From assembly GCA_965645245.1 (NCBI GenBank), contig OZ287088.1:620001-684000 (forward strand): a stretch of DNA of 64,000 bases, read 5' to 3'. The translations under genes and the position numbers were made by a program. The DNA comes from Massalongia carnosa (Eukaryota). Below the pieces are notes generated by a model. That model ran no database searches, had not been told where the DNA came from, and saw only the letters and a list, made by a program, of their open reading frames with translations. This document shows positions 1-64,000 of the stretch, one piece after another. Each line of letters begins with the position of its first letter. Positions within the stretch are counted from its first letter, which is position 1.

Positions 1-2908
1 AACCGCATTATCGAATAAATACAACTGCAATAAAGCCGATTGGGATAAATTCGCGAAGTTTCTAGACGAAAATGAAGTAAACTACGAGTCCCAAATACAA
101 AGTCTATTGAACAATTATCAATTTGATGAATCAGCGTTATATTTGCAAAACGTTATCAAAAACGCGGCTGAAATGTTTATTCCGAAGACAAAAATATGCG
201 CAAAATCGAAAAATTGGGGGTCGCAAGATTTATCCGGACTTCGAAAAATCATGTGTAGACATCGTCGAGAATGGAAGAATAATCCGTCCTATTTTAGTCA
301 TCAATCATTTAGACATAGTCGAATCGAGTACTTTCATGCAATTCGAAAAGCGAAACAGCAAACTTGGTTGGCTTTCCTCGAAAACGCAGCGAATAAAGAC
401 GTATTTACAGCTTATAAATACACTAAACCGCGCATGTTCGAAAAAATACCACCTATTCAATATGAAAATAAGTTAAATGTTCAATTCGATCACAAATGCG
501 ATGCGTTTGTGTCAGCAATGTACACAAAAAACCCGTTCACGGATGATAATATTGAAGATTTAACGAATCAAGACAGCGAAAATGACAACAATGGCCGAAT
601 TTAACCGAAAATGAATAGCAAAATGCGATTAGTTTGTTTAATCCATAGAAATCATGTGGACCTGATGCAATCAATTTCACAATAATTCAAAAATCGTTTC
701 AACCATTGAAAAACGTGTTTTTTACTATTTATTCTAAGTTTATACACATCGGTTTTCACCCGTTATGTTGGCGAACAGGACTCGGTGCTGTTTTAAAAAA
801 ACCTAATAAACCAGACTACTCGCTGCCAAAATCATATCGAATTAGTACATTACTGAATTTTCTTGGTAAAATTGCGGAGAAAATAGTTGCTAATCGACTA
901 GCCTACCTCGGCGAAAATTCGAGCTCGTTAGATACCGAACAAATGGGCGGACGGAAAAATCATTCTGCAATCGATGCGGTAATGAACGTCGTTCATGATA
1001 TCGAAATCGCAAACCGAAACAAAAACGTTTTATCATGTCTATTATTCGATGTCAAAGGAGCATTTGACTTTGTTTCGATTAATCAATTGCTAAATGTCAT
1101 GAAAAAGCTGCATTTATCTCGCATAGTTATTCAATGGGTCAAGCATTTTATGACAAAACGATCGATCAATTTGATATTCGATGAACACAAAAGCAAAACG
1201 TACTATATCGAATCTGGAATTCCACAAGGTTCACCAATTTCGCCAATTCTATTTCTGATTTATATTCGTTACTTATTTCCGAAAATACGAATGAAATTCA
1301 ATGCTCATTCACCTAGCTTTATAGACGATGTTGCAATATATGTCGAAAATAAACTGCCACACAGAATTGCAAAGAAATCGAAATTATCGTCAAAACAGCT
1401 TTTGATTGGGCCGCAACGAATAATGTCAAATTTGATGACGACAAATCTGAGTTGATTCACTTCGAAAAGTCAAGAAATGCATCAAAAGACAAAGTGCAAT
1501 TACCAAACGGGACAATACTAGAACCGAAAAATTCTGTCAAATGGTTAGGAGTCTGGTTAGACCGAAAACTAAATTACAAAAAACACCTCGAAACGCGAAT
1601 TGCTTCTGCAAATCGATCGTTTTTCGCAATTCAAAATTTGATGAAGTCTGAATGGGGACTAAAGCCAACTGCATGCAGACAGCTCTATCTGTCATGTATT
1701 ATTCCTATTTCGGACTATGGCTCAGAAATCTGGTATAACGGTCAAAAGAAATATGAAAAGCTATTTCAGAATCTGCAAAATCGAATTATTCGAAAGATTT
1801 TAGGCACATTCAAAACCACGCCTGTTCAGGCGATGGAAATTGAATTGCATATTTTACCAGCCAAGCTACGATTGTTGATGAAAAATCAAAAATACGCAAT
1901 TCGATTATTGAAGATTGCCGAAAATAATCCTATTTGTCAAAGATTTCGCAGTACCTATTCTGTGAAATTCGAAAAGATCGGTTTTGACACTAGTTTATGG
2001 AACAACGGATATGCTGAATGGAACGAAGACGAGAAAAAATCGAGTAAACCTCATCCTAGTCAGCTTATCCGTATTCTTCATTCCGTTTCGGATATAGTTC
2101 ACAAAACTGATGAATTCGAATCAGTAAATAATCTCATCAAACCATGGAAGCCGTCTTGTAAAATCAAGTTCCAAATCGAAAGATCCAAAGAAACAGCAAA
2201 GTCAAGTTATTATTCGACTTTATCAAAAATCCAATCAATAAACGCCGATAAATCGCGAATGTTACTCTATACCGATGGATCAAAAACCGAGTTTACAACT
2301 TCCGCTGTCACATTTGCACCAATTATGCGAAATTGGAACAATTTCACCGATAACTTCAATCGTTTTATCGAAAAAGATTGTCTCCTCAAACATCATACGA
2401 TTTCGAAAAGCTGGAAATTAAACAAACAGTCAAGCATTAAAAACGCCGAACTCTATGCGATACTACAAGCAATAAAATGGGCATACAAATTGACAATTGC
2501 GAATATTCTCTTCAATTTGGAAAAAACGATTTGGATTTTTTCCGATAGCATAAACGCGATAAACGAAATTCAGAACTTGACAAATCATACCTACGCAAAA
2601 CAAATTCGAAAATTCTCGAAATGCTTATTCGGAAACAATTATCAGGTGGTTCTACAATGGATTCCTAGTCATTCGAAAATCGTCGAAAATGAAATTGCAG
2701 ATAAAGCAGCAAAAGCGGGACATAGTCGAATCCAGTCGAGTCTTCGATAATAACATTTGATTATGTAAAAGTTCAAATAAATCGAAATATGTTAGCCACA
2801 TGGGCGAATCAATGGCAACAATGCAAGTCAAAAGGCAAATACTATGAGAAATTCGAAATGCAGCCGGGCAAATCGAGTTTTTATTATCTGTCGAATAATT
2901 GTTCGAAA
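1..2908 (+). mobile_element. LINE family B, partial frameshifted ORF2 (RT-RNase H)
   Basis: ORFs 107-604, 706-1455 and 1452-2750 carry RT motifs (GIPQGSPISP, FIDD, KWLGVWLD) and RNase H motifs (YTDGS, AEL, FSDS, WIPSH). Runs off the window start. Confidence 0.95.
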
Positions 2909-2909
2909 G

Positions 2910-3824
2910 ATCGTTTTATCGAAAAAGATTGTCTCCTCAAACATCATACGATTTCGAAAAGCTGGAAATTAAACAAACAGTCAAGCGTTAAAAACGCTAA
3001 ACTGTATGCGATACTACAAGCAATAAAATGGGCATACAAATTGACAATTGCGAATATTCTCTTCAATTTGGAAAAAACGATTTGGATTTTTTCCGATAGC
3101 ATAAACGCGATAAACGAAATTCAGAACTTGACAAATCATACCTACGCAAAACAAATTCGAAAATTCTCGAAATGCTTATTCGGAAACAATTATCAGGTGG
3201 TTCTACAATGGATTCCTAGTCATTCGAAAATCGTCGAAAATGAAATTGCAGATAAACCAGCAAAAGCGGGACATAGTCGAATCCTAGTCGAGTCTTCGAT
3301 AATAACATTTGATTATGTAAAGGGTCAAATAAATCGAAATATGTTAGCCACATGGGCGAATCAATGGCAACAATGCAAGTCAAAAGGCAAATACTATGAG
3401 AAATTCGAAATGCAGCCGGACAAATCGAGTTTTTATTATCTGTCGAATAATTGTTCTAAATTAATATTTGCAACTTTTAAGCAAATGAAATTCGGAAACG
3501 ATTATTTTCGACCATATCTGCACCGATTGAAAGATTATAATTCGTCAAAATGCACAGGGCGCTGCAACGAACGTCAAACGCCAGAACAATTATCGATGAA
3601 TTGCAAACATTATTCAAATGAAATCCTAAACATGAAACAAAATATCGATACCACAATTTCTTTAAAAATGTTGTTTAATACTAGGATCGGAAATAATATT
3701 TTGATTAACTTTATTGTTGATAACAAAATCTCGACTAGAAAATGGATGCTAACCATATCTTAAAATAGTTTAGTGTCATAACCTTAGGTTGAATACACTT
3801 AATGAATAAATAAAAATAAAAAAA
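2910..3824 (+). mobile_element. LINE family B, 5'-truncated copy with ~220 bp 3' deletion and A-rich tail
   Basis: Restarts at RNase H (atcgttttatcg), jumps from ggatgcta to accatatc at ~3751, and ends gaataaataaaaataaaaaaa. Confidence 0.85.
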
Positions 3825-5764
3825 TCGTCAATTTTCCCCGTTTTTACTCCGTGTTAGTAACAGCCTATAGTAATCGAGAAATTATCGATTTTACAATTTG
3901 TCTTAGTAAGTTCGTAATTGTTTCAACATAAATCATTTCTGATTTTACTCTTCGATCTCTCTCCCCAGCCTCCCGTTTCAACAATTTCGTCATCAAGCTG
4001 ATCTAGTATCCATTTTCTAGTCGCGATTTTGTTATTGACAATGAATTTAATCAAAATGTCATTTCCAATTTTTATATTAAACAACATATTCAAGTTGATA
4101 GTAGTATCGACATTTTGTTTCATGTTTTGAATTTCATCGAAATAATGAATGCAATTCAATAACAAGTGTTCTGGCGTTTGTCGTTGATTGCATCTATTTG
4201 TGCATTTTGTCGAATTATAATCTTTCAATCGATTTACATATAATAGAAAATAGCCGTGTCCGAATTTTAATTGCATAATAGTAGCAAATATCAATTTGGA
4301 GCAGTTGTTTGATAAATAATAAAAACTCGATATGCCAGGTTGCATTTCGTATTTCTCATAGTATTTGCCTTTCGATTTGCGTTGTTGCCATTGATTCGTC
4401 CATGTAATTAGCATATTTTGATTTTTTTGATCTTTTACATAGTCAAATGTTATCGCCTAGGACTCGACTAGGATTCGATTATTTCACGTCTTTGCTGTTT
4501 TGTTTGCAATTTTGTTTTCGGTAATTTTCGAATGACTCGGAATCCATTGCAAAATCATCTGATAATTGCTTTCAAATAAGCGTTTTGCGAGCTTTCGAAT
4601 TTGTCTTATGAAAATATGATTTGTCAAGTTCTGAATTTCGTTTATCGCCTTTATGCTATCAGAAAAAATCCAAATCGTTTTTTCTAAGTTCGATAAAATA
4701 TTAGTATTTGACAATTTATAGACCCATTTCATTGCTTGTCAAATAGCATGCAGTTCAGCATATTTAATGCTTGACTGTTTGCTTAATTTCCAGCTTTTCG
4801 AAAGCGTATGATACTTGATCAGACAATCTTTTTCGATAAATCGATCAAAATTATCAATAATATTATTCCAATACCGCAAAATTGGTGCAAATGTGACTGC
4901 AGACGTTGCAAATTCGATTTTTGATCCATCCGTATAAAGTAAAACTCGGGATTTATCGGAGTTCATTGATTGAATTTTTGATAAGGTCAAATAATAACTT
5001 GATTTTGCAGATTCTTTTGTATTATCGATTTGAAATTAGATTTTGCATGACGATTTCCAAGGTTTAATGAAATTTTATTTATTTATTTTTTTTATTTATT
5101 CATTAAGTGTATTCAACCTAAGGTTATGACACTAAACTATTTTAGGATATGTTTCTATATTACAAATAAATCAACCCTTTATAACCCATCTATGTATCGT
5201 CAATTTTTCCCCATTTTTACTCCGTGTTAGTAACAACCTATAGTGATCGAAAAATATCGATTTTACAATTTATCTGGTTTAATGAAATGATTTAATTGTT
5301 CAAATTTATCAGTTTTGTGAACTATGTCAGAAACGGAATGAAGATCGCGAATAAGCTGACTAGGGTGTCGTTTATTTGTCTGTTTTTCATCTTCTTTCTA
5401 TTCGTCATATTTGTTGTTCCATAAGCTAGTGTCAAAACCGATGTTTTCATATTTTATCGAATATGTGTTTGGAATTCTTTGACAAATGGGATTATTTTCG
5501 GCAATCTTCAATAATCGAATTGCGTATTTTGATTTTTTATTAATAATCGAAGTTTGACTGGTAAAACATGTGATTTAATTTCCATCGACTGAACATGTTG
5601 GTTTTGAAAGTTCCTAAAATTTTCCGAATCATTCGATTTTGCAAATTCTGAAATAGTTTTTCATATTTCTTTTGACCATTATACCAAATTTCTGAACCGT
5701 AGTCCGAAATAGGAACAATACATGACAAATAGAGCTGTCTGCATGCGGTCGGTTTCAGACCCCA
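3825..5764 (-). mobile_element. LINE family A, degenerate 3' half of ORF2, interrupted by 5074-5275
   Basis: Minus ORFs 3923-4414, 4484-4732 and 4739-4990 match the C-terminus of the 1079-aa ORF. Confidence 0.9.
5074..5275 (-). mobile_element. ~200 bp 5'-truncated family A 3' end with 13-bp TSD
   Basis: T-rich tail plus 3' UTR. TSD ggtttaatgaaat at 5061-5073 and 5276-5288. Confidence 0.9.
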
Positions 5765-5768
5765 ACAC

Positions 5769-6339
5769 ATTTTTTTTAAATAACAACGTTTAGAAATCGA
5801 AATATCGATTTCACAATTTGTTTTTGTAAAGCTCGTAAATATTCCTGCATAAATCATTTCTAATTTTACTGTTCGATCTCTCCCCAACCTCCCGTTTCGA
5901 TATTTTCGTCATCGAGCTAACCTAGCATCCATTTTCTATTCGCGATTTTGTTATCAACAATAAATTTAATCAAAATATTATTTCCGATCCTAGTATTAAA
6001 CAACATTTTTAAAGTAATTGTGGTATCTATATTTTGTTTCATGTTTAGGGTTTCATTGGAATAATGTATGCAATTTATCAATAAGTGTTCTGGCGTTTGA
6101 CGTTCGTTGCAGCGCCCTGTGCATTTTGACGAATTCTAATCTTTCAATCGGTGCAGATATGATCGAAAACAACCATGTCCCAATTTCATTTCCATAATAG
6201 TCGCAAATATCAATTTTGAACAATTATTCGACAGATAATAAAAACTCGATTTGCCCGGCTGCATTTCGAATCTCTCATAGTATTTGCCTTTTGACTTGCA
6301 TTGTTGCCATTAATTCGCCCATTTGGCTAACATATTTCG
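5769..6339 (-). mobile_element. 5'-truncated family B copy with a shortened 3' end and 12-bp TSD
   Basis: TSD agaccccaacac at 5757-5768 and 6340-6351. B-type ORF2 C-terminus. Confidence 0.85.
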
Positions 6340-6351
6340 AGACCCCAACAC

Positions 6352-6803
6352 TTGTTATTGAATTGCATTCACTATTTCGATAAAATTCAAAACATGAAAC
6401 AAAACATCGATACTACGATGAACTTGATTATGTTGTTTAATACTAAAATCGGAAATGAAATTTTGATTAAATTCATTGTCAATAACAAAATTGCGACTAT
6501 AAAATGGATATTAGGTCAGCTTGATGACGATATTTTCGAAACTGGAGGTTGCGGAGAGATCGAACAGTAAAATCAGAAACGATTTATGCTGAAACATTTA
6601 CGAACTTACAAAGACAAGTTATAAAATCGATATTTTTCAAGTACTATAGGTTGTTACTAACACGGTGTAAAAATTGGGAAAAATTGACGATACATAGATG
6701 GGTTATAAAGGGTTGATTTATTTGTAATATAGAAATATATTCTAAAATAATTTAGTGTCTTGACCTTAGGTTGAATACACTAGATGAATAAATAAATAAA
6801 AAA
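6352..6803 (+). mobile_element. Family A 3' fragment with tail
   Basis: ORF 6352-6570 (…FETGGCGEIEQ), then A-type 3' UTR and aataaataaataaaaaa. Confidence 0.9.
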
Positions 6804-6811
6804 TAGCCTCT

Positions 6812-7170
6812 TTGTAGTGGCAGGATAACATTCGTTGAGAAACATCGAAAATACACAAAATGCTAAATATATTCAACCTAAATGTGCAAAATCAACGAAT
6901 GTAATGATCTCATTTTTTAGAATATGCTTTATCAAATTAAATTGATATTGTTTTGTTTCAGGAACCATGGACACGAGATCAAAAAACAATATCACATCAG
7001 TCATTTACATGTATTATGCCGGAAATAGCGACTTATCGCTTGAAACTAGCTATATTTATCACAAAATGCAATCCCCAACTGCAATGCACGCCTAGAACGG
7101 ATCTTATTGACAATTCCGATGTGCAAATTGTTTAAATTACAATTGATGAAGTTCGAAAAGCGCAGATTTT
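6812..7170 (+). pseudogene. Degenerate APE endonuclease start of an A/B-related LINE
   Basis: FQEPWTRDQKTISH…CTPRTDLID matches the ORF2 N-terminus at 25193. Confidence 0.85.
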
Positions 7171-7880
7171 CAACGAATGTAATTATGAAATCTATGATAA
7201 GTACCCAGATTTTCAACGAATGTAATTATGAAATCTATGATACGTATTTAATGGCAATCGTTTGGGCTTTCGAAAAATGGAGACCCGAATTAGGGGGTTC
7301 CGCTTATCCAATCAATGTAATCACGGATAACAAAATTCTAGAATATTTCACTTCTTCCAAGCAATTTTGCCGTCGTCAAGCCCGCTGGAGCGACTTTTTA
7401 TCCCGATTTGATTATAAAACAATCTATCCCACTGAAAAAGCAGGTGAGAAACCAGAGGCCCTAAAAGTGAGATCAAGAGATCTCTCTACAGAAGGGGATG
7501 AAACAGACGAACGCCTACAATTTCAATATCAAACTGTCATCAAATCGCAAATATAGATAAAGGAGTTGCCCGAGGCCTGAATTTATGCCCTATTATAATA
7601 TTAGCACCCGCTTTTCTAGAACAAGAAGTCATAAGGCTAGCACCTGCATTTTTAGAACAGAAACATAAACCCGATAAATCCTAAAATCTAGGCAACGGAG
7701 ATTATAATAACAACCTCAACTCGATCCAGATTCAGATCAGATCACCTCTGACAAAGACCCGATGGATATCCCTACCGACGAGCTTTAGAATCAAGCCATT
7801 TAAAGAGATCGCTTTGCCCCGGAAATTCCAGTAATGCTGCCAAACGGAAACAGATATCACAGCGGAATTCTGTTGGCTGA
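7171..7880 (+). pseudogene. Ty3/Gypsy pol fragment (RNase H)
   Basis: [22 protein letters not shown]…VITD.K.LEYF…[15 protein letters not shown] is the Gypsy RNase H signature. There is a 37-bp tandem duplication at the left junction. The right end is approximate. Confidence 0.85.
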
Positions 7881-7881
7881 A

Positions 7882-8200
7882 CTTATTTCGGACTACGGTT
7901 CAGAAATTTGAAGACGAAAAATAAACAAATAAACGACATCCTAGTCAGCTTATCCGCGTTCTTCATTCCGTTTCCGATATAGTTCACAACTGATAAATTT
8001 GAACAATAAAATTATTTCATTAAACCTTTGAAACCGTCTTGCAAAATCGAGTTTCAAATCGAAAATACAAAAGAATCTGCAAAATTAAGTTATTATTCGA
8101 TCTCATCTAAAAATTCAATCAATGAACTCCGATAAATCCCGCTTTACTTTATACGGATGGATCAAAAATTAAATTTGCAACGTCTGCACTCACATTTGCG
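7882..8200 (+). mobile_element. Internally deleted family A-like ORF2 fragment
   Basis: Nucleotide match to about 29803-29830 joined to about 30122-30416. Confidence 0.75.
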
Positions 8201-9709
8201 CGGTTGAGCATCAACGTTCACTTTTACCTTATCTTGCGCTGTGCGCTTTTACTATTCTCCGACTTGTTCTCTGAACAGCCTCTTAAATGCGCAGATTGCC
8301 GCCTACGTTAAACGAACCCGACCCTACTTTACGATTTTTCATCGACGCAACTTAAATACCTTACCGACAAAGACGATAACCACGCCATTCATATTCGCAT
8401 CATACCTAACGTTCCCTCTGAACAATACTCCTCTAATCGAGACCCACATCATCCTCCGTCCAGAAGAATAGAACGTATAAGGTGTGCCCGATCAACCATT
8501 TATTATTCAACATATATGATATCTGATTCAAGGAACAACATGAACGCTAAATTCGAATAATCGTTCGTGGTCGCGCACACGTAGCAGAGATTTTCTGTTG
8601 GACAAGATAAATGATTATCTTGTAAGAATAGGAGATAAGGGTAAACCGGAGGGGACCATGGTCCTGCAGGAAGTGAAAAATTTTCTCGAAAATCAGAGAA
8701 ATTTCGACAACGACAACGACTATGACAAGACTTCGAAGACTCTAAACGTCACGTTAACAGAAATCCAGAAAAGCCTTGCTCGCATCGAAGGAGCAAAAGC
8801 AGTCACAATAAACTTGGATAACTACGCCGCCGCTGCCACCAGAGGCCAGGACACTCAAGCCCCACCGGTCCCACGTCGCACGAAGCCAACTGTATACTTA
8901 AAGCACACAGAGCCCTCGCCTCAAGAGATTCGAAAGGCCAGGGAAATAACTATCGTCGTCCCGAACACAATAGACAAAGAAAACCTAAAGAACGTGACAA
9001 CAAAAGATCTCGTGGAGATTCTACAACGTGAGACGAAGGTGATTCGGGGATATCACGTCTCATCAGCGGAGATCTCAAGATTCTTACCGAATCTTTAGAG
9101 GCCAAAAAGCTCCTACAAGAGAAACCGGAGTGGGTTCAAATTGTAGCCGAATCAGCCGCGATAACGACACGAACGTAATCTATCAGGGTAAATGGTGTCA
9201 AGGTCGAAAATATCAAAACCGCCAACCAATCTCAGGCTATAGAGTACCTACAGGCCGCTAACGCACGTCTGAACACGAACCTGAAGATCAAGAAAATAGC
9301 CTGGTCCGTCAAAGCTATAAGGGAAAAAAAGACGTATTCTACGCTACATATAGAAGTTTCAACCACCGAAACGGCCAACCGGATCATAGCCGAAGGCCTT
9401 GTGGTCGACTATGAAATCAAAGAATGTGAAAGGTTCACCAAGGGATGTACCATGATGCAATGCTTAAACTATCACAAATACGGTCACATAGGTCGCTCAT
9501 GTCCAAATCCTACCACCTTTGGCCACTTCGCCGGGGGCCATCCCAGCACCGAATGCAACATGGAAACGACGGGTAGATACCGAAGATGTATTGCATGCAG
9601 TAAGAAGGCCATGGAGCCTGGTCCATATCCTGCGGAATCAGGAAATCAGAAAAAAGCAAAGCAGACAAGGCTATCCAAAATCGGGTTCCGATGGATTGCA
9701 AGAACAAAA
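8201..9709 (+). pseudogene. 5' part (leader plus gag-like ORF1) of a third, unrelated Tad-like LINE
   Basis: Broken ORFs 8598-9098 and 9401-9754 carry degenerate zinc knuckles (QCLNYHKYGHIGRSC, GHFAGGHPSTEC, RCIAC). GC is higher than in A/B. Confidence 0.7.
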
Positions 9710-12685
9710 GACACCTATCGAAACACAAGTACCGCAACTTTTGATACTTTATAACTTTCACAGTCAATTGAACATCTCTTTCTCAGTCATTTGAGCTCCT
9801 CCAGAGCAAAAACGGACTCAGATTGAGTGTAGGAGAGCTTAGCAAAGCTCCAGTAGAGATTATCTTCTGGTCGCACGCGACAGACGTGATAAAGCGCGCT
9901 CAAGAAGTTATAAAAAACAACAAATACCAACAATATCACCAAAAATCGCTCTTTTTTCTCACTTTCTTCTGTTCTGTTGTCGCACTACCCTCAATTATTA
10001 CTATAAGTATTATCTACAAAAATTATCTACTGTCGCGATACTGTACAACCACTGTCGCGACGACTAACTTTTTTGAAGTTTATTTCTCATTTAAGGTTAC
10101 GGGAACTTCCGCAAGCACAAATTTTCACAGTATATTTCACGTATAATTTCTGCATATACCATTTTAGGCTTTATCGATCTCTATTGAACGGCCGTCAACA
10201 GATCAGTAAAAAGAAGGGGAAAAACGTCTGGAATAGGATTATACCAAAGATCCTATTTCAGATTAATCAGAATAGGAAGTCTCTTATTATCCTACCTTGA
10301 CTTAGATCTATTTTTATCGCAAAAAAGCAAGAAAAAAAACTTTCATTATTTTCAACTATTGTAGTGTCTGGTAAAGGGTTAAATAAGATTTACTGCCTAA
10401 GCGAGGAACGGTCTATTTTAACCCGATTAGGATTTATTTGACGAGTTATTGTCATATAAATAGGGATAGGAAAGCAAGAGTCGTTAGACCTGTAAATTGG
10501 TATAAATTTCTATTCTGATTAGTACGTCCGGGGAACATCAGAATAAATTATTTGGTGGTGATAAAAGGGATATTGAAAATGCATATCGATTTATTTATTA
10601 AATCATGGTCAATCCGGTACTCCCTAGGACTCGACGAATTATATCGAGAGCCTCCCCGGGAACACCCCTGAGCACTCCTCAAAACCCTCCCCGAATGGAA
10701 TCTCCGGGGCTCTCGTCAGTAGGACTTTCAGAAAAATCGCCTGTACTTGACGAGCCTATGGATCAATCACATGAATATTCGTCCGCCCCGACTACGCCGA
10801 CCCCAAAAGCAACCAAATTCCCATCTGGACAATTTACTACCAATCTACCCATGCTATCGTTAAATTCTAATATAGAATTAAGCCCGCCTATCAAAAGTAA
10901 CAAACGAAAAACATTTGACGAACGAGTAGAGGAAAGCCAAGAAGCAATCAATCGAGCACAATGGATTGGATTACTCAAAACGGCTAAAACCGCGTTATTG
11001 AAGTCATCTGTCTTAGATCAAAATCCAGAAACAGCAATAGTCATTGATAATGTCAATTCCTTATTGACAAAAAAATCAATTAATATAAAAACAACACTAG
11101 AGATGATGAATTGGAAATTGGACAAGGTAATTGATCAGACTAGTAATCGAACCTCAGAAACAACGCGAAAATCGACTCTGGTTCAACAAGTCAATACGAC
11201 TGAAAATCCAAATAAAGTCGTCAACACGAACGCACGATAGGAAACCGCCGGGGTTACGAGTACAAAGGTCAATAACACGCCTCCATCCTGGAGTCAAATG
11301 CTTGGAAAAGCAACTGCGAATTCCGAAAATTGGACCACTGTTTCCAGATCGAAAAATTCGAGTCAAACCTAGAACAAATTCGACAAAACCGACGAATTAA
11401 ATGCAATCAGACTCAGACGACTGATAATTACACCAAAAATTCAAATCGGCGATATCGACTCATTGAAACTTCGAGATCAAATCAACGCGCAATTCAGCAA
11501 CGCGAAGTTAGATATCGTAATCAACACGGTCGAAAAATCGAAAACCGGTCAGAATATCGTTCTCACTACTAGTTCGAAAAACACTGCTGCAGAATTGTTG
11601 GAAAACAAATCTATATAGGAACATATGTTCGATGCACAAAGAATTCGAAAAGACGAATCCTGGTTTAAAGTGATCGCTCATGGAGTAAATATTGCAACGT
11701 TTGACCAAAATATGCAATATATGCAAAATGAAATCTAGAAATTCAACCTTAACATGGAATTATGCGATTTACCCAGATGGCTAGCGCGAGACCGCGAAAA
11801 TAAAGTCAATTCTTCGGTCGTTTTGACTTATAACGATCGAAATCAGGCCTTAAACGCGTTAAAAGGCGTAAATATCGCGGGAAAACACTGTGACACGGAA
11901 ATATTTACTTCCGTTCGTCCGAATACACAATGTATTAATTGTCAAAAATTCGGACACAAGCATTATCAGTGTCGAAAAAAATCAAAATGCAATATTTGTC
12001 CACAAAATCATGAAACACGTAATCATGAATGCATAACATGCAAATCGAAAACTGCGTGTTCACACGTTATTGTGAAATGTGCAAACTGCAATAAAAATCA
12101 TCAATCAAATGATGAACATTGTGAAATATTTACTGCATTAAATCCACGAAAATCGGCTGACGAACTATCCGCCTTATAATGGCAGGAAAGCATTCGTTGG
12201 CAAATATAGAAAATACTCACAATGTCAAATTTATTCAACACAACTGTGGAAGGTCAACGAATGCAATGACTTCTTGTTTGGAATATGCTTTATGAAATTA
12301 AATTGATATTGTTATGTTTCAGGAACCATGGACACGAGATCAAAAAACAATATCACATCTTTCATTTACATGCATTATGCCAAAAATAGTGACTTATCGC
12401 TCGAGAGTAGCTATATTTGTCACAAAATGCAATCCCAAACTGCAATGCACGCCTAGAATGGATCTTATTGACGATTCCGATATGTAAATTATTGAAATTA
12501 CAATTGATGAAGTTCGAAAAGTGCAGATTTTCAATATTTATAACGAAAAAAGTCAAAATGATCGAGAAACATACACGATCGATCGACTTTTAATCAAATA
12601 TCAACCTACATCAACTAATTAATTCGTCATTTGTGGAGATTTCAATGCAAATCATAACTGGTGAAATTCAAAAATTCAACACGCA
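9710..12685 (+). mobile_element. Family A 5' half: leader, ORF1 with nonsense codons (10605-12179), start of ORF2
   Basis: Collinear with 15906-17134 plus 23917-25700. TAATG junction at 12177-12181. Cut by a B tail at 12686. Confidence 0.93.
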
Positions 12686-15600
12686 TTTTTATTTTATTTA
12701 TTCATTAAGTGTATTCAACCTAAGGTTATGACACTAAACTATTTTAAGATATGGTTTTATTTTACAAATAAATCAATCAACCCTTTATAACCCAACTATG
12801 TATTGTCAATATTGCCCCGTTTTTACTCCGTGTTAGTAACAACCTTTAGTAATCGAAATATCGATTTTACAATTTGTTTTTGTAAAGCTCGTAAATATTC
12901 CAGCATAAATCATTTCTAATTTTACTGTTCGATCTCTCCCCAATCTCCCGTTACGATATTTTAGTCATCGAGCTGACCTAAAATCCATTTTCTAGTCGCG
13001 ATTTTGTTATCAACAATAAATTTAATCAAAATATTATTTCCGATCCTAGTATTAAACAACATTTTTAAAGTAATTGTGGTATCGATATTTTGTTTCATGT
13101 TTAGGATTTCATTTGAATAATGTATGCAATTCATCAATAAGTATTCTGACGTTCGTTGCAGCGCCCTGTGCATTTTGACGAATTATAATCTTTCAATCGG
13201 TGCAGATATGATCGAAAATACCGTGTCCGAAATTCATTTGCATAATAGTCGCAAATATTAATTTCTAACAATTATTCGACAGATAATAAAAACTCGATTT
13301 GCCCGGCTGCATTTCGAATTTCTCATAGTATTTGCCTTTTCACTTGCATTGTTGCCATTGATTCGCCCATGTGGCTAACATATTTCGATTTATTTGACCC
13401 TATACATAATAAAATGTTATTATCAGAAGAGTCGACTAAGATTCGACTATGTTCCGCTTTTGCTGCTTTATCTGCAATATCATTTTCGACGATTTTCGAA
13501 TGACTAGGAATCCATTGTAGAACCACCTAATAATCGTTTCCGAATAAGAATTTCGAGATTTTTCGAATTTGTTTTGCGTAAGTATGATTTGTCAAGTTCT
13601 GAATTTCGTTTATCGCGTTTATGCTATCGGAAAAAATCCAAATCGTTTTTTCCAAATTGAAGAGAATATTCGCAATTGTCAATTTGTATGCCTATTTTAT
13701 TGCTTGTAGTATCGCATACAGTTCAGCGTTTTTAACGCTTGACTTTTTGTTTAATTTCCAGCTTTTCGAAATCGTATGATGTTTGAGGAGACAATCTTTT
13801 TCGATAAAACGATTGAAGTTATCGGTGAAATTGTTCCAATTTCGCGTAATTGGTGCAAATGTGACAGCGGAAGTTGAAAACTCGGTTTTTGATCCATCGG
13901 TATAGAGTAACATTTGCGATTTATCGGCGTTTATTGATTGAATTTTTGATAAAGTCGAATAATAACTTGACTTTGCTGTTTCTTTTGATCTTTCGATTTG
14001 GAACTTGATTTTACAAGACGGCTTCCATAGTTTGATGAAATTATTTACTGATACGAATTCATAAGTTTTGTGAAATCTATCCGAAACGGAATTAAGAATA
14101 CAGATAAGCTGACTAGGATGAGGTTTACTCGATTTTTTCTCGTCTTCGTTCCATTCAGCATATCTGTTGTTCCATAAACTAGTGTCAAAACCGATGTTTT
14201 CTAATTTCACCGAGTAGGTACTGGGAATTCTTTGACAAATAGGATTATTTTCGGCAATCTTCAATAATAGAATTGCGTATTTTTGATTTTTCATCAACAA
14301 TCGTAGCTTGGCTGGTAAATTATGCGATTCAATTTCCATCACCTGAACAGGCGTGGTTTTGAATGTACCTAAAATATTTCGAATCATTCGATTTTGCAGA
14401 TTCTGAAATAGCTTTTCATATTTCTTTTGACAGTTATACAAGATTTCTGAGCCATAGTATGAAATAGGAATAATGCATGACAAATAGAGCTGTCTGCATG
14501 CAGTTGGCTTTAGTCCCCATTCAGACTTCATCAAATTTTGAATTGCGAAAAACGATCGATTTGCAGAAGCAATTCGCGTTTCGAGGTGTTTTTCGTAATT
14601 TAGTTTTCGGTCTAACCAGACTCCTAACCATTTGACAGAATTTTTCGGTTCTAGTATTGTCCCGTTTGGTAATTGCACTTTGTCTTTTGATTCATTTCTT
14701 GACTTTTCGAAGTGAATCATCTCAGATTTGTTGTAATCAAATTTGACATTATTCGTTGCGGCCCAATCAAAAGATGTTTTGACGATAATTTCGATTTCTT
14801 TGCAATTCTGTTTGGCAGTATTATTTTGGACATATATTGCAACATTGTCTATAAAGCTAGGTGTATGAGCATTGAATATCATTCGTATTTTCGGGAATAA
14901 GTAACGCATATAAATCAGAAATAGAATTGGCGAAATTGGTGAATCTTAAGGAATTCCAGATTCGATATAGTACGTTTTGCTTTTGTGTTCATCGAATATC
15001 AAATTGATCGATCGTTTTGTCATAAAACTCTTGACCCATTGAATAACTATGCGAGATAAATGCAGCTTTTTCATGAAATTTAGCAATTGATTAATCGAAA
15101 CAAAGTCAAATTCTTCTTTGACATCGAGTAATAGACATGATAAACGTTTTTGTTTCGGTTTGCGATTTCGATATCATGAACGACGTTCATTACCGCATCG
15201 ATTGCAGAATGATTTTTGCGTCCGCCCATTTGTTCGGTATCTAACAAGCTCGAATTTTCGCCGAGGTAGGCTAGTCGATTAGCAACTATTTTCTCCGCAA
15301 TTTTACCAAGACAATTCAGTAAGGTAATAATTCGATATGATTTTGGCAGCGAGTAGTCTGGTTTATTATGTTTTTTTAAAACTGCACCGAGTCCTGTTCG
15401 CCAACATAACGGGTGATAACCGATTTGTATAAATTTAGAATAAATAGTAAAAAACACGTTTTTCAATGGTTGAAACGATTTTTGAATTATTGTGAAATTG
15501 ATTGCATCAGGTCCACATGATTTCTTTGGATTAAACAAACTAGTCGCATTTTGCATTTCATTTTAGGTTAAATTCGGCCAATTGTTGTCATTTTCGCTGT

Positions 15601-15905
15601 CTTGATTCGTTAAATCTTCAATATTATCATCCGTTAACGGGATTTTTGTTTACATTGCTGACACAAACGTATCGCATTTGTGATCGAATTGAACATTTAA
15701 CTTATTTTCATATTGAATAGGTGGTATTTTTTCGAACATGCGCGGTTTAGTGTATTTATAAGCTGTAAATACGTCTTTATTCGCTGCGTTTTCGAGGAAA
15801 GCCAACCAAGTTTGCTGTTTCGCTTTTCAAATTGCATGAAAGTACTCGATTCGACTATGTCTAAATGTTTGATGACCAAAATAGGACGGATTATTCCATT
15901 CTCGA
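12686..15905 (-). mobile_element. Family B 3' half; its 5' part is now at 35392-39149
   Basis: T-rich tail at 12686, ORFs 13692-14909 and 15080-15556, ending at TSD tattccattctcga (15892-15905). Confidence 0.92.
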
Positions 15906-16822
15906 ACAGCTCTCACACACCAAAGACCACCTATCGAAACACAAGTACCGCAACTTTTGATACTCTAAAACTTTCACAGTCAATTGAACATCTCTTTCTC
16001 AGTCATTTGAGCTCCTCCAGAGCAAAAACGGACTCAGATTGAGTGTAGGAGAGCTCTAGCAAAGCTCCAGCAGAGATTTTCTGTTGGTCGCACGCGACAG
16101 ACGTGATAAAGCGCGCTCAAGAAGTTATAAAAAACAACAAATACCAACAATATCACCAAAAATCGCTCTTTTTTCTCACTTTCTTCTGTTCTGTTGTCGC
16201 ATGACCCTCAATTATTACTACAAGAATTATCTACAAAAAATATCTACTGTCGCGGTACTGTACAACAACTGTCGCGACGACCAACTTTTTTGAAGTTCAT
16301 TTCTCATTTAAGGTTACGGGAACTTCCGCAAGCTCAAATATTCACAGTATATTTCACGTATAATTTCTGCATATACCATTTTAGGCTTTATCGATCTCCA
16401 TTGAACGGCCGGTCAACAGATCACTGAAAAGAAGGGGAAAAACGTCTGGAATAGGATTATACCAAAGATCCTATTTCAGATTAATCAGAATAGGAAGTCT
16501 CTTATTATCTTACCTTGCCTTAGATCTATTTTTATCGCAAAAAAGCAAAAAAAAAACCTTTCATTATTTTCAACTATTGTAGTGTCTGGTAAAGGGTTAA
16601 ATAAGATTTACTGCCTAAGCGAGGAACGGTCTATTTTAACCCGATTAGGATTTATTTGACGAGTTATTGTCATATAAATAGGGATAGGAAAGCAAGAGTC
16701 GTTAGACCTGTAAATTGGTGTAAATTTCTATTCTGATTAGTACGTCCGGGGAACATTAGAATAAATTATTTGGTGGTGATAAAAGGGATATTGAAAAGGC
16801 ATATCGATTTATTTATTAAATC
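15906..16822 (+). promoter_or_regulatory. Family A ~900-nt structured 5' leader (internal promoter / translational element candidate)
   Basis: Second copy at 9710-10604. Several hairpins covary with the family B leader. Confidence 0.7.
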
Positions 16823-19800
16823 ATGTTCAATCCGGTACTCCCTAGGACTCGACGAATTATATCGAGAGCCTCCCCGGGAACACCCCTGAGCACTCCTCAA
16901 AACCCTCCCCGAATGGAATCTCCGGGGCTCTCGTCAGTAGGACTTATAGAAAAATCGCCTGTACTTGACGAGCCTATGGATCAATCACATGAATATTCGT
17001 CCGCCCCGACTACGCCGACGCCAAAAGCAACCAAATTCCAATCTGGACAATTTACTACCAATCTACCCATGCCATCGTTAAATTCTAATATAGAATTAAG
17101 CCCGCCCATCAAACGTAACAAACGAAAAACATTCTTTTTTTTTATTTTTTATTTTTTTATTTATTCATTAAGTGTATTCAACCTAAGGTTATGACACTAA
17201 ACTATTTTAAGATATGGTTTTATTTTACAAATAAATCAACCCTTTATAACCCAACTATCTATCGTCAATATTGCCCCGTTTTTACTCCGTGTTAGTAACA
17301 ACCTTTAGTAATCGAAATATCGATTTTACAATTTGTTTTTGTAAAGCTCGTAAATATTCCAGCATAAATCATTTCTAATTTTACTATTCGATCTCTTCCC
17401 AACCTCCCGTTTCGATATTTTCGTCATTGAGCTGACCTAGCATCCATTTTCTAGTCGCGATTTTGTTATCAACAATAAATTTAATCAAAATATTATTTCC
17501 GATCCTAGTATTAAACAACATTTTTAAAGTAATTGTGGTATCAATATTTTGTTTCATGTTTAGGATTTCATTTGAATAATGTATGCAATTCATCAATAAG
17601 TGTTCTGGCGTTTGACGTTCGTTGCAGCGCCCTGTGCATTTTGACGAATTATAATCTTTCAATCGGTGCAGATATGATCGAAAATAACCGTGTCCGAATT
17701 TCATTTGCATAATAGTCGCAATTATCAATTTCGAACAATTATTCGACAGATAATAAAAACTCGATTTGTCCGGCTGCATTTCGAATTTTTCATAGTATTT
17801 GCCTTTTGACTTGCATTGTTGCCATTGATTCGCCCATGTGGCTAACATATTTCGATTTATTTGACCCTTTACATAATCAAATGTTATTATCGAAGACTCG
17901 ACTGGATTCGACTATGTCCCGCTTTTGCTGCTTTATCTGCAATTTCATTTTCGACGATTTTCGAATGACTAGGAATCCATTGTAGAACCACCTGATAATT
18001 GTTTCCGAATAAGCATTTCGAGAATTTTCGAATTTGTTTTGCGTAAGTATGATTTGTCAAGTTCTGAATTTCGTTTATCGCGTTTATGCTATCGGAAAAA
18101 ATCCAAATCGTTTTTTCCAAATTGAAGAGAATATTCGCAATTGTCAATTTGTATGCCCATTTTATTGCTTGTAGTATCGCATAGAGTTCAGCGTTTTTAA
18201 CGCTTGACTGTTTGTTTAATTTCCAGCTTTTCGAAATCGTATGATGTTTGAGGAGACAATCTTTTTCGATAAAACGATTGAAGTTATCGGTGAAATTGTT
18301 CCAATTTCGCATAATTGGTGCAAATGTGACAGCGGAAGTTGAAAACTCGGTTTTTGATCCATCGGTATAGAGTAAAATTCGCGATTTATCGGCGTTTATT
18401 GATTGGATTTTTGATAAAGTCGAATAATAACTTGACTTTGCTGTTTCTTTGGATCTTTCGATTTGGAACTTGATTTTACAAGACGGCTTCCATGGTTTGA
18501 TGAAATTATTTACTGATTCGAATTCATCAGTTTTGTGAACTATATCCGAAACGGAATAAAGAATACGGATAAGCTGACTAGGATGAGGTTTACTCGATTT
18601 TTTCTCGTCTTCGTTCCATTCAGCATATCTGTTGTTCCATAAACTAGTGTCAAAACCGATGTTTTCGAATTTCACAGAATAGGTACTGGGAATTCTTTGA
18701 CAAATAGGATTATTTTCGGCAATCTTCAATAATCGAATTGCGTATTTTTGATTTTTCATCAACAATCGTAGCTTGGCTGGTAAAATATGCGATTCAATTT
18801 CCATCTCCTGAACAAGCGTGGTTTTGAATGTGCCTAAAATCTTTCGAATCATTCGATTTTGCAGATTCTGAAATAGCTTTTCATATTTCTTTTGACCGTT
18901 ATACCAGATTTCTGAGCCATAGTCCGAAATAGGAATAATACATGACAGATAGAGCTGTCTGCATGCAGTTGGCTTTAGTCCCCATTCAGACTTCATCAAA
19001 TTTTGAATTGCGAAAAACGATCGATTTGCAGAAGCAATTCGCGTTTCGAGGTGTTTTTTGTAATTTAGTTTTCGGTCTAACCAGACTCCTAACCATTTGA
19101 CAGAATTTTTCGGTTCTAGTATTGTCCCGTTTGGTAATTGCACTTTGTCTTTTGATGCATTTCTTGACTTTTCGAAGTGAATCAACTCAGATTTGTCGTC
19201 ATCAAATTTGACATTATTCGTTGCGGCCCAATCAAAAGCTGTTTTGACGATAATTTCGATTTCTTTGCAATTCTGTGTGGCAGTTTATTTTCGACATATA
19301 TTGCAACATCGTCTATAAAGCTAGGTGAATGAGCATTGAATTTCATTCGTATTTTCGGAAATAAGTAACGAATATAAATCAGAAATAGAATTGGCGAAAT
19401 TGGTGAACCTTGTGGAATTCCAGATTCGATATAGTACGTTTTGCTTTTGTGTTCATCGAATATCAAATTGATCGATCGTTTTGTCATAAAATGCTTGACC
19501 CATTGAATAACTATGCGAGATAAATGCAGCTTTTTCATGACATTTAGCAATTGATTAATCGAAACAATGTCAAATCCTCCTTTGACATCGAGTAATAGAC
19601 ATGATAAAACGTTTTTGTTTCGGTTTGCGATTTCGATATCATGAACGACGTTTATTACCGCATCGATTGCAGAATGATTTTTCCGTCCGCCCATTTGTTC
19701 GGTATCTAACAAGCTCGAATTTTCGCCGAGGTAGGCTAGTCGATTAGCAATTTTTTCTCCGCAATTTTACCAAGACAATTCAGTAATGTAATAATTCGAT

Positions 19801-22800
19801 ATGATTTTGGCAGCGAGTAGTCTGGTTTATTAGGTTTTTTTAAAACAGCACCGAGTCCTGTTCGCCAACATAACGGGTGATAACCGATTTGTATAAACTT
19901 AGAATAAATAGTAAAAAACACGTTTTTCAATGGTTGAAACGATTTTTGAATTATTGTGAAATTGATTGCATCAGGTCCACATGATTTCTTTGGATTAAAC
20001 AAACTAATCGCATTTTGCAATTCATTTTCGGTTAAATTCGGCCAATTGTTGTCATTTTCGCTGTCTTGATTCGTTAAATCTTCAATATTATCATCCGTGA
20101 ACGGGTTTTTTGTGTACATTGCTGACACAAACGCATCGCATTTGTGATCGAATTGAACATTTAACTTATTTTCATATTGAATAGGTGGTATTTTTTCGAA
20201 CATGCGCGGTTTAGTGTATTTATAAGCTGTAAATACGTCTTTATTCGCTGCGTTTTCGAGGAAAGCCAACCAAGTTTGCTGTTTCGCTTTTCGAATTGCA
20301 TGAAAGTACTCGATTCGACTATGTCTAAATGATTGATGACTAAAATAGGACGGATTATTCTTCCATTCTCGACGATGTCTACACATGATTTTTCGAAGTC
20401 CGGATAAATCTTGCGACCACCAATTTTCGATTTTGCGCATATTTTTGTCTTCGGAATAAACATTTCAGCCGCGTTTTTGATAACGTTTTGCAAATATAAC
20501 GCTGATTCATCAAATTGATAATTGTTCAATAGACTTTGTATTTGGGACTCGTAGTTTACTGCATTTTCGTCTAGAAACTTCGCGAATTTATCCCAATCGG
20601 CTTTATTGCAGTTGTATTTATTCGATAATGCGGTTGCGTGTGACGTCAAGTTCTTGAAAGACGCGATAAGTTCAAATCGAATAACTTCAACGATCTGAAC
20701 CCGTGACTGCGTTTTCATCGATTGACCAATTTGTAATTGCGTTTTCGATTTTAGAATTTGCAAATGTTAAATCAATAATAGATGAAGAGTTTCCTGAATG
20801 AGCAAAAAATGTATATAGATCAGGCCTATTTATCAAACTACAATTGTTTAATTTTAACCATTTGACTAGATTTTCTGATCGAATTGCATTTAAAATCTTC
20901 GAATTCCACCAGCTATGATGTGCATTGAAATCTCCACATATGACAAATTGATCAGTTGATATAGGTTGATATTTAACTAAAAGTCGATCGATTGTATATG
21001 TTTCTCGATCGTTTAGACTTTTTTCATTGTAAAGGTTAAAGATCTGCACTTTTCGAACTTCATCAATTGTAATTTCGATAATTTGCAGATCAGTATCGTT
21101 TATAAGATCCGTTCTAGGCGTGCATTGTAATTTTGGATTGCATTTTGGAACCGAATATAGCTACTCTCGGCCGATAAGTCGCTATTTTCGGCATAATACA
21201 TGTGAATGACGGATGGGAAATTGTTTTTTGATCTCGCGTCCATGGTTCCTGAAATAAAACAATATCAACACGATTTAATACTGCATATTCCAGACACTAA
21301 ATCATTGCATTCGTTGACTTTGCACAATTATGTTGAATAAATTTGACATTTTGTGTATTTTCGATATTTGTCAACGAATGTTGTCCCGCCATTAACCAAG
21401 CATTAATTCATCATTCGATTTTCTAGGATTTAGCGAGATAAACATTTCGCAACCTATATCGTTCGATTGATAATTTTTGTTGCAATTGACGCATTTCAGA
21501 ATTACATGTGCGCATGCGATTTTAGACTTGCATGTTGTGCATTCATGATTATGCGTTTCATGACTTTGTGCGCATATATTGCATTTTGCCGGACTTTTGC
21601 ATTGATAATGCTTATGTCCAAATTTCTGACAATTAATACATTGCGTGTTTGGACGAACGGAAGCAAATATTTCCGTGTCACAATGTCTACCCGCGATATT
21701 CACGCCTCTTAACGCGTTTGACGCTTGATTTTGATTATTGAAAGTCAAAACTACCGACGACGTGACTTTGTTTTGACGATCCCGAGCAAGCCATCTTGGT
21801 AAATCGCATAGTTGCATATTCGAATTGTATTTTTCGATTTCGGTTTGCAAATATTGCATGTTATTATCGAATAACGAGATATTTACTCCGTGTGCTATGA
21901 CTTTAAACCAGGATTCGTCTTTTCGAATTCTTTGTGATTCGAAAATGTGTTCCCATGAAGATTTATTTTTCAACAATTCTTCGGCATTGTTGTCAGGGCT
22001 AGTGGTGAGAACGATATTCTGACCGGTTTTGGACTTTTCAACAGTATTGACGATGATGTTTAAATTTGCGTTTTTTAATAGCGCGTTAATTTGATCACGC
22101 AACTTCATAGAGTCGATTTGAGCGTCAGGATTTTTCGGTGAAATCACGAGTCGTCTGGCCTTGATTGCATCAAATCGATCGACTTTGTTCGAATTATGAT
22201 TCGAACTTTTCCTTTGAATAGTAGTCCAATTTCCGGAGTTTTCGGTTGCTTTTCCAAGCATTTGACTCCATGTACCGGTTGTGCTAACATTGTTACCAGA
22301 GACCCCGGTGGCTCCTTTGCGAATGGTCTGATTTTCGATAATTGAATTTTCGTTCAATTTAACAACAGGTTTTTGGATTTTTGGACCATTCTGTAGTGGA
22401 GTCGTTTGTTGTTGTGACGTTTTTGAGGAAAGATGACTAGTTTGATCAAGTACTATGCCCATTTTATAGTTAATCATATCTAAGGATGTTTGTAAATTGA
22501 TTGATTTTTTCGAAATCAACGAATTAACGTTGTCAATTACGATAGCAGTTTGTAGATTTTGGTCCAGTACAAATGATTGCAATAATGCTTTTTTGGCCGA
22601 CTTTAGAAGCTCAATTGAATTTGCCCGATTGATCGCTTCTTGGCTATCTCTCGAATGTTCGTCAAATGTGCGTCTTTTATTTCGTTTGATTGGTGGGCTT
22701 GATCCAATGTTAAGTTCAATGAAGGCATCGGCAAGATAGTGGAAAATGGACCCGATGGGAATTTCGTTGCCTTTGGTGTCGGTGTTGACGGGGCTGATGC

Positions 22801-25193
22801 ATATTCGGGAGTTTGATCCATAGGTTCAAGACGGGGAGAGCTCCCTATCAACGCCACCGGAGATGGTCCGGGGGAGTGTCGGGGGGGGGCCGGGTAAGGG
22901 GTCGATAGGGGGGCGGGACCGGCTGGGGGTGGTGTCCTTGGTATATTCCGGCGGTTCATTACCGCGTTAAACATGGATTTATAAATAAATCGATGTTGCC
23001 TTTGCTATATCCCCTTTATCGCCACCAAATAATTTATTCTGACGTTCCCCGGACGTAATAGTCAGAATAGAGAGTTTTTACACCGATTTACTGGTCTAAA
23101 GACTCTTGCTTTCCAAACCCTATTTATTTGACAATAACAAGTCAAATAAATCCTAGTCGAGTTAAAATAGACCGTTCCTCGCTTAGGCAATAGATCTTAT
23201 TTAACTCTTTACCTTGACACTACGATATATGGAATATAATAAGAATTTTACGATCGAACAGAAAAATTTTTTTTTTTTTTTTAAAAAATGTTTTTGATCC
23301 AGAAATAAAAATCAAGTACAATGAGAGAGAGGAGACTTCCTATTCTGGTTAGCCTGAAACAGGGCCTTTGGTTTAACCCTATTTCAGACGTTTTTCCCCT
23401 TCGTTTCAGCAGATTGTTGGTCGGCAGTTCAACGAAAATCGAAAAAACCCAAAATGGAATAGTGTATACGGTACCGGTAACCTTAAATTTCAAATGAACA
23501 CCAAGAAGTTTTGTTGTCTCGAGAACAGGTTGTACAGTTACGCGACAGTGATGATATTTTGTAGATAATTTTTGTGATAATAGATGAGATCTATGCGACA
23601 ATTAAACCGAAGAAATATCGAAAATCGAGCGATTTTTGACGTTGTTGTTGGTGTTTTTGTGTTTTGTAGATTTTTTGGACGCGCTTTTTGGTGAAGGGGC
23701 GGACAGACCGCGAGGAAAACTCTGCAGGAGCAGTTAAAGAGCTCTCCTGTACCCAATTCTGATGGGTTTAAGCTTCTGGTAGGCTCAAATGAATGAGAAG
23801 AATGAGGAGAATAAGTTGAGAAAGTTTCAGTATATCAAAATATAGGGTACCGATGTTTTGGGGGTTGGCTTATTGCTGATGAGTGATCATGAATGCACTC
23901 GACACTGATAATGCTTAACGAAAAACATTCGACGAACGAGTAGAGGAAAGCCAAGAAGCAATCAATCGAGCACAATCGATTGGATTACTCAAAACGGCTA
24001 AAACCGCGTTATTGAAGTCATTTGTCTTAAATCAAAATCCAGAAACAGCAATAGTCATTGATAATGTCAATTCCTTATTGACAAAAAAATCAATTAATAT
24101 CAAAACAACACTAGACATGATGAATTGGAAATTGGACAAGGTAATTGATCAGACTAGTAATCGAACCTCAGAAACAACGCGAAAATCGACTCGGGTTCAA
24201 CAAGTCAATATGACTGAAAATCCAAATAAAGTCGTCAACACGAACGCACGAAAGGAAACCGCCGGGGTTACGAGTACAAAGGTCAATAACACGCCTCCAT
24301 CCTGGAGTCAAATGCTTGGAAAAGCAACTGCGAATTCCGAAAATTGGACCACTGTTTCCAGATCGAAAAGTTCGAGTCAAACCTCGAACAAACTCGACAA
24401 AACCGACGAATTAAATGCAATCAAACTCAGACGACTGATAATTACACCAAAAATTCAAATCGGCGATATCGACTCATTGAAACTTCGAGATCAAATCAAC
24501 GCGCAATTCAGCAACCCGAAGTTAGATATCGTAATCAACACGGTCGAAAAATCGAAAACCGGTCAGAATGTCGTTCTCACTACTAGTTCGAAAAACACTG
24601 CTGCAGAATTGTTGGAAAACAAATCTATATGGGAACATATGTTCGATGCACAAAGAATTCGAAAAGACGAATCCTGGTTTAAAGTGATCGCACATGGAGT
24701 AAATATTGCAACGTTTGATAAAAATATGCAATTTTTGCAAAATGAAATCCAGAAATTCAACCTTAACATGGAATTGTGCGATTTACCCAGATGGCTAGCG
24801 CGAGATCGCGAAAATAAAGTCAATTCTTCGGTCGTTTTGACTTTTAACGATCGAAATCAGGCCTTAAACGCGTTAAAAGGCGTAAATATCGCGGGAAAAC
24901 ACTGTGACACGGAAATATTTACTTCCGTTCGTCCGAATACACAATGTATTAATTGTCAAAAATTCGGACACAAGCATTATCAGTGTCGAAACAAATCAAA
25001 ATGCAATATTTGTGCACAAAATCATGAAACACGTAATCATGAATGCATAACATGCAAATCGAAAACTGCGTGTGCACACGTTGTTGTGAAATGTGCAAAC
25101 TGCAATAAAAATCATCAATCAAATAATGAACATTGTGAAATGTTTACTGCATTAAATCCACGAAAATCGGCTGACGAATTATCCGCCTTATAA
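16823..25193 (+). CDS. Family A ORF1 (gag-like, CCHC knuckles), split by the B insertion; 524 aa once rejoined
   Basis: 16823-17134 (104 codons) joins in frame to 23931-25193. Knuckles CINCQKFGHKHYQC, CNICAQNHETRNHEC and CANCNKNHQSNNEHC. Confidence 0.9.
21392..22974 (-). pseudogene. Family B ORF1 (gag-like, CCHC knuckles), one frameshift near 22710
   Basis: ORFs 22603-22974 and 21392-22582. The equivalent N-terminal region is in frame in the copy at 45571-46284. Confidence 0.9.
22975..23871 (-). promoter_or_regulatory. Family B ~900-nt AUG-free structured 5' leader
   Basis: No CAT on the + strand over the interval by manual scan. Second copy at 46285-47171. Confidence 0.7.
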
Positions 25194-26221
25194 TGGCAGG
25201 ACAGCATTCGTTGGCAAATATAGAAAATACTCACAATGTCAAATTTATTCAACACAACTGTGGAAGGTCAACGAATGCAATCATTTCGTGTTTGGAATAT
25301 GCTTTATCAAATCAAATTGATATTGTTTTGTTTCAGGAACCATGGACACGAGATCAAAAAACAATATCACATCCGTCATTTACATGCATTATGCCGAAAA
25401 TAGCAACTTATCGCTCGAGAGTAGCTATATTTGTCACAAAATGCAATCCCAAACTGCAATGCACGCCTAGAACGGATCTTATTGACGATTCCGATATGCA
25501 AATTATTGAAATTACAATTGATGAATTTCGAAAAGTGCAGATTTTCAATATTTATAACGGAAAAAGTCAAAATGATCGAGAAACATACACGATCGATCGA
25601 CTTTTAATCAAATATCTACCTACATCAACTAATCAATTCATCATATGTGGAGATTTCAATGCAAATCATAACTGGTGGAATTCGAAAATTCAAAATGCAA
25701 TTCGATCAGAAAATTTAGTCAAATGGTTGAAAATAAACAAATGTAGTTTGATAAACACACCTGATTTATGCACATTCTACGCCCATTCTGGAAGTTCATC
25801 ATCTGTTATTGATTTAAAATTTGCAAATTCCAAAATCGAAAATGCAATTACAAACTGGGCAATCGATGAAAACGCAGTCACAGGTTCAGATCATGAAGTC
25901 ATCCGATTTGAACTAATCGCATCTTTCAAGAATTTGACGTCACATGCAACCGCATTATCGAATAAATACAATTGTAATAAAGCCGATTGGAATAAATTCG
26001 CGAAGTTTCTAGACGAAAATTCAATCAACTACGAATCAAAAGTTCAAAGTTTATTGAATAATCATCAATTCGACGAATCAGCGATACATTTGCAAAAAAT
26101 TATCAAAAACGCGGCTGAAATGTTTATTCCGAAAACAAAAATATGTGCAAAATCGAAAAATTGGTGGTCGCAAGATTTAACCGAACTTCGAAAAATCATG
26201 TGCAGGCATCGTCGAGAATAG
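25193..26221 (+). CDS. Family A ORF2 N-terminus (APE endonuclease), premature stop
   Basis: Motifs IQHN, FQEPW, FNIYN, GDFNANH, IDL, GSDH. The start overlaps the ORF1 stop (TAATG). Confidence 0.9.
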   Translation: MAGQHSLANIENTHNVKFIQHNCGRSTNAIISCLEYALSNQIDIVLFQEPWTRDQKTISHPSFTCIMPKIATYRSRVAIFVTKCNPKLQCTPRTDLIDDSDMQIIEITIDEFRKVQIFNIYNGKSQNDRETYTIDRLLIKYLPTSTNQFIICGDFNANHNWWNSKIQNAIRSENLVKWLKINKCSLINTPDLCTFYAHSGSSSSVIDLKFANSKIENAITNWAIDENAVTGSDHEVIRFELIASFKNLTSHATALSNKYNCNKADWNKFAKFLDENSINYESKVQSLLNNHQFDESAIHLQKIIKNAAEMFIPKTKICAKSKNWWSQDLTELRKIMCRHRRE

Positions 26222-26602
26222 AAGAATTATCCGTCCGATTTTAGTCATCGGACGTTTAAACATAGTCGAATTGAGTATTTTCATGCAATTCGAAAAGCAA
26301 AACAACAAACCTGGTTGACTTTTCTAGAAAATGCAGCGAATAAAGACGTGTTTACCGCGTATAAATATACTAAACCGCGCATATTCGAAAAAATACCGCC
26401 GATTCTACATGAAAATAAGCTTAATGTTCAGTTTGATGACAAATGCGATGCGTTTGTGTCAGCAATGTACACAAAAAACCCATTTATAGACGATAATGTC
26501 GAAGATTTACCAAATCAAGACAGCGTAAATGATGATAATTGGCCAGATTTGACCGAAAACGAGCTGCAAAATGCGATTAATTTATTTAATCCGAAGAAAG
26601 CA

Positions 26603-29600
26603 TGATCTATATACATTTTTTATTCATTCAGGAAACTCTTCATCTATTATTTATTTAATATTTGCAAATTCTAAAATCGAAAACGCAATTACAAATTGGT
26701 CAATCGATGAAAACGCAGTCACGGGTTCATTTCATGAAGTTATTCGATTTGAACTTAACGCGTCTTTCAAGCTTGACGTCACACGCAACCGCATTTATCG
26801 AATAAATACAACTGCAATAAAGCCGATTGGGATAAATTCGCAAAGTTTCTAGACGAAAATACAATAAACTACGAGTCTCAAATACAAAGTCTATTGAACA
26901 ATTATCAATTTGACGAATCAGCGTTATATTTTTAAAACGTTATCAAAAACGCGGCTGAAATGTTTATTCCGAATACAAAAATATGCGCAAAATCGAAAAA
27001 TTGGTGGTCGCAAGATTTAACCGGACTTCGAGAAATCATGTGTAGACATCGTCGAGAAAGGAAGAATAATCCGTCCTATTTTAGTCATCAAACATTTAGA
27101 CATAGTCGAATCGAGTACTTTCATGCAGTTCGAAAAGCGAAACAGCAAACTTGATTGGTTTTACTCGAAAACGCAGCAAATAAAGACGTATTTACAGCTT
27201 ATAAATACACTAAACCGCGCATGTTCGAAAAAATACTACCTATTCAATATGAAAATAAGTTAAATGTTCAATTCGATCACAAATACGATGCGTTTGTGTC
27301 AGCAATGTACACAAAAAACCCGTTCGCGGACGATAATATTGAAAATTTATCGAATCAAGACAGAGAAAATGACAACAATTGGGCGAATTTAACCGAAAAT
27401 GAATGCAAAATGCGATTAGTTTGTTTAATCCAAAGAAATCATGTGGGCCTGATGCAATCAATTTCACAATAATTCAAAAATCGTTTCAACCATTGAAAAA
27501 CGTGTTTTTTACTATTTATTCTAAATTTATACAAATCGGTTATTACCCGTTATGCTGGCGAACAGGACTCGGTGCAGTTTTAAAAAAACCTAATAAACCA
27601 GAGTACTCGCTGCCAAAATCATATCGAATTATTACCTTACTGAATTGTCTTTGTAAAATTGCGGAGAAAATAGTTGCTAATCGACTTGCCTACCTCGGCG
27701 AAAATTCGAGCTTGTTAGATACCGAACAAATGGGCGGACACAAAAATCATTCTGCAATCGATGCGGTAACGAACGTCGTTCATGATATCGAAATCGCAAA
27801 CCGAAACAAAAACGTTTTATCGTGTCTATTACTCGATGTCAAAGGAGCATTTGACTTTGTTTCGATTAATCAATTGCTAAATATCATGAAAAAGCGGCAT
27901 TTATCTCGCATAGTTATTCAATGGGTCAAGTATTTTATGACAAAACGATCGATCAATTTGATATTCTATAAACACAAAAGCAAAACGTACTATATCGAAT
28001 CTGGAATTCCACAAGTTTCACCCATTTCGCCAATTCTATTTCTGATTTATATTCGTTACTTATTTCCGAAAATACGAATAAAATTCAATGCTCATTTACC
28101 TAGCTTTATAGACGATGTTGCAATATATATCGAAAATAAAACTGCCAAACAGAATTGCAAACGAAAATTCAATCAACTACGAATCAAAAGTTCAAAGTTT
28201 ATTGAATAATCATCAATTCGACGAATCAGCGATACATTTGCAAAAAATTATCAAAAACGCGGCTGAAATGTTTATTCCGAAAACAAAAATATGTGCAAAA
28301 TCGAAAAATTGGTGGTCGCAAGATTTAACCGAACTTCGAAAAATCATGTGCAGGCATCGTCGAGAATGGAAGAATTATCCGTCCGATTTTAGTCATCGGA
28401 CGTTTAAACATAGTCGAATTGAGTATTTTCATGCAATTCGAAAAGCAAAACAACAAACCTGGTTGACTTTTCTAGAAAATGCAGCGAATAAAGACGTGTT
28501 TACCGCGTATAAATATACTAAACCGCGCATATTCGAAAAAATACCGCCGATTCTACATGAAAATAAGCTTAATGTTCAGTTTGATGACAAATGCGATGCG
28601 TTTGTGTCAGCAATGTACACAAAAAACCCATTTATAGACGATAATGTCGAAGATTTACCAAATCAAGACAGCGAAAATGATGATAATTGGCCAGATTTGA
28701 CCGAAAACGAGCTGCAAAATGCGATTAATTTATTTAATCCGAAGAAAGCATGTGGACCTGATGCAATCAATTTTACAATTGTTCAAAAATCGTTTCAATC
28801 GTTGAAAAACGTGTTTTTCATGATTTATTCGAAATTCATTCGAATCGGTTATCACCCGTTATGCTGGCGGACAGGACTCGGTGCAGTTCTGAAAAAACCT
28901 AATAAATCAGACTATTCGCTACCAAAATCATATCGAATTATCACATTACTAAATTGTCTTGGTAAAATTGCTGAGAAAATCGTTGCAAATCGACTAGCCT
29001 ACTTCGGCGAAAATTCGAATTTACTAGATATCAAACAGATGGGCGGACACAAAAATCATTCTGCAATTGACGCAGTAATGAACGTCGTTCATGATATCGA
29101 AATTGCGAATCGAAATAAAAGCGTTTTATCATGTTTATTACTCGATGTCAAAGGCGCATTTGACTTTGTCTCGATTAATCAACTGCTAAATGTCATGAAA
29201 AAGCTGAAATTATCTCGCATAATAATTCAATGGGTCAAGCATTTCATGACAAAACGATCGATCAATTTGATATTCGATGAAAACAAAAGCAAAACATATT
29301 ATGTCGAATCAGGAATTCCACAAGGTTCACCAATCTCGCCTATTCTATTTCTGATTTACATTCGTCACTTTTTTCCGAAAATACGAATGAAATTTAATGC
29401 ACATTCTCCCAGTTTTATTGACGATGTTGCAATATATGTCGAAAATAAAACTGCAAAAAAAAATTGCAAAGAAATCGAAATCATAGTCAAAACAGCTTTT
29501 GATTGGGCCGCATCGAATAATGTCAAATTCGATGACGATAAATCCGAGCTGATTCACTTCGAAAAGACAAGAAATGTATCGAAAGACACATTGGAATTAC

Positions 29601-31580
29601 CAAACGGGACAGTACTAGAACCGAAAAATGTAGTCAAATGGTTGGGCGTCTGGTTAGACCGGAAACTGAATTTCAAAAAATACGTCGAAACGCGAATCTC
29701 TTCTGCGAATCGATCGTTTTTTGCAATTCAGAATTTGATGAAATCCGAATGGGGTCTGAAACCGACCGCATGCAGACAGCTCTATTTGTCATGCATTATT
29801 CCTATTTCGGACTATGGCTCAGAAATTTGGTATAATGGTCAAAAGAAATATGAAAAACTATTTCAGAACCTACAAAATCGAATGATTCGAAAGATTTTAG
29901 TAACTTTCAAAACCACACCTATTCAGGCGATGGAAATTGAATCACATGTTTTACCAGTTAAACTTCGATTATTAATGAAAAATCAAAAATACGCAATTCG
30001 ATTATTGAAGATTGCCGAAAATAACCCTATTTGTCAAAGAATTCCAAATACATATTCGATAAAATTCGAAAACATCGGTTTTGACACTAGTTTATGGAAC
30101 AACAAATATGCCGAATGGAACGAAGACGAAAAACAAACAAATAAACGACATCCTAGTCAGCTCATTCGCGTTCTTCATTCCGTTTCCGACATAGTTCACA
30201 AAACTGATGAGTTTGAACAATCAAATCATTTTATTAAACCTTGGAAATCGCCGTGCAAAATCGAATTTCAAATCGAAAATACAAAGGAATCTGCTAAATC
30301 AAGTTATTATTCGACCTTATCCAAAATTCAATCAATGAACTCCGATAAATCCCGAGTTTTACTTTATACGGATGGATCAAAAATCGAATTTGCAACGTCT
30401 GCAGTCACATTTGCGCCAATTATGAGGAATTGGAGTAGTATTATCAATAATTTTGATCGATTTATCGAAAAAGATTGTCTGATCAAGTATCATACGATTT
30501 CGAAAAGCTGGAAATTAAGCAAACAGTCAAGCATTAAAAATGCTGAACTGCATGCAATTTTACAAGCAATGAAATGGGTCTATAAATTGTCTAATACTAA
30601 TATTTTATCGAACTTGGAAAAAACGATTTGGATTTTTTCTGATAGTATAAACGCGATAAACGAAATTCAGAACCTGAAAAATCATATTTTTGCAAGACAA
30701 ATTCGAGAGCTCGCAAAACGCTTATTTGAAAGCAATTATCAGGTGATTTTGCAATGGGTTCCGAGTCATTCGAATATTACCGAAAACGAAATTGCAGACA
30801 AAATAGCAAAGACGGGCCATAATCAAATCCTAGTCGAGTCCTCGGCTATAACATTTGATTATGTAAAAGATCAAATAAATCAAAATATGCTAACCACATG
30901 GACGAATCAATGGCAACAATGCAAATCAAAAGGCAAATACTACGAGAAATTCGAAATGAAACCTGGCATATCGAGATTTTATTATTTATCAAACAACTGT
31001 TCCAAATTGATATTTGCTACTATTATGCAATTAAAATTCGGACACGGCTATTTTCGATCATATTTACATCGATTGAAAGATTATAATTCGTCAAAATGCT
31101 CAAATCGATGCAATCAACGAAAAACGCCAGAACACTTGTTATTGAATTGCATTCACTATTTCGATGAAATTCAAAACATGAAACAAACCATCGATACTAC
31201 GATCAACTTGAATATGTTGTTTGATACAAAAATCGGAAATGACATTTTGATTAAATTCATTGTCAATAACAAAATCGCGACTAGAAAATGGATACTAGGT
31301 CAGCTTGATGACGATATTTTCGAAACTGGAGGTTGGGGAGAGATCGAACAGTAAAATCAGAAACGATTTATGCTGAAACAGTTACGAACTTACAAAGATA
31401 AATTGTAAAATCGATAATTTTCGATTACTATAGGTTGTTACTAACACGGAGTAAAAATGGGGAAAAATTGACAATACATAGATGGGTTATAAAGGGTTGA
31501 TTTATTCGTAATATAGAAACATATCCTAAAATAGTTTAGTGTCATAACCTTAGGTTGAATACACTTAATGAATAAATAAA
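26603..31580. repeat. Left arm of a ~5 kb near-perfect inverted duplication (partner 39157-44134)
   Basis: Paired ORF coordinates sum to 70737 (28115/42622, 31354/39383, 27403/43334, 26852/43885). Translations are identical except one D/N. Confidence 0.95.
28115..31354 (+). CDS. Uninterrupted RT-RNase H-CCHC ORF (1079 aa) of a 5'-truncated family A copy, lacking the endonuclease
   Basis: Motifs SYRIITLL, LLDVKGAFD, GIPQGSPISP, FIDD, YTDGS and C-terminal CSNRC…HLLLNC. The first ~16 codons come from the host B copy. Confidence 0.93.
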   Translation: MLQYISKIKLPNRIANENSINYESKVQSLLNNHQFDESAIHLQKIIKNAAEMFIPKTKICAKSKNWWSQDLTELRKIMCRHRREWKNYPSDFSHRTFKHSRIEYFHAIRKAKQQTWLTFLENAANKDVFTAYKYTKPRIFEKIPPILHENKLNVQFDDKCDAFVSAMYTKNPFIDDNVEDLPNQDSENDDNWPDLTENELQNAINLFNPKKACGPDAINFTIVQKSFQSLKNVFFMIYSKFIRIGYHPLCWRTGLGAVLKKPNKSDYSLPKSYRIITLLNCLGKIAEKIVANRLAYFGENSNLLDIKQMGGHKNHSAIDAVMNVVHDIEIANRNKSVLSCLLLDVKGAFDFVSINQLLNVMKKLKLSRIIIQWVKHFMTKRSINLIFDENKSKTYYVESGIPQGSPISPILFLIYIRHFFPKIRMKFNAHSPSFIDDVAIYVENKTAKKNCKEIEIIVKTAFDWAASNNVKFDDDKSELIHFEKTRNVSKDTLELPNGTVLEPKNVVKWLGVWLDRKLNFKKYVETRISSANRSFFAIQNLMKSEWGLKPTACRQLYLSCIIPISDYGSEIWYNGQKKYEKLFQNLQNRMIRKILVTFKTTPIQAMEIESHVLPVKLRLLMKNQKYAIRLLKIAENNPICQRIPNTYSIKFENIGFDTSLWNNKYAEWNEDEKQTNKRHPSQLIRVLHSVSDIVHKTDEFEQSNHFIKPWKSPCKIEFQIENTKESAKSSYYSTLSKIQSMNSDKSRVLLYTDGSKIEFATSAVTFAPIMRNWSSIINNFDRFIEKDCLIKYHTISKSWKLSKQSSIKNAELHAILQAMKWVYKLSNTNILSNLEKTIWIFSDSINAINEIQNLKNHIFARQIRELAKRLFESNYQVILQWVPSHSNITENEIADKIAKTGHNQILVESSAITFDYVKDQINQNMLTTWTNQWQQCKSKGKYYEKFEMKPGISRFYYLSNNCSKLIFATIMQLKFGHGYFRSYLHRLKDYNSSKCSNRCNQRKTPEHLLLNCIHYFDEIQNMKQTIDTTINLNMLFDTKIGNDILIKFIVNNKIATRKWILGQLDDDIFETGGWGEIEQ

Positions 31581-33727
31581 AAATAAAAAAATAAAAAAAA
31601 ACAGAATTGCAAAGAATGGAATGTATCGTCAATACAGCTTTTGATTGGGCCGCAACGAATAATGTCAAATTTGATTACGACAAATCTGAGATGATTTACT
31701 TCGAAAAGTCAAGGAATACATCAAAAGACGAAGTGCAATTACCAAACGGGACAATACTAGAACCGAAAAATTTTGTCAAATGGTTAGGAGTCTGGTTAGA
31801 CCGAAAACTAAATTACAAAAAACACGTCGAAACGCGAATTGCTTCTGCAAATTGATCGTTTTTCGCAATACAGAATTTGATAAAGTCTGAACGGGGACTA
31901 GAGCCAACTGCATGCATACAGCTCTATTTGTCATGCATTATTCCTATTTCGGACTATGGCTCAGAAATCTGGTATAATAGTCAAATGAAATATGAAAAGC
32001 TATTTCTTCAGAATATGCAAAATCGAATGATTCGAAAGATTTTAGGCACATTCAAAACCACTTCTGTTCAGGCGATGGAAATTGAATCGCATATTTTACC
32101 AGCCAAGCTACGATTGTTGATGAAAAATTAAAAATACGCAATTCGATTATTGAAGATTGCCGAAAATAATCCTATTTGTCAAAGAATTCCCAGTACCTAT
32201 TCGGTGAAATTCGAAATCATCGGTTTTGACACTAGTTTATGGAACAACAGATATGCTAAATGGAACGAAGACGAGAAAAAATCGAGTAAACCTCATCCTA
32301 GTCAGCTTATCCGTATTCTTCATTCCGTTTCGGATATAGTTCATAAAACTGATGAATTCGAATCAGTAAATAATTTCATCAAACCTTGGAAGCCGTCTTG
32401 TAAAATCAAGATCCAAATTGAAAGATCAAAAGAAACAGCAAAGTCAAGTTATTATTCGACTTTATCAAAAATTCAATCAATAAACGCCGATAAATCGCGA
32501 GTGTTACTCTATACCGATGGATCAAAAACCGAGTATTCAACTTCCGCTGTCACATTTGCACCAATTATGCGAAATTGGAACAGTTTCACCGATAACTTCA
32601 CTCGTTTTATCGAAAAAGATTGTCTCCTCAAACATCATACAATTTCGAAAAGCTGGAAATTAAACAAACAGTCAAGCGTTAAAAACGCTGAACTGTATGC
32701 GATACTACAAGCAATAAAATGGGCATACAAATTGACAATTGCGAATATTCTCTCCTAAAAAACGATTTGGATTTTTTCCGATGGCATAGACGCAATAAAC
32801 GAAATTCAGAACTTTAAAAATCATACTTACGCAAAACAAATTCGACAATTCTCGAAATGCTTATTCGGAAACAATTATCGGGTGGTTCTACAATGGATTC
32901 CTAGTCATTCGAAAATCGTCGAAAATGAAATTGCTGATAAAGCAGCAAAAGCGGGACATAGTCGAATCCTAGTCGAGTCTTCGATAATAACATTTGATTA
33001 TGTAAAGTGTCAAATAAATCGAAATATGTTAGCCAAATGGGCGAATCAATGGCAACAATGCAAGTCAAAAGGCAAATACTATGAGAAATTCGAAATGCAG
33101 CCGGGCAAATCGAGTTTTTATTATCTGTCGGATAATTGTTCGAAATTGATATTTTCGACTATTATGCAAATGAAATTCGGATACGGTTATTTTCGATCAT
33201 ATCTGCACCGATTGAAAGATTATAATACGTCAAAATGCACAGGGCGCTGCAACGAACATCAAACGCCAGAACACTTATTGATGAATTGCATATATTATTC
33301 AAATTAAATCCTAAACATTAAACAAAATATCGATACCACAATTACTTTAAAAATGTTGTTTAATACTAGGATCGGAAATAATATTTTGATTAAATTTATT
33401 GTTGATAACAAAATCGCGACTAGAATATGGATGCTAGGTCAGCTCGATGACGAAAATATGGAAACGGGAGGTTGGGGAGATATGGAACAGTAAAATTAGA
33501 AATGATTTATGCTGGAATATTCACGAGCTTTACAAAAACAAATTGTAAAATCGATATTTCGATTACTAAAGGTTGTTACTAACACGGAGTAAAAATGGGG
33601 CAATATTGACGATACATAGTTGGGTTATAAAGGGTTGATTTATTTGTAAAATAAATACATATCTTAAAATAGTTTATTGTCATAACCTTAGGTTGAATAC
33701 ACTTAATGAATAAATAAAAAAAAATTA

Positions 33728-35393
33728 TTAAATTCGATTTTGAATGACGATTTCCAAGGTTTAATGAAATGATTCAATTGTTCAAATTCATCGGTTTTGT
33801 GAACTATGTCAGAAACGGAATAAAGAACGCGAATAAGCTGACTATGGTGTCGTTTATTTGTCTGTTTTTCATCTTCGTTCCATTCGGCATATTTGTTGTT
33901 CCATAAGCTAGTGTAAAAACCGATGTTTTCATATTTTATCGAATATGTGTTTGGAATTCTTTGACAAATGGGATTATTTTCGGCAATCTTCAATAATCGA
34001 ATTGCGTATTTTTGATTTTTCATTAATAATCGAAGTTTGACTGGTAAAACATGTGATTCAATTTCCATCGACTGAACAGGTGTGGTTTTGAAAGTTCCTA
34101 AAATTTTCCGAATCATTCGACTTTGCAAATTCTGAAATAGTTTTTCATATTTCTTTTGACCATTATATCAAATTTCTAAGCCGTAGTCCGAAATAGGAAC
34201 AATGCATGACAAATAGAGCTGTCTGCATGCGGTCGGTTTCAGACCCCTTTCGGATTTCATCAAATTCTGAATTGCAAAAAATGATCGATTCGCAGAAGAG
34301 ATTCTCGTTTCGACGTGTTTTTTGAAATTTAGTTTTGGGTCTAGCCAGACGACCAACCATTTGACTACATATTTCGGTTCTAGTATTGTCCCGTTTGGTA
34401 ATCCTAATGTGTCTTTCGATACATTTCTTGTCTTTTCGAAGTGAATCAGCTCGGATTAATCGTCATCAAAATTGACATTATTCGATGCGGCACAATCAAA
34501 AGCTGTTTTGATTATGATATCGATTTCATTGCAATATTGTTTTGCAGTTTTATTTTCTACATATATTGCAACATCGTCAATAAAACTGCGAGAATGTGCA
34601 TAAAATTTCACTCGTATTTTCGGAAACAAGTGACGAATGTGAATCAGAAATAGTATAGGCGAGATTGGTGAACCTTTTGGAATTCCTGATTCGACATAAT
34701 ATGTTTTGCTTTTGTTTTCATCGAATATCAAATTGATCGATCGTTTTGTGAGGAAATGCTTAACCCATTGAATTATTATGCGAGATAATTTCAGCTTTTT
34801 CATGACATTTAGCAGTTGATTAATCGAGACAAAGTCAAATGCGCCTTTGATATGGAGTAATAAACAGGATAAAACGTTTTTATTTCGATTCGCAATTTCG
34901 ATATCATGAACGAGGTTCATTACTGCGTCAATTGCAGAATAATTTTTGCGTCCGCCTATCTGTTCGATATCTAGTAAATTCGAATTTCGCCGAAGTAGGC
35001 TAGTCGATTTGCAACGATTTTCTCAGCAATTTTACCAAGACAATTTAGTAATGTGATAATTCGATATGATTTTGGTAGCGAAAAGTCTGATTTATTAGGT
35101 TTTTTTAGAACTGCACCGAGTCCTGTCCGCCAGCATAACGGGTGATAACTGATTCGAATGAATTTCGAATAAATCATTAAAAACACGTTTTTCAACGATT
35201 GAAACGATTTTTGAACAATTGTAAAATTGATTGCATCAGGTCCACATGCTTTCTTCGGATTAAATAAATTTATCGCATTTTGCAGCTCGTTTTCTGTCAA
35301 ATCTGGCCAATTATCATCATTTTCGCCGTCTTGATTTGGTAAATGTTCCACATTATCGTCTATAAATGGGTTTTTATTGTACATTGCTGACAC
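33728..35393 (-). mobile_element. Family A internal RT fragment, probably the continuation of 9710-12685
   Basis: ORFs 34971-35393, 34456-34920 and 33703-34128 match family A ORF2. Confidence 0.88.
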
Positions 35394-36343
35394 ACGGAAT
35401 AAATATCTCGTTATTCGATAATAACATGCAATATTTGCAAACCGAAATCGAAAAATACAATTCGAATATGCAACTATGCGATTACCAAGATAGCTTGCTC
35501 GGGATCGTCAAAACAAAGTCACGTCGTCGGTAGTTTTGACTTTCAATAATCATAATCAAGCGTCAAACGCGTTAAGAGGCGTGAATATCGCGGGTAGACA
35601 TTGTGACACGGAAATATTTGCTTCCGTTCGTCCAAACACGCAATGTATTAATTGTCAGAAATTTGGACATAAGCATTATCAATGCAAAAGTCCGGCAAAA
35701 TGCAATATATGCGCACAAAGTCATGAAACGCATAATCATGAATGCACAACATGCAAGTCTAAAATCGCATGCGCATATGCAATTCTGAAATGCGTCAATT
35801 GCAACAAAAATCAACAATCGAACGATATAGGTTGCGAAATGTTTATCTCGCTGAATCCTAGAAAATCGAATGACGAATTAATGCTTGGTTAATTGCGGGA
35901 CAACATTCGTTGACAAATATCGAAAATACACAAAATGTCAAATTTATTCAACATAATTGTCCAAAGTCAACGAATGCAATGATTTCATGTCTAGAATATG
36001 CAGTATTAAATCTTATTGATATTGTTTTATTTCAGGAACCATAGACGCGAGATCAAAAAACAATTTCCCATCCGTCATTTACATGTATTATGCCGAAAAT
36101 AGCGAATTATCGGCCGAGAGTAGCTATATTTGTTACAAAATGCAGTCCAAAATTACAATGAACGCCTAGAACGGATCTTATAAACGTTACTGATATGTTA
36201 ATTATCGAAATTACAATTGATGAAGTTCGAAAAGTGCAGATCTTAAAACTTTACAATGAAAAAAGTCTAAACGATCGAGAAACATATACAATCGATCGAC
36301 TTTCAGTTAAATATCAACCTATATCAACTGATCAATTTGTCAT

Positions 36344-38555
36344 TTTTTTTATTATTTATTCATTAAATGTATTCAACCTAGGGTTATGACACTAAACTAT
36401 TTTAAGATATGGTTTTATTTTACAAATAAATCAACCCTTAATAACCCAACTATGTATCGTCAATATTGCCCCGTTTTTACTCCGTGTTAGTAACAACCTT
36501 TAGTAATCGAAATAACGATTTTAAAATTTGTTTTTGTAAAGCTCGTAAATATTCCAGCATAAATCATTTCTTATTTTACTGTTCGATCTCTTCCCAACCT
36601 CCCGTTTCGATATTTTCGTCATCGAGCTGACCTAGCATCCATTTTCTAGTCGCGATTTTGTTATCAACAAAAAATTTAATCAAAATATTATTTCCGATCC
36701 TAGTATTAAACAACATATTTAAAGTAATTGTGGTATCGATATTTTGTTTCATGTTTAGGATTTCATTTGAATAATGTATGCAATTCATCAATTAGTGTTC
36801 TGGCGTTTGACGTTCGTTGCAGCGCCCTGTGCATTTTGACGAATTATAATCTTTCAATCGGTGAAGATATGATCGAAAATAACCGTGTCCGAATTTCATT
36901 TGCATAATAGTTGCAAATATTAATTTACAACAATTATTCGACAGATAATAAAAACTCGATTTGCCCGGCTGCATTTCGAATTTCTCATAGTATTTGCCTT
37001 TTGACTTGCATTGTTGCCATTGATTCGCCCATTTGGCTAACATATTTCGATTTATTTGACCCTTCACATAATCAAATGTTATTATCGAAGACCCCACTAG
37101 GATTCGACTATGTCCCGCTTTTGCTGCTTTATCTGCAATTTCATTTTCGACGATTTTCGAATGACTAGGAATCCATTGTAGAACCACCTGATAATTGTTT
37201 CCGAAAAAGCATTTCGAGAATTTTCGAATTTGTTTTGCGTAAGTATGATTTGTAAAGTTCTGAATTTCGTTTATTGCGTCTATGCTATCGGAAAAAATCC
37301 AAATCGTTTTTTCCAAATTGAAGAGAATATTCGCAATTGTCAATTTGTATGCCCATTTTGTTGCTTGTAGTATCGCATACAGTTCAGCGTTTTTAACGCT
37401 TGACTGTTTGTTTAATTTCCAGCTTTTCGAAATCGTATGATGTTTGAGGAGACAATCTTTATCGATAAAACGATTGAAGTTATCGGTGAAATTGTTCCAA
37501 TTTCGCGTAATTGGTGCAAATAAGACAGCGGAAGTTGAAAACTCGGTTTTTGATCCATCGGTATAGAGTAAAATTTGCGATTTATCGGCGTTTATTGATT
37601 GAATTTTTGATGAAGTCGAATAATAACTTGACTTTGCTGTTTCTTTTGATCTTTCGATTTGGAACTTGATTTTACAAGACGGCTTCCATGGTTTGATGAA
37701 ATTATTTACTGATTCGAATTCATCAGTTTTGTGAACTATATCCGAAACGGAATGAAGAATACGGATAAGCTGACTAGGATGAGGTTTACTCGATTTTTTC
37801 TCGTCTTCGTTCCATTCAGCATATCCGTTGTTCCATAAACTAGTGTCAAAACCAATGTTTTCAAATTTCACCGTTTTTTATTTATTTTTTTTATTTATTT
37901 ATTCATTAAGTGTATTCAACCTAAGGTTATGACACTAAACTATTTTAAGATATGGTTTTATTTTACAAATAAATCAACCCTTTATAACCTAACTATCTAT
38001 CGTCAATATTGCTCCGTTTTTACTCCGTGTTAGTAACAACCTTTAGTAATCGAATTATCGATTTTACAGTTTGTTTTTGTAAAGCTCGTAAATATTCCAG
38101 CATAAATCATTTCTAATTTACTGTTCGATCTCTCCCCAACCTCCCGTTTCGATATTTTCGTCATCGAGCTGACCTAGCATCCATTTTCTAGTCGCGATTT
38201 TGTTATCAACAATAAATTTAATCAAAATATTATTTCCGATCCTAGTATTAAACAACATTTTTAAAGTAATTGTGGTATGGATATTTTGTTTCATGTTTAG
38301 GATTTCATTTGAATAATGTATGCAATTCATCAATAAGTGTTCTGGCGTTTGACGTTCGAAATTTCACCGTATAGGTACTGGGAATTCTTTGACAAATAGG
38401 ATTATTTTCGGCAATCTTCAATAATCGAATTGCGTATTTTTGATTTTTCATCAACAATCGTAGCTTGGCTGGTAAAATATGCGATTCAATTTCCATCGCC
38501 TGAACAAGCGTGGTTTTGAATGTGCCTAAAATCTTTCGAATCATTCGATTTTGCA
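36344..38555 (-). mobile_element. 5'-truncated family B copy, itself interrupted by 37875-38358
   Basis: Tail at 36344, ORF 36792-37871, 14-bp TSD. Confidence 0.92.
37875..38358 (-). mobile_element. ~480 bp 5'-truncated family B copy with 12-bp TSD
   Basis: TSD aaatttcaccgt at 37863-37874 and 38359-38370. Confidence 0.9.
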
Positions 38556-39149
38556 GATCAATTTGTCATATGTGGAGATTTCAATGCACATCATAGCTGG
38601 TGGAATTCGAAAATTCAAAATGCAATTCGATCAGAAAATCAAGTCAAATGGTTAAAATTAAACAACTGTAGTTTGATAAATACGCCTGATCTATATACAT
38701 ATTTTGCTCATTCAGGAAACTCTTCATCTATTATTTATTTAACATTTGCAAATTCTAAAATCGAAAGCGCAATTAATAATTGGTTAATCGATGAAAACGC
38801 AGTCACGGGTTCATATCATGAAGTTATTCGATTTGAACTTATCGCTTCTTCAAGAACTTGACGTCACACGCAACCCCATTATCGAATAAATACAACTACA
38901 ATAAAGCCGATTAGGATAAATTCGCCAAGTTTCTAGACCAAAATGCAATAAACTACGAGTCCCAAATACAAAGTCTATTAAACAATTATCAATTTGATGA
39001 ATAAGCGTTATATTTGCAAAACATTATCAAAAACGCGGCTGAAATGTTTATTCCGAAGAGAAACATATGCGCAAAATCGAAAAATTGGTGGTCGCAAGAT
39101 TTAACCGGACTTCGAAAAATCATGTGTAGACATCGTCGAGAATGGAATA

Positions 39150-42100
39150 TTTTTTATTTATTTATTCATTAAGTGTATTCAACCTAAGGTTATGACACTA
39201 AACTATTTTAGGATATGTTTCTATATTACAAATAAATCAACCCTTTATAACCCATCTATGTATTGTCAATTTTTCCCCATTTTTACTCCGTGTTAGTAAC
39301 AACCTATAGTAATCGAAAATTATCGATTTTACAATTTATCTTTGTAAGTTCGTAACTGTTTCAGCATAAATCGTTTCTGATTTTACTGTTCGATCTCTCC
39401 CCAACCTCCAGTTTCGAAAATATCGTCATCAAGCTGACCTAGTATCCATTTTCTAGTCGCGATTTTGTTATTGACAATGAATTTAATCAAAATGTCATTT
39501 CCGATTTTTGTATTAAACAACATATTCAAGTTGATCGTAGTATCGATGGTTTGTTTCATGTTTTGAATTTCATCGAAATAGTGAATGCAATTCAATAACA
39601 AGTGTTCTGGCGTTTTTCGTTGATTGCATCGATTTGAGCATTTTGACGAATTATAATCTTTCAATCGATGTAAATATGATCGAAAATAGCCGTGTCCGAA
39701 TTTTAATTGCATAATAGTAGCAAATATCAATTTGGAACAGTTGTTTGATAAATAATAAAATCTCGATATGCCAGGTTTCATTTCGAATTTCTCGTAGTAT
39801 TTGCCTTTTGATTTGCATTGTTGCCATTGATTCGTCCATGTGGTTAGCATATTTTGATTTATTTGATCTTTTACATAATCAAATGTTATAGCCGAGGACT
39901 CGACTAGGATTTGATTATGGCCCGTCTTTGCTATTTTGTCTGCAATTTCGTTTTCGGTAATATTCGAATGACTCGGAACCCATTGCAAAATCACCTGATA
40001 ATTGCTTTCAAATAAGCGTTTTGCGAGCTCTCGAATTTGTCTTGCAAAAATATGATTTTTCAGGTTCTGAATTTCGTTTATCGCGTTTATACTATCAGAA
40101 AAAATCCAAATCGTTTTTTCCAAGTTCGATAAAATATTAGTATTAGACAATTTATAGACCCATTTCATTGCTTGTAAAATTGCATGCAGTTCAGCATTTT
40201 TAATGCTTGACTGTTTGCTTAATTTCCAGCTTTTCGAAATCGTATGATACTTGATCAGACAATCTTTTTCGATAAATCGATCAAAATTATTGATAATACT
40301 ACTCCAATTCCTCATAATTGGCGCAAATGTGACTGCAGACGTTGCAAATTCGATTTTTGATCCATCCGTATAAAGTAAAACTCGGGATTTATCGGAGTTC
40401 ATTGATTGAATTTTGGATAAGGTCGAATAATAACTTGATTTAGCAGATTCCTTTGTATTTTCGATTTGAAATTCGATTTTGCACGGCGATTTCCAAGGTT
40501 TAATAAAATGATTTGATTGTTCAAACTCATCAGTTTTGTGAACTATGTCGGAAACGGAATGAAGAACGCGAATGAGCTGACTAGGATGTCGTTTATTTGT
40601 TTGTTTTTCGTCTTCGTTCCATTCGGCATATTTGTTGTTCCATAAACTAGTGTCAAAACCGATGTTTTCGAATTTTATCGAATATGTATTTGGAATTCTT
40701 TGACAAATAGGGTTATTTTCGGCAATCTTCAATAATCGAATTGCGTATTTTTGATTTTTCATTAATAATCGAAGTTTAACTGGTAAAACATGTGATTCAA
40801 TTTCCATCGCCTGAATAGGTGTGGTTTTGAAAGTTACTAAAATCTTTCGAATCATTCGATTTTGTAGGTTCTGAAATAGTTTTTCATATTTCTTTTGACC
40901 ATTATACCAAATTTCTGAGCCATAGTCCGAAATAGGAATAATGCATGACAAATAGAGCTGTCTGCATGCGGTCGGTTTCAGACCCCATTCGGATTTCATC
41001 AAATTCTGAATTGCAAAAAACGATCGATTCGCAGAAGAGATTCGCGTTTCGACGTATTTTTTGAAATTCAGTTTCCGGTCTAACCAGACGCCCAACCATT
41101 TGACTACATTTTTCGGTTCTAGTACTGTCCCGTTTGGTAATTCCAATGTGTCTTTCGATACATTTCTTGTCTTTTCGAAGTGAATCAGCTCGGATTTATC
41201 GTCATCGAATTTGACATTATTCGATGCGGCCCAATCAAAAGCTGTTTTGACTATGATTTCGATTTCTTTGCAATTTTTTTTTGCAGTTTTATTTTCGACA
41301 TATATTGCAACATCGTCAATAAAACTGGGAGAATGTGCATTAAATTTCATTCGTATTTTCGGAAAAAAGTGACGAATGTAAATCAGAAATAGAATAGGCG
41401 AGATTGGTGAACCTTGTGGAATTCCTGATTCGACATAATATGTTTTGCTTTTGTTTTCATCGAATATCAAATTGATCGATCGTTTTGTCATGAAATGCTT
41501 GACCCATTGAATTATTATGCGAGATAATTTCAGCTTTTTCATGACATTTAGCAGTTGATTAATCGAGACAAAGTCAAATGCGCCTTTGACATCGAGTAAT
41601 AAACATGATAAAACGCTTTTATTTCGATTCGCAATTTCGATATCATGAACGACGTTCATTACTGCGTCAATTGCAGAATGATTTTTGTGTCCGCCCATCT
41701 GTTTGATATCTAGTAAATTCGAATTTTCGCCGAAGTAGGCTAGTCGATTTGCAACGATTTTCTCAGCAATTTTACCAAGACAATTTAGTAATGTGATAAT
41801 TCGATATGATTTTGGTAGCGAATAGTCTGATTTATTAGGTTTTTTCAGAACTGCACCGAGTCCTGTCCGCCAGCATAACGGGTGATAACCGATTCGAATG
41901 AATTTCGAATAAATCATGAAAAACACGTTTTTCAACGATTGAAACGATTTTTGAACAATTGTAAAATTGATTGCATCAGGTCCACATGCTTTCTTCGGAT
42001 TAAATAAATTAATCGCATTTTGCAGCTCGTTTTCGGTCAAATCTGGCCAATTATCATCATTTTCGCTGTCTTGATTTGGTAAATCTTCGACATTATCGTC

Positions 42101-45100
42101 TATAAATGGGTTTTTTGTGTACATTGCTGACACAAACGCATCGCATTTGTCATCAAACTGAACATTAAGCTTATTTTCATGTAGAATCGGCGGTATTTTT
42201 TCGAATATGCGCGGTTTAGTATATTTATACGCGGTAAACACGTCTTTATTCGCTGCATTTTCTAGAAAAGTCAACCAGGTTTGTTGTTTTGCTTTTCGAA
42301 TTGCATGAAAATACTCAATTCGACTATGTTTAAACGTCCGATGACTAAAATCGGACGGATAATTCTTCCATTCTCGACGATGCCTGCACATGATTTTTCG
42401 AAGTTCGGTTAAATCTTGCGACCACCAATTTTTCGATTTTGCACATATTTTTGTTTTCGGAATAAACATTTCAGCCGCGTTTTTGATAATTTTTTGCAAA
42501 TGTATCGCTGATTCGTCGAATTGATGATTATTCAATAAACTTTGAACTTTTGATTCGTAGTTGATTGAATTTTCGTTTGCAATTCTGTTTGGCAGTTTTA
42601 TTTTCGATATATATTGCAACATCGTCTATAAAGCTAGGTAAATGAGCATTGAATTTTATTCGTATTTTCGGAAATAAGTAACGAATATAAATCAGAAATA
42701 GAATTGGCGAAATGGGTGAAACTTGTGGAATTCCAGATTCGATATAGTACGTTTTGCTTTTGTGTTTATAGAATATCAAATTGATCGATCGTTTTGTCAT
42801 AAAATACTTGACCCATTGAATAACTATGCGAGATAAATGCCGCTTTTTCATGATATTTAGCAATTGATTAATCGAAACAAAGTCAAATGCTCCTTTGACA
42901 TCGAGTAATAGACACGATAAAACGTTTTTGTTTCGGTTTGCGATTTCGATATCATGAACGACGTTCGTTACCGCATCGATTGCAGAATGATTTTTGTGTC
43001 CGCCCATTTGTTCGGTATCTAACAAGCTCGAATTTTCGCCGAGGTAGGCAAGTCGATTAGCAACTATTTTCTCCGCAATTTTACAAAGACAATTCAGTAA
43101 GGTAATAATTCGATATGATTTTGGCAGCGAGTACTCTGGTTTATTAGGTTTTTTTAAAACTGCACCGAGTCCTGTTCGCCAGCATAACGGGTAATAACCG
43201 ATTTGTATAAATTTAGAATAAATAGTAAAAAACACGTTTTTCAATGGTTGAAACGATTTTTGAATTATTGTGAAATTGATTGCATCAGGCCCACATGATT
43301 TCTTTGGATTAAACAAACTAATCGCATTTTGCATTCATTTTCGGTTAAATTCGCCCAATTGTTGTCATTTTCTCTGTCTTGATTCGATAAATTTTCAATA
43401 TTATCGTCCGCGAACGGGTTTTTTGTGTACATTGCTGACACAAACGCATCGTATTTGTGATCGAATTGAACATTTAACTTATTTTCATATTGAATAGGTA
43501 GTATTTTTTCGAACATGCGCGGTTTAGTGTATTTATAAGCTGTAAATACGTCTTTATTTGCTGCGTTTTCGAGTAAAACCAATCAAGTTTGCTGTTTCGC
43601 TTTTCGAACTGCATGAAAGTACTCGATTCGACTATGTCTAAATGTTTGATGACTAAAATAGGACGGATTATTCTTCCTTTCTCGACGATGTCTACACATG
43701 ATTTCTCGAAGTCCGGTTAAATCTTGCGACCACCAATTTTTCGATTTTGCGCATATTTTTGTATTCGGAATAAACATTTCAGCCGCGTTTTTGATAACGT
43801 TTTAAAAATATAACGCTGATTCGTCAAATTGATAATTGTTCAATAGACTTTGTATTTGAGACTCGTAGTTTATTGTATTTTCGTCTAGAAACTTTGCGAA
43901 TTTATCCCAATCGGCTTTATTGCAGTTGTATTTATTCGATAAATGCGGTTGCGTGTGACGTCAAGCTTGAAAGACGCGTTAAGTTCAAATCGAATAACTT
44001 CATGAAATGAACCCGTGACTGCGTTTTCATCGATTGACCAATTTGTAATTGCGTTTTCGATTTTAGAATTTGCAAATATTAAATAAATAATAGATGAAGA
44101 GTTTCCTGAATGAATAAAAAATGTATATAGATCAGGCGTATTTATCAAACTACATTTGTTTAATTTTAACCATTTGACTAGATTTTCTGATCGAATTGCA
44201 TTTTGAATCTTCGAATTCCACCAGCTATGATGTGCACTGAAATCTCCACATATGACAAATTGATCAGTTGATATAGGTTGATATTTGACTATAAGTCGAT
44301 CGATTGTATATGTTTCTCGATCGTTTAGACTTTTTTCATTGTAAAGGTTAAAGATCTGCACTTTTCGAACTTCATCAATTGTAATTTCGATAATTTGAAG
44401 ATCAGAATCGTTAATACGATCCGTTCTAGGCGTGCATTTTAATTTGGGATTGCATTTTGTAACGATTATAGCTACTCTCGGCCGATAAGTCGCTATTTTC
44501 GGCATAATACATGTGAATGACGGATGGGAAATTGTTTTTTGATCTCGCGTCCATGTTTCCTGAAATAAAAGAATATTAACAAGATTTAATACTGCATATT
44601 CCAGACACGAAATCACTGCATTCGTTGAATTTGCACAATTATATTGAATAAATTTGACATTTTGTGTATTTTCGATATTTGTTTACGAATGTTGTCCCGC
44701 CATTAACCAAGCATTAATTCATCATTCAATTTTCTAGGATTTAGCGAAATAAACATTTCGCATCCTACATCGTTCGATTGATGATTTTTGTTGCAATTGA
44801 CGCATTTCAGAATTGCATATGCGCATGCGATTTTAGACTTGCATGTTGTGCATTCATGATTATGCGTTTCATAACTTTGTGCGCATAATTGCATTTTGCC
44901 GGACTTTTGCATTGATAATGCTTATGTCTAAATTTCTGACAATTAATACATTGCGTGTTTGGACGAACGGAAGCAAATATTTCCGTGTCACAATGTCTAC
45001 CCGCAATATTCACGCCTCTTAACGCGTTTGACGCTTGATTATGATTATTGAAAGTCAAAACTACCGACGACGTGACTTTGTTTTGACGATCCCGAGCAAG

Positions 45101-47171
45101 CTATCTTGGTAATCGCATAGTTGCATATTCGAATTGTATTTTTCGATTTCGGTTTGCAAATATTGCATGTTATTATCGAATAACGAGATATTTACTCCGT
45201 GTGCTATGACTTTAAACCAGGATTCGTCTTTTCGAATTCTTTGTGATTCGAAAATGTGTTCCCATTAAGATTTATTTTTCAACAATTCTTCGGCATTGTT
45301 GTCAGGGCTAGTGGTGAGAACGATATTCTGACCGGTTTTGGACTTTTCAACAGTATTGACGATGATGTTTAAATTTGCGTTTTTTCATAGCGCGTTAGTT
45401 TGATCACGCAACTTCATAGAGTCGATTTGAGCGTCAGGATTTTTCGGCGAAATTACGAGTCGTCTGGCCTTGATTGCATTAAATCGATCCACTTTGTTCG
45501 AATTATAATTCGAACTTTTCCTTTGAATAGTAGTCCAATTTTCGGAGTTTTCGGTTGCTTTTCCAAGCATTTAACTCCATGTACCGGTTGTGCTAACATT
45601 GTTACCAGAGACCCCGGTGGCTCCTTTGCGAATGGTCTGATTTTCGATAATTGAATTTTCATTCAATTTTACAACAGGTTTTTGGATTTTTGGACCGTTC
45701 TGTAGTAGAGTCGTTTGTTGTTGTGACGTTTTTGAGAAATGATGACTAGTTTGATCAAGTACTATGCCCATTTTGTACTTAATCATATCTAATGATGTTT
45801 GTAAATTGATTGATTTTTTCGAAATCAATGAATTAACATTGTCAATTACGATAGCCGTTTGTGGATTTTGGTCGAGTACAACTGATTGCAATAGTGCTTT
45901 TTTGGCCGACTTTAGAAGCTTAATTGAATTTGCCCGATTGATCGCTTCTTGGCTATCTCTCGAATGTTCGTCAAATGTTCGTCTTTTAATTTGTTTGATT
46001 GGTAGGCTTGATCCAATGTTTAAATTCAATGAAGGCATCGTCAAGATAGTGGAAAATAGACCCGATGGGAATTTCGTTGCCTTTGGTGTGGGTGTTGACG
46101 GCGCTGATGCATATTCGCGAGTTTGATCCATAGGTTCAAGACGGGGAGAGCTCCCTATCAACGCCACCGGAGATGATCCGGGGGAGTTTCGGGGGGGGAC
46201 CGGGTAGGGGCTCGATAGGGGGGCGGGACCGGCTGGGGGTGGTGTCCTTGGTATATTCCGGCGGTTCATTACCGCGTTAAACATGATTTTATAAATAAAT
46301 CGATGTTGCCTTTGCTATATCCCCTTTGTCGCCACCAAATAGTTTATTCTGACGTTCCCCGGACGTAATAGTCAGAATAGAGAGGATTTACTAGTCTAAA
46401 GACTCTTGCTTTCCAAAGCCTATTTATTTGACAATAACAAGTCAAATAAATCCTAGTCGAGTTAAAATAGACCGTTCCTCGCTTAGGCAATAGATCTTAT
46501 TTAACTGTTTACCTAGACACTACGATATTTGGAATATAATAAGAATTTTACGATCGAACAGAAAAATCATTTTTTTTTAAAAAATGTTTTTTTTTGATCC
46601 AGAAATAAAATCAAGTACAATGAGAGAGTAGGAGACTTCCTATTCTGGTTACCCTGAAACAGGGCCTTTGGTTTAACCCTATTTCAGACGTTTTTCCCCT
46701 TCGTTTCAGCAGATTGTTGGTCGGCAGTTCAACGTAAATCGAAAAAACCCAAAATGGAATAGTGTATACGGTACCGGTAACCTTAAATTTCAAATGAACA
46801 GCAAGAAGTTTTGTTGTCTCGAGAACAGGTTGTACAGTTACGCGACAGTGATGATATTTTGTACATAATTTTTGTGATAATGGATGAGATCTATGCGACA
46901 ATTAATCCGAAGAAATATCGAAAATCGAGCTTTTATTGACGTTGTTGTTGGTGTTTTTGTGTTTCGTAGATTTTTTGGACGCGCTTTTTGGTGAAGGGGC
47001 GGACAGACCGCGAGGAAAACTCTGCAGGAGCAGTGGAGTTGCTCTCCTGTACCCAATTCTGATAGGTTTAAGCTTCTGGTAGGCTCAAAGGAATGAGAAG
47101 ACTGAGGAGAATAAGTTGGGAAATTTTCAGTATATCAAAATATAGGGTACCGATGTTTTGGGGGTTGGCTT
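39150..47171 (-). mobile_element. Chimeric ~8 kb unit: family B 5' half (47171-42576) plus family A 3' part and tail (42575-39150)
   Basis: B leader, ORF1 and endonuclease pieces, followed by the 1079-aa ORF and the A 3' UTR. Confidence 0.92.
39383..42622 (-). CDS. Second copy of the 1079-aa RT-RNase H-CCHC ORF
   Basis: Identical to 28115-31354 except MLFNTK versus MLFDTK. Confidence 0.93.
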   Translation of the reverse strand: MLQYISKIKLPNRIANENSINYESKVQSLLNNHQFDESAIHLQKIIKNAAEMFIPKTKICAKSKNWWSQDLTELRKIMCRHRREWKNYPSDFSHRTFKHSRIEYFHAIRKAKQQTWLTFLENAANKDVFTAYKYTKPRIFEKIPPILHENKLNVQFDDKCDAFVSAMYTKNPFIDDNVEDLPNQDSENDDNWPDLTENELQNAINLFNPKKACGPDAINFTIVQKSFQSLKNVFFMIYSKFIRIGYHPLCWRTGLGAVLKKPNKSDYSLPKSYRIITLLNCLGKIAEKIVANRLAYFGENSNLLDIKQMGGHKNHSAIDAVMNVVHDIEIANRNKSVLSCLLLDVKGAFDFVSINQLLNVMKKLKLSRIIIQWVKHFMTKRSINLIFDENKSKTYYVESGIPQGSPISPILFLIYIRHFFPKIRMKFNAHSPSFIDDVAIYVENKTAKKNCKEIEIIVKTAFDWAASNNVKFDDDKSELIHFEKTRNVSKDTLELPNGTVLEPKNVVKWLGVWLDRKLNFKKYVETRISSANRSFFAIQNLMKSEWGLKPTACRQLYLSCIIPISDYGSEIWYNGQKKYEKLFQNLQNRMIRKILVTFKTTPIQAMEIESHVLPVKLRLLMKNQKYAIRLLKIAENNPICQRIPNTYSIKFENIGFDTSLWNNKYAEWNEDEKQTNKRHPSQLIRVLHSVSDIVHKTDEFEQSNHFIKPWKSPCKIEFQIENTKESAKSSYYSTLSKIQSMNSDKSRVLLYTDGSKIEFATSAVTFAPIMRNWSSIINNFDRFIEKDCLIKYHTISKSWKLSKQSSIKNAELHAILQAMKWVYKLSNTNILSNLEKTIWIFSDSINAINEIQNLKNHIFARQIRELAKRLFESNYQVILQWVPSHSNITENEIADKIAKTGHNQILVESSAITFDYVKDQINQNMLTTWTNQWQQCKSKGKYYEKFEMKPGISRFYYLSNNCSKLIFATIMQLKFGHGYFRSYLHRLKDYNSSKCSNRCNQRKTPEHLLLNCIHYFDEIQNMKQTIDTTINLNMLFNTKIGNDILIKFIVNNKIATRKWILGQLDDDIFETGGWGEIEQ

Positions 47172-48458
47172 TTGGGCACTCTTTCGGCATTGTCAACGAA
47201 AGATTATGATCATCTAACGTAAGTCACTGGGCAACGGGACAAACTGGGCAACGGGACTAAGTAATTCCGGAATCATCACTTTTTGACCACTCTAGATGAT
47301 GAAGCCTTCATTACATACATTTTACATACAAATTCAGCTTCAGACATCACGGTAGATTATATTCATCATTTTGAAACTTTATAATCATGGGTGTAGGTGA
47401 AAAAACCACCTCCCACAAGACCTCTATTTCTTCATGTTTTCGCCCCACCTCCACCTATCAACAACGATTACAGTCAGTCTTTTTGGCCTGGAAACAGGCC
47501 GATAAAGCTCTTTCCATTACGAAGGCAACTTTTCTATATAATATTTCAAAGTCTACCCTTCATGCCCGCATTCAAGGTCGTCAATCACGATTTACGTCTG
47601 ATCAAACTAAACAAATTCTGTCCCCCGAGGAGGAAGACGCTTTGAAGAACTGGGTTTTACAACTGTACGCCTGGGGCTGGCCTGCTAAAATAGCTCAGCT
47701 ACGTCAGATAGCCTTAGAATTACTACGAGCAAGGGGGAATCATACTATGCTAGGAGTCAATTGGCAACAGTATTTTTTACATCCTCATCCCGATCTGAAG
47801 GCTAAATTCAGTCGCACACTAGATCAAGAACGATTATTCGCTGAGAATGAAGAGATATTTCAGCACTGGTTTGACCTTTTCCTCCCCATGAAAGAAAAGC
47901 ACGGAATTCTTGATGAAGACATCTACAACATGGACGAGAAGGGATTCATGATAGGGGTAGCTGCTAGTGCTAAAGTAGTAATTTCTAAGCACGAAAAGCA
48001 AGCCTTTTCAGCACAGTCAAGTAATCGAGAATAGGTGTCATTGATCGAGTCTATTTGTACTACCGGTCGAAGTTTACCTCTTTTCGTCATCTTCAAAGGA
48101 GTCAAAAAGCAAAAGGCCTAGTACGATGCACTGGAGGATATTGACACTGGAAATAGCTACCAGCGAAAACGGATGGACAGACAATGAACTAGGTCTTAAT
48201 TGGTTGAAAAAGTGTTTTGAACCTGCTACTGCAAAATATCCACACGGTGAATATCGACTTCTCATAGTAGATGGTCATGCTTCCAATATTTCTACCGAAT
48301 TTATCAAGTTTTGTAACGAAAAGAAAATCATTCTTTTGTGTCTACCTCCACATACTACCCATATTTTGGAACCTCTGGACGTGAGTGTTTTTGGGCCCTT
48401 ATCACGGGAGTATAGAAAACAATTGGAGGTCGTCACCCGATTCAACGTCTGTTCACTG

Positions 48459-48628
48459 TGTGACGAAGCGAGATAGTGAATAGATTTCTACCATTGCGCC
48501 ACCTGTCCTCCCGACTAAAAGGCACAATACTTAGTCCGTAGACCAAGCTCTATTCTACTATAACTGGGACTCCTGCTATGTTCGCTGTAGGTCCTGCCGT
48601 CCGCACCACGCTTGGTCGAACCGTTACT
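48459..48628. mobile_element. 170-bp solo LTR inside the Fot1 transposase
   Basis: Ends tgtgacg…cgttact, flanked by cactg/cagtg. Removal restores the frame FNVCS-VDKVDFL. Confidence 0.7.
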
Positions 48629-48803
48629 CAGTGGACAAGGTAGATTTTCTGAAGATCATTCAAAAAGCAAGTAAAGAAGCAATCAACACAAAAAACGTGC
48701 TGACTGCATGGAGAGCAACCGGATTAGTACCATACAATCCGTCAACAGTTCTTCAAAAACTCACTAATAAACAATCGGTGTTGCGAAAGACTGATACCAT
48801 CAT

Positions 48804-48849
48804 CACCACCACCACCACCACCACCACCACTGCTACTACTACCACCACG
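48804..48849 (+). repeat. (ACC/ACT)n microsatellite encoding poly-Thr in the transposase
   Basis: Direct reading of the sequence. Confidence 0.9.
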
Positions 48850-49716
48850 AATATCACCTCCTCTCATCCTAACACTCCAACAACCCTTCAAAACTGTCAC
48901 GAAATTGAAAAGACACCTGAAAATATCGATCAAATAAATCAACTGATTCGTCGAGTTCGAAATGATGAAGAATCAGACTCGACTCCCGTTCGAGTGCTAA
49001 ATAAATTGATAAAAGGCGCTTAGTATGCCTTCGCAGACTCTACCTTGCTACGTATCACCAACAACGAGCTTCTTCAGGCCAATGTACGGCACCATCATCG
49101 AGCCAATCGTAGCGGGGCTCACTATAGAGGAAAGGCTCGAGTTCTAAGCCGTGAAGACGTTTAACAAAGACAGCAATGGGCCAAAGATAAACAAAAGGTG
49201 AAAGACGAAAAAAAGAAGGCCGCTTAGCTAAAACGAGCTGAGCAGGATCTTATCAAAACTTTCAGGGAAATGTGTCGATTTGGACTTGATTTACTAGGAC
49301 AAACGTCTACTGCATCTTCGACGTAAAGTCCTCAGAAAAGTCCTCAGAAAGCACCTGATAGTTCAACAAAGTAAGCCTATTTGTTCTTTTCAAAGACGAT
49401 TACTACCTCCTCCCGTGCTTCAACCAATGACAGAAGAGGTAGAGGGGGTGGAGGAGGTGAAGGTGAGTGGGGGGGTAGAGGTGGAGGTGGAGGTGGTAGA
49501 GGAGGTGAAGAAGGTTCAAACTACCAGACGGGGTCGTATTGTACGTCAACCACGTAAAATGTGATTAAGTTGCATGCAGATAAAATATCAATTTCACGTC
49601 TAATAGACATTGAAGCCGAATTTGTATGTAAAACGGGTCAGAGGGAGGCTGTAGAAATTAAGCGAAATTTAGTTAGTCCCGTTGCCCAGTTTGTCCCGTT
49701 GCCCAGTAAGTTACGT

Positions 49717-51222
49717 TAACGGCAGGCGTAAAACTCGTCTTATTAGGGAATTTCAATTTACATCATCCTCTTTGGAACGACTCAACGAGAACAACTCAAC
49801 ATGCGAGTGCAGATCAGCCGTTAGACGTGATTAAAGAAGCTAACCTTTCACTGACATTATTACCAAAAGGTACTATCACCTGAGAGGCAAGACAATCGTT
49901 CAGCACTATCGATCTTGTATTCATGTCGGACGACCTAGTCGCGAGACTAGAATATTGCATGTCAAGACCTGAATTTAATCAATCGTCCGATCACATACCA
50001 ATCTGAACTCGAATAACGCTAAACAGTGAGCCTCAAACAATTGTTGAACGCAGGGCCTGAAAGCGGGTAAGCATGTAAAAATTGAGGGAAGCCGAAAAAC
50101 GGGCTCCCCTTCCGTTCTCTCCCCGATCTCCAGACGAAATCGAAGCCTACACGATAACGAGTCAATAATTTTCAAGAAGTCATAAACGCTACTGTACCAT
50201 AGGTAAGACCCAGTAAGTACGCCAACCCCTTTTGGAATGATGAATACAGTGTAATCACGAAAGAAACTCGCAGGCTTAGACGCGCCTAGACGAACTCCAG
50301 AGATCTTTTAGATTGGATAACGTACACGAAGTCTAATCATAGAAAACAAAAAATCATTTAAAAAGCCAAGACACTGTCGTTCCGCAAGGAAATAGAAAAA
50401 GCTACTGAATCGCCCATAGGATTATGGCGGCTGGCTAAGTAGGCGAAGGACAAAAGTGAGAAGCCAAGAGAAATTCCAAAAATGCCTCCCCTCATCCGAG
50501 ACGATCAAATAGCTTCCACGTTCGAGGAAAAAACGGAGATGCTGAAACTGAAATTCTTTCCACCTGCACCTACTGCCGATCTTAGCGACATAGAGGGCTC
50601 CTTTTATCCTAGTCCTCACTGTCCCACAATCGTAACCAAATCGAAAGTAACAGAATTGATACGCCGACTCAAGCCCGACACGGCCCCTGGTCCGGACGGA
50701 ATAACCAACAGAATTGTAAAGTTGTGCTCCGAAAAGATGTCCGATTTACTAACTCCTTTGTTTCAAGCATGCATAGATCAGGCGTATCATCCACGCGCGT
50801 TCGAGACCGCTAATATAATCATACCGAGAAAGATAGTCAAAGATGATTATACGGCTCCGAACACCTATCGTTCTATAGTACTCCTGAACACGCTTGGCAA
50901 GGTTATGGAATCTATCATATCCAAGAAAATTACCCACTTAGCGGAAACATACCGACTTCTACCCGATACCCAGATGGGTGCCAGAAGAGGAAGATTAACA
51001 GAAACTGCACTGGAATTGTTAACGGAACAAATCCACACAGTATGGGGACAAGGCAACGACAAAGTAGCCACTCTGTTAAGCATGGACGTAGCAGGAGCTT
51101 ATGATAAAGTGTTACATAGACGTTTAATCTATAACCTACGCAAACGGAAAATTCTAAAATGGATTACTGACTTGGTAGACAGTTTTTTAAACGAACGAAG
51201 TACCACGCTGGCAATACATAGC
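49717..51222 (+). pseudogene. Older Tad1-like LINE ORF2 fragment (endonuclease end to RT), distinct from A/B
   Basis: LGNFNLHHPLW near 49740. ORF 50482-51240 has APGPDGI, YRSIVLLNTLGK, QMGAR, LSMDVAGAYD. Truncated by the Copia LTR. Confidence 0.9.
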
Positions 51223-51603
51223 TGTCAAATTATAGGATAACTAATCCTAAACATCAGTGGTAACTCAGGATAATATATCCGAAGGGTTATTCCCGCCCGA
51301 CTAGACACGTGGCTTCCCCCCTTAGATAGATTCCCACTTTTCCACATCCTCCACAATACAATCAACATCTACCCAATTCCCTGATTATGCCTTTTGACCC
51401 TTATATATTTAGGGTTCGGATACGGGGACACCGGGTAGGATGCATGTACACCGGGCACTTGATGCATGTACACTCTCTTCCCAAAAAGGTAAAGGGCCGG
51501 CACATTTCGCACCACTTTATCTTTCTTGGTTAGCAGATGAAAAATCAGATGAGATCTTGAAATTTTCAATTGATGCATCATCTTTCTTAGTCATTCTCAA
51601 ATC

Positions 51604-53776
51604 ATGCCTCTAGCTCCTCCTGACGATGACCAGGTTTTTTCCACCTTGGAAGAACTCATTCTCAGCGTCAATACTCACGCCGGCTCAGAAGGATACGCGG
51701 TGGTCATAGCTAGATCAAAGAAATCAGATCTTGGTATCAAGAGAAAAGTCTGGTTGCGCTGCGACAGGGGAGGTAGCAATCGAATACCTCGAGGCAGAGA
51801 TAGACCTCATACCAATACTCGAATCATCGATTGTCAGTTCAAGGTCACGGCGGTGCGAAACAGAGTGGATGGAACCTGGTTATTGGATGTAATCAACCCA
51901 TTCCATAATCATGAAGCTACAATTGCTGGATCGCATCCAACGTTACGCAAAATGGCTATGACTGAAGAGATTAAGAATGACATCTCTAGACAATTGACCG
52001 TGCAAACAGCTCCTTCTAAGATTCTCTCCACCCTTCGTATTGACACCGATAACAATAATCCGTTATTCAAGCCTCGAGATATCTACAACATCAAGGCACA
52101 GCTGAGACGAGATACTCTAGTTCCTTTAACCCCGGTTCAGGCATTGATGCAGGAACTTGATTAAAACGACTGGACGTACAACTATCAGAAAGACATTCGC
52201 AATCAGATCACCCACTTATTCTTCGTGAGAGAAATATCCCAAACTCTACTGAAGGTCAATTATGAAGTTCTGGTCATGGATTGCACCTACAAATCCAACA
52301 GATATAAACTTCCGTTGCTGATCATCAACGGGCAAACGGCCCTACATACTAATTTCTATGTCGCGTTTTGCTTCATGGCAAAGGAGAAGCAGGTGGATTA
52401 TGAGTGGACATTGGGACAATTGAAGTCGTTGTATGCGCAGTTGCAACTTCCAGATCCGGTGGTTGTTGTGACCGACATGGAGCGTGGGTTGATGAATGCC
52501 CTGCGATTGAGCTTTCCCAATACGAATCATCTGCTCTGTCTTTGGCATATCAACAAGAATGTGACGGCAAATTGCAAGAAGGACTTCAATACCAAAGAAG
52601 AATAGGATGACTTCATATCCGCCTGGACTTCTGTTTTATACGCCGCTTCCAGAGTTGATTACGAGTCGGCGTGGCAGGGAATGAATGACACCTACTATCT
52701 AACGCATGGAGAATGTTTGGATTATCTGCGAGAAACGTACATCATGTCCTTTCATCATCGCTTCATGAAATTTCAAACCGATCAGGTGTTACATTTCGGA
52801 ACCACAACTACTTCTAGAGGTGAGGGGGGGCACGCAGCTCTTTAACGTCATCTCAGAGTATCAACAGGTAATGAGTACAACCCTAAGAAACATTCAATAC
52901 TGACTGAGCTGTAGGAGATTTGAAAACAGTTGTAGATGGCATCAACCTACTTCTAATTAACGAGCGACAAAATTACATGATAGCCTTTGACGAAGCGAAG
53001 ATGCGATACCCTATGGATCTTCGAAAACCAGTTTTCAATCGCATCGCGGCGTTCGTAACCCCATACGCATTGAGAAGAATGGATAATCAATACAGACTGT
53101 TGACGGACCAAGCAACGGCAGTCAATCGTTGCACTGGAAGCTTTACAACTACTACCGGATTACCATGCAGTCACAAAATGCAGGAACGTTTATTCGGACC
53201 TAAGGGATGTCTGATTTTGGAAGATGTCCATCCTCATTGGAGGTTTGAAAGATCTTCCTTGCTGATCCAATCAGAGATCCAGCTCTCGATCCGCTACTTC
53301 AGGTGGAAGAACCAGCGGTTGTCCAACCTCGAGGACGTCCTGCAGGGGCGGAGAATCGTAGACAAGCATTGGACAACTCTTCCTATCGGAATCCATCTCA
53401 ATTCGAAATCGTTGAAGGTGAAATAGCAGAGCAACATGGGAATGAACTGCCAGCGGATATCAAACGAGTTCTGGCAAGAGCCGAGGCTACACCAGCGGGA
53501 CGTGGGCGCGGGCGCGGGCGCGAGCGACGACGAGATAAAGGTGAGGTGGCAGGCACTCGTGCCTCATCCAGGCCTGCGACTCAAGAAGCAACTAGGGCGG
53601 GCAGGGCGGGCAAGGCGGGCAGGGCGGGCAGGGCGGGCAGGGCGGGCAGGGCGGACAGGGCGGACAGGGCGGACAAGGCGGACAAGGCGAAAAAGGTCGG
53701 CGAGGCGGGCAGGGGGGGCAGGGGGGCAGGGGAAGAAGGGGTAGGACTGACGAGGCAATTGCGACCGAGTAGCTAG
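51604..53776 (+). pseudogene. MULE transposase (FAR1-like DNA-binding domain, DDE, SWIM-like finger, AT-hook tail) with intron 52868-52914
   Basis: Motifs VMDCTYKSNRYKLPL, VVTDMERGL, LLCLWHINKNV, CTGSF…GLPCSH, PRGRP. Several stops and a frameshift. Confidence 0.9.
53594..53700 (+). repeat. GC-rich 9-bp tandem repeat (agggcgggc)n encoding (RAG/RAD)n
   Basis: Direct reading of the sequence. Confidence 0.9.
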
Positions 53777-53938
53777 AAGATGTCATCTTATCAATCTTGA
53801 TGAGATGCAACAGATCAATGCTGAAAACTTCATTGCCGCATAGTTTCCAAATCACCATCTGATTTTTCATCTGCTAACCAAGAAAGGTAAAGTGGTGCGA
53901 AATGTGCCGGCCCTTTACCTTTTTGTGAAGAGGGTGTA

Positions 53939-55955
53939 CAATGAACCCTGGCTATAACGAATCGATGATTCCATGAAAAAAATTTGTTATAACCAGTTTT
54001 CGTTATAACCTTAATTTCTACGAAAACATCTCATTTTCTACCTAAAATAGCTGGTAATGGTCATCTGCTTTCTAGTATTGATTTCCCCATTTAGCATAAC
54101 CTGCTCCGAAGCATTCAAACGTTGAATCAGATCGATGTCGCCATCTTCCTGTTGCTCATGAAATGTACGTAGTATTCTCAAAGCTTGAATAGCTTCAGAG
54201 TATTTCACTATAGGTTTGACGATCTCATCTTCATCCGATTCTTCAATTTGACCCTCGGCGTATGCATCCACAATAGTATCAAGAATGTCATTATCATCAT
54301 CCTCAGTGATTTCTTCCGCGGGATTGAGATATCGTTCAATACTTATGACGTCTTGAATGCGATCATTCTTCTTCAACTGCTGCAATGTAGTGCTCATCTC
54401 TTTTACTAGTTGATTGTAGTCTTCTGTCTCTTGATCAACTGCCTTCGACCAACCCTTTTCTTTCGTCCAGCCCATTTTCTTCGCTTGCAATTGCGTAGTA
54501 GGTCCGTAATTTGCTGAGAATACCAAAGACTTAATCCAGCAGTTGACGATAGTAGCGTGTTTGACGTCATACTTCCAAGTAGTCATTGACCAACGAATAG
54601 CTTGCAAAATATGCATGTTCTTAAAAGGATCTTTGTCCGCATCATACTGATAACATAAAAAGGCTAGCCATTTTCGCTTGTAGTGAGCCTTAAACGTCTT
54701 GATGATGCCTTGATCCAATGGTTGACAGATGCTTGTAGCATTGGCAGGAAGAAATATCACTTTAACGTTTGATTCAGGATTTCATTCTGAACACTGACGA
54801 TAGCCAGCAACATGAGCTGAAAATCCATCGACTAGCAAGACTACTTTGCGATTTGTTTGACGACTAAACCATTGCAAATACTCTTGAAATAACACTCCCG
54901 TCATCTATGCCTTTCTATTGCTTCGCCATAGCATATTCAGGTTGCTAACGTTGATCCCCTCACGCGTAAAACAGCGAGGTGTTTTTGCCGTACCAATGAA
55001 CAAAAGTGGAAGTTTATGAGTGCTAACGCAAAAATTAACGGTTATTCTAGCTTTCTCAAGCTTCAATCCAGCAGATGAAGCTGTAGCCAACGTTCCATTC
55101 GGATTCATCTTCCAATACAAGGAAGCCTCATCCATGTTGTATACATCGTCTTGATCGTACGGAGCCAACTTAATTCTCAAGTCCCTCAATTCTTCTTCCA
55201 CTGTCTCCTTGTCAACTGATGCCGCTTCTCCATGTCGAATACGAAAGGAGATAAAATGATGAGCTTTAAAAGCATCTAGCCAACCGTTAGAAAATTTGGG
55301 CATTTCTTCATGAGAGTATTGAGGAAGTCTTGTCCAGATTTTCTTTGCCATCTCCTTCAATAACTCTCCCGTCATAGTCGCCTGCTTTGTCTGCATTCGT
55401 TGTTGCTATTCGAAAAGAGCCGCTTTAAGATCCGGCCAAAAAGAAGCTTTTAATCTTTTGATATCAGGTTGAAATGTCTCCTTCTCATTTAAACGATCGT
55501 ATTTTCGAGAAAGAATATCCGAGATTGTAGATTCCGAAGGTGTATGACTGAATTCAGCTTCAAACCAGACTTGAAGAGCTTTGCCGAAAGGTCTTTTAAC
55601 GAAATTATTCTGAACATACTGACGAAGCGCGTGTTTTTCTGCATCTGTGATAGGTCGACGACGTTTTTTGGAGGAAGAATTCATGATGAGTTGTTGGTTA
55701 TTAAAAGGATATGTTATCTATCGATAGGATGCGCAGCATGTAGTACTACGTATCAAGAATTTTTATCAGCTAATCCTAAAAGGGTAATTGCCGAGGTCTA
55801 GTTATAGCGAATCACTAAGAAACTTTCTAAAATTGCTTACGAATTCGCAATAGGCCGAAATTCGTTATTTTACATACAAGAATCGCTCATCCATGAAAAA
55901 ATTCGTTATAAGCCGAATTCGTTGGAAAAAGGTTCGTTTTAACCAGGGTTCACTG
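53939..55955 (-). mobile_element. Tigger/pogo (CENP-B-like) DNA transposon with defective transposase 55684-54038
   Basis: TIRs ca(a/g)tgaaccctgg…aacgaa with TA at 53937-53938 and 55956-55957. Motifs FSNGWL, YNMDE, VDGFSAH, FLPANATSICQPLDQGII. Confidence 0.93.
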
Positions 55956-56131
55956 TATATGAATCAAGTACCCGGTGTAAATGAATCAAGTGCCCGGTGT
56001 ATAGGCATCCTACCCGGTGTCCCCGTATCCGAACCCTATATTTAACAGTTATAAGCCCGGATAGTCGTAAAGATACCGCAAATCGTCAAGAGCATTATAT
56101 TCTTAAATTCAACGAGGTAGCAATCGCGAAA

Positions 56132-57184
56132 ATGGCAACAGAATCCAAAACGATGAGGACAATCCTCGAGACATCAGAGGATTGGGAGACGTGGTATGAT
56201 AAATTGAAAACGATATCAGCTAATGAGTTTTGGAATATGGCAGATCCAGACCAACCTACTGTTCTTCCTGCGGCAGCTCCCTACAAGCCGGTAGTAGCAG
56301 ACATAGTACAAGGAGAGACACTATACACAAACCTCTCAGCCGCAAATTAGCGAATGTTCGATAATGCAAGAAAACATTACGAGTCGGATCAGAAAGACTA
56401 TATAAGACAAGAAACCTCGTTGACGACGATAAGAAAACACATAGTAGAAACAGTTCCGATCACAAACCGAACGAGCCTGAAAGCGAGTATGTCAGTAAAG
56501 GAGTGTCTCATTATCTTACGAAACCTTATGGCACCTCCGACGGGACATTCCATGGCGTTGGCGAAGGAGAAATATGATAAGTTGCTTAGGATGAATGCGA
56601 AACCACTAGACTGGTTGGATAAGTAGGAGAAGGTAGTAGCCAAGGCCCGACAACACGATTTGTCGGAGTTCAAGCACGGAATATGGCTTGGAAATATGTC
56701 GTCGTGGATGAAACCACACGCACCAGAACTATCCTATGCACTTCGATCCAGAGGCAACGACGCCGCAAGAAATGACATATCGCAATATCCAGAAGTCCTA
56801 CGAGAAATCCGAGAATACTTGAGGGATGGAGTGAAGCAGACGGTCCGGGGAGCCGCGTTCCAGACGTTAGTTGACGACGAAGACGAAGATGGCCTACTAG
56901 AAGAAGTAGCCAATACAACCACTAAGAGAAAGAGGGCAAATACAACTGGACAATCTCACCGTGGAGGGAAAAGGCACGATAAGATATGCCCTGCGTGTGA
57001 AAGACCAGGCCATGATCTCGAGAACTGTTGGTTTATATTCCCAGAAGGAAAACCAGATGACTACACTCTAGGGAAAAGGAAAACTAAAGAGGTAAACAAT
57101 AGAGTGGATAAGGACAGGAAGTTAAAAAAAGAAGTCGAAAGGATAAGGAAGGATAAAAAGAAGGTTGAGGAGATTCCACCATAG
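56132..57184 (+). pseudogene. Copia gag with CCHC knuckle and two internal stops
   Basis: MATESK…DWETW and CPACERPGHDLENC. Same frame across ORFs 55997, 56354 and 56660. Confidence 0.85.
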
Positions 57185-60100
57185 CAAATATCGTTGGTGG
57201 ACCACCAAGCTCTTCACGAATCAACGTCGGTGGATCATCAGAATCAAGACGAATATATAGACGCTGCATTTCTTCTAAATCATCAATCAGAAACATCACT
57301 TCCTTCTTCATGGCCTGACGACATCCTAGATTCCGGAGCCTCCATACATGCCTTCAATGACATAGCTCGTTTCCAGTACTTCACTAAAGCATCAAAGATC
57401 ATATACATACCAGCCGGATCATCAAGGATTCCAATCCTTGGTTACGGTAGTGTCAGAATACCTTTACTCCGAGAAGATAAATCTGAGGGGTGATGATACT
57501 ATCGAACGTGGCATATTGTGTGGACTTCGTGGTAAATCTAGTGTCGTTTCAACAACTAAGAAAGAGAGATATATACTGGGACACGGAAAGGAATGTTCTA
57601 TACAAGATGACTAATAAAGGACAAAGGACAATTTGTCTGATTCATCAAGTTGACGAACTTCCTGCATTCCAAAGGTCAGATTCATCTAGTAAGGCCGCAT
57701 TGCTAATAACTCCAATACCTCGTCGGCGTTCAGGAAAACCTAGATCCTCCTCAAAGGGAGATGCCTTCATCTGGCATTGTCGTATGGGACATCCTGGACC
57801 AATAAGCCTTCACAAACTAGGAGAGAACTCATTAGGTGTTACACTATTAGGGCTATCGACCACTCGGTGTGAGGCGTGTAGTCTGGCAAAGATGCATAGA
57901 CAAATATCACGTCGGCCAGGAAATAGAAAAGTGACGAAGCCATTCCAGGAACTGCACATAGATTGGACGGATTTCGATAAGGCCATAGATGGTTTTATAC
58001 GAACAATATTTATCACAGACAAATATACTGGATTAGTCATACCTTATTTCATGTCAACACACGGAGAGGAGTCAGAAATCCTCAAGATTCTCAAAGACCT
58101 AATGGCTTGGTGCAAGCAACGGAACCTACTGATAGAAAGGATACGGTCAGATTTGTAGTTGAATAGAAAGCGTACCAACAAGTGGTTGTCATCGGTAGGG
58201 ATAGAATTCGAACCTTCCACTCCTAGAACTGCAGCACAAAATGGTGTAGCGGAACTTTCAGGGGGTATGATAGTGACGAAGGCGAGGGCGATATCAATAG
58301 GAGCTAAGTTACCATCAAATCTCTGGAAGGAGCTAATAGATGCGTCAACGTATTTACATAATAGGACTCCTAGAGAGGCTCAGTCCTGGAAATCACCGTT
58401 CGAAACATTCTACAAAACCAAACCTCAATTGGCCTATTTAAAGGCCTATGGCTGCAGAGCATATGCGATGACTGAGGACGCTCAACTTCATAAGAACAGA
58501 CGACAGAAACTCCAACCCCGTGCATATATAGGACACCTGGTAGGATACCGATCGACGAATATCTTTAGAGTGTGGATACCAGAAAGACATGGTGTTATCT
58601 CCAAACGAGACGTGATATTCGATGAGTCCAGATTCTACGAAGGACAGTTACCCGAAGAAGGAACGTCTGAAGTAGAGAAAGAGACCATCATAAATAGGAT
58701 CGAGTTGCCAGTGGCTGAAGTAATAAATGAAGGCATCTTAGAGGAAGATGTAGAGATACTAGAGTATCATAATGATGAAGCAGAGGATATATCTGACGTC
58801 GATACGCTTGATAGACATGACAAATTGATCGAGGATCTACGCCAAGCAGAGGAACAAGAACGTGGATTACCAACACCACCACCAGATGAGGATGACGAAT
58901 TAGCCATGGCACTTCATGCTCGGTTAGAAATTGAAGATATAGATGAGGCAAGCTGCTCTCAATATGACTTCGACGATAATATCTATATCAATAAAGAAGC
59001 ACCACGCATCCAAACAACATCAGAACTCGGGGCATTTGCCGCTGGTCGGTTGTTCAGTAAGTTCCATAAGTTGAATCTACCCCCACCTCCCAAAACCATA
59101 CGTGACCTGGAGGGTCACATGTTCGAGTCTCACTTCATCGATGCCATCAGAGAACATCTCGGTGGGCATGAGAAGATGGAGACGTTTGAACTAGTCGAAA
59201 GCAAGCATACCATAAGACATCAAGTGCTGGACTGCATGTGGGTTTTCACCTACAAGACAGACTGTGATGGCTATTTGGTAAAATGCAAAGCTAGATTAGT
59301 AGTATGTGAATCAACAAGAGGTTGGGGAACTACCAACACGAGCGACCACTTTGGCCAGTTCAGCATTCAGGTCCATGATGGCGTTAGTTGCGAAGTATGA
59401 TCTAGAAACTAGACAACTCGACGCAGTAAATGCATTTGTCAACTGGCCGCTGGACGAGGTGGTATACATACGTATTCCACCATATTATCCATTCACAGGT
59501 AGGCATTCGCATTCGCCGTCGAGCGGGCGGGCACTGAAAAGAGGACGACTCTATCAGAAGACCAAACAGCGGCGACCCCTGGTGAAATGAGGACTTCTGT
59601 AAAAGGAAGGCCATCACACCCAAGAGAAAACACGGCCAGTCTAGGTGAGAAACCATTCTGGAGAACTAGTCGACAAGGACTGATCACCCTTGAATCGGTA
59701 TAGTCCCGGACATTAAAGCTCAAAGATGGAAGAGGTTAAATCAGAGATGTGGTCTAAAACAAAAATATGTGTTAAGACTGAGAAAAGCACTCTACGGCCT
59801 GAGACGGTCACCATATCTATGGCAGAAGCATCTGTCAAAAACATTTCAATCCATGGAATTTAGGGCCATACCTCAAGAATCATGTATAATGATGAGAGGC
59901 GGAATCCTAGCATTCTATTATGTGGATAACACGGTATTTTGTTACCACAAATCGATCGAGGGTCAGGCCTTGAAAGCTATCGAGCATTTATGTTCAATAT
60001 ACACCATGAAATCACTAGGGGAAATCGAATGGTTCTTAGGAATCAGAGTCATAAGAGATAGGTCTAAACGACTTCTATGGCTATCCCAAGAGGCGTATAT

Positions 60101-61037
60101 TAAGCTGGCTAATAAATTCGATGTTCAACTAGATAAGAAACTATCAGATACTCCTATAATATCAACTCAATATACAGTCTCAGAAAACAAAGCTTCCCAT
60201 CAGTCCATTCACTTATATCAACAAAGGATAGGAACAGCCCTATTCGCAGCCATAACCACCAGACCAGATATCGCATTCACGGTGTCCAAACTATCCCAAT
60301 TCTCTATAAATCCTTCCGATGAACATCACCAGGCAGCGATGCGAGTCCTAGAATACCTATACGCCACCAAAACCCTGGCGATTCAATATGAAAGAAAACC
60401 AGAGGAAGGGATACAAGGGTTCCTATGTGCTAGCGACGCGTCCTTCGCGGACAACAAGGATAGGAAAAGTCCTTAAGGATATATAATGACGCTGTTCGGA
60501 GGACTGGTTGCATGGAAAGCAAGCAAACAGGCGACGGTGACCACATCGAGCACTGAGGCCGAATTGCTGGCCTTGTCGGACACCACCAAAGAAGCAATGT
60601 ATATAAGACGACTGTTAAAGGCCATCAAGGCGAGACTGGAGGGACCGGTAATCATCGACTGCGACAACAAACAGACTATTAACTTGATAATTAGTGAGGA
60701 TATGAAGCTTCAAACTCGGCTTCGCCATGTGGATATACATAATCACTGGTTGAGACAGGAATATCAGGCCGGTCGGGTGTCGATAAGATGGTTGGCCACA
60801 GGTAAGATGCCGGCGGACGGATTGACGAAGGCCTTATCAAGGCAGAAGCACGAGGGATTCATAAGATTGATAGAATTGGTGAACATATTGGAAAGATTGG
60901 ACTCGATAAGAAAGATGGAAAGTTTGAAAAATCGTCTAATGCATTCACAATCGGGCGTTCAGGTGGCGTGTTTCGGAGGACAAAGCATCAAGATGAGGAA
61001 TATAAGGGATTATACTGGACTGATTCCAGATCTATAA
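57185..61037 (+). pseudogene. Copia pol (protease, integrase, RT, RNase H), disrupted
   Basis: Motifs ILDSGAS; WHCRMGH…CEAC, HIDW, IRSD, QNGVAE; WVF.YK, KARLV, QLDAVNAF, KALYGL, YVD; SDASFAD, TSSTEAE, CDN, RHVDI, MPADGLTK. Confidence 0.93.
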
Positions 61038-62407
61038 ACGGTGTTCTAGATCTGAGGAGGTGTGTCAAATTATAGGATAACTAATCCTAAACATCAGTGG
61101 TAATTCAGGATGATATATCCGAAGGGTTATTCCGGCCCGACTAGACACGTGGCCTCCCCCCTTAGATAGATTCCCACTTTTCCACATCCTCCACAATACA
61201 ATAAACATCTACCCAATTCCCTGATTATGCCTTTTGACCCTTATATATTTAACAGATGCCTCCTGACGTTTATCTAGATCATTTCGTAAAATTGCACGCT
61301 CTTCTCACTAAGCTAACAGTTTATCCGTCTTTGTGGTACTCTTTTTGCTTCTGTCTTTGCCTCCAGCGACAGCGTTAGCAACAATAAAAGCATCAGCAGA
61401 TTCATTTCGAGAATTATTAACTGGAGCGTTATCAACAGCTGAATTGATCGTCAATGGAACGATTCCATAGCTTTTACGGGCAAAATAATAGAGATATTCT
61501 ATACTCTGTCCTCTTTTGTTATCATGATTAAGCTGACGAAGAATGTCTTCTACGTTTGCCTATGTTTGATAGGCTGAATGTTTGAGCAAGGAAGAATTAC
61601 GTTTTTCATCCTTTTTAATAGACTTCCAAAAGATAGTAGATGTAGCAGACATTCTATGACAAGATCAGCCCTTATTATCGGCATGAGTGCTAGCTAACGC
61701 TTCCTATTAATTATGCAGAGAAAGAAGATTGATCCTCCAAGTTCTATCTACCGTTGCCGCCTTTACTTCGCTTTCTATCTTTTCCGCTTCAAATATTGTC
61801 TTTGTCACTAGAGTAAACAAAACAGGCTCGGGCTCAGGCTCAGGCTCAGGCTCAGGTTCACGAGCACTAGATAACTAAGAAAGTCAAGGAGAAGGCGCAC
61901 TATTGCGAGTCGGACGAAAATTCCTTGGCTCGGGAAAGAGGAGACGAGGAGAATGTAAAGGTAGACGTGCTAGAAGATCAGGAATACGAGCATTTAAAAC
62001 TAGTGATAATAATCTAGGAGGATTGATTCTAAGTCTTTGCTTAGATGGAGATGCTGAGTTCCGATGTAATTTAGTAGTAGATACCCGTTTTCTGAGTTGT
62101 TTGGAGGGCTGTTTGGGGGGCTGTTTTGGAGGCTGTATTGGAGGCTGTTTTCGAGCAGGACTGGAATAACTACGTTAAAAGTTGATACGACTGCAAAAGG
62201 CAGTATAAAGAGGAGAGCCATTAGCTACTGTACTAAATTATGGTATGTGGTCCAATTCTCTCGCTTTATTTTTTTTTACCGCGCAGTTTCGTGGTTCAAA
62301 GTTCGGCAAACCAATTTGCAAACGGGTATAAATGACTCAGACGTTCTTTTCGGCAAGTGCTTCCGTTGACGCGATATAAACGAGGATATCACTGTCGTTG
62401 ATGCGGA

Positions 62408-62555
62408 TACGCCGCGCAACGGGTTGGGTATTCGCCACAAAATTGCTCGCCACCGGGTTTTTCTCTGAAAATTCAACGCGGACAACAAAAATCATAGGGT
62501 TCGCCACAAACGGGTTGGGTTTTCAGTAGAGAAACCCGACCCGTTGCGCGGCGCA
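62408..62555. mobile_element. 148-bp hAT-type MITE
   Basis: TIR tacgccgcgcaacggg / cccgttgcgcggcgca. Perfect 8-bp TSD gatgcgga at 62400-62407 and 62556-62563. Confidence 0.85.
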
Positions 62556-62728
62556 GATGCGGAGTATATTTCTCATGACGTAGAATGAGATGAAAGTTTT
62601 GCCAGCGATTGAACCTCCGCCGAGTCGGATTCAAAAAATTCGAATCCGATCCGTTCCGACTCGGACCTGGAATCAGAGGTCAAAAACCCGGATCCGATCC
62701 GATTCCTTTGGGGTACCTTAACTGTGAT

Positions 62729-63144
62729 TACGCCGCGCAACGGGTTGGTTTAAACCCGTCGGATTTTACCCAGCCCGTCGGGTTTGGGTCGGGTTCGGGT
62801 TTTTTATGCGCGTTTCCGGGTTAAACCGTTCAACCCGGGCAGTTTTTCCTGCAAATTAAATATAAAAATTCGACAAAAATATGACGTTTAAAGTGATAAA
62901 TTTTTCGCTTACTAATCATCATTTCTTGATGACTAATTTTCAGAATTTTCAAATGTGATTAAAACGTCTACGAAACACGTTTAAAATTGACATAAAAAAT
63001 CGACCGGGTCGAACTAGTCAAACGGGTTAACCCAGGAACGGTTCCCTAACCCAACGGGTTGAGCCCTACAGGCTCACCAACTCGGTAGCGGGTCGGGTTC
63101 GACTAGTCAAAAACCCGACCTAACCCGACCCGTTGCGCGGCGTA
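62729..63144. mobile_element. 416-bp MITE with the same TIRs and many cgggtt/aacccg subterminal repeats
   Basis: TIR tacgccgcgcaacggg / cccgttgcgcggcgta. Imperfect TSD actgtgat/actgtagt. Confidence 0.8.
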
Positions 63145-64000
63145 ACTGTAGTCGTGGGGTAGTGGAGGGAGAATTGATCACCTTGGTATATAATAAAAAT
63201 ATTTGGAAGGGATAGTTTATTTTTCTACTATCTGCAGGGATTTTACCTGAACTCCTAAAATGTAAGCTAGCCTAATTAGGTAATCGCAGTCAACAACTGC
63301 CTGACCACAATCTAGTTGCGCTAACATAGGCTAACATCAACATTGAGGACACAAATCGTTGATTCTGCAGAACAGTCTCAAGTTGCACTTCTTGATTTAT
63401 ATTCGTTGATATATTCTCGATTTGCTCTCTAGAGTTAGAAATTTTAGTGTTCCCCTCCCAACGAATGAAAATCGGGGGATCACCATCAGCGAATTTCAGA
63501 TATAGACCAAGGTGGGGCAAAATAGTAGGGGGGGGGTTGGGGGAGGGATAATTCGGAATAGAATGTCAAGAATTGCCCGATCAAGAAACGAACGAGAATC
63601 AATCGATACTGAATCCTACCGATGTGCAAATTTTTCCATCCCGACCGTTATTTTCATTAGATTTAATCCTATACGTTTATGGAATTTTAAAATCTATTGT
63701 GAGAAATTTTTATTCTGAAGGATTTGAACACGAGCCAGCACGCAGCTCGCTTCGCTCGCGGAGTGGGTGATTAGATGTAAGACGTATGCTTCTACTCAGA
63801 GGGCGTATTGGTCACGTGAAGGGGGTGTCTCAATAATGTATGTTATTGATCTATGCCCTTAGAATAAGGTGGGCATCGACCTCTATATCCTACAGACGTG
63901 TCTCCCCCTAAGACTCCCTTATCGGATAGCCCCCAGCTATCTGATTGGTCTGAATGGCTCCCGGCCCCTTTGGGCGGTTATTGCCATCCGACATGGGTTT

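Follow-up and report, generated by a model that had tools for sequence, protein, structure and literature searches.

The 5' leader of the LINE shown here raises the question of whether a non-coding segment directly upstream of an ORF1 start codon acts as a structured RNA and, if so, for what. A preliminary description had proposed a conserved multi-hairpin RNA whose stems are kept by compensatory changes, possibly an IRES, a packaging signal or a ribozyme. The window in which the leader lies (the whole stretch of 64,000 nt that was analysed) is a nested transposon cluster. Pfam searches of the window detected endonuclease, reverse transcriptase and RNase H domains of LINE bodies on both strands, with pogo/Tc5, MULE, copia and gypsy fragments beside them, and no host gene was seen anywhere in it. 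In the right part (47375-61034), both strands carry fragments of pogo/Tc5 transposase; a FAR1-containing MULE transposase, a copia-type integrase and reverse transcriptase, and another reverse transcriptase fragment also lie there. Comparing the window with itself, we assigned the leader to the 5' end of a single LINE family, of which two lineages, A and B, are present. ORF2 of this LINE has the Pfam domain order Exo_endo_phos_2, RVT_1, RNase_H and is preceded by a separate ORF1; the host element is an APE-type non-LTR retrotransposon with RNase H, as in the I/Tad-like group, and a Gag-like ORF1. Its Atlas neighbours are a mixture of arthropod and basidiomycete clusters, and the earlier label of a fungal Tad-like LINE is a putative one.

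One B copy, B1, is a full-length element of 6783 bp (17134-23916, minus strand) inserted into an A-type element. It has the hallmarks of non-LTR retrotransposition: a 13-bp target-site duplication (17121-17133 and 23917-23929), an A-rich 3' tail from 17134 onward (minus strand) and no LTR. Between the duplication and the 5' end common to B1 and the second B copy there are a further ~45 bases (23872-23916). The insertion interrupts the A2 element at 17133, and A2 resumes at 23917, beyond the inserted B1; A2 is not a short fragment of its own. ORF1 (21395-22825, minus strand) represents a rare family with no Pfam domain; searches up to an E value of 5 returned no Pfam family and no zf-CCHC or zinc-knuckle match. 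Its C-terminal end carries Cys-His motifs, one of which is CX2CX4HX4C, and further Cys-rich motifs. Elsewhere in the window, an inverted repeat of LINE body sequence with 4988-bp arms (26600-31587 and 39150-44137; 100% complementary) reflects either duplication in the very recent past or an error of assembly.

The window contains exactly four copies of the leader, listed here with the start codon of the A2 copy:

15919-16822, plus strand: A2 leader, ~904 nt, beginning at the 5' end of the element and ending directly before the ORF1 AUG (16823)
9704-10604, plus strand: A1 leader, full 5' leader; ORF1 AUG at 10605
22975-23871, minus strand: B1 leader, full 5' leader, 897 nt; ORF1 AUG at 22974
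46285-47171, minus strand: B2 leader, full 5' leader; the copy is decayed, having a deletion of 10 nt and two stem breaks of its own
16823-16825, plus strand: ORF1 start codon of A2; in the ancestral state inferred for each lineage, no AUG precedes it on the transcript

Each of two invariant loop motifs is found at exactly four places in the window, where 0.02 and 0.17 occurrences would be expected. A1, A2 and contigs of two sequencing runs (X9/X10) have different flanks and the same 5' end, and B1 and B2 likewise share a common 5' end; we therefore take the leader to be ~900 nt long. The preliminary description had aligned the last ~380 nt before the AUG. Its four aligned copies and every stem and coordinate check out in letters and positions, and the homology over those 380 nt stands, but the limit does not: A and B can be aligned across all ~900 nt of the leader, starting at the 5' end of the element. 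Sister copies are nearly identical (392/401 positions between A1 and A2 over the last 400 nt; 404/437 between B1 and B2), and the evidence thus amounts to a single comparison between two lineages.

Conservation between the lineages is concentrated in two islands, one around a hairpin that we call stem 1 and the other a block adjoining the start codon:

16578-16822, plus strand: conserved block, in which A2 and B1 agree at 216/250 columns (86%) and which includes stems 2-4 and the invariant loops
10360-10604, plus strand: the block in A1
23224-22975, minus strand: the block in B1
46524-46285, minus strand: the block in B2

In the same comparison of A2 with B1, 67 of the 80 columns of the stem 1 island are identical (84%) and only 44 of 105 (42%) in the spacer between the islands; at the start of ORF1, A1 and B1 share 43-50% identity. 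The conservation of the block is clearly above chance, and it extends to the loops (13-29 nt), which are invariant, and not to the stems alone. Measured from the common 5' end, stem 1 lies at ~520 nt and the block at ~660 nt, so that the islands span 520-900 nt and adjoin the AUG. The block has stops in all three frames, and the single stretch that is open in both lineages changes mostly non-synonymously, which excluded a uORF or other peptide coding. The two islands are therefore either constrained or exchanged between lineages. The earlier claim of a selectively conserved, non-coding leader region is thus upheld by the identity of the block relative to the spacer and to four-fold degenerate sites and by its stops in all frames. 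At those sites, compared over 20690-22825 (minus strand) and 23919-26218 (plus strand), A and B agree at 46/94 positions in ORF1 (49%) and at 33/41 in the endonuclease region (80%). Because identity in the endonuclease region is far above that in ORF1, we regard the elements as mosaics, a pattern that suggests that A and B have exchanged 5' modules. Three conserved positions carry the hexamer AATAGG in sense orientation (16450, 16489 and 16677, and the same places in A1, B1 and B2), with ~0.2 occurrences expected; the sites fall in the 5' arm of stem 1, in an upstream repeat and just after stem 3.

Stem 1 is the element of the leader that behaves most clearly as RNA. Its positions in the four copies are as follows:

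16444-16458 paired with 16467-16481, plus strand: stem 1 in A2, a 15-bp hairpin with an 8-nt loop
10226-10263, plus strand: stem 1 in A1
23389-23352, minus strand: stem 1 in B1
46689-46652, minus strand: stem 1 in B2

The stem was placed at 16445-16480 in the preliminary description; it is present there, and at 15 bp it is two pairs longer than was stated. On the sense strand it folds at -19.4 kcal/mol in A2 and -22.9 kcal/mol in B1 (z of -6.2 and -5.9), with 0/200 dinucleotide shuffles as good, versus -11.8 and -11.1 kcal/mol on the antisense strand (z of -2.7 and -1.7). Six substitutions separate the lineages within the stem, comprising one double change and four one-sided switches between Watson-Crick and G.U pairs. 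All six preserve pairing on the sense strand, while the G.U switches produce A.C mismatches on the opposite strand. In a sliding scan of 59 segments over 3 kb of the A1/B1/B2 alignment, those covering stem 1 were the most extreme (z of -4.6 and -9.0; structure conservation index, SCI, of 0.83-0.87). The decayed B2 copy has copy-specific breaks in stems 1 and 2. The stem 1 hairpin is clearly above chance, and in its energies, z-scores and strand bias it behaves like a sense-strand RNA hairpin, as the structured-RNA reading had it.

The remaining hairpins and one predicted long-range pairing lie in or around the block:

16594-16601 paired with 16635-16642, plus strand: stem 2, outer 8 bp, with an inner 5 bp (16604-16608 with 16628-16632) and an apical 3 bp
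16650-16660 paired with 16669-16679, plus strand: stem 3, 11 bp in B, 10 bp and a U.U mismatch in both A copies
16729-16737 paired with 16755-16763, plus strand: stem 4, 9 bp, with a loop of 17 nt that is invariant over its last 14 nt
16497-16503 paired with 16783-16789, plus strand: long-range helix predicted by RNAalifold, 7 bp including 2 G.U pairs, which would enclose stems 2-4

Stem 2, which encloses an invariant 17-nt stretch (16613-16629), folds at -15.1 kcal/mol (z of -2.6; 6/200 shuffles as good) with an antisense z of -2.25, and carries a double change from G-C to A-U as well as a one-sided change from U.G to C-G. For stem 3 (-9.4 kcal/mol), the z-score is -4.8 on the sense strand (0/200) and -5.1 on the antisense strand; it shows no covariation, and its sole change between A and B breaks a pair in A. 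In the A lineage, stem 3 also contains a TATA-like octamer. We considered this octamer as a downstream promoter and dropped it, since it is weakened in B and since the depletion of AUG described below and the common 5' ends point to full-length transcripts. Stem 4 has one double change (U-A to C-G) and a G.U pair in A2, where it folds at -6.2 kcal/mol (z of -0.5; 52/200 shuffles as good). In the global minimum free energy (MFE) structure of the A copies, its 5' arm pairs instead with the upstream repeat (16483-16495). This alternative, and a second one that pairs the 3' arm of stem 1 with 16488-16495, were dropped because their extensions are mismatched in B. An invariant 9-bp complementarity also joins the tail of stem 4 (16759-16767) to bases just before the AUG (16806-16814); it overlaps the 3' arm of stem 4, so that the two pairings would compete, and it shows no variation. 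The long-range helix carries a fourth compensatory pair (U-A in A, C-G in B) and is a weak prediction, coming from consensus folding alone. Stems 2-4 consist only of Watson-Crick pairs and consequently fold equally well on either strand. Scan segments over them gave z-scores of -2.1 to -3.4, compared with -4.7, -4.2 and -3.3 for coding segments of similar identity. Of the proposed multi-hairpin RNA, then, stem 1 holds strongly, whereas stems 2-4 do no better than coding sequence of equal identity; by their predicted folds, they are plausible as RNA hairpins.

We also examined the four copies jointly. RNAalifold recovered stems 1-4 together with the inner helix of stem 2 and the long-range helix, in a consensus fold of 74 pairs with 4 double changes, 12 one-sided changes and 3 copy-specific breaks, the breaks each belonging to single decayed copies. 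The consensus energy was -68.8 kcal/mol versus -41.0 +/- 5.2 kcal/mol in 200 column shuffles, none of which was as low, and the SCI was 0.66 versus 0.50 in the shuffles. Three compensatory pairs had been reported earlier, one each in stem 1 (A-U to G-C), stem 2 (G-C to A-U) and stem 4 (U-A to C-G), and all three are present as claimed. As proof of structure, however, they fail: at least 4 double changes arose under RNAalifold in 70 of the 200 column-shuffled alignments, which puts the compensatory count at chance level, and two independent lineages are too few for any valid covariation statistic. A separate set of controls on the compensatory pairs is circular because the structure was derived from the same four sequences. 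In a cross-lineage test, hairpins of at least 8 bp were defined in one lineage and scored on the other. It gave 3 double changes versus 0.8 expected (P of 0.036 and 0.037), and when double changes were scored jointly with few breaks, the sense strand reached P values of 0.009 and 0.003 and the antisense strand 0.014 and 0.14. Tests of the MFE structure over the whole region were marginal (P of 0.01-0.2), with the antisense strand about as good. The stability of the block is not unusual in A (z of -0.73), and in B the antisense strand (z of -4.38) surpasses the sense strand (z of -2.65).

Relatives of the element were sought in several collections. Among 5.8 billion proteins, ORF1 had 19 relatives at an E value of at most 0.001, most of them, with 44-94% identity, on megabase contigs of a single source and a few more near 30%. 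An ORF1 alignment compared with viral contigs gave 145 pattern matches, none of which was confirmed. The 17-nt loop motif had no matches in viral contigs, a gapped pattern of the two motifs had none in metagenome contigs, and a 20-mer and a 24-mer had none in prokaryote genome contigs, the 24-mer having none in viral contigs either. We rejected as chance 33 metagenome loci containing the 17-mer, in each of which blastn aligned only 17-22 nt and most of which have 43-73% GC. Part of the stretch occurs in 12 sequencing-run entries, which carry nine organism codes and, for one run, the label lichen metagenome, with no RNA run among the 12. Of four runs compared, X9 contains a complete A-like copy that differs by 42 letters and 5 gaps over 9712-10700, run X11 contains B-like pieces, and the remaining matches are short fragments. 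Since close copies occur in runs of nine organism codes and in the lichen metagenome, more leader lineages exist.

Taken overall, the RNA-structure idea is likely. Our favored reading, which we hold tentatively and with somewhat less than even confidence, is that the leader islands form an undescribed cis-acting RNA module, most likely a recognition platform for the element's own proteins. The sequences show the conservation, the capacity to form hairpins, the sense bias of stem 1 and the depletion of AUG; that stems 2-4 act at the RNA level and that the module binds protein, we infer. The Cys-His motifs at the end of ORF1 speak for a protein-recognition platform in RNP assembly, although ORF1 has no Pfam match. 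The leader would be transcribed from the element's first base, remain joined to ORF1 and be scanned from the cap, while selection would keep stem 1 as a sense-strand hairpin together with the 250-nt block adjoining the AUG. That block could form three weaker hairpins with invariant purine-rich loops, perhaps closed by the long-range helix, and the module would nucleate an ORF1p/ORF2p RNP on its own mRNA in the manner of a retroviral packaging signal or the R2 5' RNA. Sequence-specific recognition is suggested by the block loops, which are invariant and purine-rich. One invariant loop holds a self-complementary tetranucleotide that could make a loop-loop contact. A narrower proposal, which we judge improbable, is that the module is a packaging-signal-like RNA whose loops are bound specifically by the zinc-knuckle ORF1 protein, giving a sequence-specific cis-preference in a LINE. 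The cis-preference of LINE proteins is usually explained by co-translational binding and not by a sequence-specific signal. A protein-recognised structured leader module in an I/Tad-type element would, if true, be a tractable counter-example to co-translational cis-preference.

A doubtful alternative, though one with several observations in its favor, places the module at the DNA level, as transcription-factor sites of a LINE internal pol II promoter or enhancer, and takes the stems for copies of a motif in either orientation. Internal promoter activity is present in most LINE 5' UTRs that have been characterised, according to a review (PMC2881922). Invariance of the loops and not of the stems alone, the strand-indifferent Watson-Crick pairing of stems 2-4 and the TATA-like octamer in stem 3 of A would all suit such a module, and the threefold AATAGG hexamer fits DNA-level protein binding. 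Against it, the changes in stem 1 are wobble-compatible on the sense strand only, with an antisense hairpin ~8-12 kcal/mol weaker, and four paired positions have changed on both sides with complementarity kept. The islands also lie 520-900 nt downstream of the conserved 5' end and adjoin the AUG, and all three conserved occurrences of the hexamer are in sense orientation. Should the islands nevertheless be promoter DNA, the finding would be an ordinary one; on present evidence the module is a well-defined candidate.

It is fairly unlikely that the module consists of translation-control hairpins, which would tune 43S scanning or start recognition at the ORF1 AUG instead of binding protein. Its place directly upstream of the first and only AUG would suit such a role, as would its hairpin energies of -6 to -23 kcal/mol, a range passable by scanning ribosomes. 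A purely steric effect, however, needs no invariant loop sequences; the data here do not separate tuning of this kind from protein binding.

Quite improbable, in our view, is the absence of any dedicated function, with patchy recombination or gene conversion between A and B having left younger segments in which A/U-rich chance hairpins appear. The mosaic nature of the elements, visible in the contrast between four-fold sites of the endonuclease region and of ORF1, accords with this explanation, as does a compensatory count not above that of shuffles; promoter replacement is also frequent in LINEs, as the review states (PMC2881922). Yet four breakpoints would have to frame the two islands exactly around a spacer of 42% identity, and z-scores of about -6 for stem 1 in both lineages, with 6/6 changes compatible with pairing, would be left unexplained.

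The distribution of ATG in the leader has a bearing on mechanism. B1 has no ATG in its 897 nt (9.1 expected from dinucleotide shuffles), A2 has 1 (10.1 expected), A1 has 1 and B2 has 2, the expectation across the four leaders being 9.1-10.1. Counts as low as those observed arose in none of 2000 shuffles for each of A1, A2 and B1 and in one for B2 (1/2000; 0.0005). ATG is the most depleted of the 64 trinucleotides in the leader, and CAT, its antisense equivalent, is not depleted. The few stray ATGs lie at differing places in sister copies, and active ancestors were therefore probably AUG-free in the leader. By the established scanning model of initiation, depletion confined to the sense strand implies that the full leader is probably scanned from the cap while still attached to ORF1. 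For LINEs transcribed by pol II, a review considers cap scanning the most likely mode of translation of the first ORF (PMC2881922). From sequence alone, a 900-nt leader free of AUG is a clear sign that a non-mammalian LINE relies on cap-dependent scanning.

The same depletion weighs on the two other functions that had been put forward. An IRES upstream of ORF1 is very unlikely, since it would remove selection against upstream AUGs: the long leader with a structured region adjoining the AUG, and the IRESs reported upstream of both mouse L1 ORFs (PMC3592465), speak for one, whereas sense-strand AUG depletion over all ~900 nt implies scanning from the 5' end, as an IRES would not need. This argument about scanning-independent initiation is an indirect one, the depletion being what scanning would be expected to leave. 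A comparison with Rfam, named earlier as a check, was run with cmscan at E values up to 10 over 15000-17500 and 22900-23950; no ribozyme and no R2 family was found in either lineage, and the best matches were unrelated snoRNA and sRNA models (E of 0.18-9.4), none common to A and B. A self-cleaving ribozyme (HDV-like, hammerhead, twister or new) is barely credible: such ribozymes do exist at the 5' termini of LINEs, namely in R2, L1Tc and schistosome elements (PMC12203849), but no Rfam ribozyme model matches, the module sits 520-900 nt inside the RNA and not at the 5' terminus where an HDV-like ribozyme would be expected, and cleavage in or before it would release the upstream part of the leader from a selection against AUG that is evident there.

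How the module, read as a protein-recognised RNA, relates to known systems can be set out for four of them. It is an undescribed example in a known kind of element; a full-text search of a limited literature collection returned no conserved leader structure in I/Tad-type or fungal LINEs. HDV-like and twister ribozymes occur at the 5' ends of R2, L1Tc and schistosome non-LTR elements (PMC12203849), and the leader shares with these elements a structured RNA, here predicted, in the 5' region of a non-LTR retrotransposon. It differs in matching no ribozyme model, in having its module internal to the leader and in apparently keeping the upstream leader on the mRNA. The human L1 5' UTR, at ~900 nt, contains an internal promoter, and its ORF1 is translated by cap-dependent scanning (PMC2881922). 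Both leaders are long and scanned, scanning being deduced here from AUG depletion, and they have no sequence relation. We know of no L1 equivalent of the conserved hairpin module.

Retroviral leaders contain multi-hairpin packaging signals that are bound by a zinc-knuckle nucleocapsid. Like them, the LINE module has predicted hairpins with purine-rich loops before a gag-like ORF, and its ORF1 has candidate Cys-His knuckle motifs. Unlike them, it belongs to another class of element, its ORF1 has a single canonical CX2CX4HX4C and no Pfam zf-CCHC match, and dimerisation or selective packaging of its RNA would be hypothetical. In R2, a protein-bound structured 5' RNA adjoins the ORF start and controls a later step of integration (PMC12203849). 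R2 is a single-ORF, rDNA-specific element, whereas the host element here is of the APE type, with two ORFs and its own leader; the two RNAs have no sequence or covariance-model similarity, the R2 5' RNA is a protein-binding pseudoknot, whereas hairpins are what is predicted for the leader, and binding by the element's proteins is putative here. As with the R2 5' RNA, a conserved segment of predicted structure ends at the base before the AUG, and the resemblance between the two would be a functional one only.
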